Positions 1 through 64,000 of a DNA stretch of 64,000 bases are shown piece by piece (within the stretch, counting starts at the first letter, position 1; every line of letters starts with the position of its first letter). The stretch lies in assembly GCA_903828645.1 (NCBI GenBank), contig CAIKNA010000208.1, forward strand, positions 1,223 through 65,222, given 5' to 3'. Source of the stretch: an uncultured Bacteroidales bacterium. Lineage in GTDB: Bacteria > Bacteroidota > Bacteroidia > Bacteroidales > FEN-979. Both the position numbers and the translations under genes were made by a program. Under the pieces are notes generated by a model. That model saw nothing but the letters and a program-made list of their open reading frames with translations, searched no databases and had not been told where the DNA came from.

Positions 1-116
1 CTTTTAAAAGTCGCGTGAATGTTCCCAACCATTAGAATTCCCCCGATAAGAAACAGCAAGCCCAGAAAAACAAAAAGTCCTACGATGACCGGACGTTTAT
101 AGGTTGATTCATTCAT
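1..116 (-). CDS. mlaD: MlaD/MCE-family protein, N-terminal part (runs off the window edge)
   Basis: My translation from ATG at 116 gives [38 protein letters not shown], a single N-terminal TM helix with the VGLFV pattern typical of MlaD. It lies directly downstream of mlaE-mlaF. Confidence 0.7.
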
Positions 117-119
117 GGT

Positions 120-899
120 TCATTGTATAAAATTATAGCTAAAGAAACGTTTTACCTGTTCATCCTGGGTATTAAATACCTCTTCAAATTTCCCGATCTT
201 CAGGAACCTTCCATCGAGCAACATGGCGGTACGGTTGCCAGTACTTTTGGCACATGTGAGGTCGTGGGTAATAATAACTGAACTGGTTTTATATCTTTTC
301 TGCACGTTGTTAATAAGTTCATTGATTTCTGAACTGGTTACCGGATCAAGACCCGAGGTAGGTTCATCATATAACATTATTTCGGGCTTAAGAATCAAGG
401 TGCGGGCAACCCCAATCCTTTTACGCTGACCACCGGAAAGATCAGAGGGCATCTGATCAGTTTTATCAGGTAAACCCACTGCATCAAGTGCTTCCATAAC
501 GGCATTCTTAATTTCTTTGCTGCCAAGATGTTTAAAATTCATGGTTAAAGGAAATGCAAGATTCTGATAAACACTCATGCTGTCGTATAAAGCGCTGCTT
601 TGAAACGAAAATCCAATTCGTAACCGTAATTCATCCAGTTCTCGTCCTTGTAATTTATCAATATGTTTTCCCAAAACAATCACTTCCCCCTGATCAGGTT
701 TCAGAAGTCCTGCAATGATTTTAATCAGAACTGATTTTCCTGAGCCGGATTTGCCAAGTACGGCCACATTCTCGCCTTTGAACACAGTAAGGTCAATTCC
801 TTTTAAAACATGCAGTTCTCCGAACGATTTAAATAATCCGGTTATAGAAATAACCGATTCGTTGCTGTTTGTAAGATGTTCAAGTTTCGGGGTTTCCAT
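120..899 (-). CDS. mlaF: ABC transporter ATP-binding protein, MlaF/Mkl type
   Basis: Walker A GKSGSGKS, signature LSGGQRKR, Walker B MLYDEPTSGLDP, H-loop ITHD; FQSSALYDSM is typical of MlaF; adjacent to MlaE. Confidence 0.9.
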   Translation of the reverse strand: METPKLEHLTNSNESVISITGLFKSFGELHVLKGIDLTVFKGENVAVLGKSGSGKSVLIKIIAGLLKPDQGEVIVLGKHIDKLQGRELDELRLRIGFSFQSSALYDSMSVYQNLAFPLTMNFKHLGSKEIKNAVMEALDAVGLPDKTDQMPSDLSGGQRKRIGVARTLILKPEIMLYDEPTSGLDPVTSSEINELINNVQKRYKTSSVIITHDLTCAKSTGNRTAMLLDGRFLKIGKFEEVFNTQDEQVKRFFSYNFIQ

Positions 900-904
900 T
901 GCGG

Positions 905-1705
905 TTAAAAATAACGGATCCAGTTGGCTATCTGAACGATGACAATTTCCTCAAGAAAAACGAGAAACATGGCAAGCACCACAGCCTGATTTGCTGCTTT
1001 GCCTACACCACGTGTGCCCTGTGTAGCATTAAAACCCTTGTAACAGCCGATTATGCCAATGGTAAAACCGAATACAATTGTTTTGGTCAGTGAGGTAAAA
1101 AGATCGAGAAATGAGAGGGATTTAAAGGCGCTTTGATAAAAAAGTGTAATACCCGTAGATTCTTCAGCATGAACATTGGTATAAGAACCATAAAGTGCAA
1201 TAAAACTGCAATACAAAGCCAGCAGCGGAATGGTGATGGTGGTTGCCATCACGCGGGTTACAACTAAATATTTATATGGATTTATGGCCGATACTTCCAT
1301 GGCATCTATTTGTTCTGTCACTTTCATAGAACCCAATTCCGCTCCAATGCTTGAACCAACTTTTCCTGCACAAATCAGCGCCGTAACCAAAGGTCCCAGT
1401 GCTTTTACCAATGCAATTCCCATTAAGGACGGCAGCCAGGATGTTGCTCCGAAATCCTCAAGCGAAGGCCGGGATTGTTTTGTGAAAACCACGCCAATAA
1501 TAAAGCCTGTTACTGTGATGAGGGCAAGTGATCTCAACCCGACCTCGAAACACTGGTTGATGACTTCGCGAAAATGAAAAGGCTTTTTAAATGCTTCGAT
1601 GAAAAAACGGGTAGTGAACCTATAAGCCTTGTCAATGCCAATCAGGTAATTGTCAACTGCTTTTGAAAAAACAACCTTTTTTGTCCCGATGGTGTTCATT
1701 TTCAT
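905..1705 (-). CDS. mlaE: MlaE-family ABC permease
   Basis: LGPLVTALICAGKVGSSIGAELGSMKVTEQIDAMEV and GTRGVGKA motifs. Start moved to ATG 1705 from TTG 1750. Confidence 0.9.
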   Translation of the reverse strand: MKMNTIGTKKVVFSKAVDNYLIGIDKAYRFTTRFFIEAFKKPFHFREVINQCFEVGLRSLALITVTGFIIGVVFTKQSRPSLEDFGATSWLPSLMGIALVKALGPLVTALICAGKVGSSIGAELGSMKVTEQIDAMEVSAINPYKYLVVTRVMATTITIPLLALYCSFIALYGSYTNVHAEESTGITLFYQSAFKSLSFLDLFTSLTKTIVFGFTIGIIGCYKGFNATQGTRGVGKAANQAVVLAMFLVFLEEIVIVQIANWIRYF

Positions 1706-1922
1706 TGTGGAATTGCAATCCTTCACGCGCATGCTGTCACAATGGAACAAGAGGATTGATATTGATTAACAAATTTGAGTACTTTCAGCAGGAAAGATGT
1801 TACACAATCCTTGAAATTAGTTACATGTTTCACACATCTTGACATAACGGGCCATACACTCCACTTGTGATGAACCAATTCAACCAAAAACAGTCCATGC
1901 TCAGGGTTTTATATGCATCGCA

Positions 1923-2246
1923 TTAAAGTTCCCTGAACCAAACTTCAAAAGCATTATCAGGACCAGTGAATATTCCACTTTTAAGGGATTCGACCTGTAC
2001 CGGGGTCCTTCTGCCCTCTTCAGTAAGGATTTCCATGGTGGATTTCATTCGTTTTAATAAATGGGAGCTGCCTTTATGTTCCTTAACCACCGATTTCTGA
2101 TCCGCGTGAAGATCAAAGGCACTTTTAATTTCACCAACAACAAATTCATCAACTTCATGCCTCTATGGTGGCCGAAAATTAAACTAGATTGTTGCAATCC
2201 TCTTTCCAACTAATCCTTTGATCCTATCTAAAGTCCATATTTTGTA
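1923..2246 (-). pseudogene. Degraded remnant of a hypothetical gene
   Basis: One minus-strand frame reads KIWTLDRIKGLVGKRIATI*FNFRPP*RHEVDEFVVGEIKSAFDL...EILTEEGRRTPVQ...FEVWFREL*. This is protein-like, with two in-frame stops and no usable start. Confidence 0.35.
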
Positions 2247-2763
2247 TTACCTTGAAAGACTGCCTGATTCATTTCCTCTAATGTTACCAATTGCTATATC
2301 CAGGGATTGATTAACCGGCATCGCCAGGGTTAACCAAGTTACATGATCAAAGTTTGGCGAATTTTCAGCATTATTCTGATAATTCTGTAGGCGTCTTCTC
2401 TCCCTCATTCGATTGTTGTTTTTTCATGGTCAAATATATTTAGTGTTATTGATTTAACTTTGACCCAGCTATTTGAACAGACTCCTTTCATGCCGAAAAA
2501 GCAAATATTCTTTCCTGTTGTTGAGTTCACAACACTAAAACAGGTAATCTTTCCGACTATCAAAACATTGTGTATGATGCTTATATACAATGTTTTGACG
2601 GCTTTATTCATACCGTTATTGCAGATTTACGGATAACAAGTAAAATTTTCGTGTTCCTGTCATTTGGTCCTGGTATTTTATGGTAATTTTACGCTTACTA
2701 AATATCATAATTCTCATATTTTCTCTATCATCGTGTTAATTCTCTGCTTTAAAATCAAATTAC

Positions 2764-5700
2764 ATGAAAAAAGTATCATTAATATCGTTGTTGTTGTTTT
2801 TGGCCTCCTCCTTGTTTTCTCAGGTATGGCTGGCCAACTTGCCGCAAGGGAAAACCAAGGCAGAATTGACATTTTTTGATTACAGGAATGCTTTTTATTC
2901 CTATTGGGCCCCGTACAAGGTTGACACCGGGTATTACGTTGAAAACGGTGTGAAAAAGAAAGCTGCTGGGTGGAAGCAGTTCAAACGCTGGGAGTATGAT
3001 ATGGAACGGCAAATAAATCCGGCGACGGGGGAATTTCCCCGACGTACAGCACAGGAGATTTATGAAGCTTACCTGGACTCCATTCCACCTTCAAGATCGA
3101 CCCTCCAGGCAAACTGGACTTCCCTGGGGCCTGTAAGTACAGGGAACGGTTACGTGACAATCGGCCGCGTAAATTGTATCTCCTTTCATCCGACAGACAA
3201 CAATACCTATTGGGTTGGTGCCGCATCCGGAGGTTTGTGGGTGACAACAACAAATGGATCAAGCTGGACTTGTTTAACTGACCACAACGGGGTCCTTGCC
3301 GTCAGTGATGTCCTCATTCCCACAGATTTTGCCACGTCAAATACAATATACATCGCGACCGGCGATCGGGATCACTGGGATAACCTAAGCATCGGGGTGC
3401 TTAAATCAACAAACGGGGGATTAACCTGGAATACAACAGGCATTACCTATTCCTTCGGTACCGGAAAAATGGTTTACCGCCTGTTGTCCGATCCCGGGAA
3501 CAACCAAACGTTACTGGCATCTACCTCGGATGGGGTTTTCAAATCGACAAACGGAGGCACTACCTGGAATACAAAATTAACATCCACTGTTTTCAGGGAC
3601 ATGGAATATAAGCCGGGTGACGCAAACACATTGTATGGCTCAACTCTGGATGGAAAAATATACCTTTCTTCAAATGGCGGAGGAACATGGACTCTGGTAT
3701 TCAGCAATGCAAGTGCCCGCTGGATAGACCTGTCCGTATCACCGAATCAGCCAACATGGGTATATGCAGTTGCTGCAGCATCCACTTACGGGTTATCTGG
3801 AATCTACAAATCCACAACAAGCGGAACAACTTTCTCGTTGGTTTTCGATGGAACAACAGCGTGCCATAATCTATTGGGTTACGATACATGTCAAACAGGT
3901 GGTCAGGCCTGGTACGACCTTGCCTTTGCAGTTTCCCCTACAGATGCGAATACTTTATTTGTCGGAGGAATCATCTCATGGAAGTCCATAAACGGGGGGA
4001 ATTCATGGGCTGTAATAAACTCTTATAACACTCATGTTGATAAACACATGCTCCGGTACCGAACCGATGGGAAATTATTTGAATGCAGCGATGGGGGTGT
4101 GAATAGCTCCTCCGACAATGGGATCACATGGAACAATGTGTCCGGCGGCCTGGTTATCAGCCAGATGTATAAGCTTGGCGTTTCGGGTACTGTATCGGGA
4201 GATGTAATTACCGGCTTGCAGGACAACAATACCCAGCTAATGTCAGGCGGCAACTGGTCTACTGTGACAGGGGGTGACGGGATGGATTGCATCATTGATT
4301 ACTCGGATGTGAATGTTCAATACAGCTCGACACAAAACGGTGGGGTAATCTACAGGACTACAGACCATTGGGCAAGCTTATCTACAATAACCCCGGCAAG
4401 TGCCGGTACCGGGGGGTGGGTGACTCCCTATATCCTTGATCCTACGAACAATCAAGTTTTATACGCCGGGTATTCAGATGTTTGGAAAACTACCAACCGG
4501 GGAGATACATGGACCAAAATTTCCACCATGAACACAACGAACTATCTCCAGTCGATGGCCATTGCCCCCTCAAATCCCCAATGTTTATTTGTTGCGGATT
4601 ACAACCACATCTGGACAACCACTAACGGAGGAACTTCCTGGACCAATGTTACCGGGACATTGCCGGTAAGTTCCAGCTACATTACCTCCATCGCTGTAAA
4701 AAATGATGATGCAAGTACGGTTTGGATCACCTTGAGCGGGTACAATGCAACTAAAGTTTACCAATCTGTTAATGGCGGATCAACCTGGACAAACATTTCA
4801 GCCGGGTTACCGTCTATCCCTGCTTATTCCATTGTTCAAAATAAACAATCAACAGGTGAAGTGCAGTTATATGCCGGCACCGAGCTTGGGGTCTATTTCA
4901 AAAAGGGTTCCGATAATTGGATTCCATACAACACCGGGCTGCCAAATGCGAAAATTGGTGAAATTGAAATTTACTATTCCGGAAATCCCCAGGAAAGCAA
5001 GTTGAGGGCGGCTACTTTTGCCAGGGGCCTCTGGGAAACCCCCCTCTATTATCTCTCGACCCCCATGGTGTATGGTTCGTGCACAACAACACAAACCAAC
5101 ACGACTTCGGTAAATCCAAATCAGGCAAACCAGGTCATCATAGGGGTTGAAGTAGTTACGAGCGGCGACCTCACCCCTTTGAGCGCCACTTCATTTACGT
5201 TCAACACTATCGGAACGACCAATCCCTCCGCCGATATTTCTGGTGCAAAGCTTTTTTATACCGGGCCGGAAAGAATATTTGCACCAACCACACAGGTTGG
5301 TTCCACGGTACCCAATCCGAACGGTTCGTTTACCATCACCGGAAACCAACTCCTAAACAATGGCACCAATTTTTTCTGGCTGACCTACGACATTCCGGCA
5401 ACAGTAGCCATGAATGATTTCCTCGATGCCCAGTGCACATCACTGACAGTGGGGACATCTAAAACACCCACAGTTACAAATCCAACCGGGAACAGGCAGG
5501 TTGTTTTAACTTATTGTAATGCCGGATCAACCTCCTCCAACGCCGGGTATATTTCAAGGGTCAGGCTGGGCTCAATAGATCAGTCATCCACCTATGGGGC
5601 GGGCGGGTATGAAGATTATACCGCGCAGGCCACAACTGTCCAGATCGGCTCCAGTTACAACATCTCAATAAACAGGTCGGCATGGTTTACAAGGGATTCT

Positions 5701-7275
5701 CTTTTAATCTGGATTGACTGGAACAGGGATGGAGATTTTGGAGAAGCTGGGGAAAATATCTATTCCTCAACCGCTTCTTATAGTTCCTATTCAACGAATT
5801 TCATTCCTCCACCCGGTTCATATATCGGTACGACGAGAATGCGGCTCAGGTCATTGTACAACGCGTACTCACCAAACCCTGCTCCCTGCGGCAACTCTTA
5901 CTATGGCGAAGTGGAAGATTATTCGATCATTGTTGCCCCGCCATGTACACCTCCGTCAGCCCAGGCAAGTGTTTTTACTTCATCTGCCATCACAGGCACA
6001 TCCATGACTGCAGGCTGGACCCATGGAACCGGAACATCCGTGCTGGTGATCGCCCGGCAAGGCAGTCCTGTAAATACGGATCCTGTGAATGGGATCACCT
6101 ATGCAGCAAACGCTTCATTTGGCAGCGGAACACAGATCGGAACAGGAAATTTCGTTGTGTATAACGGGACAGGAACCTCTGTCAATGTTACCAGCCTGGT
6201 GTCAGAAACTACGTATTACTATGCAGTTTACGAATACAACTCAACATATAGTTGTTATCTGAAACCTGCCCTTGCAGCCAGTGCAATTACCGGTGTTTGC
6301 TCTTATTGTGCCTGCTCGGGCAACATGACGTTCAGCACCGGGATTACGACGGTGAATTTCAACACGATCAACAATGTAACAGCAAAACCAGCTGGATACA
6401 ACGACTATACGGGCTTGTCAACGACTGTAAACAAAAACTCGTCGTACAACCTTTCGGTCAATGTAAATACCGACGGTAACTATACCATCCATGCCCTCGC
6501 CTGGATCGACTGGAACAAGGACTGTGACTTTTCAGACGCCGGAGAAACCTACGACCTGGGAACTGCCACCAATGTGGCGAACGGGGTCACTAATTTAAGT
6601 CCGTTGAGTATTGTAATTCCTGAAACAGCACGCACCGGAGTGACAAGAATCAGGGTTGCTGCAAAGTTTGGCAGCAATCCGGGTTTGTGTGAAACCCTGT
6701 TTGACGGAGAAGTTGAAGATTATTCATTGAATGTATTGCCTCCGTTTATTCCTGCTACTACAACGGCAACCGGTACTGTAAGCGGTGCCATGTGCTATAA
6801 TGCCACCCAGTCAATCACCGTTGCAGGGAATGGGAACACTTTTACGGTTCAGCCTGGTGGCAGTGCCACGATGATTGCAGGCCAGAACATCCATTTTTTA
6901 CCCACTGTTAATGTTGTATCAAGTGGCTATCTTCATGGGTATATAGATCCTGTTAACCAGTCCTGCCTGGCACCGCTCATTCCGGAAAATCAGTCAGGTG
7001 AAGAGGACGTTGCGATTCCGGGAAAGCAAGCATCATCGCTCAGGGTATATCCCAACCCGACAAAAGGAAGCTTCGTACTTGAGATCAACGACGCAATCAC
7101 AGATGATCACATCAGGATTGATCTTTTCAGGATGGACGGAAAAAAAATCTTTTCTAAAGTTTTGATCGGAGAGTACAGGCACGAATTCTCACTATCAGAC
7201 CAGCCGGCAGGAGTTTACTTTATCCGGGTTATATCGGGTGGAAAGGTTGAAACTGCAAAGATTATCAGGCAATAG
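2764..7275 (+). CDS. Large T9SS-secreted protein: BNR/Asp-box (VPS10-like) beta-propeller, BNR-associated N-type domain, two GEVED domains, FN3-like domain, T9SS C-terminal domain
   Basis: Signal peptide; many SxNGGxTW Asp-box repeats; two WIDWNxD...GEVEDY segments; C-terminal VYPNP...GVYFIRV...AKIIRQ sorting domain. Confidence 0.85.
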   Translation: MKKVSLISLLLFLASSLFSQVWLANLPQGKTKAELTFFDYRNAFYSYWAPYKVDTGYYVENGVKKKAAGWKQFKRWEYDMERQINPATGEFPRRTAQEIYEAYLDSIPPSRSTLQANWTSLGPVSTGNGYVTIGRVNCISFHPTDNNTYWVGAASGGLWVTTTNGSSWTCLTDHNGVLAVSDVLIPTDFATSNTIYIATGDRDHWDNLSIGVLKSTNGGLTWNTTGITYSFGTGKMVYRLLSDPGNNQTLLASTSDGVFKSTNGGTTWNTKLTSTVFRDMEYKPGDANTLYGSTLDGKIYLSSNGGGTWTLVFSNASARWIDLSVSPNQPTWVYAVAAASTYGLSGIYKSTTSGTTFSLVFDGTTACHNLLGYDTCQTGGQAWYDLAFAVSPTDANTLFVGGIISWKSINGGNSWAVINSYNTHVDKHMLRYRTDGKLFECSDGGVNSSSDNGITWNNVSGGLVISQMYKLGVSGTVSGDVITGLQDNNTQLMSGGNWSTVTGGDGMDCIIDYSDVNVQYSSTQNGGVIYRTTDHWASLSTITPASAGTGGWVTPYILDPTNNQVLYAGYSDVWKTTNRGDTWTKISTMNTTNYLQSMAIAPSNPQCLFVADYNHIWTTTNGGTSWTNVTGTLPVSSSYITSIAVKNDDASTVWITLSGYNATKVYQSVNGGSTWTNISAGLPSIPAYSIVQNKQSTGEVQLYAGTELGVYFKKGSDNWIPYNTGLPNAKIGEIEIYYSGNPQESKLRAATFARGLWETPLYYLSTPMVYGSCTTTQTNTTSVNPNQANQVIIGVEVVTSGDLTPLSATSFTFNTIGTTNPSADISGAKLFYTGPERIFAPTTQVGSTVPNPNGSFTITGNQLLNNGTNFFWLTYDIPATVAMNDFLDAQCTSLTVGTSKTPTVTNPTGNRQVVLTYCNAGSTSSNAGYISRVRLGSIDQSSTYGAGGYEDYTAQATTVQIGSSYNISINRSAWFTRDSLLIWIDWNRDGDFGEAGENIYSSTASYSSYSTNFIPPPGSYIGTTRMRLRSLYNAYSPNPAPCGNSYYGEVEDYSIIVAPPCTPPSAQASVFTSSAITGTSMTAGWTHGTGTSVLVIARQGSPVNTDPVNGITYAANASFGSGTQIGTGNFVVYNGTGTSVNVTSLVSETTYYYAVYEYNSTYSCYLKPALAASAITGVCSYCACSGNMTFSTGITTVNFNTINNVTAKPAGYNDYTGLSTTVNKNSSYNLSVNVNTDGNYTIHALAWIDWNKDCDFSDAGETYDLGTATNVANGVTNLSPLSIVIPETARTGVTRIRVAAKFGSNPGLCETLFDGEVEDYSLNVLPPFIPATTTATGTVSGAMCYNATQSITVAGNGNTFTVQPGGSATMIAGQNIHFLPTVNVVSSGYLHGYIDPVNQSCLAPLIPENQSGEEDVAIPGKQASSLRVYPNPTKGSFVLEINDAITDDHIRIDLFRMDGKKIFSKVLIGEYRHEFSLSDQPAGVYFIRVISGGKVETAKIIRQ

Positions 7276-7357
7276 GGCGTATGGTCTTCCCCAATAAGTG
7301 ATTAAGTTGCCTAGCCAATAGGTTGCAATTTTTTAGGTGTATTTGCAGGCATTTGCC

Positions 7358-7389
7358 AAAAAAAGGGTTTCAGAATTTCTGAAACCCTT
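7358..7389 (-). terminator. Rho-independent terminator downstream of tRNA-Gly
   Basis: Inverted repeat AAGGGTTTCAGAA / TTCTGAAACCCTT running into a T-tract on the minus strand. Confidence 0.7.
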
Positions 7390-7400
7390 GATACTGTAAG

Positions 7401-7473
7401 AGCGGTAAATGGGATTCGGACCCACGACCCTCAGCTTGGGAAGCTGATGCTCTACCAACTGAGCTACTACCGC
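7401..7473 (-). tRNA. tRNA-Gly(CCC) with a non-canonical T-loop
   Basis: Reverse complement is GCGGTAGTAGCTCAGTTGGTAGAGCATCAGCTTCCCAAGCTGAGGGTCGTGGGTCCGAATCCCATTTACCGCT. It folds as a cloverleaf with anticodon arm TCAGC-TTCCCAA-GCTGA; CCA is not encoded. Confidence 0.9.
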
Positions 7474-7651
7474 ATGTGTTGGTAATCAATATATAAATGG
7501 AAAATGTTTATGTCAAAACATTGCTTAAATCTCCATCTTAATCAGACAAATGTAAGAATTAAAACAACACTTGTCACCTGGAAAGAAAAAAAACATTGAT
7601 AATTGTCCGATACCTGAAACGCAAATTGAAAACCCGCAATAACAAGAATGA

Positions 7652-7834
7652 GTGTATAGGTATTCTAAAAAGGCGATGCACTTTTCTTTGATGACAGCTA
7701 CTCCAGGTGAAACTGATCTGAAAATTATAAAGAAAGTCAAAGATTCCAACGCTTTGATTGAAATTTCGGTTCTCAATCATATCATTGTTGCCCGGGATGG
7801 TAACTTTTTATTTGCAGATGAAGGTTCCTTATGA
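7652..7834 (+). pseudogene. radC: RadC/JAB-domain C-terminal remnant
   Basis: PGETDLKIIKKVKDSNALIEISVLNHIIVARDGNFLFADEGSL follows the RadC C-terminal pattern (PSxxD...LLDHxI...SFADEG). The HNHPS metal motif and the N-terminal half are lost. Confidence 0.65.
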
Positions 7835-7839
7835 TTTCT

Positions 7840-7863
7840 GGCCCCTGGAAACCGGGGCCTTTA
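7840..7863 (+). terminator. Hairpin / putative terminator after the radC remnant
   Basis: GGCCCCTGG-AAA-CCGGGGCC followed by TTT. Confidence 0.5.
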
Positions 7864-8239
7864 TTCTCGAACCTACATCATGAATTGTAAAACCCGGCCG
7901 GGAGAAATATTTTTGAGATATTTTTTTGCAATTGGAATAATTACAGGCTATTAAACTTATCTTTACGATATAAAACCCATATGAAAAGTATCTAAATGTG
8001 TGTTTGCCTAGTGTTCAATATGATCATGACATTCAGCCTTATATTACAGATCAAATAGTTATCGCTGAAAAATCATTATTATCTAAAGTTTTCTGGAATT
8101 TTCATCAATTACCGTTGGTATTCATTGCATGTTATAATTAAAAAATTGAATAACCATTAAATAAACCTGCATCTGACAAATCGTTGGAGTGAAAATGATA
8201 CCACCAAAAGAATAAGTTTAACTTAAAAACTTGATACAT

Positions 8240-8935
8240 ATGAAAACATTAACAACAATCCGGATCTATTCTTTGTTAATTATTGGAGTGATTTTCATGG
8301 CAACTTACGGCTGCGAAAAAAAGGAAAACTCAACAATACCCATAACCGACATTGATGGGAATGTTTACCATTCTGTTACGATTGGGAATCAGACATGGAT
8401 GGTTGAGAACCTGAAAACAACAAGATACAACGATGGTTCAGCAATCCCGCTAATTGCAGATAGTGCTGCATGGGTTAACATAATTTACTCGAGCACTCCC
8501 GGATATTGCTGGTATAAGAATAATGCTGCAAATTATAAAAATACCTATGGAGCAATTTATAACTGGTATGCTATAAATACCGGTAAACTTGCACCCATTG
8601 GCTGGCATATCCCTTCCGATGCCGAATGGACAATACTGACTGCCTTTTTGGGTGGTGATAGTTTGGCAGGAAAGAAAATGAAGGAAGCAGGTACATCTCA
8701 TTGGAAAGTTTTTAATACTGGTGACAACATCAGTGGTTTCTCAGCACTTCCGGGCGGAATGCGTCCTTATGATGGCTCTTTCGTTGGAATAGGTGAAATT
8801 GGTTACTGGTGGTCGGTTACCGCATACGATTCAGGCAGCGCATGGGTACGTAACCTTGATGGTGGTACTACGATGGTGACCCGTAACAATTATGGCAAGA
8901 CCCTCGGTTGTAGTATCAGATGCATCAAGGATTAG
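8240..8935 (+). CDS. FISUMP (Fibrobacter succinogenes major paralogous domain) lipoprotein
   Basis: Lipobox-like ATYGC; DIDGNVYHSVTIGNQTWMVENL, YGAIYNW, PIGWHIPSDAEW, GFSALPGG, SIRCIKD. Confidence 0.9.
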   Translation: MKTLTTIRIYSLLIIGVIFMATYGCEKKENSTIPITDIDGNVYHSVTIGNQTWMVENLKTTRYNDGSAIPLIADSAAWVNIIYSSTPGYCWYKNNAANYKNTYGAIYNWYAINTGKLAPIGWHIPSDAEWTILTAFLGGDSLAGKKMKEAGTSHWKVFNTGDNISGFSALPGGMRPYDGSFVGIGEIGYWWSVTAYDSGSAWVRNLDGGTTMVTRNNYGKTLGCSIRCIKD

Positions 8936-9052
8936 GGTTCTATGAAAACTATAATTTCACCCCGAAGACAGAAATGTATCCTTTTGTGTTATCAGATCTT
9001 TAAAGTGCAAGCCAAACAAAAATGTTTTCTAACAACATTTTAAACAAAGAAG

Positions 9053-10378
9053 ATGAAAACATTTTTATTCTCGATCATAATTACAATGGCAACCTGTGAA
9101 ACTTATGCGCAGAATTACCAGATTAGTTTTGCAGGAACAGGTGCAAGCACAATCATCGATTCCGTTAAAGCAGAGAACCTCTCTCAATGCACAAGCCTGA
9201 CGCTTGCGGGAACGGACATATTAAACCTTAATGGAACAGCAGGAATAAATGAATCCCACAAAAATGAAACCGGGGTATCCATATATCCGAACCCTTCACC
9301 GGGATATTGTTCAATTAAATTTAAAGCAACTTCAGCAACCAGGTTAAGCATCGGGTTATACAGTATTGATGGGAAAGAGGTCGTGAAACGGGCTGAATTT
9401 ATTCAGCATGGGAAACACCTGTTTCAGCTGTGTGATATTCCAGGCGGCTTATACATCCTGAAAATTGAATCAAACAAATCTCTTTATTCGGCTAAACTGA
9501 TAAGCACCGGAGCCAAAACAGAACGCCCTCATATAAAATACAATGAATTAACAGGAGATATAATTGAAGGACCCCAGTTGTCCGGGTCAATGGAATTGAA
9601 AGGCCCGGGGAGCGTCAAATCGATCGTTTACATGCAGTTCAATGCAGGTGACACACTCAAACTGACCGGGAAATCAGGGATCTACAGAACCGTAAATATG
9701 TTTTTCCCGGTTCAAAGTCAGACAGTAACCTTCAATTTTGTCTATTGCAGCGATGCCGATGGAAACCATTATGCGGTTGTTCATATAGGGTCACAATTAT
9801 GGATGCAGGAAAATCTTAAAACAACCAAATATCGTGACGGGTCGGAGATACCCAATGTGCCTGACAGCGCCGCCTGGGGAAGTCTCTCCACAGGGGCCTG
9901 GTGCGATTATCACAACCTTCCGGCCGAGGGAGAATATTATGGTCATCTCTACAATTTCTTTGCGGTAGCCGATAGCCGGAATATGTGCCCTACCGGATGG
10001 CATGTACCTTCTCACAGTGAATGGAACATCATGGAGAAGTTTCTTGACAACACGGTTAATACAACAGCACTCGGTGGTTCCGGCAATATCATTGGAAGGA
10101 TATTGAAGGAAGGGTGTAACACAAGATGGGAATACATGGATTCGACATACGGATTAAATTCAGCAGGATTTACGGCTCTTTGCTCAAATTACAGGAATGC
10201 AACGGGAGCGTGGAGCCTGGCACCGGGCAATAATCACGATGATAGCTTCTGGACTGCGACCTCTTATAATACCACTGCAGCATGGTATCGGAGCCTGCGC
10301 TGGTGTTACAGCGATGTCTATTCTTTATTTCCAATGAAAAACGCCGGCCAGTCAGTGCGGTGTATGAAGGACCAGTAA
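9053..10378 (+). CDS. Secreted FISUMP-domain protein with an internal T9SS-CTD-like domain
   Basis: Signal peptide; IYPNP...GLYILKI...SAKLI segment at about aa 75-150; C-terminal FISUMP domain (IGSQLWMQENL, CPTGWHVPS, SVRCMKD). Confidence 0.85.
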   Translation: MKTFLFSIIITMATCETYAQNYQISFAGTGASTIIDSVKAENLSQCTSLTLAGTDILNLNGTAGINESHKNETGVSIYPNPSPGYCSIKFKATSATRLSIGLYSIDGKEVVKRAEFIQHGKHLFQLCDIPGGLYILKIESNKSLYSAKLISTGAKTERPHIKYNELTGDIIEGPQLSGSMELKGPGSVKSIVYMQFNAGDTLKLTGKSGIYRTVNMFFPVQSQTVTFNFVYCSDADGNHYAVVHIGSQLWMQENLKTTKYRDGSEIPNVPDSAAWGSLSTGAWCDYHNLPAEGEYYGHLYNFFAVADSRNMCPTGWHVPSHSEWNIMEKFLDNTVNTTALGGSGNIIGRILKEGCNTRWEYMDSTYGLNSAGFTALCSNYRNATGAWSLAPGNNHDDSFWTATSYNTTAAWYRSLRWCYSDVYSLFPMKNAGQSVRCMKDQ

Positions 10379-10780
10379 TCCTTCGGATTTTCATATCTTT
10401 AAGGTGCGATCAACCATGTTGGTTATAATCGTCTCTTTATACAATAGAAAAGTGACCGGGTCATTTATATCTCATGCAGAAAGCAGTTGCAAATCCTCCA
10501 AGCAACGCAGCTTTCTTTCAAAATAAAGAAGATACCAAAAAGTTAAAGGTGATCTGATGATGCCATGCAAACCACTATCGAATGCCATGGAAAAAGGTTA
10601 TTATTCGTAAAAATGTTATACGGTGTAACTATTGCACCATCCAACATTTCCAACAATCAATGTCGAAAAGATTATTCCTGGTAGGAAATATCCCTGAAAA
10701 ACATGAAAAAATTGTAACGTTGATCTTTTCGTCACGTCCTATGATCTTCAAAAGTGAAAAAACATTAACCAAATCCGACT

Positions 10781-11983
10781 ATGAAAATACAAAGAATCAA
10801 GTGTAAAAACCTGGGTTTTTTAGTTCTCCTTTTAATGACATTGAACAGTTTCGCCCAATACACAACAACGGAGGAAGCAAAAGATTTTATCAATGACAAA
10901 CTTTCGCATTCTGTATTACAGAAGATCGATCCGGACGGAACGGTTACGATAAGCACACCAGGTGAAAAGATAAAATTCAACCTTCACCATGCCGCCTTTA
11001 ATTACAACGATGGCAACAATGACAGCCGGGTAAGGGTGACGACTGAAAATGGAATCGAACATTACGATCATAAAATCCTAATAGAAAAAACAAGCCGGCA
11101 ATCGTTTTTATGTGAGTCTGAGAATGAAGCGAAAATGGTGATCAATGCTTTCAAATTCTTAAAACAGAAGTACTGTGCAGACCAAAAAAGCGCCATGACC
11201 AGTCCTAAAATCCTGAAGACAGGTGATTCAACTATTACGGTAAAAACGGTCGATGAAGCGTTGGATTTTATCAATGAGAATCTCTCTTACTCAGTAATCA
11301 CAGGGATCGATGACAAGGGAATGATGACAATAAACAGCCCGGAGGAGGATTACCAGGTAAATCTTTTACAGGCTGAATTTGGGTACAATGATGCGGAAGA
11401 TGGTTCAAAAGTCAGAATTTATGGTGATTTCTGCATAGGCTTGAAAAAACATGGGGGAGAACAGGAATTGATTACCCGGAAATCCTTTCAAACGCCAAAC
11501 AGGGCAAAGGCATATAAGGTAATTACGGTTCTTTATTATCTTAAAAGTACTTATGCAAACCTCGATCCCAATAAAATACCCCAACTTAAAAATCTGTGTG
11601 CTGTGCGGGTTGCCAGCTATACAAATCCGGTTGAAGCCATTGATTTCATCAACGCACGTCTGGTATATTCCATTATTCTTGGCGTCGGTCATGACGGCAT
11701 TTTAACCCTCAACGCTCCTGAAGAGATCTACAGGTTTAATCTCAACGAGGTAAAACTCTCCAGTGCGCTCAACCATAAGGTCAGGTCGGATTGGTTTTCA
11801 TTTATAAATGTCGAAGGGCCAGCCAATAGCATTCTGGTTGAATGTAAGAATTGCATAAGGAAATATGATGCCCCGGCGTCGTCCAACACACTGGATGAGC
11901 AGGCTTTCCAGTGTGGAAGTGTTTCAGAAGTGAAGGATGTTCTCAAAGCACTTGCCTTTTTGAGGAATTCCATTAAAAAGTGA
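10781..11983 (+). CDS. Secreted hypothetical protein made of three tandem ~125-aa repeats
   Basis: Signal peptide ending SFAQ; three copies of EAxDFINxxL...G...N/SxP...NL. Confidence 0.8.
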   Translation: MKIQRIKCKNLGFLVLLLMTLNSFAQYTTTEEAKDFINDKLSHSVLQKIDPDGTVTISTPGEKIKFNLHHAAFNYNDGNNDSRVRVTTENGIEHYDHKILIEKTSRQSFLCESENEAKMVINAFKFLKQKYCADQKSAMTSPKILKTGDSTITVKTVDEALDFINENLSYSVITGIDDKGMMTINSPEEDYQVNLLQAEFGYNDAEDGSKVRIYGDFCIGLKKHGGEQELITRKSFQTPNRAKAYKVITVLYYLKSTYANLDPNKIPQLKNLCAVRVASYTNPVEAIDFINARLVYSIILGVGHDGILTLNAPEEIYRFNLNEVKLSSALNHKVRSDWFSFINVEGPANSILVECKNCIRKYDAPASSNTLDEQAFQCGSVSEVKDVLKALAFLRNSIKK

Positions 11984-12105
11984 GATATTTCAGGATCGGA
12001 TATTCCCGGAAAGCTATTAAAGCATTAGGGTTATAGGCAAATACCACAAAGATTATCGTTACAAGGAAGCAGGCGGCAAGTAATGGGAAAATTTTAAATC
12101 TGAGA

Positions 12106-12270
12106 ATTGAAGCTGATTTCAGCGATGCCGCTCCCGATGCAATCATTGACTATTCATATCTTGCTCCCTTGGCTCCCGTCGAAGCCGATTTCAACGATTC
12201 GATTGCCGGGACAACTGATATCAGTGCGTTGGCTCCTGTAACACCTTCCATCGCCGCTTTCGAACAGCAC
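12106..12270 (+). pseudogene. Start-less remnant with LAPxxPxEADF-type peptide repeats
   Basis: Frame reads IEADFSDAAPDAIIDYSYLAPLAPVEADFNDSIAGTTDISALAPVTPSIAAFEQ. There is an upstream in-frame stop and no ATG. Confidence 0.4.
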
Positions 12271-12557
12271 TCATTATCCAATTATATTTACCCGCTTGGT
12301 TATAAAAGCCTTCCTAAAGGGGGGCTTTTGACTTTTGGATTTTATACCTTACCTTTGTTTCACATCCAGAACCCCTGAATAGGTACCAACCGAGTTTCGA
12401 ATACCCCCGTGGTGAAATGATCTGGATCGCAAGGACCAAAAGGGTTCGTTTTTTCCCCTTTTCCCTTCCACCAGGTTTTTCACCAGGTGACACTTTTAGC
12501 ATACAATATCGACGGTTTAATGAAGTTCCATTCCTATCAAGTATTTAAAAGCGACAA

Positions 12558-12875
12558 ATGAAACACACAACCGAAAACCTGATAAAAATTGCTCTTTCCA
12601 CCCTGCTGCTGATATGCCTGTTCGAGATGCCCTATGGTTATTATCAACTCGTCAGGTTCATAGCCGTTGTAGGATTTTCGATCCTGGCCTACTACGAATA
12701 TGAGCGGAAAAACATGCCAATGGTTATCGTTTTTCTGGGATTGGCGATACTGTTTCAGCCTCTGGCAACTATTCCGCTGGGTAAACAGGTATGGAACATC
12801 GTTGATGTATTCCTGGCAGTGGGGTTGATCATAAGCATTTTTTTACAGAAGCATAAATCTGACAAGGTCAGATAA
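12558..12875 (+). CDS. Small integral membrane protein (DUF6804-like)
   Basis: MPYGYYQLVRF, AILFQP...LGKQVWNIVD motifs; about four TM segments. Confidence 0.75.
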   Translation: MKHTTENLIKIALSTLLLICLFEMPYGYYQLVRFIAVVGFSILAYYEYERKNMPMVIVFLGLAILFQPLATIPLGKQVWNIVDVFLAVGLIISIFLQKHKSDKVR

Positions 12876-12921
12876 TGAAAACAGAATTGATTGGTATTGT
12901 GTTTATTGAATAAACTATTAT

Positions 12922-13458
12922 ATGAATGTAAAAACATTATTAAAAAACTCGGTCATGGGAATTCTCGGTCTTATATTCGGCTCATGTTCTACCATTCCAG
13001 AAGGAGTGCATGCAATAAAACCATTCAACAAGGCGAAATACCTGGGCAAGTGGTATGAGATTGCCCGCTTCGATTTTAGATTTGAGCGAAACCTGAATAA
13101 CACCACGGCTCAATATTCTGTTAACGATAATGGCTCCGTTAAAGTCGTTAACCGTGGCTATGACTATGAGAAAAAGCAGTGGAAGGAAGCCATTGGCGTT
13201 GCAAAATTTGTCGGAAATGAAGATGTTGCCATGCTGAAGGTTTCGTTTTTCCGTCCGTTTTACGGAGGATATAACGTGATAGCCATTGACAATGAATACA
13301 AGTATGCACTTGTTTGCGGTAATAATTTCAGTTACTTATGGATACTCTCACGCGAGACCACGATACCAGAAGATATAAAGCAAAACTACCTGACTATTGC
13401 TAAAAATCTGGGATTTAACACTTCTGAACTCATATGGGTTGAGCATAACAAGAAATAG
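12922..13458 (+). CDS. blc: Bacterial lipocalin lipoprotein
   Basis: Lipobox FGSC; YLGKWYEIAR, LKVSFFRPFYGGY, YLWILSR lipocalin motifs. Confidence 0.92.
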   Translation: MNVKTLLKNSVMGILGLIFGSCSTIPEGVHAIKPFNKAKYLGKWYEIARFDFRFERNLNNTTAQYSVNDNGSVKVVNRGYDYEKKQWKEAIGVAKFVGNEDVAMLKVSFFRPFYGGYNVIAIDNEYKYALVCGNNFSYLWILSRETTIPEDIKQNYLTIAKNLGFNTSELIWVEHNKK

Positions 13459-13568
13459 AACTGGTGCAAATTTATTCATAGTCAAATTTAATTGACGATT
13501 CATTAAATTTGAGGTGCAATAAAGGCTATGAAAAAAGAGCCATGCGACATACAAACACCCGTTGTGGA

Positions 13569-13609
13569 AAAAAGGGCTGTAAGGGCAAGATCGGATTGCC
13601 CTTATAGTC
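13569..13609 (-). terminator. Rho-independent terminator downstream of pullulanase
   Basis: Minus strand reads GACTATAAGGGCAA-TCCGATC-TTGCCCTTACAGCC then CTTTTTT. Confidence 0.65.
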
Positions 13610-13661
13610 ATTTCTTACGGTGCCTTGCATTTTGGTTATATCAAACCGTCAGAGTCCAGCC

Positions 13662-15701
13662 TCATTCCTGGTATAAAATCATGGCTGAGCAGGGTGCAAT
13701 GACAACCTTATCTGAACAGGCTTTTCCATCATTTTTAAACTGATAGTTTTGAAGTGCGGTCTTCCACATTCCCTTGGGTAAAACGATGTTTTTTTCAACA
13801 TCCGCACCATTAAAAATAACGATGATCTGCTGCCAACTGTCATTGTTGGCATGATCTTTTAACTGGTAGGCGATAAGTTGGGGATCATTTGTCGGTAAAA
13901 ACAACAGGTTTTTCTGAACCATTTTATTATTTGGCATTCTAAAGGCAGGATGTGTTTTCCTGAGGGCAATTGCATCTTTATAATATGCAAACAAATCCCT
14001 GTTCACATATTTCCAATCCCAGTTGATCCGGTTAACCGAATCCGGTTTGTTGAACGAATTACTTTCGCCACCCTTGGTTCTTTTCATCTCGACGCCCGCA
14101 TGCAAAAAAGGGATCCCCTGCGAAGTAAGCACGATGGTATTAGCCAGCTTATCCATTTTGACGAGCTCTTCTTCCGAAGCATCCGGACGTGATATCTTTA
14201 ACTTGTCATACAAGGTATGATTGTCATGACATGAAACATAGTTAATAACCTCATCCGGGTTTTTCGCATAGGGCTTTTTAGAATAGTTTACCGCGGAATA
14301 ATCAATTTGCGGGTGTTCCCCGGCTGCAACAATGCCAAATTTCACCGATTCGGCCATTATTTTGGCACCGCTGGCAAAACCCGTACTCTTATCGTCAAAC
14401 ACGCTTCCTTTGACCGCATCACGCAGGTCATCACAGAAAACAGCCACCCCGTTCATCTTCCCTGCATTCATCTTCGAAGCACGGTAGTTTTCAGGCAGCG
14501 GTGAATCACCTCCTGTCCAACCCTCTCCGTAAATAATGATCGAAGGATCGATTGCCCGGAGAACGGCAGCGGCCTGGTTCATGGTTTCCATATCATGGAG
14601 GGCCATCAGGTCAAAACGGAAACCATCAACATGGTATTCCCTGGCCCAGTAAGTCAAAGACTCAAGGATGAACTTCCTGACCATCGCGCGGTCGGAGGCA
14701 GTCTCATTGCCGCAACCGGAACCATTACTGTATTTTCCATCTTTTTCCCATTGCCGGTAATAATACCCCGGAACCAACTGATCAAAATTCGAGTTGTGCG
14801 TTTGACCTGTATGGTTGTATACCACATCCATGACCACCCTGAGCCCTTTCTGATGGAGCGATTGAACCATTTCCTTGAATTCACGGATACGGACCCTGCC
14901 ATCTTCCGGATCCGTTGAATAGGATCCCTCCGGCGTGTTAAAGTTCTGAGGATTATATCCCCAATTGAACTGGGGAACATTTAACTTTGATTCATCCACC
15001 CCCGAAAAATCAAAGGAAGGCAACAGGTGAACATGCGTGACACCCAGTTCGGCAATATGATCAATCCCCGTGCTTTGCCCATGGCTATTTTTCGTTCCCG
15101 ATTCGGTAAGCCCCAGGAACTTTCCCTTGTTTTTGATCCCTGAATTGGCCGCAACTGACAAATCACGGATATGAAGTTCGTAGAGGATCGCATCCGTATG
15201 GTTTTTCAAAAGAGGTGGTTTGTCGTTTTCCCAACCTGTGGGATTGGTCTCATTCAAATCAATGATCTCTCCCCGTTTTCCATTAACACCAACCGCTTTG
15301 GCATAAGGGTCGGGGTTTTCATCATTCCATTTCCCGTTAATTTTTGCCTGAAAAGTATAATAGAGGTTTTTCCTGTCCCCCGGCAATTCAGCTTTCCATA
15401 CGCCAAATTCATCCTTGCGGCAGCCAATCTCTTCTGTCATGTCGTTGCCCGTTGAAGTTTTGTACAACCTCAGCTTCATTTCCTGCGCAGGAGGAGACCA
15501 TATTTTCAGGACGGTTAATGATTTGGAATAATTCACTCCCAGATCACCCCCATGATACAACGGATAACTTTCATATGGATCATATGCCAAAGATTTTGAG
15601 GTAACCGATCCTGCTGCCGGCATCTTCTGGGCAAGCAGGTAGGATCCGGCCATCAGCAGGATCCCTGAAAGGGAAATAAAAAAGATGATGATGGTTTTCA
15701 T
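13662..15701 (-). CDS. pulA: Type I pullulanase (CBM48 + GH13)
   Basis: Signal peptide; YELHIRD, FNWGYNP, DVVYNH, GFRFDLM, YGEGW, YVSCHDN. Confidence 0.92.
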   Translation of the reverse strand: MKTIIIFFISLSGILLMAGSYLLAQKMPAAGSVTSKSLAYDPYESYPLYHGGDLGVNYSKSLTVLKIWSPPAQEMKLRLYKTSTGNDMTEEIGCRKDEFGVWKAELPGDRKNLYYTFQAKINGKWNDENPDPYAKAVGVNGKRGEIIDLNETNPTGWENDKPPLLKNHTDAILYELHIRDLSVAANSGIKNKGKFLGLTESGTKNSHGQSTGIDHIAELGVTHVHLLPSFDFSGVDESKLNVPQFNWGYNPQNFNTPEGSYSTDPEDGRVRIREFKEMVQSLHQKGLRVVMDVVYNHTGQTHNSNFDQLVPGYYYRQWEKDGKYSNGSGCGNETASDRAMVRKFILESLTYWAREYHVDGFRFDLMALHDMETMNQAAAVLRAIDPSIIIYGEGWTGGDSPLPENYRASKMNAGKMNGVAVFCDDLRDAVKGSVFDDKSTGFASGAKIMAESVKFGIVAAGEHPQIDYSAVNYSKKPYAKNPDEVINYVSCHDNHTLYDKLKISRPDASEEELVKMDKLANTIVLTSQGIPFLHAGVEMKRTKGGESNSFNKPDSVNRINWDWKYVNRDLFAYYKDAIALRKTHPAFRMPNNKMVQKNLLFLPTNDPQLIAYQLKDHANNDSWQQIIVIFNGADVEKNIVLPKGMWKTALQNYQFKNDGKACSDKVVIAPCSAMILYQE

Positions 15702-15726
15702 AAAGCGTTGTTTGTTTATCCGGGAG

Positions 15727-15734
15727 CAAAGTTA
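15727..15734 (-). promoter_or_regulatory. Bacteroidota -7 promoter box for pulA
   Basis: TAACTTTG matches TAnnTTTG, about 25 nt upstream of the ATG. Confidence 0.55.
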
Positions 15735-15903
15735 TCATTAACCTTCATTCAACCGGCACTTCCGGCAGGTTTTCAGGCAATGACCGGTATGGAGGCATGA
15801 TTCAGTCAGCTTGTGCCATTGCACAAAATACTATATTTAAACAGACTCTAAACATATAAATCAGGACAACCGAAAGAATTGAGCGTGCAAAATAAAGTTT
15901 CTC

Positions 15904-15911
15904 TATCTTTG
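15904..15911 (+). promoter_or_regulatory. Bacteroidota -7 promoter box for the beta-barrel/Kelch pair
   Basis: TATCTTTG, 25 nt upstream of ATG 15937. Confidence 0.55.
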
Positions 15912-15936
15912 AATTCTCCAAAGCGATTAAGAAATT

Positions 15937-17070
15937 ATGAAGAACTGCCGTCAATTCTTTCTCCTGCTGATATTTTTAATCCCGTTAATTACTTCATCGC
16001 AGAATAATTACTTCGTCAGCGACACAGCGACTAACGTAGGAGTTGTCCTTGTGGATGGAGATGTTTTAACCAATCAAATGGTTTGCAAAGTTAAAAAAGG
16101 AAAAACGATTGTGGAATATACACCCTGGCAGGTGAGGGAGTATGGATTTGAGGATGGTACAACCTACCTTGCAAAGAACATCCCGGTTCCCGATTCGACT
16201 CGCAGGGTATTCCTGGAAAGGCTTGTAAAAGGAAAATACTCGTTGTACTATTACGAGGGCGAAGCCGGAACAACCTTCTTCCTGGAACAGGACAGCACCC
16301 TGTTTGTTGAATTGACAAAACACGGAGAGGATTACGGACACAGGAATTTCAGGGATGACCTGAGGCACTACACCGCCGATTGCCCCCAAATGGCCGATGC
16401 CATTAAACTGGTTCGTTACAATCGTGCAGGGTATAAAAAATTGATGAAACAGTATGAAAAGTGTAAAAAAAGGCCCTTCCCGTTTTTAAAGTTTGGGATC
16501 AGCGCGGGATACAGTGCCTGCAAGCTTGTTCCGAAATCAACCATTCCAATCCCGGAATTAAGCCAAATGGAATACAGGTATGAAGGAGGCTTCGTGGCCG
16601 GCATTTTCATGGAATGTCCGGTTTTACTGAGTGATATTTCGGTGGTCGCGGAGTTGCTTTATACACATCATGATTTTGCTGCCAGTACTTCTGTCAGATC
16701 CCAGGAGTTTGATTATTTCGGGAAGATGTCTTCACTTCAATTGCCCGTTCTGGTCCGGTATGCATTCCCTTCGAACAGAATACGTCCGTTTTTGAATGTG
16801 GGAGCAGTTTTTCTATTCAACTTCAACAATGAGGAGATGCTTTACAGTGCCACCATAGGCCAGAATGTTATTGAAATCAATGACATGCCTGAAATAACGC
16901 TGATTCCGAACTCCATGATCGGGTACTCTATCGGCGGGGGATTTGCCGTTCAGATCCTGCCAAGAAACTGGTTTTCCGTGGATATCCGTTACAATTCCTA
17001 TTACGCACTCACGTCATCCCGGGCCATGGACATTTCTGAATTCCAGATAAAATCGGGCATATCTTTTTAA
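15937..17070 (+). CDS. Outer-membrane beta-barrel protein (PorT/OMP-like C-terminal barrel with an N-terminal soluble domain)
   Basis: Signal peptide; amphipathic strands (LQLPVLVRYAF, RPFLNVG); terminal Phe (GISF). Confidence 0.7.
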   Translation: MKNCRQFFLLLIFLIPLITSSQNNYFVSDTATNVGVVLVDGDVLTNQMVCKVKKGKTIVEYTPWQVREYGFEDGTTYLAKNIPVPDSTRRVFLERLVKGKYSLYYYEGEAGTTFFLEQDSTLFVELTKHGEDYGHRNFRDDLRHYTADCPQMADAIKLVRYNRAGYKKLMKQYEKCKKRPFPFLKFGISAGYSACKLVPKSTIPIPELSQMEYRYEGGFVAGIFMECPVLLSDISVVAELLYTHHDFAASTSVRSQEFDYFGKMSSLQLPVLVRYAFPSNRIRPFLNVGAVFLFNFNNEEMLYSATIGQNVIEINDMPEITLIPNSMIGYSIGGGFAVQILPRNWFSVDIRYNSYYALTSSRAMDISEFQIKSGISF

Positions 17071-17072
17071 CG

Positions 17073-18581
17073 ATGAAGCATCTTTTCAGTTTTGCAATTA
17101 TAACCCTGTTGCTCCTTGCGGCAGGGTGTAAAAAGGATTCAAAGATCCTGTCAAAAGAATATCCTTATGTAATCCAGGAAGATGTTTCTGAGATCAGTGA
17201 AACAGGGATCACGGTTAAGTCGGTGATCATCAGTTCGGGTGATTATGCAATAGAGGATTTTGGTTTTGTAATCAGCGAGGAGTCGAAACCAGTTGTTACC
17301 GACCGGAAGATATCACTTAAGGCTGTAGAGGCCAGCCCCGATAAAATAACTTTCAGAATAGACAATGCCCTCGGAAAAGACCAGAAATATTATATCAGGG
17401 CCTTCATAAAGACACCCGGTTACCTGGTTTACAGCAATGAGAAGGCATTCTACAGCAAAGGCAGCATCATGCCCCGTATCGGCCATCTGTCAAAAACCTC
17501 AGCCATCCCCGGAGATGTGGTCACCATTGCCGGCGATTATTTTAATGAATCCCCGGGCAATAATGTCGTCCGTTTCGGGGATGTGCGTGCACGGATCATT
17601 TACGAGAAGAGGGACACCATCATTGTTCAATGCCCTGAAACCAAAGCTACCAAAGAGGTTGCCGTCTCCGTCCAGACTGCCGGCCAAACCGGCTATGCAG
17701 ACGCCATGTTCACGCTGGTAAATCCCTGGACACCGCTGGCCGATTTTCCAGGGGGTGCAAGGTTCTGGAGCAGCAGCTTCACTGTTGGAACAAAAGGTTA
17801 TGTCGCATTGGGCATGACTAATGACGGAAACTATGCAAGCAGGGAATTATGGGAATTCAACAGCGGAACGAATCTATGGCAGGAACTGCCTCCGTTCCCG
17901 GGAAATGCCCGCAGCAATGCGATCGATTTCAGTATCGGAAATTACGGATATATCGGGCTGGGTGTCGGGAACCTGGTCGAAACATATTCCGACTTATGGG
18001 AATATGATCCCCAGGCCAATGGCTGGACAAAAAAGGCAGATTATCCCGGAGCTACATTCAATGACCATACATATCCCCATTTTGTGATCAATAACACATT
18101 ATACCTTTACAGCGGGTTCAACCAATATGAATTCTGGACTTATAACCCCGTACAGGACCAATGGAGGCAACTTCAGTCCGATGCACAGATGAAAAATCAT
18201 AATATAACCGAAGGATTCTCGGCAAGAAACACCGGTTACTTTATCGAAATATCCGGCACCGGCTGGGATCCGAAAACACTTGTTCTCTGGCAATATGACC
18301 CTTTGCAGAATACGATTTTCAAAACAGATTCTGTCCCGTTAGGATCCTATTGGGCTGAACCGTGCAGTTTTAATATCGGCAGGAAACTATTCATCTCGGT
18401 AAGGGATCGGTTACTGATCGAATACGACATGGACAGCAAGCTGGCATTCACTCTTGCGCATCCTTCGGACCATGAAATGTTCAACTTCAGGATGGTTTTT
18501 AACAGCAAAGCCGTGCTCAATAACTCCGAGACGCCGGTTGTCAATGAATTTAATTCTGCTGCTGCACTGCACCGAAAATAA
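17073..18581 (+). CDS. Lipoprotein with FN3-like, IPT/TIG and Kelch-repeat domains
   Basis: Lipobox AAGC; PGDVVTIAGDYF...VVRFG (IPT); repeated ADFPGGAR...GYVALG...LWEF (Kelch). Confidence 0.8.
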   Translation: MKHLFSFAIITLLLLAAGCKKDSKILSKEYPYVIQEDVSEISETGITVKSVIISSGDYAIEDFGFVISEESKPVVTDRKISLKAVEASPDKITFRIDNALGKDQKYYIRAFIKTPGYLVYSNEKAFYSKGSIMPRIGHLSKTSAIPGDVVTIAGDYFNESPGNNVVRFGDVRARIIYEKRDTIIVQCPETKATKEVAVSVQTAGQTGYADAMFTLVNPWTPLADFPGGARFWSSSFTVGTKGYVALGMTNDGNYASRELWEFNSGTNLWQELPPFPGNARSNAIDFSIGNYGYIGLGVGNLVETYSDLWEYDPQANGWTKKADYPGATFNDHTYPHFVINNTLYLYSGFNQYEFWTYNPVQDQWRQLQSDAQMKNHNITEGFSARNTGYFIEISGTGWDPKTLVLWQYDPLQNTIFKTDSVPLGSYWAEPCSFNIGRKLFISVRDRLLIEYDMDSKLAFTLAHPSDHEMFNFRMVFNSKAVLNNSETPVVNEFNSAAALHRK

Positions 18582-18626
18582 ATTTATTACGTTTCCGGCG
18601 AATTCCTGCATAAACGGATATTCTAT

Positions 18627-20495
18627 TTATTCCCGGTCGCTGAGTTCCATCCAGCGGTTGGTCATCTGCTCAATTTCCGGCAAAATCGCCGCCCAACGCT
18701 CGGAACGCTGGGTCAGCACATCGGGCTTAAGGGTCCCCGACTGAAGATCGGCTTCAATCGCCGACTTTTCCGCCTCCAGCCTGGCAATCTCTTTTTCAAG
18801 GGACTCGAGTTCACGTTTTTCCTTGAACGACAACTTATTGGAGACCGGAGGCGCAGGCTTTTGGGCTTCAATATTCCGCACGGTGATGCGTTTCTGCAGT
18901 TGCTCCTTTTTCTTCCGTTCGTCGCTCCATGCCTTGTACTGGGTATAGTTTCCGGGGAAATCCCTGATAACCCCGTCTCCTTCGAATACAAAAAGATGAT
19001 CCACAATCTTGTCAAGAAAGTAGCGGTCGTGGGTTACCACAACCACGCATCCGTTGAACGAGGCGAGATACTCTTCAAGCACATTCAGGGTCAGGATGTC
19101 GAGATCGTTGGTAGGCTCATCCAGGATCAGGAAATTCGGGCTCCGCATCAGGACCGTTATCAGGTAAAGCCTCCGTTTCTCCCCGCCACTCAGTTTGTAA
19201 ACAGACTGAAAATGTGAGGGGTATGGAAACATGAAATAGTTGAGGAAAGCAGCCGCCGTGATGGTGTCGCCATTGCCAAGTTTGACCACTTCGGCAATTT
19301 CCTTTACGACATCGATCACCTTGGTATCTTCATTGAAAACCAGCCCCTGTTGCTTGTAGTAACCGTATTGAATGGTCTCCCCTGTCTGGATATGGCCTTT
19401 TTGGGGCCTGATCCGGCCTGTGATAACATCAAGAAACGTGGATTTGCCCGAGCCGTTTTTCCCAACGATGCCAACCTTTTCGCGGCGTTTGAAGGTATAG
19501 GTGAATCCCTTCAGGATGGCAAGGTCACCCCAGTTGAAATAGACATCGTTGATTTCGAGAATTTTATTCCCCATGCGGGCACCTTCGATGTTGAGGTTCA
19601 TCCGCTCTTCATAAACTTTACTTGAGGCTTTCTCCTGCAAGTCGTAGAAGCTGTCAATACGGGCTTTTGACTTTGTTGTGCGCGCTTTGGGCATGCGCCG
19701 CATCCACTCCTGCTCCGTCCGCATGAGGTTTTGCGCCCGTTCAACCTCTTTATTCTGAATATCAAGACGTTCAGCCTGCTTTTCCAGGAAATAGGAATAA
19801 TTCCCCTTGTATTTGTACACCGCTGCGTTTTCCATTTCAAGCACCTCGTCGCATACCCGGTCGAGAAAATAGCGGTCATGGGTGACCATCAGCAGCGTGA
19901 TGCTGGTTTTCGAGAGGTACTCTTCCAGCCATTCGATCATTTCAACATCAAGGTGGTTGGTAGGCTCATCGAGGATCAGGAAGGTGGGTTCGGTGATCAG
20001 CGCTTTCGCCAGTGCGACACGTTTGCGCTGACCGCCCGAGAGTTCCCTGATGCGCTGGTCGAGATCGGGCAACTTGAGCTGGGTAAGTATTTGCTTTACC
20101 CGTGTTTCGTACTCCCAGCCCTGAATGGCATCCATCTGTTCAATGGCATGCTGTATCTCATTTTTATCCTCCCCTTTGATGACATGTTCATAATTCAGGA
20201 TGGTTTTCTGAATATCATTGGAATGAGAATAGACCTCTTCAAAAACAGTTTTCCCGGGATCAAGGTCTGGCTCCTGCCTGAGATATTCAAACGAATCGCG
20301 GTTAAACATGGTTACCGTTCCGTTGTCGCAAGGTTCAAGCCCGGCGATGATATTGAGCAGGCTGGTTTTCCCGGCGCCGTTTCGTGCGATAAGCGCGACT
20401 TTCTGAGACTGGCTCAGAACAAATGAAATATTTTCAAACAGGTTCTTTTCACCATAGGACCGGGCCAGGTTCTCAACTTGAAGGATTGTAGACAT
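18627..20495 (-). CDS. ABC-F family ATPase (Uup-like)
   Basis: Two ABC cassettes (ARNGAGKT/LSGGQ/LDEPTNHLD and GKNGSGKS/LSGGE/LDEPTNDLD), no TM segments, C-terminal KLSFKEKRELE coiled coil. Start set at ATG 20495, with a TACCTTTG box just upstream. Confidence 0.9.
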   Translation of the reverse strand: MSTILQVENLARSYGEKNLFENISFVLSQSQKVALIARNGAGKTSLLNIIAGLEPCDNGTVTMFNRDSFEYLRQEPDLDPGKTVFEEVYSHSNDIQKTILNYEHVIKGEDKNEIQHAIEQMDAIQGWEYETRVKQILTQLKLPDLDQRIRELSGGQRKRVALAKALITEPTFLILDEPTNHLDVEMIEWLEEYLSKTSITLLMVTHDRYFLDRVCDEVLEMENAAVYKYKGNYSYFLEKQAERLDIQNKEVERAQNLMRTEQEWMRRMPKARTTKSKARIDSFYDLQEKASSKVYEERMNLNIEGARMGNKILEINDVYFNWGDLAILKGFTYTFKRREKVGIVGKNGSGKSTFLDVITGRIRPQKGHIQTGETIQYGYYKQQGLVFNEDTKVIDVVKEIAEVVKLGNGDTITAAAFLNYFMFPYPSHFQSVYKLSGGEKRRLYLITVLMRSPNFLILDEPTNDLDILTLNVLEEYLASFNGCVVVVTHDRYFLDKIVDHLFVFEGDGVIRDFPGNYTQYKAWSDERKKKEQLQKRITVRNIEAQKPAPPVSNKLSFKEKRELESLEKEIARLEAEKSAIEADLQSGTLKPDVLTQRSERWAAILPEIEQMTNRWMELSDRE

Positions 20496-20597
20496 GCATG
20501 ATGTAAATGATTGGCAAAGGTAGTCAATATCACCATAAAAAATTTGACCGTACTGGTTCCGGGAAAACAGAAAATTACTTAAATTTACAAAAAAAAA

Positions 20598-21161
20598 ATG
20601 CCGGTCCACAGCTATTTTGTATTGACAGCATTTACTGTTCTTCTAATGGTTTTCGCCCTGCAGTTCATCAGGATAAGAACTTCCGCTGCAGGATTGTTTG
20701 GAACTCCTACCATAGAAAAACTGCAATTTTATTCGGCCAAAATAGCCCTTTTTACCACCTGGTTTTTATTCATGCTGAAGGCTATCTACCCCGGGAGCGG
20801 ATATCTCAACGTCCCCATCGGTCTTTCGTGGACAGCAGTCGTACTGCTTTATATCGGCACGTTCATTGTTTCAGTCTCCCTTTTTAATCTTGGGAAATCG
20901 TTATTTGTCGGTCTGCCCGTGCAGGAAACCATGTTGCAGACTCATGGCCTTTACCGGATGAGCCGCAATCCTTTGTATGTTGGAGTTCATATTATTGCGA
21001 TCGCATCCTGCCTCTATTTCCCCGATCTGATCAATGTTTCATTTACGATTTTCGGCATTTACGTTCACCATAAAATCATCAAACAGGAAGAGTGCTTTCT
21101 GGCGGATCAATTTGGAAAAGATTGGGTGGTATACAGTGCAAGAGTCAGCAGGTATGTATAA
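20598..21161 (+). CDS. Isoprenylcysteine carboxyl methyltransferase / PEMT-family membrane protein
   Basis: LQTHGLYRMSRNPLYVG, EExFLxxxFGxxWxxY motifs. Confidence 0.85.
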   Translation: MPVHSYFVLTAFTVLLMVFALQFIRIRTSAAGLFGTPTIEKLQFYSAKIALFTTWFLFMLKAIYPGSGYLNVPIGLSWTAVVLLYIGTFIVSVSLFNLGKSLFVGLPVQETMLQTHGLYRMSRNPLYVGVHIIAIASCLYFPDLINVSFTIFGIYVHHKIIKQEECFLADQFGKDWVVYSARVSRYV

Positions 21162-21501
21162 AAAATTCGGATATGCCCTTAACGGGTTGAAAATTGTGTT
21201 AACCACCCAGCAAAATTTCAGGATCCACATGGTTGCGGCGTGCATCGTTGTTACTGCGGGTTTTGTTTCAGGGCTTTCTGCCACTGAATGGTGCATCATC
21301 ACTACGACCATTTTCCTGGTTCTGGCCATGGAAGCAGTGAATACTGCCATTGAAAAACTGGTCGATTTCGTCTCCCCGGCTTTTCATGCCCAGGCCGGTG
21401 CGGTGAAAGACATTTCCGCCGGGGCGGTTCTCTTAACGGCTGTAGGAGCTGTGATAACAGGAATCGTCATATTTTTACCAAGAATATGGCCGGGGGGATG
21501 A
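21154..21501 (+). CDS. dgkA: Diacylglycerol/undecaprenol kinase family protein
   Basis: FGYALNGL, NFRIH, EAVNTAIEKLVD, KDISAGAVL; start at ATG 21154. Confidence 0.88.
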   Translation: MYKKFGYALNGLKIVLTTQQNFRIHMVAACIVVTAGFVSGLSATEWCIITTTIFLVLAMEAVNTAIEKLVDFVSPAFHAQAGAVKDISAGAVLLTAVGAVITGIVIFLPRIWPGG

Positions 21502-21547
21502 GACCGGTCAACAGATCGAACAATAATAAAACCTTAATAATCAAATC

Positions 21548-23638
21548 ATGAGAAAACTATCTTTACTCCTTTTGCTTGCCCTGCTTTCAGGGCTTTATTC
21601 ATGCAAACCACAAGAGAAAAAAACGGCAGAGGCTCCGCTGATTGAAAAACAAGCTGTTGAGCTGAAAAGTGACCTGATGACCCCCGAGGTTTTGTGGAGT
21701 CTGGGCAGGTTAAGTGAACCCGAACTTTCCCCGGACAAACACACACTCTTATACGGAGTCACCTATTACGACATTGCACAGAATAAAGGAAACCGTGAAT
21801 TGTATACGATTGGAACCGACGGGCAGAATCTCAAGCGGGTTACCACTACGAAATTCAGCGAATACCAGGCGATGTGGACCCCCGACGGTAAAAAAATCGT
21901 TTTCATGTCGTCGGAGACGGGTTCCATGCAGGTTTGGGAGATGGCCCCTGACGGGAACAACCGCAAACAGGTGACCAACATTGAAAATGGGATCAACGGG
22001 TTCAAATATTCCCCGGATATGAAGAACCTCCTGTATACTGCCGATGTCGTTCCGGAAAAACAATTCCAGGATCTCTATGCAAATCTTCCCAAGGCCAGCG
22101 GCAGGATTTACAATGACCTGATGTACCGCCACTGGGATACCTGGGTGCAGGCTTACAGCCATATTTTTGTTGCCGGTTTAACCAGCGATAAGATCACAAA
22201 AGGGACCGACATCATGCTGAACGAACCCTTCGAAACCCCGCTGATGCCGTTTGGCGGGATGGAGCAGATCAACTGGAGTCCCGACAGCAAAGTGATTGCC
22301 TATACCTGCCGCAAAAAAAAGGGCGTTGAATATGCAAAATCCACTAATTCCGACATCTATCTTTATGAACTGGCAGGTGGAAAAACCACCAATATCAGCG
22401 AGGGCATGATGGGCTATGATGTTGCGCCCGGATTTTCGCCGGATGGGAAAAAGATCGCCTGGCAAAGTATGGAACGGGATGGCTATGAGTCGGATAAAAA
22501 CCGGCTGATTGTTTACGATGTTGATTCGAAAACAAAGGTTGATTTTACCAAAGATTTTGATCAGAATGCAGAAAGCCTTGCCTGGACCGACGACAGCAAG
22601 TCAATCTATTTCATCAGCGACTACCATGCTACAGATGAAATTTACCGGCTTGACCTTGCCGATGGCAGGATTTCCAAAATCACTGCAGGAATTCACGACT
22701 ATACCGGTGTAATCCCTGCAGGCGACAAGTTGATTGCATCACGGATGTCGATGTCGATGCCGGTAGAACTTTATTCGGTAAACCCGGCTACAGGCAAAGA
22801 CACACCCCTCACGACGACCAACAAGGATGTACTCGATAAACTTGCCCTGGCACGCATCGAACAACGGTGGATAAAAACGACCGACAACCAGGAGATGCAC
22901 ACATGGATTATTTATCCACCCCATTTTGATTCTACAAAGAAATACCCGACCCTGCTATATTGTGAAGGGGGGCCTCAGAGTACTGTGAGCCAGTTCTGGT
23001 CGTTTCGGTGGAATTTCCAGATGATGGCGGCCAACGGCTACATCATCGTAGCGCCAAACCGCAGGGGGCTGCCCGGTTTCGGGCATGCCTGGAACGAACA
23101 AATCAGTGGCGATTATGGCGGCCAGAATATGAAAGACTATTTAAGCGCCATCGACGCCCTGACCAAAGAACCTTATGTAAACAAGGATAAGCTTGGCTGC
23201 ATTGGCGCCAGCTACGGAGGATTTTCGGTCTACTGGCTGGCCGGCAATCACAATAAACGTTTCAAGGCTTTTATTGCCCACGATGGCATGTTCAATCTTG
23301 AAGCACAGTACCTTGAAACTGAAGAGATGTGGTTTGTAAACTGGGATCTCGGGGGGCCATACTGGGACAAAAACAATAAAATTGCGCAACGGTCATTTGC
23401 AAATTCTCCTCACCGGTTTGTCCAGAACTGGGATACCCCTATCCTCTGCATCCACGGCGAACTTGACTACCGGATCGTGGCCACACAGGGCATGCAGGCA
23501 TTCAATGCCGCTATCCTGCGCGGAATTCCTGCCGAATTTCTCTATTTCCCGGATGAAAACCATTGGGTGTTGAAACCACAAAATGGCATATTATGGCAAC
23601 GGACATTCTATAACTGGCTTGATAAATGGCTGAAATAA
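21548..23638 (+). CDS. S9-family peptidase (dipeptidyl peptidase 5-like) lipoprotein
   Basis: Lipobox LYSC; PD40-type propeller; GASYGG nucleophile, GELDYRI, DENHW catalytic motifs. Confidence 0.92.
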   Translation: MRKLSLLLLLALLSGLYSCKPQEKKTAEAPLIEKQAVELKSDLMTPEVLWSLGRLSEPELSPDKHTLLYGVTYYDIAQNKGNRELYTIGTDGQNLKRVTTTKFSEYQAMWTPDGKKIVFMSSETGSMQVWEMAPDGNNRKQVTNIENGINGFKYSPDMKNLLYTADVVPEKQFQDLYANLPKASGRIYNDLMYRHWDTWVQAYSHIFVAGLTSDKITKGTDIMLNEPFETPLMPFGGMEQINWSPDSKVIAYTCRKKKGVEYAKSTNSDIYLYELAGGKTTNISEGMMGYDVAPGFSPDGKKIAWQSMERDGYESDKNRLIVYDVDSKTKVDFTKDFDQNAESLAWTDDSKSIYFISDYHATDEIYRLDLADGRISKITAGIHDYTGVIPAGDKLIASRMSMSMPVELYSVNPATGKDTPLTTTNKDVLDKLALARIEQRWIKTTDNQEMHTWIIYPPHFDSTKKYPTLLYCEGGPQSTVSQFWSFRWNFQMMAANGYIIVAPNRRGLPGFGHAWNEQISGDYGGQNMKDYLSAIDALTKEPYVNKDKLGCIGASYGGFSVYWLAGNHNKRFKAFIAHDGMFNLEAQYLETEEMWFVNWDLGGPYWDKNNKIAQRSFANSPHRFVQNWDTPILCIHGELDYRIVATQGMQAFNAAILRGIPAEFLYFPDENHWVLKPQNGILWQRTFYNWLDKWLK

Positions 23639-23645
23639 CGGCAGC

Positions 23646-24419
23646 ATGAAGGAGCTGATCAAAGAGGCCGCCCTTATCCTGAAACGTTCACGATTCACAA
23701 CAGCCTTTACGGGAGCGGGAATCTCGGTTGAAAGCGGGATTCCCTCCTTCCGGGGCAGCGGGGGATTGTGGGAAAAGTACGACCCGGGTGTGCTTGACCT
23801 GCAGCATTTCATGCATGACCCTGCCGGTTCATGGGTGGTCATCAAGGAGATTTTTTATGACTTTTTTGGCATGGCAAAGCCCAACAAGGCTCACCTGGTC
23901 CTTGCCCGGATGGAGAAGGAAGGGCTGCTGGGGAGAATCGTCACCCAGAATATTGACAACCTTCACCAGGAAGCGGGATCGTTACTTCTCTCAGAGTTCC
24001 ATGGGAATTCAAAAAAACTGAAATGTCTTCAATGTCATCGCGAGTATCACCCCGGGCAGATCAGCCTCGACCATTTCCCGCCGACCTGCGTGGAATGCGG
24101 CGGAATCCTGAAACCCGGTTTTGTTTTCTTCGGGGAGGGAATTCCGCAGGTACCGCTTGCGGAGGCGTATGAAGCAGCATCCATCTCGGATGTATTTCTG
24201 ATTATCGGTACAACAGGTGAGGTAATGCCAGCCAACCAGATACCATTTATGGCAAAAGAGTACGGGGCTGTCATCATAGAAGTGAACCCCGAACCATCAA
24301 ATTACACGGATAAAATCACGGATATTTTCCTGCAGGGCAAAGCAACCGTTGTGATGGAACAACTGGAGAGGCAACTATTTCCCGCGGCCCTGGATGATGA
24401 TCAGGATGGTATAAATTAA
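23646..24419 (+). CDS. cobB: NAD-dependent deacylase (sirtuin)
   Basis: TGAGISVESGIPSFRG, TQNIDNLH, FHG, two CxxC Zn motifs, IGTTG. Confidence 0.92.
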   Translation: MKELIKEAALILKRSRFTTAFTGAGISVESGIPSFRGSGGLWEKYDPGVLDLQHFMHDPAGSWVVIKEIFYDFFGMAKPNKAHLVLARMEKEGLLGRIVTQNIDNLHQEAGSLLLSEFHGNSKKLKCLQCHREYHPGQISLDHFPPTCVECGGILKPGFVFFGEGIPQVPLAEAYEAASISDVFLIIGTTGEVMPANQIPFMAKEYGAVIIEVNPEPSNYTDKITDIFLQGKATVVMEQLERQLFPAALDDDQDGIN

Positions 24420-25790
24420 TATCTTGAAATCCATTGCCAGCGACATGTTCTCGATGTATAGGATGTCAAATTTCAGGCGTTCGACCATCTGGTCCAGGTT
24501 TTCCGCATAGCCGTATTTAACCTGGCCCCATGAAGTAATTCCGGGTTTGACTTTATGCAGCAACCTGTAATGGGGCGCCCGCTGGGTAATGAGATCGATG
24601 TAAAACTGGCGCTCAGGCCGTGGCCCTACCAGGCTCATATCGCCTTTAAGCACTGTGTAAAACTGGGGTATCTCGTCCACCCTGAATTGCCTGAGAAATT
24701 TGCCGAACCGGGTGATCCGGGGATCATTTCTGGACGACAACTGAGGGCCACTCTCTTCGGCATCCTTGTACATCGTCCTGAATTTATGCATTTTAAATGG
24801 TTTGCCTTTGATCCCGACACGTTCCTGCGAGAAGAAAACCGGGCCAGATGAGGTCACTTTGATGATAATTGCGGTAATGATCATCATTGGGGTGAGCACG
24901 ATCAGGCAGATGATTGAAATGACGAGGTCGAGGATGCGTTTGAGCGACATCTGCCAGTCGGGCATGAGGTCGGGGTAAATCTGAATGAGTGGGGCGTGGA
25001 AAATGGAAGTTGTTTTAACCGAGCCCATGAGAATGTCCTGCATTGCCGGAATGATTTTAATCACCACATCTGTGTCTTCGAGCTGTGTGATGATATTTTC
25101 GATGGTGTGGTTTTCTGAGTGTTCAATTGCAATGATCACCTCCTCGATATTCAGCTCCTTCACAAACCTGTTCAGGTCCTGAAGTCCGCCGAGATGGGGG
25201 ATCGACTCTGCTAATTTATATTTGCTGTATCCTTCAACATTGATGAAGCCTACAAATTTGTTTCCTGACGACTTTTCCTGGTTTTCAATCTCTTCGTAAA
25301 TCGAAACAGCATTCCCGTTGCTCCCGATGATAATGGTGTTGAACCCGATGAGTTTGGAGTGGATTTTATAGGCTGTGCGTGAAGTAAGGAGAAACCGGAA
25401 AGATGCTGTAAAAAAAAGATGAAACATCAGGAGGATAAAAAAGAACTCAATGTAGGTGTGCTGATTGATGATGACATCATCAAGGATCAGTGTGAAAAAC
25501 AGGATCGTAACCCCGATAAAGGTTATGAGGATTGTCTGGGCAAATTCACGGAGCCTGGCTTTTCTGAAAATTTTACGGTAGGTTCCGATCAGCGTATAAA
25601 GCATCAACCAGAAAAACGGGATGATGGTAACGCCGTAATAAAGTTTCCTGTCGAGAAGGATGTCATCGAGATGTCTGAAAATCTGGTGATCTACCGCGTA
25701 TTTCCGGTAAACAAAGAACAACGTCCAGGCGATAAAAGCCGCCAGAAAATCTGCGGCAATATATTTAATAACCTGTAACCGTTTATTCAT
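24375..25790 (-). CDS. Polyprenyl glycosylphosphotransferase (bacterial sugar transferase)
   Basis: N-terminal TMs; KRILD, KFRTM, DPRITRFG, DEIPQ, GDMSLVGPRPE, KPGITSWGQ. Confidence 0.92.
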   Translation of the reverse strand: MNKRLQVIKYIAADFLAAFIAWTLFFVYRKYAVDHQIFRHLDDILLDRKLYYGVTIIPFFWLMLYTLIGTYRKIFRKARLREFAQTILITFIGVTILFFTLILDDVIINQHTYIEFFFILLMFHLFFTASFRFLLTSRTAYKIHSKLIGFNTIIIGSNGNAVSIYEEIENQEKSSGNKFVGFINVEGYSKYKLAESIPHLGGLQDLNRFVKELNIEEVIIAIEHSENHTIENIITQLEDTDVVIKIIPAMQDILMGSVKTTSIFHAPLIQIYPDLMPDWQMSLKRILDLVISIICLIVLTPMMIITAIIIKVTSSGPVFFSQERVGIKGKPFKMHKFRTMYKDAEESGPQLSSRNDPRITRFGKFLRQFRVDEIPQFYTVLKGDMSLVGPRPERQFYIDLITQRAPHYRLLHKVKPGITSWGQVKYGYAENLDQMVERLKFDILYIENMSLAMDFKILIYTILIIIQGRGK

Positions 25791-25825
25791 AATTCAGCTA
25801 TTCTGATTCTTAATTTGACCGCATG

Positions 25826-26710
25826 CTAATTCGATTTGCGGGTTACTGTTTTGAAATTATCAAAAAGGATAAGGGATTTTGCCAATCCAGTCTCTTTCAG
25901 GGCACTCATATACACGCGATAGGTGGTCATCCCCGTATATGCATACAGGGTGGTGGAGAGATCGATGTAAATTTTCTTCCACAACCCATTGGTCGGCCGA
26001 AGGTAGAGTACCGGGGTTTGGTAAAGTGTAGTGCTCCCATAAGTAAAAACGCCGATTGCAAGGGTGTTGGTGGTGTTAAAATTCATCTCCAGAAACACGG
26101 GAGCAGAGGGAATAACATATTCCTGGTGTGTCTCACATTCAAAAAAATCGTGTGCTGAATCCAGGACAACCATGCCTGAGTGACCGCCTTCAAAAGTAAG
26201 CGGTGAACCAGGTGAACTTCGTTGTATGAAGGCGCTGCTTCCACTGGTCGTATCAAGGGTAAGAGATACATTCTCGAAATCCTCTTTCCATACGAACAGG
26301 GCGGTAGACTGGTAGGTTGTTTTTAAAACGCCGGCTTTGGTCGTGCTGTCAGGTGTAAGGGTGATCTGCCTGGTGACCGGCTTGTAAAATTCATACGTCT
26401 GGCGGGTAGCTGCAATTCCATCCTTCTTGATGCCCGGCCATACCTTCAATGTATGCTTCCCTGATTTTAATACCGGGAACCTGGCCGGAAGTTCAAAAGC
26501 TCCCAGGAATTCATCATCCACGTATACCCATGCATCGGTAATGTGTTGTGATGCTGTGCCCTCGGAGACATAATCGGTGGTGATGTAAATGGAATCGACA
26601 GTAAGGTAAGCAGGGATGCTCTGATCGCCGGAAAATTTTTCACAGGAAGATGCGACAATGAACAGGATGCTTAAAAGACAGAAATAGCGAAAAAATTTCC
26701 TGTAAATCAT
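25826..26710 (-). CDS. Hypothetical lipoprotein
   Basis: Lipobox ASSC after ATG 26710; long ORF in operon orientation. Confidence 0.7.
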   Translation of the reverse strand: MIYRKFFRYFCLLSILFIVASSCEKFSGDQSIPAYLTVDSIYITTDYVSEGTASQHITDAWVYVDDEFLGAFELPARFPVLKSGKHTLKVWPGIKKDGIAATRQTYEFYKPVTRQITLTPDSTTKAGVLKTTYQSTALFVWKEDFENVSLTLDTTSGSSAFIQRSSPGSPLTFEGGHSGMVVLDSAHDFFECETHQEYVIPSAPVFLEMNFNTTNTLAIGVFTYGSTTLYQTPVLYLRPTNGLWKKIYIDLSTTLYAYTGMTTYRVYMSALKETGLAKSLILFDNFKTVTRKSN

Positions 26711-26816
26711 ATTGTCATAAAAGTTGAAATCACGGCTTCCTCTTATAGATAACGGCCGGTTATTGCTGATATTGTTCACAAAAACATAAAAGTAATGAAC
26801 AGGAACCAACAAGGAA

Positions 26817-27803
26817 TCAGACCATGTTCGCTGCGTTCAGATTTATCTTTTCAATGATTTTGTAAGCAACTTCCAGCGCACTGTAACCGTCGTTTATTGT
26901 GACCATGGGAATGGTATTGTTGGTGATTGCCGCATTGAAACTTTCCAGTTCAGCTTTGATGGCATTCAGTGGTTTGATTTCAGGCTTTTCGAAATTAATC
27001 TGTTTTGAACCGCGACCGGGTCCCAGTTCAAGGATAAATCCCAAAGGGGGGGAGTCGGTACTCACATCATTGATCTTTACAACCTCAAGTTCCTTTTTCA
27101 GAAAATCAACTGAAATATAAGCATCTCTCTGGAAGAACCTGGATTTCCGCATGTTTTTCAAGGAGATTCGGCTTGCGGTCAGGTTTGCCACACACCCGTT
27201 GTCGAATTCGATCCTGGCATTGGCGATATCAGGCGTATCACTTACAACCGCCACCCCGCTGGCACTGATTTTTTTAATATTGCTTTTAACAACACTAAGT
27301 ACGATATCGATGTCGTGGATCATCAGGTCAAGAATGACAGGGACATCTGTTCCCCGCGGATTGAACTGGGCAAGACGGTGACTTTCGATGAACATGGGCC
27401 GGTCGAATGCAGCTTCGGCAGCAAGAAAAGCGGGGTTGAAACGTTCGACATGGCCAACCTGCACTTTAACATTTGCTTCCCGCGCAATCTTGATCAATTC
27501 GCGGGCCTCTTCCAGGGTTGTAACGATCGGTTTTTCAATAAAGACGTGCCGGCATTTTTTCAAAGCCCTTGAGGCACATTCAAAATGTGAAATCGTAGGT
27601 GTGACAATGTCAACAACATCAACAGCATCTATCAGGTCATCCAGGGATGTCCATTTTTTTACACCAAATTCCTGTTCGATTTTTTCAGCATTGGCTTCAT
27701 CCGGATCATAAAATCCGACAAGGTCAAATTCAGGTATTTCCTTGATGCATTTCAGGTGAATTTTACCAAGATGCCCGGCTCCCAGCACTCCGATTTTCAG
27801 CAT
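26817..27803 (-). CDS. Gfo/Idh/MocA-family oxidoreductase
   Basis: GAGHLG, FIEKP, VGHVERFNPA, DLMIHDID. Confidence 0.92.
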   Translation of the reverse strand: MLKIGVLGAGHLGKIHLKCIKEIPEFDLVGFYDPDEANAEKIEQEFGVKKWTSLDDLIDAVDVVDIVTPTISHFECASRALKKCRHVFIEKPIVTTLEEARELIKIAREANVKVQVGHVERFNPAFLAAEAAFDRPMFIESHRLAQFNPRGTDVPVILDLMIHDIDIVLSVVKSNIKKISASGVAVVSDTPDIANARIEFDNGCVANLTASRISLKNMRKSRFFQRDAYISVDFLKKELEVVKINDVSTDSPPLGFILELGPGRGSKQINFEKPEIKPLNAIKAELESFNAAITNNTIPMVTINDGYSALEVAYKIIEKINLNAANMV

Positions 27804-27882
27804 TTTATTTTTTTTTACAAAGGTAGGTTTTTACCCTGACTGAATTTAGTATTTTCGTGAAAAATTTAACACCCCAAAAGAG

Positions 27883-28551
27883 ATGGCAATCGCTAAACCG
27901 GCTGACTCATACCGGCATCAGGGACTGAGGAAGTTGCTGGTTCAAAATATCAGGGCAAAGGGAATTTCGGATGTGCAGGTTCTTGCAGCCCTGGAAACGG
28001 TACCGCGTCATTTCTTTTTCGATTCCTCCTTCCTGGAATATGCTTACGAAGACAAGCCATTCCCGATCGGGGCCGGCCAGACCATTTCGCAACCCTACAC
28101 CGTCGCATTTCAAACAGAATTGCTGCAGATCAGGAGAAACGACAAAGTACTTGAAATCGGAACCGGATCAGGTTACCAGGCGTGCATCCTCGCCGAACTC
28201 GGGGCAAAGGTCTTCTCGGTTGAACGTCAGAAAACCTTGTTTGACCGGACCAGCAAATTCCTGCCCGTGGTTGGCTACCCATCCATTAAAACCTTCTTCG
28301 GCGACGGGTATAAGGGACTTCCCGCTTATGCCCCTTTTGATAAAATGATTGTAACCGCTGCCGCACCTTATGTTCCGGATGCGCTGCTGGATCAACTCAA
28401 ACCCGGCGGTATCCTGGTAATTCCCGTAGGCGCCAACGAGGTGCAAATCATGACCACTTTTACAAAAAATCCGGACAACACCTTCGCAAAAAAAGAGTAC
28501 GGAGCTTTCCGCTTTGTGCCCATGCTTGAAGACAAAGCAAAAGAATTATGA
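27883..28551 (+). CDS. pcm: Protein-L-isoaspartate O-methyltransferase
   Basis: VPRHFF, QTISQP, VLEIGTGSGYQA, GDGYKG, FVPML. Confidence 0.95.
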   Translation: MAIAKPADSYRHQGLRKLLVQNIRAKGISDVQVLAALETVPRHFFFDSSFLEYAYEDKPFPIGAGQTISQPYTVAFQTELLQIRRNDKVLEIGTGSGYQACILAELGAKVFSVERQKTLFDRTSKFLPVVGYPSIKTFFGDGYKGLPAYAPFDKMIVTAAAPYVPDALLDQLKPGGILVIPVGANEVQIMTTFTKNPDNTFAKKEYGAFRFVPMLEDKAKEL

Positions 28552-28562
28552 ATTTCCCGGCT

Positions 28563-30620
28563 TCAGGAATTGCCGAGCCAGCGCTTGCGGGCCCTCCTGG
28601 TAAAAGCAATGGCAAATCCCGTGATCATGATCACTGATCCAAGCCACAATACGTTGATATAGGGATTCATGATGGCTTTGATCACGATATAATCGGGTTC
28701 CTTCGACACATTGGCAATGTAGGTATAGTAGTCGCGTCCCGGGAAGTGCCGCGTGTCGGGATTGTAAACAGCTCCCATCTTGGGATGAACGTTTACCGAG
28801 GGATGCAGCGAAAATTCAAGATTGTATTTACCACGGCTCTTTGTCAGGAAATCGACCCGGTATACCGTTGTGTTTCCTTCCGGTTTGTTGCTTACATAGG
28901 AAACATAAAAGTCATTCATATGCAACGTATCGTTACGCATCAGCACAAGGTTTTCGGCATTTGTGCGGCTGTCGCCAAGATCAAATTTCGACGTGTTGGT
29001 TGAAATAACCTTTGAATTGGAGAAGGTAAGCACTGTGCCAAGCACAAAAACCACAAAACCGATATGGGTTGTAACCGCACCGATGTTCCTTGGTTTGGTG
29101 GCAAGGAACAGCATGTTGTAAAGCGATGACAACAGCGCAAAAAGGGTAAAAACAATCAGCAGGATGAAGTTCATCCCGGTCACGGCCCCGGTTAAAACCA
29201 GCGGGATACACAGGATGATTGATGCAGTGAGCGGGATGAATAACTTTTTTAAAAATTGCCCCGGATCATTTGAATTGTAGGTCAAAAACTGACTGAAAGC
29301 AATAAAAGCAGCAACCAGCAATGCATAGGGCATCTGCCAGTGGTTGTAAAATCCAACCCGGTCGACCGGGGGAGCGATGCTTGTGTGAAACAGGCTGTTG
29401 AAAACAGGGATCGATGTTGTGAAGACAATCTGGAAGGCCGCAAGCACCAGGATGATTGACCCGATAAACATCCAGAATTCACGCGACAACAGGACATCCT
29501 GTTTTGCGGTATGGAACTTCCGGAAATTGACACCGATCATCACCACCATCATCGCCAGGAATACAAGGAGGTAGACCAGGAGTTGCAGCGTCATGCCATT
29601 ATCGCCGAAAGAGTGGGCGGAGGTATCGGCCAGAACGCCGCTTCGCGTCAGGAAACTGGCATACAATACCAGCACGTATGAGAATGTTACCAGCACATAG
29701 GCTGCAAGCAATGCATAATTCTGCCTTCTTGCGATCAGCATGAAATGCAGCCCGGCTACCAGGGTCATCCAGGGAACCAGGGATGAGTTTTCAACCGGAT
29801 CCCACGACCAGAAACCACCGAAGGTGAGTGAAACATAGGCCCAGGCTCCCCCGAGCAATATCCCCGCTCCCAGCATCAGCAGGGCAAAAAGGGTCCAAGG
29901 CAGCGCCCGGCCGATCCAGGTGTGGTAATCTTTTTTTAAAAACGAGGCAATGGCATAACTGAACGGGACCAGCGACAGGGCGTAACCGAGAAATAAGATA
30001 GGCGGGTGGATGGTCATCCAGATATTTTCGAGCAATGGGTTTAACCCGTTCCCGTCGCCCAGCATGGTCACGTAGTTGGGCATGGCAAAAATGGTTCCGT
30101 CAATGTTATCAACGGTATGTCTGAGCAGGTTAAAAGGAGTTGTCCCGATCCTTATTCCGAAAAGAGTTACCCCCAGAAGCATGGAAGTGACAAAAACCTG
30201 GGAAAGTGAAAAAACAAGCATCACCGGGGATTCCCATTTGCGAGCAAGTCTAAGCAACACCAGCCCTATCAGTGCCTGCCATAACGCCCAAACCAGGAAA
30301 CTTCCCTCCTGACCTGCCCAGAAACAGGAGACGATATACTTGAGTGGCAACTCTTTGGAAGAATATTGCCAGACGTAGGAGTACTCAAAATAGTGGTTAA
30401 AAATGATGAAATAGAGCGCAACGGCAACTGCAACAATGGAAATTGCATGGGCGAGGTACACCCCCCGGGCGGCAGACAACCAAATTCGGCGGTTATCATT
30501 GCGGTAAAAAGCCAGTATGTAAAATAGCGTCGCCAGAATTGCGGTTCCAAATCCCAGCCAGACAAAAAATTTCCCGATCTCCCCCGGTAAAAGGTGCTCA
30601 CCAATATATGTAACGTTCAT
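28563..30620 (-). CDS. ccmF: Cytochrome c biogenesis heme lyase, CcmF/NrfE (CcsA-annotated) type
   Basis: FWAGQEGS, GLNPLL..WMTIHPP, WAY...GGFWSWDPVEN (WWD domain), FLTRSG...SAHSF. Start at ATG 30620. Confidence 0.88.
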   Translation of the reverse strand: MNVTYIGEHLLPGEIGKFFVWLGFGTAILATLFYILAFYRNDNRRIWLSAARGVYLAHAISIVAVAVALYFIIFNHYFEYSYVWQYSSKELPLKYIVSCFWAGQEGSFLVWALWQALIGLVLLRLARKWESPVMLVFSLSQVFVTSMLLGVTLFGIRIGTTPFNLLRHTVDNIDGTIFAMPNYVTMLGDGNGLNPLLENIWMTIHPPILFLGYALSLVPFSYAIASFLKKDYHTWIGRALPWTLFALLMLGAGILLGGAWAYVSLTFGGFWSWDPVENSSLVPWMTLVAGLHFMLIARRQNYALLAAYVLVTFSYVLVLYASFLTRSGVLADTSAHSFGDNGMTLQLLVYLLVFLAMMVVMIGVNFRKFHTAKQDVLLSREFWMFIGSIILVLAAFQIVFTTSIPVFNSLFHTSIAPPVDRVGFYNHWQMPYALLVAAFIAFSQFLTYNSNDPGQFLKKLFIPLTASIILCIPLVLTGAVTGMNFILLIVFTLFALLSSLYNMLFLATKPRNIGAVTTHIGFVVFVLGTVLTFSNSKVISTNTSKFDLGDSRTNAENLVLMRNDTLHMNDFYVSYVSNKPEGNTTVYRVDFLTKSRGKYNLEFSLHPSVNVHPKMGAVYNPDTRHFPGRDYYTYIANVSKEPDYIVIKAIMNPYINVLWLGSVIMITGFAIAFTRRARKRWLGNS

Positions 30621-30720
30621 GCAGCTCTTCAAATTTGTCGGCAAAATTAAGCTTTTCATCCATTTACAAACTGCATCATTCGTAATTTTGCCTAATTTTG
30701 CCTCTCCTAATTTCTTACGG

Positions 30721-32814
30721 ATGAAAAAAGTTCTGATCGGTCTGATGGCTTTGGTGGTCTTCCCACTGCTCTCGTTTTCACAAATCCTTGATCCGGTAAA
30801 ATGGACCTTCAGGACTGAGCAATCAAAACCTGATGAGGCGACCCTGGTACTGACTGCCCATGCCGACAAGAACTGGCATCTTTATTCACAGGATATCCCG
30901 GAAGGCGGTCCGATACCTACCACCTTTGTTTTTACCAAGAACCAGAACTACAAACTTGAGGGGAAGGTCCAGGAGGGCAAACCGATTGAGGAGAATGATC
31001 CCATGTTTAAAATGGTCCTCAAGTACTTTGCCGATAAGGCGGTTTTCAAACAGAAGATCAAGGTTTTAAGCCCCGGGGACTTTGTCATTAAGGGCTCCCT
31101 CAACTTCATGTGCTGCGATGATAAGCAATGTCTGCCTCCCGGTGATGTGGACTTTGAGTTTCACATCAGGGGGAACCCCGACGCCACCAAAGTTGCTGCC
31201 AAACCGGCCATAGATACCCTCGCCGCCACCCATCCCGACACAATGAAAAAGGCCGCTGCATTGACTGCCAGGGCCGATTCGGCAGCAAAAAAAAAGGAGC
31301 AGACCAGGCTTGGAGAGACCGCTGCCGACCAGGCAGCAAACCAGTCGCTCCTTTGGTTTTTCTTCATCTCTTTCCTGGCCGGATTGCTGGCCATCATCAC
31401 TCCCTGTGTTTTCCCGATGATCCCCATGACTGTTACATTTTTCATGCACGACACCACCAGCAGGAGGAAAGCGCGGCTTGAAGCAATTGTTTACGGTCTT
31501 TCGATCATCGTCATCTACATGGTCCTGGGCATTGTCGTCGCCGTGACCCTTGGTGCCAACTTTAATAATTTCATCAGCACACACTGGCTCCCGAATGTTT
31601 TTTTCTTTATTATTTTCATGGTTTTCGCCGCATCCTTCCTGGGGATGTTTGAAATCACCCTGCCGAGCTGGATCGTGAACAAAGCCGACAAACAGGCGGA
31701 TAAAGGCGGGTATGGTGGTGCCTTTTTCATGGCCTTTACGCTGGTGCTTGTTTCATTTTCCTGCACGGGCCCCATTGTGGGTGCCATCCTTGTAAAATCG
31801 GCCGGTGGCGCCCTGCTGATGCCAATCATCGGGATGCTTGGTTTTTCACTCGCATTTGCGCTGCCTTTCGGACTCTTTGCTTTTTTCCCCTCGTGGCTGC
31901 ACGGGCTCCCGAAGTCGGGCGGATGGCTGAATTCGGTGAAGGTGGTGCTGGGATTTCTTGAACTGGCGCTTGGATTGAAATTTCTCAGCATTGCTGACCA
32001 GACCTACCACTGGCATATTCTCGACCGGGAAGTTTACCTTGCATTCTGGATCGTCATCTTTTTCCTGATGGGATTGTACCTTCTGGGCAAACTCAAATTC
32101 AACCACGATTCCGACCTGCCTTACATCAGCGTGCCGCGAATCATCCTTTCCATCATCGTTTTCAGCTTCGTGGTTTACATGATCCCCGGCATGTGGGGCG
32201 CCCCTTTGAAAGCACTTTCAGGATACCTTCCTCCTGCTACTTACCAGGATTTCGATCTCAATGCCATTGTTCAAAAAGAGGTAAGGACCATCAACACCGG
32301 CGGAGGAGGGCCACAATCCGCCAGTGCACTTTGCGACAAACCCAAATATGGCGATTTCCTTAAACTCCCCCACGGCCTGGAAGGATATTTTGATTACCGG
32401 CAGGCACTTGCATGCGCTAAAAAACAGAACAAACCGGTTTTCATTGATTTTACCGGACACGGGTGCGTCAACTGCCGTGAAATGGAGGCCAATGTTTGGT
32501 CCGACCCCCAGGTGCTGAAGCGTCTGCGTGAAAATTTCATCGTGAGCGCCCTGTATGTCGATGATAAGACTGATCTTCCTGAAAACGAGTGGATCACTTC
32601 GAAGTATGACAGGAAAGTTAAAAAAACCATCGGCAAAATATTCGCCGATCTCCAGATCACCCGGTTTAATGTCAATTCACAGCCATATTATGTCCTGCTC
32701 GACACCAGCGGCAACCTGCTTACCTCCCCGCGGGCATACAACCTCGATGTTGATGCTTTCGTGAAATTCCTGGACACGGCTGTTGAGAAATTTAACAAAC
32801 AGCAGCACAAATAA
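30721..32814 (+). CDS. dsbD: Thiol:disulfide interchange protein DsbD
   Basis: N-domain CCDDKQCLPP, TM domain TPCVFPM and SCTGP, thioredoxin GCVNC. Start at ATG 30721. Confidence 0.92.
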   Translation: MKKVLIGLMALVVFPLLSFSQILDPVKWTFRTEQSKPDEATLVLTAHADKNWHLYSQDIPEGGPIPTTFVFTKNQNYKLEGKVQEGKPIEENDPMFKMVLKYFADKAVFKQKIKVLSPGDFVIKGSLNFMCCDDKQCLPPGDVDFEFHIRGNPDATKVAAKPAIDTLAATHPDTMKKAAALTARADSAAKKKEQTRLGETAADQAANQSLLWFFFISFLAGLLAIITPCVFPMIPMTVTFFMHDTTSRRKARLEAIVYGLSIIVIYMVLGIVVAVTLGANFNNFISTHWLPNVFFFIIFMVFAASFLGMFEITLPSWIVNKADKQADKGGYGGAFFMAFTLVLVSFSCTGPIVGAILVKSAGGALLMPIIGMLGFSLAFALPFGLFAFFPSWLHGLPKSGGWLNSVKVVLGFLELALGLKFLSIADQTYHWHILDREVYLAFWIVIFFLMGLYLLGKLKFNHDSDLPYISVPRIILSIIVFSFVVYMIPGMWGAPLKALSGYLPPATYQDFDLNAIVQKEVRTINTGGGGPQSASALCDKPKYGDFLKLPHGLEGYFDYRQALACAKKQNKPVFIDFTGHGCVNCREMEANVWSDPQVLKRLRENFIVSALYVDDKTDLPENEWITSKYDRKVKKTIGKIFADLQITRFNVNSQPYYVLLDTSGNLLTSPRAYNLDVDAFVKFLDTAVEKFNKQQHK

Positions 32815-32815
32815 T

Positions 32816-35611
32816 ATGGATAAATTCACCTATTTGAATCAACCAGACAACTCGGTTATTGACGGGCTTTATGAACAATACCAACACGATCCATTGTCGG
32901 TGGATGAGAGCTGGCGAAAATTCTTTGAAGGATTCGAATTCTGCCAGGCCAATTTCAAGACAGGCCAGGGCAATGCATATGTGGTTCCAAACGAATTCAA
33001 AGTAATAAACCTCATCAATGGATACCGTGCCAGGGGGCACCTGTTCACCAGGACAAACCCTGTAAGAACCCGCCGGAAATATCTCCCAACACTGGATATT
33101 GAGAATTTCGGGCTCTCCAGAGACGAAATGCAGAAGACCTTCCAGGCAGGGAAAGAACTGGGACTTGGAAATGCAAAACTCTCTGAGATCGTCGCCCACC
33201 TGCAGAAAACATATTGCCAGTCAATTGGCGTGGAGTATCACTATATACGCCGTCCGGAAGTGGTGGAATGGTTTAAGGAAAAGATGGAGCCCCGCCGGAA
33301 TACGCCCGATTTTTCAACCGTTGAAAAGAGTTCCATTTTGCGGAAACTGGCTGAAGGAGTGCTTTTTGAAAAATTCATTCACAAGAAATTTCCCGGCCAG
33401 AAGAGTTTCTCGCTGGAAGGGGTAGAATCGCTTATTCCCGCGTTGGATGCTGTGATACAAGAGGGCGCAGAGCTGGGCATTGATGAATTTGTCCTGGGCA
33501 TGGCTCATCGCGGCCGGTTAAACGTGCTCGGCAACATCATGCACAAACCCTTTACCCAGATTTTTTCCGAATTTGAAGGAAAAGAGTACGAAGACGACGA
33601 CCTGCTCGGGGATGTGAAATACCACCTTGGATTTTCAAACGACGTCATTACACATAAAGGGAAAAAAGTACATCTAACCCTGGCTCCCAATCCATCGCAC
33701 CTCGAAACAGTCGATGCCATCGTTGAAGGGATTTCCCGGGCCAAAATAGACCACTCCCATGCGGGGGGCAACGACAAGCTTGCCGCTATCCTCATCCACG
33801 GAGATGCCTCCATTTCAGGGCAGGGCATCATTTATGAACTGATCCAGATGGCCGACCTTGAGGGATACAAAACCGGCGGTACCATTCACCTGGTGGTGAA
33901 CAACCAGATCGGTTTCACTACCAACTACCTCGATGGCCGGTCGAGTGTTTATTGCACCGATGTGGCAAAGACCATTCAATCGCCGATTTTCCATGTGAAT
34001 GCCGATGATGTGGAAGCCGTTGTTTACACCGTGAAGCTTGCCATGGAATTTCGTGCACAATTTCACAAAGACATCTTCATCGACCTCCTCGGATACAGGA
34101 AATATGGCCATAACGAAAGTGACGAACCCCGTTTCACCCAGCCTATCCTTTATAAGATCATTGAACAGCACCCCGATCCGCTTGAGATTTACCTGGATAA
34201 ACTTGATGCGGAAAACACCCTTCCTTCCCTGGATGTTGCAAGTATAAAAGCTGATATTATTGCCACGCTAGAATATGGTTTCGACCAGGCCAAAACCATC
34301 ATCAAGGGCGACATCACTTCATTTCTCGGGAACCAATGGGATGGATTGCGAAAGGCCACACCAGCTGATTTTCAGGCATCTCCAATAACGGCAATTGCCG
34401 AATCGACACTGCTGGAAATCGGCCGGAAACTGACGGCATTGCCCGATGGTAAAACATTTTTCCGTAAGATCATCAAGATGCAGGACGACCGGAAAACCAT
34501 GCTCGAAACCGGCAAACTCGACTGGGCCATGGGGGAACTTATCGCTTTCGGATCCCTTTTAAATGAAGGGTACCCGGTGCGGCTGAGCGGCCAGGATTGC
34601 CAGCGTGGAACCTTCAGTCACCGCCATGCCGTGCTTACAGTCGAAGATTCTGAAGAAAAATTCATCCCGCTGGAGCACCTGTCGCCCGAACAGGGAAAAT
34701 TAAGCATTTACAATTCGTTGTTGTCTGAATATGGCGTACTTGGCTTTGAATACGGTTATGCCTTTGCCACACCGGGCGGGTTGACGATCTGGGAAGCCCA
34801 GTTTGGTGATTTCAACAATGGTGCGCAGATCGTCATCGACCAGTACATCAGCAGTGCGGAAGACAAATGGAAAGTGATGAACGGGGCGGTGCTGCTGTTG
34901 CCACATGGGTATGAAGGCCAGGGACCGGAACACTCTTCCGCAAGGATTGAACGGTTTCTTTCGTTATGCGGCCATCACAATATGCTGATCGTGAACTGCA
35001 CCACACCCGCCAATTTCTTTCATGTATTGCGCCGGCAACTTCACTGGCCATTCCGCAAGCCACTGGTGGTGTTTACCCCGAAGAGCCTGCTTCGCCATCC
35101 GCGTTGTATATCCTCCATCAGCGATTTCACCACCGGAAAATTCCGCGAAGTCATCGACGATGCATCGGCCGATCCTGCAAAGATCCGCAGGGTAGTGCTT
35201 TGCTCAGGCAAGGTTTATTACGACATCCTGGAGGAAAAAGAGAAGCTGCAGAAAGAGGATGCAGCCATCATCCGGCTCGAACAGCTTTATCCGCTTCCCC
35301 TCAAACAGCTTCAGACGGTATTTAAAAAGTATTCTCACGCCACCCATTTTGAATGGGTGCAGGAAGAGCCGGTAAACATGGGAGCCTGGAAGTTTATATC
35401 GCAAAACATGGTGTTTGAAGGTCATGCGGCCATGCCAACCCTCCATCACACCGCACGGCCTGCCAGTGGCAGCCCGGCGACCGGATCATCGCGCTTGCAT
35501 AAAATCCAGCAGAGGCTGATCGTTGAAAAGGCGCTGGGGAAATGCACCTGCGAGCATGCAAACGGCTCATGCAGGCTTCATTGTGCCGAACACGAGTTTC
35601 AGATTGTATAA
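32816..35611 (+). CDS. sucA: 2-oxoglutarate dehydrogenase E1
   Basis: GMAHRGRLN, GDVKYHLG, NPSHLE, HGDA, WEAQFGDF, LPHGYEGQGPEHSSAR. Confidence 0.96.
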   Translation: MDKFTYLNQPDNSVIDGLYEQYQHDPLSVDESWRKFFEGFEFCQANFKTGQGNAYVVPNEFKVINLINGYRARGHLFTRTNPVRTRRKYLPTLDIENFGLSRDEMQKTFQAGKELGLGNAKLSEIVAHLQKTYCQSIGVEYHYIRRPEVVEWFKEKMEPRRNTPDFSTVEKSSILRKLAEGVLFEKFIHKKFPGQKSFSLEGVESLIPALDAVIQEGAELGIDEFVLGMAHRGRLNVLGNIMHKPFTQIFSEFEGKEYEDDDLLGDVKYHLGFSNDVITHKGKKVHLTLAPNPSHLETVDAIVEGISRAKIDHSHAGGNDKLAAILIHGDASISGQGIIYELIQMADLEGYKTGGTIHLVVNNQIGFTTNYLDGRSSVYCTDVAKTIQSPIFHVNADDVEAVVYTVKLAMEFRAQFHKDIFIDLLGYRKYGHNESDEPRFTQPILYKIIEQHPDPLEIYLDKLDAENTLPSLDVASIKADIIATLEYGFDQAKTIIKGDITSFLGNQWDGLRKATPADFQASPITAIAESTLLEIGRKLTALPDGKTFFRKIIKMQDDRKTMLETGKLDWAMGELIAFGSLLNEGYPVRLSGQDCQRGTFSHRHAVLTVEDSEEKFIPLEHLSPEQGKLSIYNSLLSEYGVLGFEYGYAFATPGGLTIWEAQFGDFNNGAQIVIDQYISSAEDKWKVMNGAVLLLPHGYEGQGPEHSSARIERFLSLCGHHNMLIVNCTTPANFFHVLRRQLHWPFRKPLVVFTPKSLLRHPRCISSISDFTTGKFREVIDDASADPAKIRRVVLCSGKVYYDILEEKEKLQKEDAAIIRLEQLYPLPLKQLQTVFKKYSHATHFEWVQEEPVNMGAWKFISQNMVFEGHAAMPTLHHTARPASGSPATGSSRLHKIQQRLIVEKALGKCTCEHANGSCRLHCAEHEFQIV

Positions 35612-35670
35612 CCATGGGTTATTGACACATTCGTTGTAATTTTGCATTCATAAAATAATGAGTAAAATCC

Positions 35671-35705
35671 GTCACTTGTCATTTGTCACTTGTCACTTGT
35701 CATTT
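35671..35705 (+). repeat. Heptamer tandem repeat (GTCAYTT)x5
   Basis: gtcactt gtcattt gtcactt gtcactt gtcattt in the sucA-sucB spacer. Confidence 0.9.
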
Positions 35706-35764
35706 GCCAATGAAAGGATTACTCCTCCCTCACTCTTAACCATGTATCATAAAGCCCATAGTCT

Positions 35765-37003
35765 ATGTCAATTGAAATAAAAGTCCCCAGTCCCGGTGAA
35801 TCGATTACCCAGGTGCAACTGGCAAAATGGCTGGTAGCAGATGGCGATATCGTTGAGAAAGACCAGGAAGTTGTTGAAATCGATTCAGACAAGGCCTCAT
35901 TCCCTGTAACCACTCCCGAAGAGGGGGTGATCAGGATTATGGCCAAAGAAGGTGAGACCGTTGCGGTGGGAGCGGTTATTGCAGTTGTTGAGACCGTGGA
36001 CGGAGTTGCACAAAAATCCAAAATCAGAAATCTGAAATCCGAAATCCCCGAACCTGCACCCCCTCCGGTCAAAAGTTCACCACTCCATACACCTGCCAGT
36101 CAACCTGTTGACCTGCACGCATCTCCCCTTGCCCGTAAAATGATTGAGGAAAAACAGGTAAGCACCATTGACCTGGCAAATGCCTTCCCCGGGAAAAAGA
36201 TCACCCGCAAGGATATTGAGACCTTCATCCACCGCAAAACTGAGGCGCCCGGAACCCTGAGATTCACCGGAACGAGGGACGAAGAGCGGAAAAAACTGAC
36301 CACACTGCGTTTGAAGCTGGGTGAACGGCTGGTTTCGGTTAAGAATCAAACAGCCATGCTGACCACCTTTAACGAGATCAACATGCAGGCAGCACTGAAG
36401 GTCAGGGAAAAATACGGTGAATCATTTAAAGAACGCTTTGGGGTCGGGCTTGGACTCATGTCAATATTCACGAAAGCGGTAACCATTGCCCTCAGGGAAT
36501 TCCCGCAGGTCAACTCGATGCTGGACGGAGATGAGCTGGTTACCCCCAGGTATGTTGACATCGGCATTGCGGTAAGTGCCCCGAAGGGCCTTGTGGTGCC
36601 GGTTTTGCGCAACGCGGAGTTGATGAGCATCGCCGGAATAGAGTTGAAGATCAAAGAACTCGCAGGGAAAGCCCGGGACAACAAGATTTCCATCGACGAT
36701 ATGAAGGGTGGCACCTTTACCATCACCAACGGTGGCGTATTCGGCTCCATGATGTCAACACCCATACTCAACCCGCCGCAAAGTGCCATTCTTGGGATGC
36801 ATAAGATCCAGGACCGGCCCATTGCGGTAAACGGACAGGTGGTCATTGCGCCGATGATGTATGTCGCATTGTCATACGATCACCGTGTGATCGATGGCCG
36901 TGAATCGGTCACCTTCCTCGTCAAGGTTAAAGAGTTGGTTGAAGACCCGGCCAAAATGCTGACAGAAGGGTTGGACCCCATTAAATTGCTCCTGGACCTG
37001 TAA
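35765..37003 (+). CDS. sucB: Dihydrolipoamide succinyltransferase (2-OGDH E2)
   Basis: Lipoyl motif DSDKA, E3-binding [33 protein letters not shown]. Confidence 0.96.
36013..36047 (+). repeat. Heptamer tandem repeat (RAAATCN)x5 inside the sucB linker
   Basis: aaaatcc aaaatca gaaatct gaaatcc gaaatcc, translated as [12 protein letters not shown]. Confidence 0.8.
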
Positions 37004-37012
37004 ACTGACAAC

Positions 37013-38584
37013 ATGAGAAAAATCGTTGATTTCCTGGTCATCGGGTCGGGTATTGCCGGCCTTACTTTCGCAATCAAGGTTGCGAAACATGGAAAGGTAT
37101 GCATCGTGACCAAGTCGAAGATGGATGATACCGCTACCAGTTGGGCCCAGGGAGGCATCGCGGCTGTGATGTATACCCCGGATTCGTTCGAAAAACACAT
37201 CCAGGATACCATCATTGCCGGTGACGGCCTGTGCAATGAAGAAGTAGTGAGGTTTACCATCAACGAATCGACCGAGCGCATCAGGGAACTGGTGAAATGG
37301 GGTACAAAATTCGATAAAACCGTCACGGGTCGCTATGACCTCGCCAAAGAGGGCGGACATTCTGAATACCGGGTGCTCCATCACAAAGACAGCACCGGGA
37401 GGGAAATAGAAAACAAGTTGCTCGAACAGGTAAAGAAGCACCCGAACATCGAGATCCTTGAAAATCATTTCACAATCGACATCATAACCCAGCACCACCT
37501 GGGAGTCGAAGTCAACAGCCGCACGGAAGGGATCACCTGTTTTGGAGCCTTCGTCATGAATCCGAGGACACGCCTCGTAGATACCATTTTGTCGAAAATA
37601 ACGCTCATCGCCACCGGAGGTGCCGGGAACGTGTACAATAACACCACAAACCCGCTCATTTCAACCGGCGATGGCATTGCAATGGTATACCGTGCCAAAG
37701 GTTTCGTTGAAAACATGGAATTTATCCAGTTTCACCCAACTGCGCTCTACCATCCCGAAGAAAAACCGGCCTTCCTGATTACCGAAGCGATGCGCGGCTT
37801 TGGAGCAGTGCTCAGGACCCGCGACGGGAAGGAGTTCATGCACAAATATGATTCAAGGCTTTCGCTTGCCCCCCGCGACATTGTGGCCCGGGCCATCGAC
37901 AATGAATTGAAATTAAGCGGCGAGGACTACCTCTACCTCGATTGCCGCCACCTGTCTAAAAACGAACTGATCAACCATTTCCCGACCATTTACGCCAAAT
38001 GCCTCTCCATCGGTATCGATATCAGCAAGGATATGATCCCGGTGGTTCCTGCGGCCCATTACACCTGCGGCGGCATCAAAGTCGACGAGTTCGGTCGCAG
38101 CTCCATTGTGAACCTGTTTGCCTCAGGGGAATGCTCATCAACAGGACTTCATGGCGCCAACAGGCTGGCATCCAACTCACTGCTTGAATCTCTTGTATTC
38201 TCTCACAGGGCCAGTGCCGAAGCCGTCCGCCAGTTTAGGAACATCGGCTTCTGCCACGAGATTCCCGACTGGAATGCAGAGGGAATGGTGCTCAATGAAG
38301 AGATGGTGCTCATCACCCAATCACTGAAGGAACTCCAGTCGATCATGAGCAGTTACGTGGGCATTGTGCGTTCAAACCTCCGCCTGCAAAGGGCCTTCGA
38401 CCGGCTTGAACTGCTCTACCGCGAGTCGGAAGAGCTCTACAGCAAGTCGATCCTGACTCCAAAATTGTGTGAATTGCGCAACCTCATCAACATCGGCTAC
38501 CTGATCATCAAGGAGGCCCGCAACCGTCACGAAAGCAGGGGGTTGCATTATTCGCTTGATTACCCGAGAACAAGCCCCAGGTAA
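37013..38584 (+). CDS. nadB: L-aspartate oxidase
   Basis: IGSGIAGL, WAQGGIA, EGGHS..RVLH, QFHPT, LAPRDIVARAI, HGANRLASNSLLE, ESRGLHY. Confidence 0.95.
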   Translation: MRKIVDFLVIGSGIAGLTFAIKVAKHGKVCIVTKSKMDDTATSWAQGGIAAVMYTPDSFEKHIQDTIIAGDGLCNEEVVRFTINESTERIRELVKWGTKFDKTVTGRYDLAKEGGHSEYRVLHHKDSTGREIENKLLEQVKKHPNIEILENHFTIDIITQHHLGVEVNSRTEGITCFGAFVMNPRTRLVDTILSKITLIATGGAGNVYNNTTNPLISTGDGIAMVYRAKGFVENMEFIQFHPTALYHPEEKPAFLITEAMRGFGAVLRTRDGKEFMHKYDSRLSLAPRDIVARAIDNELKLSGEDYLYLDCRHLSKNELINHFPTIYAKCLSIGIDISKDMIPVVPAAHYTCGGIKVDEFGRSSIVNLFASGECSSTGLHGANRLASNSLLESLVFSHRASAEAVRQFRNIGFCHEIPDWNAEGMVLNEEMVLITQSLKELQSIMSSYVGIVRSNLRLQRAFDRLELLYRESEELYSKSILTPKLCELRNLINIGYLIIKEARNRHESRGLHYSLDYPRTSPR

Positions 38585-38597
38585 CATAAAATTCAGC

Positions 38598-39122
38598 ATG
38601 GCACTCATCAAATCAGTAAAAGGCATCCTGCCGAAAATGGGCAAAAACTGTTTCCTGGCCGACAATGCGACCCTTACCGGTGATGTGGTGATGGGCGATG
38701 ACTGCAGCGTATGGTTCAATGCCGTGGTACGCGGTGACGTTCACTCCATCCGCATTGGAAACAATGTGAACGTCCAGGACGGGGCCATCATCCACTGCAC
38801 CTACCAGAAAGCCCCGGTGAATATCGGGAACAACGTATCCATCGCGCACAACGCGATCATACATGGCTGTACGATCCACGACAATGTACTGATCGGCATG
38901 GGCGCCATCGTAATGGACGGCGCCGTGATCCACAGCAACTCCATCGTCGGAGCCGGGGCCCTGATCACGGGAGGAACCATTGTTGAATCAGGTTCGGTAT
39001 GGGCTGGCCTCCCTGCACGCAAGGTCAAGGATATTGATCAAACGTTGCTGGAAGGCCAGGTGAACCGAATCTCGCGGAATTACAACATGTACGCGGGATG
39101 GTACGATAAGGATGAAACCTGA
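38598..39122 (+). CDS. Gamma-carbonic anhydrase family (YrdA/PaaY-like) hexapeptide-repeat protein
   Basis: SVWFNAVVRGD, NVQDGAIIH, IAHNAIIHGC; start at ATG 38598. Confidence 0.9.
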   Translation: MALIKSVKGILPKMGKNCFLADNATLTGDVVMGDDCSVWFNAVVRGDVHSIRIGNNVNVQDGAIIHCTYQKAPVNIGNNVSIAHNAIIHGCTIHDNVLIGMGAIVMDGAVIHSNSIVGAGALITGGTIVESGSVWAGLPARKVKDIDQTLLEGQVNRISRNYNMYAGWYDKDET

Positions 39123-39123
39123 A

Positions 39124-41358
39124 TTACGGATGCACGCTGTTGATGATCTTTATCGGGAAATCGTATTCAACATGATGAACATCCGTGGCGTTATTCAACA
39201 CAGTCTTGTCGCGCACATAAAGGGTGAATACATAAGCGCATGATTCGCCCGGAGCAAGTTTATTGGCAGCAGTGAGAGGCCCTGCAGCAGAAGGCAGGTC
39301 CAGCCATCTCAGGTCAAAACTGAAAAGATTGGTGGAGACAGGGCCTGTTCTGCCGGGCACCGGAACTGACGATATCTTTATCTGTTCCTTTGGTGCGCCT
39401 TGCTTTTGGATGGTGATCCTGTAATTATCGAAGTTATCACTCGGATTGTTGAGATCCCCTGCGATGATCAGCGGATCAAATGCCATCCCATTAATATCCA
39501 CTACCCTGAAATTTGCCGCATCAACCCTGGTATATAGGTCGGAACAGGAAGGGAGATCGCCGATATTATAGATGTTGGCAGTGGGCCAGTCATTATCAAC
39601 CCAGACCCGCTGAATATCATAATAGGAAAAGTTGTTGGTATCCGTGACTTTAAGTAGCAGCGTGTAACGTCCGCTAGGCCCGGTATTCCAGTTCGTCCCG
39701 GAAACAAGCCCTTCAGGGAAATGCATGGTGATCCAGGCACCGTTGAAAAAGAAGGTTACGATATCATCATAGGTATAAAACCCGTTATTTGAGATGAGTG
39801 AACCGGGCCCTTTGAGAATATTCCACTGCCTGAGCTGATCGGGGGTGAAACCGTTGAAACCGGCGCCGAAATCAACATTGCATACGGTTGTAAAGCCATG
39901 AGTCAACGGATCGTATGAAGCCCCGTTTACAGGCTGAGGCGTTGTAAAATTATCGTTGATCACATAAATCCCGTAATCGTTGATCTGTGCATTCGTGCAA
40001 CCAAAAACCCTTGCTGCGCCCCAGATGCCGGCACCAAGGCCAATTGCCCCGATTTCCGCACCTGCAGCATCGGCTACCCGCAATTGTTCGTGCGTGTCGA
40101 CCACATCATGAGCCACGCGGCCACCAACATTCTTGATGTAGACTTCACTTGCCTTGACGGCAAAGGATAGTGTTGCATTGCAGACACTTTTATTTGCCCC
40201 CATCACCGTAAGTCGAATGACAAAAGTCGTCGATGTGATCAGATCGCTGCCGGCATTTTCCAGGGCTTTCTGCAGGAAGATGAAGCCAAGATTGCCGTTC
40301 ATGACACTGTGGGTCCCATTTGCGAGGGAAGGATCGGGGTGGCCAAGATTGTCGGCATAAACGATGGCACCGGCCGAAACATCCCTGGTTCCATTCCAGA
40401 GCAGTTCAAGTTTGTAACTGATCATTCCGCAACCGCTCGCAGTTCCGATAACGGTTAAAAACTTGTCATCCAGCAATTTCATTCCGCTATCGATGCATCC
40501 GGTTGGTTGTACCAGTCCGCAAACCAGTGATCCCTGGGGGCACTCCACGCAGAATTCGATGCAGAAACAATTTGAAGCATTGGTACGGTCGCGGTCATGC
40601 CCGCGCTGACGGTTTTCATTCAGGAGAACAGCGCCGTTGCCTGCTTCGATCCTGAAGTAAAGGTCAGGGCCGGCAGGCCACTCTACATTCAGCCAGCTTA
40701 AAATCGTCTTGCTGAAATCTGCTTCAGTATAATAGATTTTGAAATTACCGTTTGTATCGGTGATTCCATACCCAAGATGATCATCCTGAATAAGATCCAC
40801 ATCATATGCAAACACCTTGACCCCGCCTATTGCGATGTCATTCTTACAATCCCTCACTTTTCCGCAAATGACATAAAACCTGAAAAGCTTCAGTATCCAG
40901 CACCAGAATTTAGCAGGGATTGCATATTCCCAAAAAGCAACCAACCCCCTCAGATTTTCATTTGGTTGGGTTTCCTTCCAGAGTGGCTGAAGGGTTGTGA
41001 TGTGGAATTGAAGCGGTCCGTGAGGTTTAGGTGGATTTAAAATTTCAAATTTAACCGGGACAGATCCGCATTCGAAATCAACATCAAAAGCTCCACCTTC
41101 GTATTTCGTCTTTTCCGACAATTCGATGATAAAATTACCCCCTTCATCGGTCAGCGTTTCAAACAACAACCTCTTTGAAAGGGATTTCAATTCCTCTTCC
41201 GTCCGCTGGTGAAAAGATTCTTTCTCCCGTGATGCAGCCAGCGCTGCCACGTTGGCTGCCGGGTCAACGGAATAAACCCGGATTTTTGCATTGTAAAGAA
41301 AGTCAAAACAATCTCCGCAATAAAATCCCCTGAGATTTCCTTTTAACGAATAATTCAT
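39124..41358 (-). CDS. 744-aa Cys-rich hypothetical protein with two transthyretin/carboxypeptidase-regulatory-like segments, no signal peptide
   Basis: Long ORF. GKVRDC...GVKVFAYDVD...LGYGITDTNGNFKIYY...GPDLYFRI resembles prealbumin-like folds; also CGDC and CFCIEFCVEC. Confidence 0.8.
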   Translation of the reverse strand: MNYSLKGNLRGFYCGDCFDFLYNAKIRVYSVDPAANVAALAASREKESFHQRTEEELKSLSKRLLFETLTDEGGNFIIELSEKTKYEGGAFDVDFECGSVPVKFEILNPPKPHGPLQFHITTLQPLWKETQPNENLRGLVAFWEYAIPAKFWCWILKLFRFYVICGKVRDCKNDIAIGGVKVFAYDVDLIQDDHLGYGITDTNGNFKIYYTEADFSKTILSWLNVEWPAGPDLYFRIEAGNGAVLLNENRQRGHDRDRTNASNCFCIEFCVECPQGSLVCGLVQPTGCIDSGMKLLDDKFLTVIGTASGCGMISYKLELLWNGTRDVSAGAIVYADNLGHPDPSLANGTHSVMNGNLGFIFLQKALENAGSDLITSTTFVIRLTVMGANKSVCNATLSFAVKASEVYIKNVGGRVAHDVVDTHEQLRVADAAGAEIGAIGLGAGIWGAARVFGCTNAQINDYGIYVINDNFTTPQPVNGASYDPLTHGFTTVCNVDFGAGFNGFTPDQLRQWNILKGPGSLISNNGFYTYDDIVTFFFNGAWITMHFPEGLVSGTNWNTGPSGRYTLLLKVTDTNNFSYYDIQRVWVDNDWPTANIYNIGDLPSCSDLYTRVDAANFRVVDINGMAFDPLIIAGDLNNPSDNFDNYRITIQKQGAPKEQIKISSVPVPGRTGPVSTNLFSFDLRWLDLPSAAGPLTAANKLAPGESCAYVFTLYVRDKTVLNNATDVHHVEYDFPIKIINSVHP

Positions 41359-41378
41359 ATTGCTCCTCCTTTTTTTAA

Positions 41379-41409
41379 TGCCTACTCTGTTCGCTTTTCG
41401 GCAACCGCG
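41379..41409 (-). ncRNA. Candidate cis-regulatory leader RNA (H-type pseudoknot), copy 1
   Basis: CGC-GGTTGCCGAAAA-GCG-AAC-AGAGTAGGCA, ending 20 nt before the ATG. A second copy with a compensatory change lies at 56396-56433. Confidence 0.5.
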
Positions 41410-41517
41410 TTTTTATTGATTTTTCATATATTCCGGACAACAATTAAAAGAACATGAACAAAATTAAAACCACTTGATTGTTAAATAATTAACTAACAAA
41501 TATCACGGGTTCGGGTA

Positions 41518-41549
41518 CAAAAATAAAACTACAAAATGAGAATGTCAAG
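41518..41549 (-). promoter_or_regulatory. Promoter of the 744-aa gene: CTTGACAT-N16-TATTTTTG
   Basis: Fits the Bacteroidota -33/-7 layout; same architecture as 56303-56334. Confidence 0.6.
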
Positions 41550-41650
41550 TATATTATGATATTTTTTCATCCATAACATTAATATTTTTTTGTTTTTTTC
41601 ATTTTCCCGGGCACAAATTCTGTTTGGATGATTCGCAAATAAAAACTCCC

Positions 41651-41658
41651 TACCTTTG
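41651..41658 (+). promoter_or_regulatory. -7 promoter box upstream of the acyltransferase
   Basis: TACCTTTG matches TAnnTTTG. Confidence 0.5.
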
Positions 41659-41739
41659 GTCATTGAAACTTCGTACGCCGGTGATCTCCTCACGGATAAG
41701 GACGGTCAGCCGGAAAAGGAATTTGTAAAGGGTTAACAG

Positions 41740-42534
41740 ATGCGTCCAGATATTACTGCAGATAACGAATATATAACCCCGGAAGATACTCCGCGGCTTC
41801 TTTTAGACCGCCTGACATTCAACTCCCGTTTTGTCTTTTCGGGTCTTTTTTTAAGCTCCGTCTTTAAAGCCAGGGCCAAGGCGCGGAAAGGCTTGTATGA
41901 CACAACTCAATGGGTGGAAAGCTCCCATGATATTTTTACTGATGTGGAACATTGCGGCGGACGGATCCATATCACGGGACTGGATAACATTCGAAGAAGC
42001 CAGGGGCCTGTGCTCTTCCTGAGCAACCACATGAGCACACTTGAAACCATGATTTTCCCCGGAATCATCCAGCCGCTGAAAAATGTCACTTTCGTGGTAA
42101 AAAACGAACTGGTAAACCATTGGGCCTTCAAGGATGTCATGCGCTCGCGCAATCCCATCGTACTGAGCCGCTCCAATGCACGCGAGGACTTCCGTATTGT
42201 CATGGAGGGGGGCCTTGAACGGCTGAAAAACAATATTTCAATCATTATTTTCCCGCAAAGCACCCGCAGGGTTGACTTTCGCCCGGCTGAATTCAATTCC
42301 CTCGGCACCAAACTGGCTGCAAAGGCAGGTGTCAGGGTAATCCCGGTGGCGATAAAAACCGATTTCTGGGGATTTGGAAAATATTCAAGTTACCTGGGAC
42401 CGATCGACCGGAAAAAAACGGTTCACATTGCTTTTGGAGAAGCAATCAGTATGACCGGTTCAGGCAAGGAGGACCATCAGCGGGTAGTTGACTATATTCA
42501 ATCACATTTTGAATCGTGGAATGAGAAAAAATGA
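41740..42534 (+). CDS. 1-acyl-sn-glycerol-3-phosphate (lysophospholipid) acyltransferase family
   Basis: NHMSTLE (variant of NHxSxxD), FVVK, IFPQSTR, VIPVAI. Confidence 0.85.
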   Translation: MRPDITADNEYITPEDTPRLLLDRLTFNSRFVFSGLFLSSVFKARAKARKGLYDTTQWVESSHDIFTDVEHCGGRIHITGLDNIRRSQGPVLFLSNHMSTLETMIFPGIIQPLKNVTFVVKNELVNHWAFKDVMRSRNPIVLSRSNAREDFRIVMEGGLERLKNNISIIIFPQSTRRVDFRPAEFNSLGTKLAAKAGVRVIPVAIKTDFWGFGKYSSYLGPIDRKKTVHIAFGEAISMTGSGKEDHQRVVDYIQSHFESWNEKK

Positions 42535-42568
42535 CCCTTCCCTGGTGGAGTCAATAATACTACAACCT

Positions 42569-44047
42569 ATGGAACGCTGGAAAAAAAATCCTGTTATTTA
42601 TGAGATCAACACCTGGGTATGGCTCTATGAAATGGGCCGGCAAATGCAATTCCCGATCAACCTGGCCAATGTACCCGGTGAGAAGTGGGATGAACTCGCT
42701 CATCTCAACATCGATGCTGTCTGGTTCATGGGCGTCTGGGAGCGAAGTCCCCGTGGGATTGCAGTCTCAAACCTCAACAGCGGCAACCTTGCCGATTTTC
42801 GAAGGGCGCTTCCCGATTTCTGTTTTGAAGACAATGTCGGATCTCCTTATTGCGTGAAGCGTTATGCAGTTGATGTCGAATTGGGCGGAGATAAAGGACT
42901 GGCCATTGCACGGGCCCAGCTTGCCCGGCGCGGCATCAGGCTCATCCTTGATTTCGTTCCCAATCACATGGCCCCTGACCACCGGTGGGTGGATGAATCT
43001 CCCGACTACTTCATCACCGGGAACAGGGAAGATCTGCGTGATGATCCTGCAACATATGTCCAGATCAACGGGAACATATTTGCCTGCGGAAAAGACCCTA
43101 ACTACCCGGCATGGCAGGATGTGTTGCAGGTCAATGCATTTCATCCCGGCTTGCGTGAAGCTGCGATTGAAACGGCTACCGGGATTGCAAACCAGTGCGA
43201 TGGCGTACGGTGCGATATGGCCATGTTGTTGATGAATGATGTATTTGAACGTACCTGGGGCAAACGGGCAGGCCCCAAACCGGAACTCGAATATTGGGAG
43301 GAGTTGATCCCGGCCATAAAAAGAACCAACTGTGAATTTATCTTCATAGCAGAAGCATACTGGGACCTGGAGTGGGCGCTCCAGCAGCAGGGATTCGACT
43401 ATTGCTACGATAAACGTCTGTACGACAGGCTGGAGCATGACAGTGCGCCCGAAATCCGCCTCCACCTCCTTGCCGACCCGGTTTACCAGTCTAAAATGAT
43501 CCGGTTTATTGAGAATCATGATGAACCAAGGCATGTTGTTGCATTTCAACCGGGGAAAAACCGTGCCGCGACAGTGATCTCCTCAACCCTCCCCGGTGCC
43601 AGGCTATACCATGAGGGTCAGTTTGACGGACGGAAGGTTAAATTGCCTGTTTTCCTCCGCAGGCGCCCTGATGAACCGGTCGATTTCGAATTGAGGGCTT
43701 TTTGCCAGCGACTCCTCCTTGCAATCACCCATCCTGTTTTTCATGAGGGGGTGTGGCAACTTTGCGAATGCCACGGATGGCCCGGCAACACCAGTTATGA
43801 GAATCTGCTTTCGTGGTGCTGGTGGGATGGCGACGACCGTTTTCTGATCGTGGTCAACTATTCCTCCATGACCGTACAGGGAAGGGTGCTCCTTCCCGGC
43901 AATGATTTACGCAGGCGGAACTGGCGGTTGAATGATGCCCTGAGTGAAGTCACCTTTGAACGCAACGGGGATGAGATGCACGACCCAGGGCTCTATGTCG
44001 CCCTTGCCCCGTGGAATTATCATTTCCTGCGGTTTTACCTGGTGTAG
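42569..44047 (+). CDS. GH13 alpha-amylase family protein, apparently cytoplasmic
   Basis: LDFVPNH, GVRCDMA, IAEAYW, FIENHDE catalytic regions; start at ATG 42569. Confidence 0.9.
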   Translation: MERWKKNPVIYEINTWVWLYEMGRQMQFPINLANVPGEKWDELAHLNIDAVWFMGVWERSPRGIAVSNLNSGNLADFRRALPDFCFEDNVGSPYCVKRYAVDVELGGDKGLAIARAQLARRGIRLILDFVPNHMAPDHRWVDESPDYFITGNREDLRDDPATYVQINGNIFACGKDPNYPAWQDVLQVNAFHPGLREAAIETATGIANQCDGVRCDMAMLLMNDVFERTWGKRAGPKPELEYWEELIPAIKRTNCEFIFIAEAYWDLEWALQQQGFDYCYDKRLYDRLEHDSAPEIRLHLLADPVYQSKMIRFIENHDEPRHVVAFQPGKNRAATVISSTLPGARLYHEGQFDGRKVKLPVFLRRRPDEPVDFELRAFCQRLLLAITHPVFHEGVWQLCECHGWPGNTSYENLLSWCWWDGDDRFLIVVNYSSMTVQGRVLLPGNDLRRRNWRLNDALSEVTFERNGDEMHDPGLYVALAPWNYHFLRFYLV

Positions 44048-44062
44048 ATTATATGTTTCATC

Positions 44063-45670
44063 TCACTTACCGGTTCCATCTGCAGATCCGGTAATTTTAT
44101 AGTGCTTGTTTTCATTCGCCACAGTCCATGCGGTTAAAAAAGCCAGCCTGGCAACCCGTGCTGCTTTATCGGCATCGATGCGATCTGCCTGGTCGGTAAC
44201 TTTGTGATAATCGGGATGGAACCCGGTGAAGAAAAAGAGGACCGGCACCCCTTGGTAAAAAAAACTGGCGTGATCACTGCCACCCTCCAACTGTTTGTTT
44301 TGACTTTCCACGAGTGTGAACCCAATTGCCTTGTTTTGCTTTCGAACGACCTTCAGCAGTCCAGGATTTTGCCGCGCACCAATGATATATAACGAGTCCG
44401 GGTTATTTCGGCCAATCATGTCGAGGTTGAGCATCGCCACCGTTTTCTCCAAAGGCCATAAAGGCTTTCGTACATAAGTGGCGCTTCCAAGCAATCCCCT
44501 CTCCTCACCGGCAAAAGCGATGAACATTACGCTGCGCCTGGGGCTTTCAACCATGGTTGCAAAGGCTTTGGCAACTGCCAGCACCCCGCTGGTCCCCGAG
44601 GCATTGTCGTCGGCTCCGTTGAAAATATAATCTGAATCTGCCTGGCGCTCCTTCATACAGCCAATATGGTCATAATGGCCCCCTATCACAATAACTTCAT
44701 TTTTCAAAGCGGGATCAGATCCTTCGAGCAAAGCGATTACGTTCCGGCCACCAATAGGTTTGCTGGTGAACGAGACATTCAAAGCCAGGATTCTGTTCGG
44801 GATGGCAAATGAATGTGACTGCATGGTTTTTTCGATGCGCTGCTGGACCCGCTTCAGCGAATCAACCCGGCCGAATAATTCAGTGATAACAGACTCTCCG
44901 ACCTGGACCATCGGGATACACATTGCAGGTTTGTCGCAATAATCCATAAGCAGTGCATCCTTTGACACTGTTTTTGACCATGACGGCCATGCAAAACCTG
45001 TGGGCTGCAAAGAGGAGTATTGCAGCGGGCCCGACATGACCAGTATCCCGGCTGCGCCATGCGCCTGCGCATTTTCCTGCTTCTCCTTTAACGAAGAATA
45101 ATGGGTCAGTGCAATCCCGTCGAAAAGTTTCCCTGTTGAATCAGTCTGCCCCGGCTCCTGCCTTAAAACTGCCACTATTTTCCCTTGTACGTCCAGGTCT
45201 TTATAATCGTCATAATGATATTCAGGCGCCGTGATCCCATAACCGGCAAAAACCATTTCGCCCTCGGCAGGCCGGCTTCCTGAGAATTCATAAGGTATAA
45301 AATCATCCTTGATTTTAAAATTCCTGGTCTCAATCCCTTTGACAACAGATAGAAAAGTCTCTTTCCCAAGATCGAGATAACAAAATGACAGCTCCTGGAA
45401 ATAGGAACCTTTCACAGGTTGCAACCCAAACGATTTAAACTGTCTGGCGATAAATTCCCCGGCTGCATCGAGTTCCGGGCTAGGTGTGGCGCGGCCTTTC
45501 ATGGAATCGGAAGCCAGGTAACTGATGGTCTGTTTCATCAGATTGGGGGTGATGATCGAAATGGCATGACCGGTAACATTTCGCTGGGCGCGAACAAAGA
45601 CCGGGGTTAAGAGGAAGATCAGAAGTGCGATGAAAATTGTCCGGGAAACCGGGTATCTGCAATCAGGCAT
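44063..45670 (-). CDS. M28-family aminopeptidase with PA domain
   Basis: Signal peptide; FAGYGI (PA), GGHYDH, GADDNASG, GEERGLLGS, NLDMIG, SDHASF, DYHKVTD. Confidence 0.92.
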   Translation of the reverse strand: MPDCRYPVSRTIFIALLIFLLTPVFVRAQRNVTGHAISIITPNLMKQTISYLASDSMKGRATPSPELDAAGEFIARQFKSFGLQPVKGSYFQELSFCYLDLGKETFLSVVKGIETRNFKIKDDFIPYEFSGSRPAEGEMVFAGYGITAPEYHYDDYKDLDVQGKIVAVLRQEPGQTDSTGKLFDGIALTHYSSLKEKQENAQAHGAAGILVMSGPLQYSSLQPTGFAWPSWSKTVSKDALLMDYCDKPAMCIPMVQVGESVITELFGRVDSLKRVQQRIEKTMQSHSFAIPNRILALNVSFTSKPIGGRNVIALLEGSDPALKNEVIVIGGHYDHIGCMKERQADSDYIFNGADDNASGTSGVLAVAKAFATMVESPRRSVMFIAFAGEERGLLGSATYVRKPLWPLEKTVAMLNLDMIGRNNPDSLYIIGARQNPGLLKVVRKQNKAIGFTLVESQNKQLEGGSDHASFFYQGVPVLFFFTGFHPDYHKVTDQADRIDADKAARVARLAFLTAWTVANENKHYKITGSADGTGK

Positions 45671-45693
45671 TGTTTTTCTTTTAAGGTTTGGGT

Positions 45694-45744
45694 GTAGCCC
45701 CGTGATACAGCACGGGGGTATGTCCCGCGCTGAAGCGCGGGGTT
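45694..45744. repeat. REP-like doublet of GC-rich palindromes
   Basis: GTAG-CCCCGTG-ATACAG-CACGGGG followed by CCCGCGCT-GA-AGCGCGGG. Confidence 0.55.
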
Positions 45745-47104
45745 AAAGGGATACCATGACCTGCAGTTCGCGGGGTTTCTTCCACATCCCCCGGGTAAAA
45801 TCAGGAAATTTCAGGGGTTTACCCGCTTTGGCGATGGATTGTTCGCTGAGCACCCTCACAGCGCTCATCAGAACTCCATCGTACACATCCATATCGGGCT
45901 CAACCCCCTTCAACAGGGCGTTTACGAGGCGGTAATCCTCGATGTAATCCATCCCGCCATGGCCGGCTCCTTTGCTGGCTGTTTCCAGCTCCTCCCAGAT
46001 CGGGTGCTGGTATTTCTTCAGGTAATCATTGATCGGCTCCCACTGGTCATCTGTTTTACTGACACCTTCGATGTATATCTTCGGTTCAGGGTATTTGCGC
46101 ACAATCCCTTTTGTACCCTGGATAAGGATATTGCGACTATATGGACGTGGCAAACTGGTATCGTGGGTAACCACGATGGTCTCCCCGTTCATGGTTCGGA
46201 TCATGGTTGTGACGACATCACTGAGGATAAACTTTTCCTTCGCCTGGGAACTTTCCGGGCCGAATTTATCGATGGCGTAGGCATGGAGCCCTCTTGTTTT
46301 GGAGCCGAACGAGACCATGAAGTCGAAATAGTTTCCCCGGTTGATATCCAGGCATTGCATGACCGGTCCCAATCCATGGGTAGGATAGAGATCGCCGTTG
46401 TGGTGCATGGAGAAATCGCGCCGCCATACGCCTTCGCCTTCCATATCGTGTTTGACCTCACGCAAATCGTGAAGATAACCACATTCGGCATGCACCATCT
46501 CCCCGAACAATCCTTTCCTGACCATGTTCAAAATCATCATCTCCACCTTGTCGTAGTTGCAGTTTTCCATCATAATGCAATACTTCCCCGTTTTTTCCGA
46601 TGTCTCAACAAGCGCCCAGCAATCGTCCATGGTGAGGGCTGCCGGAACCTCCGTTGCTGCATGTTTGCCGTTTTTCATGGCGGCAAGGCAAACGGGAACA
46701 TGCCATTGCCAGGGTGTCGCCGTGTAAACCAGGTCGAGATCGTTCCGCTCACACAACCGCTGCCAGTCATATTCATCTTTCGAATACCCTTCGGGCCGTT
46801 TGAACCCGGCTTTTTCAACCATATCCTGGGCGCGCTGAACCTTCGCCGGGATAATGTCGCAAACTGCAACAATTTCAGCACCTTCAACCTTAAGGAGGTT
46901 TTCAACATGTGAAGTACCCTGTAGTCCGACCCCCACATACCCGATACGTACTTTTTGCATCGGGCTTCCAACAGGAGCCGGAGTGTATGGAGTGCTTATT
47001 CGTTCAGGCTGAATGGCAGCCATGAGGTTGTCACTCACTGCAAGCCCGACCCCGGTTGCAGCAATGGTTTTGATAAAATCCCTGCGGTTAAGTTGATTTT
47101 TCAT
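45743..47104 (-). CDS. GH109 NAD-dependent glycosidase (alpha-N-acetylgalactosaminidase-like) with Tat signal
   Basis: NRRDFIK Tat motif; ATPWQWH, ATEVPAA, MMENCNY, LYPTHGLGP, GHGGMD. Confidence 0.9.
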   Translation of the reverse strand: MKNQLNRRDFIKTIAATGVGLAVSDNLMAAIQPERISTPYTPAPVGSPMQKVRIGYVGVGLQGTSHVENLLKVEGAEIVAVCDIIPAKVQRAQDMVEKAGFKRPEGYSKDEYDWQRLCERNDLDLVYTATPWQWHVPVCLAAMKNGKHAATEVPAALTMDDCWALVETSEKTGKYCIMMENCNYDKVEMMILNMVRKGLFGEMVHAECGYLHDLREVKHDMEGEGVWRRDFSMHHNGDLYPTHGLGPVMQCLDINRGNYFDFMVSFGSKTRGLHAYAIDKFGPESSQAKEKFILSDVVTTMIRTMNGETIVVTHDTSLPRPYSRNILIQGTKGIVRKYPEPKIYIEGVSKTDDQWEPINDYLKKYQHPIWEELETASKGAGHGGMDYIEDYRLVNALLKGVEPDMDVYDGVLMSAVRVLSEQSIAKAGKPLKFPDFTRGMWKKPRELQVMVSL

Positions 47105-47138
47105 GGAGCGGTGATGTTTTTTTCAAATGTACATAAAT

Positions 47139-47181
47139 AAAAAAAACGAGGCAGTCATAAAGATACGGCTGCCTCGTTTTT
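47139..47181 (-). terminator. Terminator after the cytochrome c gene / cco cluster (possibly bidirectional)
   Basis: AAAAACGAGGCAGTC...GGCTGCCTCGTTTTT with A/T tracts on both sides. Confidence 0.75.
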
Positions 47182-47197
47182 ATATGATACGTGAATT

Positions 47198-47680
47198 TTA
47201 TTTCTTCCTGGGTTTAATCTCGACACCCTGGACCTCAGCCAGCGTGACGAATCCGTTTTTATTGCCAAAATTGTTCAATACGTAGTTGATAATCGCCACG
47301 GCATCTTCCTTGGTATCGACCTGGGGGACCATCTCCTGGGTGAATACTTTTCCATTCACGGTCATATCAAGTTTAGAACCATTGAGGGTTTGAGCAACAG
47401 CCCTCACTTTGTCTGCCAGCAGGTAATCTGCCTTGGACAACGGAGGGAATACATTTTCAATACCCAATCCCGTAACCTGATGGCATACGGTGCATTTGGT
47501 TTTATAAATCTCTTCGCCCCTGGGCATCATGGCCTGGATATCGGCAGGCAGATCAGCATAGGGTCCGGCGGCTTTAACGGCACTCTGATCAGCAGCAGCA
47601 GGCTGACTTCCTCCGCCGCAGGAGGTCATGATAAGTGTAATTGCAAACAATGAAATCAGAAAAATCGTAGTTCTTTTCAT
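47198..47680 (-). CDS. Monoheme cytochrome c lipoprotein
   Basis: Lipobox MTSC; CTVCH heme motif, VFPPL..ADYL, candidate Met ligand in QEMVPQ. Confidence 0.9.
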   Translation of the reverse strand: MKRTTIFLISLFAITLIMTSCGGGSQPAAADQSAVKAAGPYADLPADIQAMMPRGEEIYKTKCTVCHQVTGLGIENVFPPLSKADYLLADKVRAVAQTLNGSKLDMTVNGKVFTQEMVPQVDTKEDAVAIINYVLNNFGNKNGFVTLAEVQGVEIKPRKK

Positions 47681-47766
47681 GGGATTTTAGTTTTAAAAGG
47701 ATGTTATAGGTTTGACAAACAGTTAAACGGTTTTCATGTACAAAATTATTCAATTTTTTTGAATTC

Positions 47767-48486
47767 TCAAGGGCAACATTTGGGTTTTTGAAGTTGTTCG
47801 GTCTTTTGTTTTTGATCCTGGTCCATTTTCGGGCTGACATAAGGAATTCCGAGATTCATCCCCCTGACTACAAACAGCATACCGATGAGGAGGATGAGAA
47901 AAGGAATTAATTTCTGCACCCTCCGGCGAAAAGCCATACTGATGACATTCCCCAGCAATGCAAGGGTAAACATCGCCGGTACGGTTCCCAATCCGAAAAC
48001 CATCATGTATAAGGCTCCATGCGCAGGGCTGGTCGAAACCAATGCACCCGCCAGGGCGATGTAAACCAATCCGCAGGGAAGCAATCCGTTGAGCAGTCCG
48101 ATGACCCATGATGAGAGGTAGGTTCGTAAACCAAAAAAACGTCCAAAAAACTTTTTAAATCCTGTAAAAAAGGTGTCAAGTCCCCCGGTCAGGGCCGATC
48201 TGTGAAAAAGTACCGGGAAAGCGACGCTCATAATCATGACAGTTCCGGCACCGATGGAGACCCACTGCTGGATTCCCCAGATATGGATTCCCATCCCCAG
48301 CAGGCCAAAGATCAGCCCGAGAAAAATATAGGTTGAGGCACGGCCCAGGTTGTACAGCAACCCGCTGATAATCCTGGTACGCCAGGAGTTTTCTTTCAAT
48401 GGCAGGGATATGGCTATGGGTCCACACATGCCCATGCAGTGAAAACTACCCAGTAACCCGACAATCAAAGGGGGCCAAAAATCCAT
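47767..48486 (-). CDS. TauE/SafE (DsbD_2)-type cbb3 assembly membrane protein
   Basis: GSFHCMGMCGP, YNLGR, NGLLPCGLVY, FGLGTVP; start at ATG 48486. Confidence 0.88.
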   Translation of the reverse strand: MDFWPPLIVGLLGSFHCMGMCGPIAISLPLKENSWRTRIISGLLYNLGRASTYIFLGLIFGLLGMGIHIWGIQQWVSIGAGTVMIMSVAFPVLFHRSALTGGLDTFFTGFKKFFGRFFGLRTYLSSWVIGLLNGLLPCGLVYIALAGALVSTSPAHGALYMMVFGLGTVPAMFTLALLGNVISMAFRRRVQKLIPFLILLIGMLFVVRGMNLGIPYVSPKMDQDQKQKTEQLQKPKCCP

Positions 48487-48487
48487 T

Positions 48488-48931
48488 TCAGGGAATAAAA
48501 ATATCCTGTTCCTTATAAAATTCCTTCCCCCCTGAAGACCAGTCGACCTTGACGACATAACGGCCCTTTGATAACCTGTTCAACGGGATGGCCTGGGTTA
48601 AGGAAGTATCAGCCGAAACCGGGAGGATGATGTCAAGCTTTTCATCTGAAGGCCGGTAGATGTTGATATTGCCGGTAAGTTTCTTCCCATGGAAATCAAC
48701 CGGGAACTGCATGACCAGGTTCGATCTGTCGAGTTTCACCTGCAATTGCTCCGTCAGGGCATTGGCATTCCTCATTTTCACAAGTTTCTCCTCATAGCGG
48801 AGCTCCTTCGGATAATAGTCTTCCTCAACCATGTTAAATTTCTGGTGTTGCGCATAAAAGATAAAGGCAACGCATGCGCCCAGAAAAAGAACAATTACGA
48901 TAAAAATACCGGTCCCCCAATTCCACTTCAT
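48488..48931 (-). CDS. ccoH: FixH/CcoH family protein
   Basis: MKWNWGTGI, EDYYPKEL, IYRPSDEKLD; position after ccoG. Confidence 0.85.
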   Translation of the reverse strand: MKWNWGTGIFIVIVLFLGACVAFIFYAQHQKFNMVEEDYYPKELRYEEKLVKMRNANALTEQLQVKLDRSNLVMQFPVDFHGKKLTGNINIYRPSDEKLDIILPVSADTSLTQAIPLNRLSKGRYVVKVDWSSGGKEFYKEQDIFIP

Positions 48932-48937
48932 GAAACA

Positions 48938-50344
48938 CTATTTATTCGGGCCGACAAAAGTCGCCCTGGTTTGGTCAAGTTGCTTTCCACCGGAAAATAT
49001 ACCGATGTCCACTTCTGTTTTACTTCCTGTAAGCCTGCCACGGTCGATCAGAAGGAAGAAAACCACCTCTCCAAGCGATTGCCTGGAAATGACAGGTGCA
49101 TTTCCGATAACCTTCACCTCTCCCGGTCCCGAAAGGAGGCGGATCTCGAGAGGCAGGTCCCTGGCAGTCTTGTTAACGACCTTTACGCTGTATAAATTGC
49201 TTATCTTTCCTCCCTCCTGCTCCTGGAACAACATCCCCGGAGAACGAAGCACCGTAGCCTCAACCGGGTTGCGCGAGACCAGGAAATAGGTGAGCGCAAC
49301 CAGCAAAGCTGCCAGTACGATGGTATAACCGGCAGAACGGATGGTGTAATGCCATGGTTTCTTGTCGGCGATCATCTTTTCTGATGCGTACCTAATCAAG
49401 CCGGGTCGAAACCCGACTTTAGTCATCATGTCATCGCAGGCATCGATGCAGCATGCGCAGTTGATGCACTCAAGTTGCGTACCGTTGCGGATGTCGATCC
49501 CTGTAGGACAAACCGCCACGCATTGGTTGCAGTCGATGCAATCTCCTTTTTTGGTTTCGGCCCTGATCTCGCTTTTCCGAAGCTGTCCCCGCTCCTCTCC
49601 CCTGGCATAATCATAAGAAATTACGACAGTTTCACGGTCCAGCAGCACACCCTGTAACCGGCCATATGGACAAACGATGGTGCACACCTGTTCGCGAAAC
49701 CAGGAGAAGATGAAGTAGAAAATAAATGAAAAGAGAGCCATGCCTGTCAGTCCAGCCAGGTGATTCGCAGGATTTTCCGACACCATTTTCAGCCATTCAT
49801 CCGATCCCATGAGATACATCAGGAAATAGTTGCTGATGATGAAGGAGAGCATGTAAAACAGGCCATGTTTCAACACCCGTCGAAAGATTTTATCCGCGTT
49901 CCACGGCCTGGCAGCCAGCTCCTTCTGGCGATGGGCATCTCCATCGATCCAGTATTCGATGCGGCGGAAGAACACCTCCATGAAAATCGTCTGGGGGCAG
50001 GCCCATCCGCACCATATCCGTCCGTATGTAACGGTAAAGAGAATGATGAAGACCATCAGGGCGATCATGCCGATAAAAAAGAGGTTGAAATCCTGGGGCC
50101 AGAACTGCACGCCGAATATTACAAATGTCCTGTGCAGGAAATTAAAGAGCAGCAGTTGCTGACCGTTGACCTTGATAAAGGGTGCTGAAAAAAAGAACAT
50201 CATCAGCACGATGCCGGTAATATTCCTGGCAGTGGTCAGCGTCCCCTTTGGTTTCTTCGCAAAAACCCAAAGTCGTTTGCCGCTTTCGTCGATGGTATAG
50301 AGCCTGTCGCGAAAGCCGCCGGAGGAATCATCCTGATTTTGCAT
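48938..50344 (-). CDS. ccoG: Cytochrome c oxidase accessory protein CcoG/FixG
   Basis: GRIWCGWACPQT, CTIVCPYGRLQ, CIDCNQCVAVCP, CINCACCIDAC. Confidence 0.95.
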   Translation of the reverse strand: MQNQDDSSGGFRDRLYTIDESGKRLWVFAKKPKGTLTTARNITGIVLMMFFFSAPFIKVNGQQLLLFNFLHRTFVIFGVQFWPQDFNLFFIGMIALMVFIILFTVTYGRIWCGWACPQTIFMEVFFRRIEYWIDGDAHRQKELAARPWNADKIFRRVLKHGLFYMLSFIISNYFLMYLMGSDEWLKMVSENPANHLAGLTGMALFSFIFYFIFSWFREQVCTIVCPYGRLQGVLLDRETVVISYDYARGEERGQLRKSEIRAETKKGDCIDCNQCVAVCPTGIDIRNGTQLECINCACCIDACDDMMTKVGFRPGLIRYASEKMIADKKPWHYTIRSAGYTIVLAALLVALTYFLVSRNPVEATVLRSPGMLFQEQEGGKISNLYSVKVVNKTARDLPLEIRLLSGPGEVKVIGNAPVISRQSLGEVVFFLLIDRGRLTGSKTEVDIGIFSGGKQLDQTRATFVGPNK

Positions 50345-50345
50345 A

Positions 50346-50933
50346 TCACTTGCAGGGCTCGCCCTGCGGTGCTTTGGGATTTGGTGGTGTGGTGCCCTTG
50401 AGCGTCATCACAAAGCTGGCAACCTTTTTGATCTGATCGCCGGTAAGTTGTGTTTTCCAGGAGATCATCCCCTTTTCAGGGGCCCCGTTTGTGATGATGT
50501 TTACCACGTCACCGTAGGCGCAACCATGAATGGAGAAATTGTCGGTAAGGTTCGGTCCAACGAGTCCCTGCCCTCCATCGAGATGACAGACTTTACATTG
50601 TTTCAGCCAGATCTCCTTGCCGGCATCCAGGCTGGCCTGGTCGGTAAGGGCAACAAGGGTTGAGGCATCAACCGGTGCCGGCTGACCGGGGGAAAGCACG
50701 CCGGCCGCAGCCATCTCATTCTTATATTCATCCTGCTGGTAAGGGGCTATTTTGAAAACATCGTAGGCGAAAATATAAACCACCGACCAGACGATGGTGA
50801 TGATGAAGAGCCACACCCACCATTTCGGCAGGTTGTTGTCCAATTCCCTGATGTTGTCATATTCGTGACCCGACAACAGTTTATCACCGGTCAGTTCATC
50901 CTTTTCAACGGTTTTATGTTCGTTCATTTCCAT
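50346..50933 (-). CDS. ccoP: cbb3 oxidase subunit III (short, monoheme)
   Basis: HEYDNIRELDNNLPKWW, CKVCH, GPNLTD, KGMISW. Confidence 0.92.
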   Translation of the reverse strand: MEMNEHKTVEKDELTGDKLLSGHEYDNIRELDNNLPKWWVWLFIITIVWSVVYIFAYDVFKIAPYQQDEYKNEMAAAGVLSPGQPAPVDASTLVALTDQASLDAGKEIWLKQCKVCHLDGGQGLVGPNLTDNFSIHGCAYGDVVNIITNGAPEKGMISWKTQLTGDQIKKVASFVMTLKGTTPPNPKAPQGEPCK

Positions 50934-50944
50934 AGAAAATATTA

Positions 50945-51136
50945 TTAAATATCCTGAATTTCATCTGATTCCTTTGAAAAATCTTCCAGGGGCATGCGGC
51001 TGAAATCCTCCACATCCTTGCTTTTTATTGAAAAGGTGTGAAGAAGCAGGAGGGCAAAGAAAACCACGAAAAATATCATGGAAAACAACCCGTAACTTTC
51101 AATGCCCCCAACTGTTTTAAAAATATCGCGCAGCAT
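50945..51136 (-). CDS. ccoQ: cbb3 oxidase small subunit CcoQ/FixQ
   Basis: 63 aa, single TM, SRMPLE; between ccoNO and ccoP. Confidence 0.8.
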   Translation of the reverse strand: MLRDIFKTVGGIESYGLFSMIFFVVFFALLLLHTFSIKSKDVEDFSRMPLEDFSKESDEIQDI

Positions 51137-51144
51137 GTTCCCGG

Positions 51145-53304
51145 TTATTTACCTGTGATGGTCGCAGTTGGCATACCGGCAGCATGGACATCCTTGCCCA
51201 GCCTCTGCAGGTAAGCAATCATGGCGATGATCTCCTTGGTAGGCTCAACCTGGATGCCCTGGCTCTTCAGGTCGTCTGCAATTCCCTTTGCCTGGATCAT
51301 AAGGTCATCATTGGCGATTTTATCGTATCCTGCCGGATAGGGCACACCGAGAAACTGCATCACACGGATCTTCTTCGCGGTAGTGGAGAGATCAAGATCA
51401 TCGGTGATCAGCCACTTGTAAACCGGCATGATCGACTGTTCGTTCAACCGCTGAGGGTTCAGCATGTGGTTGTAGTGCCATGAGTTGGGTTTATACTGCC
51501 GGCCGTTTACGACTCCCTCCCTTGACAGGTCCGGCCCGTTGCGTTTAGAACCCCACTGAAACGGATGATCATATACATATTCGCCGGCTTTGGCATATTC
51601 ACCGTATCGTTCCGTTTCAGACCTGAAAGGCCTGACTTGCTGTGAATGACACGTATAGCATCCTTCGCGTACATAGATGTCGCGGCCCTGCAATTCCAGA
51701 GGCGTGTATGGTTTTACACTCGCAATGGTGGGAATGTTTGTTTTTACCAGGTACAGCGGCACAATTTCTATGAGCCCCCCGATCAGAATGGCAACCAGAG
51801 CCACGAGGATAAACTGGACAGGCCTGCGCTCAAGCCAGCGGTGGATTCCTTCGCCTGAGCCGCGTTTGCCTTGTGTCTTAGCCAATGCAGGAGCCGATGC
51901 CGCCTCTTCGGGCAGGAATTTCCCGGCCCTGACGGTCAGGATGAGGTTGTAAATTCCAAGTACGATACCCACGATATACAGCCCTCCCCCGATGGCACGG
52001 GTGGCATACATGGGCTTCAGCTGGGTAACGGTTTCCAGGAAATTAGGGTATTTGAGGAATCCGTCGGCAGTAAATTCTTTCCACATGGAAGCCTGGGTAA
52101 TGGCGCCCCAGTATAAAGGGACGGCATAAAAAATGATTCCAAGAGTACCGATCCAGAAGTGAAGATTTGCAATTTTCCTGGAATACAACTGGGTTTGAAA
52201 CATCCTGGGAATCAGATAATAAAGCACAGCGAAGGTTAGAAAACCATTCCATCCGAGTGCACCGATGTGGGCGTGGCCCACAGTCCAGTCGGTAAAATGA
52301 GAAATCGCATTCACCGTTTTGGTCGACATCATCGGACCTTCGAAGGTCGACATTCCGTAAGCAGTGACAGCCACAACCATGAACTTCAGCACAGGATCCT
52401 CACGAACACGGTCCCATGCGCCACGCAAGGTAAGCAGTCCGTTGACCATTCCTCCCCATGACGGGGCGATGAGCATCACCGAGAAAACGACTCCCAGCGA
52501 TTGGGCCCACCCCGGCAAAGCGCTGTACAAAAGATGGTGAGGGCCTGCCCATATATAGAGAAAGATCAGCGCCCAGAAATGGACGATCGACAACCGATAA
52601 GAGTAAATAGGGCGGTTGGCAGCTTTGGGTAGGAAATAGTACATCAATCCCAGGAATGGGGTTGTCAGGAAAAATGCAACCGCGTTGTGGCCGTACCACC
52701 ACTGGACCAGCGCATCCTGTACCCCGGCATAGATGGGATAGCTTTTAAAAAGGTTCACGGGGATTGCGAGGCTGTTGGTAACGTGCAACACCGTAATGGT
52801 CACGAAGGTGGCCAGGTAAAACCAGATGGCAACATAGATATGCTGGGTTCTGCGTTTGAGGATCGTTCCGATCATGTTGGCGCCAAAAACCAGCCATATC
52901 ACGGCCACAAGAATGTCGATGGGCCATTCCAGCTCGGCATACTCCTTGCCGGTGGTCATCCCGCATGCAAAAGTCACAGCTGCCAGCACGATGATGAGTT
53001 GCCAGCCCCAGAAGTTTATCTTGCTCAGCAGGTCGTTGAACATCCTGGCTTTGCAAAGCCGTTGGAGGGAATAGTAAATCCCTGTAAACATCCCGTTGCC
53101 GACAAATGCAAATATGACTGCATTCGTATGGATCGGCCGGATACGGCCAAAAGTGGTATACGGGATACCGAAAGTAAGCGCTGGCCAGATGAATTGCAAC
53201 GCCAGTAACAGTCCGACAACCATACCGACCACACCCCAGAAGAGTGTGGCATAGGCAAAGTTTTTTACAATTTTGTTGTCATAGTAAAATGTCTGATTTT
53301 CCAT
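51145..53304 (-). CDS. ccoN: cbb3 oxidase fused subunit I/II (CcoN-CcoO)
   Basis: RPIHTN, QWWYGHNAVAF, WAGPHHL, GHAHIG; C-terminal CYTCHSQ and WGSKRNGPDL. Confidence 0.97.
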   Translation of the reverse strand: MENQTFYYDNKIVKNFAYATLFWGVVGMVVGLLLALQFIWPALTFGIPYTTFGRIRPIHTNAVIFAFVGNGMFTGIYYSLQRLCKARMFNDLLSKINFWGWQLIIVLAAVTFACGMTTGKEYAELEWPIDILVAVIWLVFGANMIGTILKRRTQHIYVAIWFYLATFVTITVLHVTNSLAIPVNLFKSYPIYAGVQDALVQWWYGHNAVAFFLTTPFLGLMYYFLPKAANRPIYSYRLSIVHFWALIFLYIWAGPHHLLYSALPGWAQSLGVVFSVMLIAPSWGGMVNGLLTLRGAWDRVREDPVLKFMVVAVTAYGMSTFEGPMMSTKTVNAISHFTDWTVGHAHIGALGWNGFLTFAVLYYLIPRMFQTQLYSRKIANLHFWIGTLGIIFYAVPLYWGAITQASMWKEFTADGFLKYPNFLETVTQLKPMYATRAIGGGLYIVGIVLGIYNLILTVRAGKFLPEEAASAPALAKTQGKRGSGEGIHRWLERRPVQFILVALVAILIGGLIEIVPLYLVKTNIPTIASVKPYTPLELQGRDIYVREGCYTCHSQQVRPFRSETERYGEYAKAGEYVYDHPFQWGSKRNGPDLSREGVVNGRQYKPNSWHYNHMLNPQRLNEQSIMPVYKWLITDDLDLSTTAKKIRVMQFLGVPYPAGYDKIANDDLMIQAKGIADDLKSQGIQVEPTKEIIAMIAYLQRLGKDVHAAGMPTATITGK

Positions 53305-53307
53305 ATG

Positions 53308-53517
53308 TTATTGGTTTGGTAATTGTTCATTCATCAATTTGGCTGCCGGGGTTGCCTGTTCGGTTGTTTCCCGGGGTTTATCATCGTCAAAAAGTATTCT
53401 GACCGAAGCGCTGTATGTATCGTCGTATTGTCCGTTGCGCACCGACCAGAAAAACGCTGCCAGGAAACCGCCGGCAAGCACCACACTAAAAGCAACAAGG
53501 ACAAGGATTACACTCAT
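53308..53517 (-). CDS. ccoS: cbb3 oxidase assembly protein CcoS
   Basis: FFWSVRNGQYDD...RILFDD. Confidence 0.92.
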   Translation of the reverse strand: MSVILVLVAFSVVLAGGFLAAFFWSVRNGQYDDTYSASVRILFDDDKPRETTEQATPAAKLMNEQLPNQ

Positions 53518-53617
53518 ATTATTTCTCCTGAAGGCAAAATAAAGATTAAAGTATCAAATTTCCAAAATAGCAGCAGTGAAATACCTCGAATTCAAGAAAT
53601 TTATATTCAGTCTAAAT

Positions 53618-56050
53618 TCATGATCTTCCTTCAAACTTACTAAAACGGGCTGATACAAAAACAGATAGCGTAACAAAAGCAACAATTGTTACGGAACTCA
53701 GGGGCATGAGAATGGCGGAGACCACCGGTGACAAATTGCCCGTGATGGCAAAGCTCAAACCGACAACGTTGTACAAAAAGGAGAGCCCCATGCTGATGAA
53801 GACAATCCTCATGCTGGTGCGGCTAAAATCAAGGAAGTAAGGAAGGTGGCTGAACCGTCCCGACTCCAGGATGGCATCGCAGGCAGGTGAAAAATGGTAG
53901 ATGTCGTCGGCAATGGAGATCCCGCAATCGCTTTCTCGCAGGGCGCCTGCATCATTCAGCCCATCGCCGATCATGAGAACCTTTTTTCCCCGGGCTTTCA
54001 AATCGCGGATATATTCGAGTTTCTCCCTGGGCGATTTATTAAAATTCAAATGGTCTCTGGAAGGGAAAAAAGCCAGGAGATTTGGCAATTCGGCATCGTT
54101 ATCACCCGAAAGAAGGTGCAGCTCATACCGCGTTGCAAGTTCCTCCAGAACCTCCTTCATCCCCTCGCGGTATTGGTTGCTGATCCCGATAAACCCTGCT
54201 ATTTCATCGTCAAAGGCGACAAAAACACGACCACCGGCGGCCGTCATGGTCTTCGTTCCTGTGACAAATTCCTCAGAACCGATCTTCAGAAAATGGCCCT
54301 GCACATGGCCTTCAATGCCTTTGGCCGGCACCTCGTTAAACCCAGTAACCGGGAGCGGGGCAAATCCCTGTAGCTGCCTGTATATGGCGACACTGGCGGG
54401 ATGGGTTGAATGCCGCACCAGGGAGGAGATACAATGCAGTTGATCGTGTGAAACGGCAAGCGAGCCGAAATCAGCACCAAAACCATCGTTGCGCGTGATG
54501 GTGCCGGTTTTATCAAATACGATGGTATCAATCCTGGAGAGCGCCTCAACCACCCCGGTTCTCTTGAGATAAAAATTATTCCGCCCGAAAACCCGCATGG
54601 CGCCGCCCAGCGAAAAGGGGTAGGTCATGGCAAGCGCACAGGGGCAGGCTACGATTAGAATGGCTGTGACCACCAGGAAGGCCATGGAGGGGTTGTAACA
54701 CCACCAGAATATCCCCGAAACCGTGGAAAGGAGAAGGATCATCACGGTAAAATACCTGCTGATCACATCCAGGATGGAATCCCAACGGGTCGATTTTTCC
54801 ATGCCAGCCATGTCCTGGTTCCAAAGTTCGGTAAGGTGACTCTGGGCTACTTCACGTTCCACGATCAGTTCTATGGAAGCGCCAGCCTGGCGCCCACCGG
54901 CAAAGATGCGCTCGCCTTCTTTCCTGGCTACCGGCGACGACTCCCCGCTCACGAAACTGTAATCAATGGAGCCATCACCCTTTACCAGCAAGGCGTCAGC
55001 CGGCACCAGTTCCTGGTTTCTGACCAGTATCCGCATCCCGGTCTTCAGGTTTTTGATGGGAATGATCGATTCGGAACCCGAATCAGCGATGATGGTTACC
55101 GCTACCGGAAAATAGGAGCGATAATCCCGTTCAAAAGATAGTGCCTGGTAGGTCTTATCCTGGTACCAGCGCCCGATGGAGAGAAAAAAGACAAGCCCTG
55201 CCAGTGAATCCATAAACCCTGCACCCGTTCCGGAGATGATTTCATAGGCACTGCGAAAAAAAAGAACGAGAATTCCAATGGCAATGGGTACATCAATACT
55301 AACAAACTTCTTTTTCAATCCTTTATAGGCAGAAATGAGAAATACCGACCCTGAATAAAAAGCCACCGGTATGCCAAACAGGATGTTGAGCAACCCGAAA
55401 TTCTGACGCAACAGGTTCTCCACAGCATCATTCACACTGAGGTAACCCGGAAAGCTGAAAAGCATGATATTCCCAAAACAGAACCCTGCAACACCCAGCC
55501 GGTAATAGATCCCGCGGTTGATTTTGCGTTTTGCCTCCTTCTGAAGTGTATCGGTTGTGAGCTGAGGGATATAATTGACAGCGGCCAGCATCTCGATCAG
55601 CTGTCGTAATGATATCCTGGCATCATGAAAGGTGATGACGACCTCCTTTTTAACAAAATTAACGGATGAGTGTATCACCCCGTCGTTAAGCCGCTGAAGG
55701 TTCTCCAGCAGCCAGATGCAGGAACTGCAGTGAATGGCAGGGATGAACAACCTGACTTTGCTTACCCCATCCCCGGTAAACTCCAGCAAATCCCCGCGGA
55801 TCTCCTCGTTGTCGAGATAGGCATACCTGCTGCCAACTTCTCCGTTGCCCGCTTTAAGACCGGGATGAACCTCGTATTTATAATAGTCGCAGGCATTGCT
55901 TTGGCTCAGTATCTCATACACCATTTTACAACCGTTGCAGCAAAAAAGCTTCTCCCGGAAACTGATGGGTACAGTTCCGCAATCCTCCCCGCAATGGTAG
56001 CATTCGTTGGTGTTTTTTGCCGTCTCACGGCCAGCTGTATTTTCAGTCAT
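53618..56050 (-). CDS. ccoI: Cu-translocating P1B-type ATPase CcoI/FixI
   Basis: CYHCG..C, FCCNGC, HCSSC, ACPCAL, DKTGT, GDGLNDA; start at ATG 56050. Confidence 0.93.
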   Translation of the reverse strand: MTENTAGRETAKNTNECYHCGEDCGTVPISFREKLFCCNGCKMVYEILSQSNACDYYKYEVHPGLKAGNGEVGSRYAYLDNEEIRGDLLEFTGDGVSKVRLFIPAIHCSSCIWLLENLQRLNDGVIHSSVNFVKKEVVITFHDARISLRQLIEMLAAVNYIPQLTTDTLQKEAKRKINRGIYYRLGVAGFCFGNIMLFSFPGYLSVNDAVENLLRQNFGLLNILFGIPVAFYSGSVFLISAYKGLKKKFVSIDVPIAIGILVLFFRSAYEIISGTGAGFMDSLAGLVFFLSIGRWYQDKTYQALSFERDYRSYFPVAVTIIADSGSESIIPIKNLKTGMRILVRNQELVPADALLVKGDGSIDYSFVSGESSPVARKEGERIFAGGRQAGASIELIVEREVAQSHLTELWNQDMAGMEKSTRWDSILDVISRYFTVMILLLSTVSGIFWWCYNPSMAFLVVTAILIVACPCALAMTYPFSLGGAMRVFGRNNFYLKRTGVVEALSRIDTIVFDKTGTITRNDGFGADFGSLAVSHDQLHCISSLVRHSTHPASVAIYRQLQGFAPLPVTGFNEVPAKGIEGHVQGHFLKIGSEEFVTGTKTMTAAGGRVFVAFDDEIAGFIGISNQYREGMKEVLEELATRYELHLLSGDNDAELPNLLAFFPSRDHLNFNKSPREKLEYIRDLKARGKKVLMIGDGLNDAGALRESDCGISIADDIYHFSPACDAILESGRFSHLPYFLDFSRTSMRIVFISMGLSFLYNVVGLSFAITGNLSPVVSAILMPLSSVTIVAFVTLSVFVSARFSKFEGRS

Positions 56051-56302
56051 AAATTGAAGGCCTCCAATATCAGGCCGCCGCAAAATTAAACAAAACACTC
56101 CTGTTTTTCAGACTTCACTATGGAGCGAAAATATAGAAACCGGGTGCAACCCGGAATCATTCATCCATATTTTTCTATTATTTCATATATGACATTTCCC
56201 TTAAATATGACCAAATATGGAATAATATTAACTGTTTATCATGCCTTTATTATTCTCTTATCCTAATATTAACATAATTTTTTGTTAAAATTTGTTAATT
56301 TT

Positions 56303-56334
56303 CTTGACATGAAAAAAAAAGCATACTACTTTTG
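56303..56334 (+). promoter_or_regulatory. Promoter of the protease cassette: CTTGACAT-N16-TACTTTTG
   Basis: Bacteroidota -33/-7 layout; the spacer contains an A9 tract. Confidence 0.6.
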
Positions 56335-56395
56335 TCCCGTAATTAGATTGAGTCTTCTTAAGTTAAATTATCAACAGGTTACCAGTTGATTGACA

Positions 56396-56433
56396 ATTGA
56401 CGGCGCAGCTGAAAACCGTTAATAGAGTAAGCA
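56396..56433 (+). ncRNA. Candidate cis-regulatory leader RNA (H-type pseudoknot), copy 2
   Basis: ATTGACGG-CGCAGCTGAAAA-CCGTTAAT-AGAGTAAGCA: 8-bp stem, 12-nt loop, and a tail able to pair with the loop. It ends 27 nt before the ATG. Confidence 0.5.
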
Positions 56434-56460
56434 AAACACCAACCACTAAATCATAAGCAA

Positions 56461-57258
56461 ATGAAAAAAGAAAAAACCGCAACACCGGAGTACAATTTTG
56501 GCTGGGTGCCCGACCTGCCTGATGCCAGGGATTTAATCTACTCTGCCACCCTTTCGGTAATGAAAAAATTAGCTTCAAAAGTTGATTTGAGAAGCAAATG
56601 TCCTCCGGTTTACGATCAGGGGCAATTGGGCAGTTGTACTGCAAACGGCCTGGGTGCAGCCTTTCAGTTTGAACAAATAAAACAAGCCATCCCCGATTGG
56701 GTTCCCTCCCGCTTATTTATTTATTACAACGAAAGGGTGCTGATGAATACCGTGAATTCCGACAGCGGTGCATACATTCGCGACGGCATCAAGACCATGA
56801 ATAAGCAGGGAGTGTGTGCGGAAAAAAACTGGCCCTATGACACTGTAAAATTCACCCAAAAACCACCGGCACTGTGCTATAGCAAAGCAATGACAAACCA
56901 GGTGCTTAGCTATATGAGAGTGAACAACGGAAGCCTGAACCAACTGCAGTCCTGCCTTTCTTCAGGTTTCCCGATCGTATTTGGTTTCTCGGTTTATGAA
57001 AGCTTCAGGAGCATTGGCAAAAACGGGATCATGCCGATGCCAAAACCCACCGAACAAATGCTTGGCGGTCACTGTGTCATGGCTGTGGGCTATGATGATG
57101 CCAAACACATGTTTATTGTCAGGAACAGCTGGGGACCTTCATGGGGCGACAAGGGATATTTCTACATGCCTTATGCCTATATCACCGACACGGCCCGTTG
57201 CGATGATTTCTGGACCATCAGGATGGTTGAACAAGGGGTGGCTGTTAAGAAAAAGTAA
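56461..57258 (+). CDS. Papain-like C1A cysteine protease (xylellain-type), no signal peptide
   Basis: GWVPDLPDARD, VDLR, DQGQLGSCTAN (Gln/Cys), SRLFIYYNER, GGHCV (His), RNSWG (Asn), WGDKGYFYMPY. Confidence 0.93.
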   Translation: MKKEKTATPEYNFGWVPDLPDARDLIYSATLSVMKKLASKVDLRSKCPPVYDQGQLGSCTANGLGAAFQFEQIKQAIPDWVPSRLFIYYNERVLMNTVNSDSGAYIRDGIKTMNKQGVCAEKNWPYDTVKFTQKPPALCYSKAMTNQVLSYMRVNNGSLNQLQSCLSSGFPIVFGFSVYESFRSIGKNGIMPMPKPTEQMLGGHCVMAVGYDDAKHMFIVRNSWGPSWGDKGYFYMPYAYITDTARCDDFWTIRMVEQGVAVKKK

Positions 57259-57343
57259 GCTTATTCCATGCCATATTCTTCTATTTGCGTATATGGTACA
57301 ATTTGCTTTCTGAAATAATTAAACGAATAATATAACCTTAAAG

Positions 57344-58420
57344 ATGAAAAAAATGGCAAATCAACTGAAAAAACCAGAAGATCACGATCACGGATTCATC
57401 GGTTGTTGCATCAAACAGCTGCCAAAGGAGCAATGGGTGGCTGCAGCTGCAAAAGCGATTGAGATCAATCCAAACAATGCCCCGGCCCTTCACCTCCTTA
57501 AACTGGCCATGCCGGATGCTGTTCTTCAGCCTGAACACCTTGCGGTGGTCACCACCAAGTATTGGGGAAGCGGCGGAGTACAACTGACCGTCGGGTTTCT
57601 AGATAATCCACCTGCAGCGCTCCGGACACGCATCCTGTCGCACATGAATGCCTGGGGCGCTTACGCAAATGTCCGTTTTGTCGAATCATCGGTCAATCCG
57701 CAGGTCCGTATAAACAGGGGTGCCGGAGGCGGCTATTGGTCTTACCTCGGTACGGATATTCTCAACATCCCTGCAAACCAGGCGACCATGAACCTGGACA
57801 GTTTTTCGATGACCACAGCCGATTCTGAATTCTACCGGGTAATACGTCATGAAACAGGCCACACACTCGGGTTTCCCCACGAACACATGCGCAGTGAAAT
57901 TGTCAATGCTATCGACTATGAGAAAGCCATTGCCTATTTCATGGCTTCCCAGGGCTGGTCGCGGGACAAGGTGATCGCACAGGTACTTACCCCCCTGGAT
58001 CAATCATCGCTGATTGCAACTGCACAAGCCGATCCCAATTCGATCATGTGTTACTGGCTGCCCGGATCGATCATGAAAAATGGCATCGCCATTCCGGGAG
58101 GTACAAACATTGACACACAGGACGGCCAATTTGCAGGTCTTGTATACCCCAGAAACAGCGGGTTGTTCTCCACCTATTATACCTGGCGGGGATGCGGGAC
58201 CGTGAACCTGAACATCACAAATTCAAACATTCATGCCGGGTCTGCTGTCTATGCCGCCATAAGCGAGTATACCAGCAACCCCAGGCAAACCAGGTTTATC
58301 GGTTCGGCAAGAATGGGAATTTGCAACATTTCGCCTTATGAAGGCGGCGTGCATATCTGGGCGGAGATCAATTGGTCCAGTCCAATCAATGTATGCATCG
58401 ACCTGGCGGTTCGCTCCTGA
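57344..58420 (+). CDS. Astacin-like (M12A-related) metzincin with an unrecognised C-terminal ~80-aa domain, no signal peptide
   Basis: HETGHTLGFPHEH (HExxHxxGxxH), WSYLGTD, Met-turn SIMCY. The C-terminal domain starts at TWRGCG (58181). Confidence 0.88.
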   Translation: MKKMANQLKKPEDHDHGFIGCCIKQLPKEQWVAAAAKAIEINPNNAPALHLLKLAMPDAVLQPEHLAVVTTKYWGSGGVQLTVGFLDNPPAALRTRILSHMNAWGAYANVRFVESSVNPQVRINRGAGGGYWSYLGTDILNIPANQATMNLDSFSMTTADSEFYRVIRHETGHTLGFPHEHMRSEIVNAIDYEKAIAYFMASQGWSRDKVIAQVLTPLDQSSLIATAQADPNSIMCYWLPGSIMKNGIAIPGGTNIDTQDGQFAGLVYPRNSGLFSTYYTWRGCGTVNLNITNSNIHAGSAVYAAISEYTSNPRQTRFIGSARMGICNISPYEGGVHIWAEINWSSPINVCIDLAVRS

Positions 58421-58485
58421 TGAGCAGGTTATCACCAATCATTATGAATGAATATTTTTAAATTAACAACTTAAATATTTATACA

Positions 58486-58866
58486 ATGGATAAAAATAAC
58501 GAAGGCAGTAACATGCCATTAACCGGTCACCAGGCAACCGTTGATGCCAAACAATATATCATTGAAACAAAAAAATCTTCAGCTGTGGGCGCGCCCCTGG
58601 GTCTTGATACAGGCTGGTCCGCCACCTGGAGGGGATGCGGGGTGATCCATCTGAACATCAACTGCCCGACAATCCATGCGGGTTCTACTGTTCTCGTAAG
58701 CCTCAGTGAATATTCCAATACAAGCAATCCTGCCGGGAGCCGTTTTATCGGGGCAGCGAGGTTTGCAATTTACAACATCGCACCGAGGGAAGGCGGGGTC
58801 AATATCTGGGCGGAGGTCAGCTGGCCAAATCCCATCAACATCTTCTTTGGCCTTTTAGTTAATTAA
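58486..58866 (+). CDS. Small protein: ~45-aa leader plus a stand-alone copy of the metalloprotease C-terminal domain
   Basis: Hand alignment gives 46 identities over 79 columns with the C-terminus of 57344..58420. Confidence 0.85.
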   Translation: MDKNNEGSNMPLTGHQATVDAKQYIIETKKSSAVGAPLGLDTGWSATWRGCGVIHLNINCPTIHAGSTVLVSLSEYSNTSNPAGSRFIGAARFAIYNIAPREGGVNIWAEVSWPNPINIFFGLLVN

Positions 58867-58876
58867 AAAATGCAGC

Positions 58877-58912
58877 AAATTCCGGCTTGAACCTTTTTCA
58901 AGCCGGAATTTT
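58877..58912 (+). terminator. Perfect 15-bp hairpin between the domain gene and the inhibitor gene
   Basis: AAATTCCGGCTTGAA-CCTTT-TTCAAGCCGGAATTT. Confidence 0.65.
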
Positions 58913-58922
58913 ACAACCAAAT

Positions 58923-59222
58923 ATGGTAGAAACCATTAATTTACGGCAGGGTGAAAGAACTGCAGTTTCTTTTACAAGCCTGGCAACCGCAGGTTATTCC
59001 TGGCATTTTGAAATAGGGAATGTTGGTGTTATCTCTGTTGAAAAGAGCGTAAACAGCCAGGAGATGCGTAAAATGCCCCTTGGCGCCTCCGTGGAGGAGA
59101 TTTTCACCATCAAAGCCATTCGCATGGGTACCTCCAAATTATTTTTCCGGCAGAGCAGAAGCTGGGAAACTGATGTTGAACCTATACAGTCAAAAACATA
59201 TTACATACAGGTTATTGATTAA
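58923..59222 (+). CDS. Chagasin-family (I42) cysteine protease inhibitor
   Basis: Three inhibitory-loop motifs: LATAGYSW (cf. NPTTGYxW), LGAS (cf. GxGG), RSWE (cf. RPWE). About 99 aa, no signal peptide; start at ATG 58923. Confidence 0.8.
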   Translation: MVETINLRQGERTAVSFTSLATAGYSWHFEIGNVGVISVEKSVNSQEMRKMPLGASVEEIFTIKAIRMGTSKLFFRQSRSWETDVEPIQSKTYYIQVID

Positions 59223-59326
59223 CAAAATTTTAATTTCAATTTCCTACCTCATCCACGCGCATGATGGCTGTCAGTACAGCCGTCATTTTAGCTCTATTCA
59301 ACCTGACCTGACACCTTAGAATTTGG

Positions 59327-59334
59327 TATATTTG
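59327..59334 (+). promoter_or_regulatory. -7 promoter box for cydAB
   Basis: TATATTTG, 23 nt upstream of the cydA ATG. Confidence 0.55.
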
Positions 59335-59357
59335 CCTGCCATAAAAACGGTAGAAAC

Positions 59358-60935
59358 ATGGTTGAACATGTAGACCTTTCGCTGATTGACTGGTCAAGAG
59401 CCCAATTTGCACTAACTTCGATATACCACTGGATTTTTGTTCCGCTCACCCTTGGACTGGCATTTATTGTCGCCATCATGGAGTCGGTTTATGTCAAAAC
59501 GGGCAACCCGGAATGGAAACAGATCACTAAATTCTGGATGACCCTGTTTGGAATCAACTTTGCCATCGGAGTGGCGACCGGCATCATCCTGGAGTTCCAG
59601 TTTGGCACCAACTGGTCGAACTACTCATGGTTTGTCGGCGACATTTTCGGGGCGCCGCTCGCCATCGAAGGGATCATGGCATTTTTCCTGGAATCGACCT
59701 TCATCGCCGTCATGTTTTTCGGGTGGAACAAGGTCAGCAAGGAGTTTCATCTCGCTTCTTCATGGCTCACGGCAATCGGGGCTAACCTTTCCGCATTGTG
59801 GATCCTGGTGGCCAACGCATGGATGCAGTACCCGGTGGGGATGCAATTCAACCCGGATAGTGCCCGCAACGAGATGATGAATTTCTGGGCGGTACTGTTC
59901 TCCCCTGTGGCTATGAACAAATTCCTCCATACCGTATCATCTGGATACGTAACAGCATCGGTCTTTGTGGTGGGCATCAGTGCATGGTTCCTGCTCAAAC
60001 AGCGGCATATCCTGCTCGCCAAACGAAGCATCCTTATAGCCGGTATTTTCGGACTTGTCACCTCCCTGTTCCTGGCGTTCACGGGAGATGGTTCTGCCTA
60101 CCAGGTTTCACAAAAACAACCCATGAAGCTGGCCGCTATGGAAGGATTGTACCAGGGTAAACAGGGAGCCGGGCTGGTTGCCATAGGTATTCTGAACCCT
60201 TCCAAAAACCCCGGTGATGGCAAAGATGCCTTCCTGCTCAAAGTTGAGTTTCCAAAACTGCTTTCATTCCTGGGATACCGCAATCCCGATGCATTTGTGC
60301 CGGGAATTGACGACATTGTAAAAGGAGGATACAAACCCGGTTTCGATCCTGTAAATCCCGTGGAAAAGGAACGGACGCTGTCGGTTGAAGAGAAGATCAG
60401 CCGCGGAAAAAAAGCCGTTGCCGCCCTGGCATCGTACCGCCTTGCAAAAACCGCCGGCGACAGCAACACAAGCAACCTTGCCCTGCGGGAACTTAAACTG
60501 AACTTTCCATGGTTCGGGTACGCTTACCTCAACTCCCCGCAAAGTGTCATCCCCAACGTTCCGCTAACCTTTTACAGTTTTCACCTGATGGTATACCTGG
60601 GAATTTACTTTATCATGCTTTTCACGGTAATACTTTACCTTGTCAGCAAGGACAAACTTGAAACCCAGCGGTGGCTGTTGCGGATATCCATCTGGACCAT
60701 TCCTTTCGTATACCTGGCCTCCGAGGCAGGGTGGGTGGTTGCTGAAGCCGGACGCCAGCCGTGGGTTATCCAGGACCTGATGCCGGTGATGGCAGCTGTA
60801 TCAAAAATCGATGCCACTTCGGTCATCATCACCTTCTGGCTTTTTGCAGCCCTGTTCACCGTTTTGCTGGCAGCCGAGCTGATGATCATGATGAAGCAAA
60901 TCAAACTCGGGCCTAAAGAGGGAGGAACTAAGTGA
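59358..60935 (+). CDS. cydA: Cytochrome bd ubiquinol oxidase subunit I
   Basis: SRAQFALTSIYHWIFVP, GIILEFQFGTNW, ANAWMQ, QPMKLAAMEG, GWVVAEAGRQPW. Confidence 0.97.
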   Translation: MVEHVDLSLIDWSRAQFALTSIYHWIFVPLTLGLAFIVAIMESVYVKTGNPEWKQITKFWMTLFGINFAIGVATGIILEFQFGTNWSNYSWFVGDIFGAPLAIEGIMAFFLESTFIAVMFFGWNKVSKEFHLASSWLTAIGANLSALWILVANAWMQYPVGMQFNPDSARNEMMNFWAVLFSPVAMNKFLHTVSSGYVTASVFVVGISAWFLLKQRHILLAKRSILIAGIFGLVTSLFLAFTGDGSAYQVSQKQPMKLAAMEGLYQGKQGAGLVAIGILNPSKNPGDGKDAFLLKVEFPKLLSFLGYRNPDAFVPGIDDIVKGGYKPGFDPVNPVEKERTLSVEEKISRGKKAVAALASYRLAKTAGDSNTSNLALRELKLNFPWFGYAYLNSPQSVIPNVPLTFYSFHLMVYLGIYFIMLFTVILYLVSKDKLETQRWLLRISIWTIPFVYLASEAGWVVAEAGRQPWVIQDLMPVMAAVSKIDATSVIITFWLFAALFTVLLAAELMIMMKQIKLGPKEGGTK

Positions 60936-62098
60936 TGTTTGAAACAATGTCGATTGAAACGCTGCAGGCCTATTGGTGGATCATCATTTCGATTCTCGGG
61001 AGCCTTCTTATTTTCCTGATGTTCGTGCAGGGGGGGCAGACACTGATCTATACCATCGGGAAAACCGAACCGGAACGTAAAATGCTGGTCAATGCACTGG
61101 GTCGCAAATGGGAGTTCACCTTTACAACCCTGGTCACTTTTGGCGGGGCTTTTTTCGCCTCTTTTCCCCTCTTCTACTCGACCAGTTTCGGGGGCGCCTA
61201 CTGGGTGTGGATGGCCATCCTGTTCCCGTTCATCATCCAGGCGGTCGCTTACGAATTCCGGAGCAAACCGAATAATTTACTCGGGCATAAAACCTATGAA
61301 TGGTTTCTGATCATCAATGGTTTGCTGGGTACAGTGCTGATCGGCACAGCGGTAGCTACATTTTTCACCGGATCGGCCTTCCTGGTAAATAAATCGGCCC
61401 TGACCAACCTCCCCGACCCGGCGATTTCGCGGTGGCAGCATCCGGCACACGGGCTTGAAGCAGTTTTAGACTGGCGCAATGTGGCACTTGGGCTTGCTGT
61501 GTTTTTCCTGACCAGGGTACTCGGCACTCTCTATTTCATGAATACCATCGACGATGAAAACATCCTGGCCCGTTCAAAAAAACAGTTGCTGGTGAATGGT
61601 ATCCCATTCCTGGTATTCTTCCTTGCTTTTTGTGGCGCCCTGTTCACCATGCCGGGATACGCCATCCGCCCGCAAAACGGGTTTGTTTTGGGTGAATCAT
61701 ACAAATACTTTCACAACCTCATCCATATGCCGATTGTGTTGATGTTCTTCTCATCCGGGGTGGTGTTTGTACTCCTGGGAGTGGCCCTGCCTCTGGTTGA
61801 TTCCTCTAAATATGCTGCATCCGGTATCTGGTATGCGGGAGCGGGAACGATCCTCACGGTTTTTGCCATCTTCTGCCTGGCGGGGTTCAACAACACCGCC
61901 TATTATCCATCTTCGTTCGACATACAATGTTCGCTGACCATCCACAACAGTTCATCCAGCCATTACACGCTTGCAGCCATGAGCTACGTTTCACTGCTTG
62001 TTCCGTTTGTGGTTGCCTATATCTGGTATGCCTGGAAAGCGATCAACAGCAAAAAAATCGATGCCGCGGAGATGGAGGAGGGAGGGCATTCCTACTAA
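60935..62098 (+). CDS. cydB: Cytochrome bd ubiquinol oxidase subunit II
   Basis: Multi-TM; GRKWEFTFTTLVTFGGAFFASFP, AYEFRSK, LTIHNSSSSHYTL; start overlaps the cydA stop. Confidence 0.95.
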   Translation: MFETMSIETLQAYWWIIISILGSLLIFLMFVQGGQTLIYTIGKTEPERKMLVNALGRKWEFTFTTLVTFGGAFFASFPLFYSTSFGGAYWVWMAILFPFIIQAVAYEFRSKPNNLLGHKTYEWFLIINGLLGTVLIGTAVATFFTGSAFLVNKSALTNLPDPAISRWQHPAHGLEAVLDWRNVALGLAVFFLTRVLGTLYFMNTIDDENILARSKKQLLVNGIPFLVFFLAFCGALFTMPGYAIRPQNGFVLGESYKYFHNLIHMPIVLMFFSSGVVFVLLGVALPLVDSSKYAASGIWYAGAGTILTVFAIFCLAGFNNTAYYPSSFDIQCSLTIHNSSSSHYTLAAMSYVSLLVPFVVAYIWYAWKAINSKKIDAAEMEEGGHSY

Positions 62099-63360
62099 AA
62101 CGCAAAAGGCAGGCTGAAACTGAAAGTCGCTCCCTTCTCCGCTTCACCCATTGCCGTGCAATGGCCTCCATGGCGAACAATGATGCTGTTCACGTTGGCA
62201 AGTCCGATCCCGATGCCTTCGAATTCGCCGTTTTTGTGCAGGCGGTTGAAAACACCGAACAATTTTCCGGCATGTTGCATATTAAAACCGGCTCCGTTGT
62301 CTTTGATAAAGTAAGTTATTTCGTAGTCGCTGACTGCACTGCCGATTTCAATAATGGCTTCCTCTTTCTTGCCTGTATACTTGACCGCATTAGAAACCAG
62401 ATTGATCCATACCTGTTTCAAAAGTTGCTCATCGCCTTCACAATCCGGAATTTCCCCGATATTGAAGACAATTTTCCTGTTCCTTGTTTCCGGTTCAAAG
62501 AAATCGAGGACCTTACTGACCATGGACGACATGCTGATGGTCGTTTTTCGCAACTCCTGGCGTTTCAGTCTTGAAAAACCGAGCAATGCATCGATCAGTT
62601 TCCCCATCTCCGAAGCCCCGTTGGAGATGACTTTAAGATAGCGAAGCTCCTCTTCCGTCCTCCGGGTTGTCTTCAGGTCTGTCAGCAGGTCGATAAAACC
62701 GCTGATGTGCCTCAGCGGGGCTTTTAAATCGTGTGAAACGGAGTAGGAAAAAGCCTCCAGTTCCTTGTTGGCCATTTTGAGTTGTGAAGTACGTTCGGCG
62801 ACACGATGTTCGAGATCTGCATTCAGTATATGCAATTTCCTTTCGCTCTCTTCGGTTTTTTTCTTGGCTGCGACCAGATCAACATTGATTCTTTCAAGAT
62901 CCAGGGTCCGCGCCAAGACTTTTTCTTCCAAAACCTGATTCTGGTTTTGCAACTGCTGATGCAGGTATCGGGCAAAAAGCAGGTTTTCGATGCGCAAAAC
63001 AACTTCAACGAGGTCAAATGGTTTGGCAAGAAAATCCTTTGCACCGTCAAACAAAGCCCGTTGCCTGGCTTCGGCTGATATGTCGGCAGTCAGGACCAGG
63101 ATTGGCAGATAGCTGCTTGACGGGATCAGTCCTTTCAGTTGCGCCATCACCTCGTACCCGTTGAGGTAAGGCATCATTAAATCGAGTAAGATTAAATCGG
63201 GGTTGAAAGATTTGAACGCATCGGCAACCAGGCGGGGGTCGGTCAGGGTTTCAAGATTTGTAAATCCTTTAACCGTGAGCAACCCCACAAGGATATCAAT
63301 ATTGGGGATATTGTCATCCACAATCAGGATGGCGGCATTTTTAAACGTCGAATCGATCAT
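62095..63360 (-). CDS. Hybrid receiver-histidine kinase (REC-coiled coil-HisKA-HATPase)
   Basis: ILIVDD, LLDLMMP, KPF; FSYSVSHDLKAPLR, NLVSNAVKY, DNGAGF, GIGIGL. Start at ATG 63360. Confidence 0.92.
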   Translation of the reverse strand: MIDSTFKNAAILIVDDNIPNIDILVGLLTVKGFTNLETLTDPRLVADAFKSFNPDLILLDLMMPYLNGYEVMAQLKGLIPSSSYLPILVLTADISAEARQRALFDGAKDFLAKPFDLVEVVLRIENLLFARYLHQQLQNQNQVLEEKVLARTLDLERINVDLVAAKKKTEESERKLHILNADLEHRVAERTSQLKMANKELEAFSYSVSHDLKAPLRHISGFIDLLTDLKTTRRTEEELRYLKVISNGASEMGKLIDALLGFSRLKRQELRKTTISMSSMVSKVLDFFEPETRNRKIVFNIGEIPDCEGDEQLLKQVWINLVSNAVKYTGKKEEAIIEIGSAVSDYEITYFIKDNGAGFNMQHAGKLFGVFNRLHKNGEFEGIGIGLANVNSIIVRHGGHCTAMGEAEKGATFSFSLPFAF

Positions 63361-64000
63361 GGTCTTGATATTTTGGAATGGTTTCGTCACCGTCAGTCTG
63401 CGGCAATTCGATCCAGAAAGTACTTCCTTTTCCGGGCACACTTTCAACACCGGTAAAGCCGCCCATGGCAATCATCAGTTCTTTGACCAGCGCGAGTCCG
63501 AGCCCGGTGCCTTCGGCATCGGTTTTTTCCGCCCCGATCCGTTCGAACGGAAGGAACAGTTTTCCAATATCCTCCTGCTCTATCCCTGCTCCGGTGTCGC
63601 TGATTGAAACCCTCACCATGGCAAGGCCAGGGAGATCTGGTTCCCTCAATTCGGCTCTGACAATCACGGTGCCGCCTTCGCGGTTGTACTTGACTGCATT
63701 GCTGATCAAATTAAGGAGCACCTGCTGTAAACGAAGGTGATCGGCTTTTACGAACAACCTGCTGGCAGGCGAATCAAGCAGTTCAATCGTCTGGTTGCCC
63801 CTGATCGCCAATGGATGAGCCATTTCCAGCACGTTCATGATTGCCCGGTTCAATTGAACCGGTTCGGCCGAAAGTTTCACCCGGCCTGATTCAATTCCCG
63901 CAATGTCGAGCACTTCATTTATCAGGTTGAGAAGATGCCTGCCGCTGTTCAAAATATGACCGACCCATTTTCTGTTTGACTGGCTGATTTCACTCATCTC
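63341..64000 (-). CDS. Sensor histidine kinase, C-terminal part (begins beyond the window edge)
   Basis: GRHLLNLINEVLD, NLISNAVKY, DTGAGI, GTGLGL, GKGSTF. Confidence 0.88.
   Translation of the reverse strand, partial: EMSEISQSNRKWVGHILNSGRHLLNLINEVLDIAGIESGRVKLSAEPVQLNRAIMNVLEMAHPLAIRGNQTIELLDSPASRLFVKADHLRLQQVLLNLISNAVKYNREGGTVIVRAELREPDLPGLAMVRVSISDTGAGIEQEDIGKLFLPFERIGAEKTDAEGTGLGLALVKELMIAMGGFTGVESVPGKGSTFWIELPQTDGDETIPKYQDHDRFDV

Follow-up and report, generated by a model that had tools for sequence, protein, structure and literature searches.

What is the short sequence that stands before two genes of an uncultured Bacteroidales bacterium, and what does it do to the genes that follow it? 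The two copies lie on opposite strands of the DNA analysed here (64,000 nt of contig CAIKNA010000208.1, positions 1,223 to 65,222; the window in what follows), and an earlier note made from the letters alone had taken them for a candidate new cis-regulatory RNA, a pseudoknot-like leader which could not be assigned to a known family. Compact H-type pseudoknots near the start codon are the architecture of the preQ1-I, SAM-II and guanidine-III riboswitches. The identity of the motif, its structure, its relation to the start codon and the genes behind it are considered in turn below.

The two copies in the window and their Rfam family

Copy 2, on the forward strand at 56396-56433, reads ATTGACGG[CGCAGCTGAAAA]CCGTTAAT AGAGTAAGCA (loop in square brackets) and its tail is separated by 27 nt from the ATG at 56461. 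Copy 1, on the reverse strand at 41409-41379, reads CGC[GGTTGCCGAAAA]GCG AAC AGAGTAGGCA, with 20 nt between the tail and the ATG at 41358. The features of the two loci, listed in the direction of reading, are:

56327..56334, + strand: candidate Bacteroidota -7 box TACTTTTG, 64 nt 5′ of the copy 2 match
56399..56433, + strand: copy 2, match to DUF805b RNA (RF02914, 33.1 bits)
56400-56403 with 56416-56419, + strand: family stem of copy 2 (ACGG with CCGT), extendable to 56396-56403 with 56416-56423
56404-56415, + strand: 12-nt loop of copy 2
56408-56410 with 56430-56432, + strand: pseudoknot of copy 2 (GCU with AGC)
56411-56415 and 56424-56429, + strand: conserved boxes GAAAA and AGAGUA of copy 2
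56434..56460, + strand: spacer of copy 2, 27 nt, A-rich and G-poor
56461..57258, + strand: gene led by copy 2, a 265-aa papain-family (C1) cysteine peptidase (Peptidase_C1, E 3.3e-19)
41518..41525, - strand: candidate -7 box TATTTTTG, 106 nt 5′ of the copy 1 match
41379..41411, - strand: copy 1, match to DUF805b RNA (RF02914, 43.8 bits)
41409-41407 with 41394-41392, - strand: stem of copy 1 (CGC with GCG)
41406-41395, - strand: 12-nt loop of copy 1
41402-41400 with 41382-41380, - strand: pseudoknot of copy 1 (GCC with GGC), with a possible extra pair U41403-A41379
41399-41395 and 41388-41383, - strand: conserved boxes GAAAA and AGAGUA of copy 1
41359..41378, - strand: spacer of copy 1, 20 nt, UUAAAAAAAGGAGGAGCAAU
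39124..41358, - strand: gene led by copy 1, a 744-aa protein with a weak transthyretin-like (prealbumin-fold) match; GGAGG between motif and ATG

The positions of both copies and their distances from the ATG were confirmed on the sequence as written, and the loop pairs with the tail as had been described, GCC with GGC in copy 1 and GCT with AGC in copy 2. The 8-bp stem drawn for copy 2 is real in the sequence, but the conserved family stem comprises its inner 4 bp alone. The Bacteroidota-type -7 box has the consensus TAnnTTTG and a candidate for it lies 5′ of each copy, which makes it plausible that both stand downstream of a promoter. The core pattern GAAAA-N6-14-AGAGTARGC was matched twice in the 64-kb window against a mean expectation of 0.01, derived from 100 dinucleotide-preserving shuffles of the window, none of which gave two matches. 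Folding energies are not exceptional (MFE z-scores against shuffles of -0.87 for copy 2 and +0.63 for copy 1), and the MFE fold of copy 1 is the pseudoknot helix, not the hairpin. As MFE is not informative for a 35-nt pseudoknot, thermodynamic support was dropped, and the case for structure rests on comparative data and not on stability.

A scan of the whole window against Rfam 15 at gathering thresholds returned two matches, a tRNA and DUF805b RNA at 41379-41411 on the reverse strand. The latter is copy 1, with 43.8 bits against a gathering score of 35.6 for RF02914. Copy 2 reaches 33.1 bits (E 4.7e-8 for the local stretch and 3.1e-7 genome-wide), 2.5 bits short of the formal cut-off, because the RF02914 model, which lacks the pseudoknot, counts the compensated change from GCC:GGC to GCU:AGC as two penalties. 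Both copies align over all 35 model positions. In a permissive cmscan (E up to 10) no riboswitch family matched either leader, and the other matches were noise.

Like the family, both copies have a hairpin with a 12-nt loop ending GCCGAAAA, a short linker and the tail AGAGUAGGC, and they lie 5′ of ORFs in Bacteroidota. In each the stem belongs to the covarying 3-5 bp type, the loop ends GCYGAAAA, the last three bases of the tail AGAGUARGC pair with the loop triplet, and the motif stands in sense orientation a short distance 5′ of an ORF. Copy 2 differs from the model by its compensated GCU:AGC pair and the 4-bp extension of the stem, and copy 1 by a 3-bp stem and a 3-nt linker. Neither window gene encodes DUF805, and a DUF805-domain gene follows none of the 78 copies of the family set and one of the 31 of the phylum set; the name DUF805b goes back to the circumstances of discovery, and the model does not demand such a gene. 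It is settled that the two sequences belong, as ordinary members, to a family already catalogued, DUF805b RNA (RF02914). The motif is thus known, and routine Rfam annotation detects it, so that neither the novelty claimed in the earlier note nor its statement that no family could be assigned survives the two matches; the note had itself named cmscan against Rfam as a check and tied a hit to the loss of novelty, not of function.

The family is said to originate from the 2017 screen of intergenic regions by Weinberg et al., and Rfam annotates RF02914 as cis-regulatory, in clan CL00115. The main text of PMC5737381 does not name DUF805b. Among the papers listed, those naming DUF805b, the DUF805 RNA motif or RF02914 were method-benchmark papers, and none of those listed on Shine-Dalgarno sequences, pseudoknots and translation initiation in Bacteroidetes deals with DUF805b.

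The same clan contains DUF805 RNA (RF03081), which shares with DUF805b the 3′ module (hairpin, CCGAAAA loop, GAGUAGG tail) and the position before the start codon, but is 68 nt long, has an additional 5′ part and an 11-nt loop, and does not keep the outer pseudoknot pair in five of the six sequences seen. Against this model (68 positions, cut-off 51.1 bits) copy 1 scored 19.8 bits (E 0.9) and copy 2 gave no match. A fifth, weak DUF805b match in the genome of the window, on contig C377, proved to be a member of this sister family with 72.7 bits (G000:C377:10969-11037, + strand; locus L005, about 1468-1536). It is preceded immediately by an XRE-type HTH gene and followed, after 15 nt, by a gene for a 110-aa membrane protein without Pfam match, and five similar sequences in relatives have the conserved 5′ part GUAGAGnCCAGAnAnCACUnnAAAAAAC in common with it.

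A pseudoknot shown by covariation

The first alignment comprised 79 distinct RF02914 hits from a search of the window's taxonomic family. All four stem pairs and two of the three pseudoknot pairs covary in it: pseudoknot pair 1 is G-C in 51 sequences, A-U in 9, C-G in 4, U-A in 4, G-U in 3 and other in 8; pair 2 is C-G in 77; and pair 3 is C-G in 70, U-A in 5 and U-G in 3. The covariation score of 0.480 compares with 0.146 after shuffling (0 of 500 shuffles reached 0.480) and with at most 0.104 when the partners were slid by 1-3 columns. A fourth pseudoknot pair, joining the loop base 5′ of the triplet with the tail base 3′ of its partner, was rejected, being unpaired in 56 of the 79.

Removal of six RF03081 sequences and addition of a phylum sample gave a second set of 106 distinct DUF805b sequences. 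All three pseudoknot pairs are kept in 100 of them, whereas 10,000 shuffles of the tail averaged 60.9 and never exceeded 76; this lends strong support to the loop-tail pseudoknot that had been proposed from the two window copies. Pair 1 is here G-C in 71, U-A in 12, A-U in 10, C-G in 5 and G-U in 4. The pair changed in copy 2 is C-G in 94 of the 106, U-A in 6 and U-G in 5; the single compensatory change first noticed between the two copies thus recurs, and is one instance of a family-wide rule. Where the loop triplet is other than GCC (n=38), it pairs with its own tail in 34 cases and could pair with the consensus GGC tail in only 7. These counts ignore kinship and, related genomes not being independent, overstate the number of evolutionary events; a single lineage could nevertheless not account for all four Watson-Crick types at one pseudoknot position in various genera and in phages. 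We regard it as settled that DUF805b RNA is a compact H-type pseudoknot, and the covarying stem and pseudoknot support the earlier view of a structured mRNA-leader element.

The loop GAAAA and the tail AGAGUA are 95-100% invariant. Four loop bases precede the triplet in 94 of the 105 parsed members, giving the 12-nt loop, and the stem is mostly of 3-5 bp with a linker of 3-5 nt. Copy 1 has 3 bp and 3 nt, as have its orthologues. Copy 2 is the only one of the 105 parsed members with an 8-bp stem and a 0-nt linker; since its outer 4 bp take up the linker that the pseudoknot requires, these four pairs must open for the knot to form. The idea that a longer stem goes with a longer linker was discarded (Spearman -0.21, weakly negative), the total of stem and linker being roughly constant instead.

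A conserved bipartite sequence 5′ of genes could also be a signal in DNA, such as a promoter or a transcription-factor binding site. This we hold to be extremely improbable: stem and pseudoknot compensate in the manner of RNA, G-U pairs included, the motif is always in sense orientation, the 6-14 nt between GAAAA and AGAGTA fit neither a -33/-7 nor a -35/-10 promoter, and at both window copies the candidate -7 boxes lie further 5′.

The invariant bases suggest a further feature of the pseudoknot. The consensus of the sarcin-ricin/loop-E (bulged-G, S-turn) module is AGUA/GAA, and in both copies as well as in the family consensus AGUA stands opposite GAA with a Watson-Crick pair flanking the A.G side. 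As in that module, AGUA is followed in DUF805b by GGC, whose partner GCC directly precedes GAA, and all seven module bases are nearly invariant; the difference is that the two strands are here a hairpin loop and a 3′ tail, that is, the predicted module would lie inside a pseudoknot helix. From the sequence pattern and the strand topology we infer that the three-pair helix is probably extended by a module of the sarcin-ricin/loop-E type which stacks on the hairpin. The 8 loop bases (GCCGAAAA) would then face the 9 tail bases (AGAGUAGGC), one of them bulged, in an extended second helix stacked on the hairpin. Bases so invariant argue against a mere structural insulator.

Position relative to the start codon

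The earlier note had placed the motif close to start codons, and this holds throughout the family: its 3′ end lies 13-27 nt 5′ of an ATG in 95 of 106 cases, with a mode of 19 nt, when an ATG opening an ORF of at least 30 codons is counted as the start. Of the remaining cases, seven fall outside this range and four lack such an ORF in the next 90 nt. The spacers are rich in A (0.51) and poor in G (0.06), with A frequencies, counted from the ATG, of 0.68 at -13, 0.85 at -12, 0.79 at -11 and 0.60 at -3. In Flavobacterium johnsoniae, where initiation proceeds without Shine-Dalgarno (SD) pairing (PMC6847099, PMC13000453), an A-rich stretch from -14 to -11 together with A-3 and A-6 has been shown to promote initiation by ribosome profiling and reporters (Baez et al. 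2019), and the spacers 3′ of DUF805b carry the same A signature. The SD-independent signal is unstructured and generic, whereas DUF805b adds a structured element 6-7 nt further 5′, before only a few genes per genome. A box UUAAA, found in 41 of 95 spacers at varied offsets, was abandoned as a separate element, the generic A-rich element at -13 to -11 explaining it better.

A fixed distance from the promoter was likewise rejected: TAnnTTTG boxes are scattered or absent within 250 nt, which indicates that the motif is not tied to transcription starts. Many copies lie directly 3′ of an upstream gene or in tandem ahead of successive small genes, and a 19-nt spacer is too short for a terminator. 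It follows that the knot lies at the 5′ margin of the ribosome-binding region and keeps its distance from the start codon, not from the transcription start.

The same arrangement could be read as that of an mRNA stability or processing element, in which the knot blocks 5′-to-3′ or endonucleolytic decay, or marks a cleavage that splits polycistronic transcripts. Such a role would account for runs of small genes in which every gene has its own copy (one contig has three, spaced by about 320 nt) and for the many copies just 3′ of an upstream ORF; a decay barrier, on the other hand, needs no narrow spacing from the ATG such as the mode of 19 nt, and we consider this explanation distinctly improbable.

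An SD-like GGAGG was tried as a part of the motif and rejected, since it is kept in the closest Bacteroidales orthologues only and not in Chitinophagaceae. It stands 7-10 nt before the ATG of the 744-aa gene (window 41359-41378, - strand); the orthologues compared are those of L038, L046, L035, L036 and L350-L352. A conserved SD sequence is odd in this group, as Bacteroidota ribosomes are reported to ignore SD sequences except on rpsU (PMC13000453).

Downstream genes, phages and the proposed role of the motif

The genome of the window (5.1 Mb, 409 contigs) has four credible DUF805b copies, the two outside the window being on other contigs with 43.2 and 37.0 bits. In the window's taxonomic family a match was found in 67 of 90 genomes (E up to 1e-3), above the cut-off in 42 of the 90; the matches number 1-8 per genome and cover 10 of 13 genera. 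Of 151 genomes sampled evenly over the phylum, 42 gave a match (E up to 1e-5), and over the family and phylum sets the number of copies per genome is 1-9; none of the 14 control genomes, Bacteroides thetaiotaomicron among them, gave a match at E up to 1e-5. The motif is also common in viral contigs: a scan of these for the exact pattern yielded no fewer than 122 loci, and 123 of the 125 viral matches listed keep at least 3 of the 4 stem pairs, which marks them as true copies. On a group of large phage contigs (about 60-107 kb; L124, L132, L136, L144 and others) a conserved hairpin CTAACAnTCTCGTTGTTAG follows DUF805b and the next 35-70 nt contain no ATG, a sign of either a longer leader or a different use of the RNA on these contigs.

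The C1 peptidase gene behind copy 2 is followed by genes for an astacin-like peptidase, a 126-aa ORF and a chagasin-type I42 inhibitor, the run reaching to 59222 (Astacin and Inhibitor_I42 matches). The stretch 56461-59222 on the forward strand appears to be an operon with a C1 peptidase devoid of a signal peptide and its likely inhibitor (I42) under one leader. Relatives of the 744-aa protein behind copy 1, with 53-72% identity, are encoded in Bacteroidales and Chitinophagales MAGs, and at 13 of the 14 loci encoding them an RF02914 match lies just 5′ of the gene, above the cut-off at 10 of the 13. The link between gene and leader can thus be old, the motif having been kept with the 744-aa relatives across two orders. 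A metatranscriptome run (5% of sampled words) compared with window positions 39100-59000 covered neither motif; its matches were fragments from relatives, within the cbb3 oxidase gene, and a single 163-nt contig identical to part of the astacin-like gene.

The earlier note had called for a tabulation of downstream genes, and this revealed no function common to the family, phylum and phage sets. Of the 78 downstream proteins of the family set 46 are without a Pfam match at 1e-4; the matches of the rest include Peptidase_C1 (7), FGE-sulfatase (4), transthyretin-like (4), astacin (2) and DUF6140 (2), with single matches for an SPFH (Band_7) protein, Hcp, a porin, TPR and others, and the set also contains several Cys-rich or GG-leader peptides of 39-75 aa. 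The phylum set adds a bacteriorhodopsin-like protein, YceI, OmpA, TerB and the one DUF805 protein. Of the 96 distinct phage ORFs, 48 were compared with PHROGs: six are ParB-like, an HNH endonuclease, an endonuclease, a DNA methyltransferase and a lipoprotein each occur once, five ORFs fall into PHROGs families of unknown function and 33 have no match.

Three arrangements recurred beside copies outside the window. Tandem mini-genes in L012 (G047:C2) and L031 (G012:C362), each with a leader copy of its own, encode in order a 39-aa Cys-rich peptide (…GSYSAGCP…CRYCEV…), a 46-aa zinc-ribbon-like peptide and a 104-aa ORF behind a DUF805-type copy, and may be a cassette for small or RiPP-like peptides. 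A near-palindrome TCACCTGTTYAGGTGATTGAC, present once or twice 60-110 nt 5′ of DUF805b before a family of 244-aa lipoproteins in three genomes (L003, about 1390-1440 of G000:C67; L055; L076), looks like a transcription-factor binding site. A GC-rich stretch (…CCGCACTGCGGCTGCnAGCGGGGCGTTRGC…) lies 20-60 nt 5′ of copies in the relatives L022, L045, L043 and L041 and may be another structured element or a repeat.

The lack of a common downstream function and the use by phages argue against a sensor of a specific metabolite, which is less likely than a leader element linked to translation. A broader form of the idea is a translational riboswitch for a widely used signal (a second messenger, an alarmone or an ion), whose ligand would stabilise the pseudoknot beside the ribosome-binding region and so alter translation initiation throughout a scattered regulon. 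In size and H-type architecture DUF805b resembles the preQ1-I and SAM-II classes, eleven nearly invariant unpaired bases could make a ligand pocket, 1-9 copies per genome before secreted or accessory genes recall the c-di-GMP riboswitches, some phages carry riboswitches, and in copy 2 the extended hairpin competes with the pseudoknot, which would give two alternative folds. That competing hairpin, though, is present in 1 of the 105 parsed members, no pathway or transporter theme is seen among the downstream genes, the known riboswitch models gave no match at E up to 10, and a terminator has no room. Some 20 nt, moreover, separate the end of the pseudoknot from the ATG, and the A-rich signal stays free, so that no sequestering platform is visible. 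The likeness to preQ1-I, SAM-II and guanidine-III, which are also small, with a loop-tail pseudoknot, an A-rich linker and a place close to the start codon, therefore stops at the uncovered initiation signal, the downstream genes without shared function and the absence of a model match, and a riboswitch seems to us rather unlikely.

We judge it similarly doubtful, and on the unlikely side, that the motif is the operator of a conserved RNA-binding regulator, a protein that, bound to the S-turn pseudoknot, would control a post-transcriptional regulon of accessory genes, either as repressor or as activator. Sarcin-ricin/loop-E modules are typical platforms for proteins, and the strict sequence conservation over the phylum and the scattered gene set would both agree with an operator. 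No candidate protein is encoded beside the copies, and phages from many samples use the motif, so that the partner would be needed in every host. The idea overlaps with the explanation favoured below, in which the partner may also be a protein.

The fixed distance from the ATG, the independence from promoters, the absence of a gene theme and the use by phages together favour a cis-acting initiation element with a universal partner. We put forward, with confidence about evenly divided, that DUF805b is an H-type pseudoknot which acts in cis on the translation initiation of the next gene and is recognised by such a partner; the S-turn module, translation as the level of action and the partner are the inferred parts of this explanation. 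The knot ends about 20 nt 5′ of the start codon, just 5′ of the A-rich signal at -14 to -11, and would present a rigid, sequence-specific structure to something found in every Bacteroidota cell, possibly the 30S platform/bS1 region or a conserved RNA-binding protein. DUF805b would accordingly be a portable expression element, used alike by accessory genes and phages. The phage genes behind the motif, among the matches listed, are early or accessory ones and not the most highly expressed structural genes, and therefore give no support to a simple high-expression enhancer.

A more specific version, which we hold only tentatively, as possible but open to considerable doubt, sees in DUF805b a structured substitute for the SD sequence, an S-turn pseudoknot that would dock, about 20 nt 5′ of the start codon, on the 30S platform, on bS1 or on a platform protein. 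Selected host and phage genes would in that case gain efficient or conditional initiation on SD-blind ribosomes. The family poses the problem of a 35-nt RNA, conserved over a phylum and held at a fixed distance from the start codon, which stands before genes of every kind and is reused by phages in bacteria whose ribosomes ignore SD sequences. If DUF805b is an element on which the ribosome or a factor docks, it would account for the selection of particular Bacteroidota mRNAs for translation and would provide a compact portable expression part for these bacteria.
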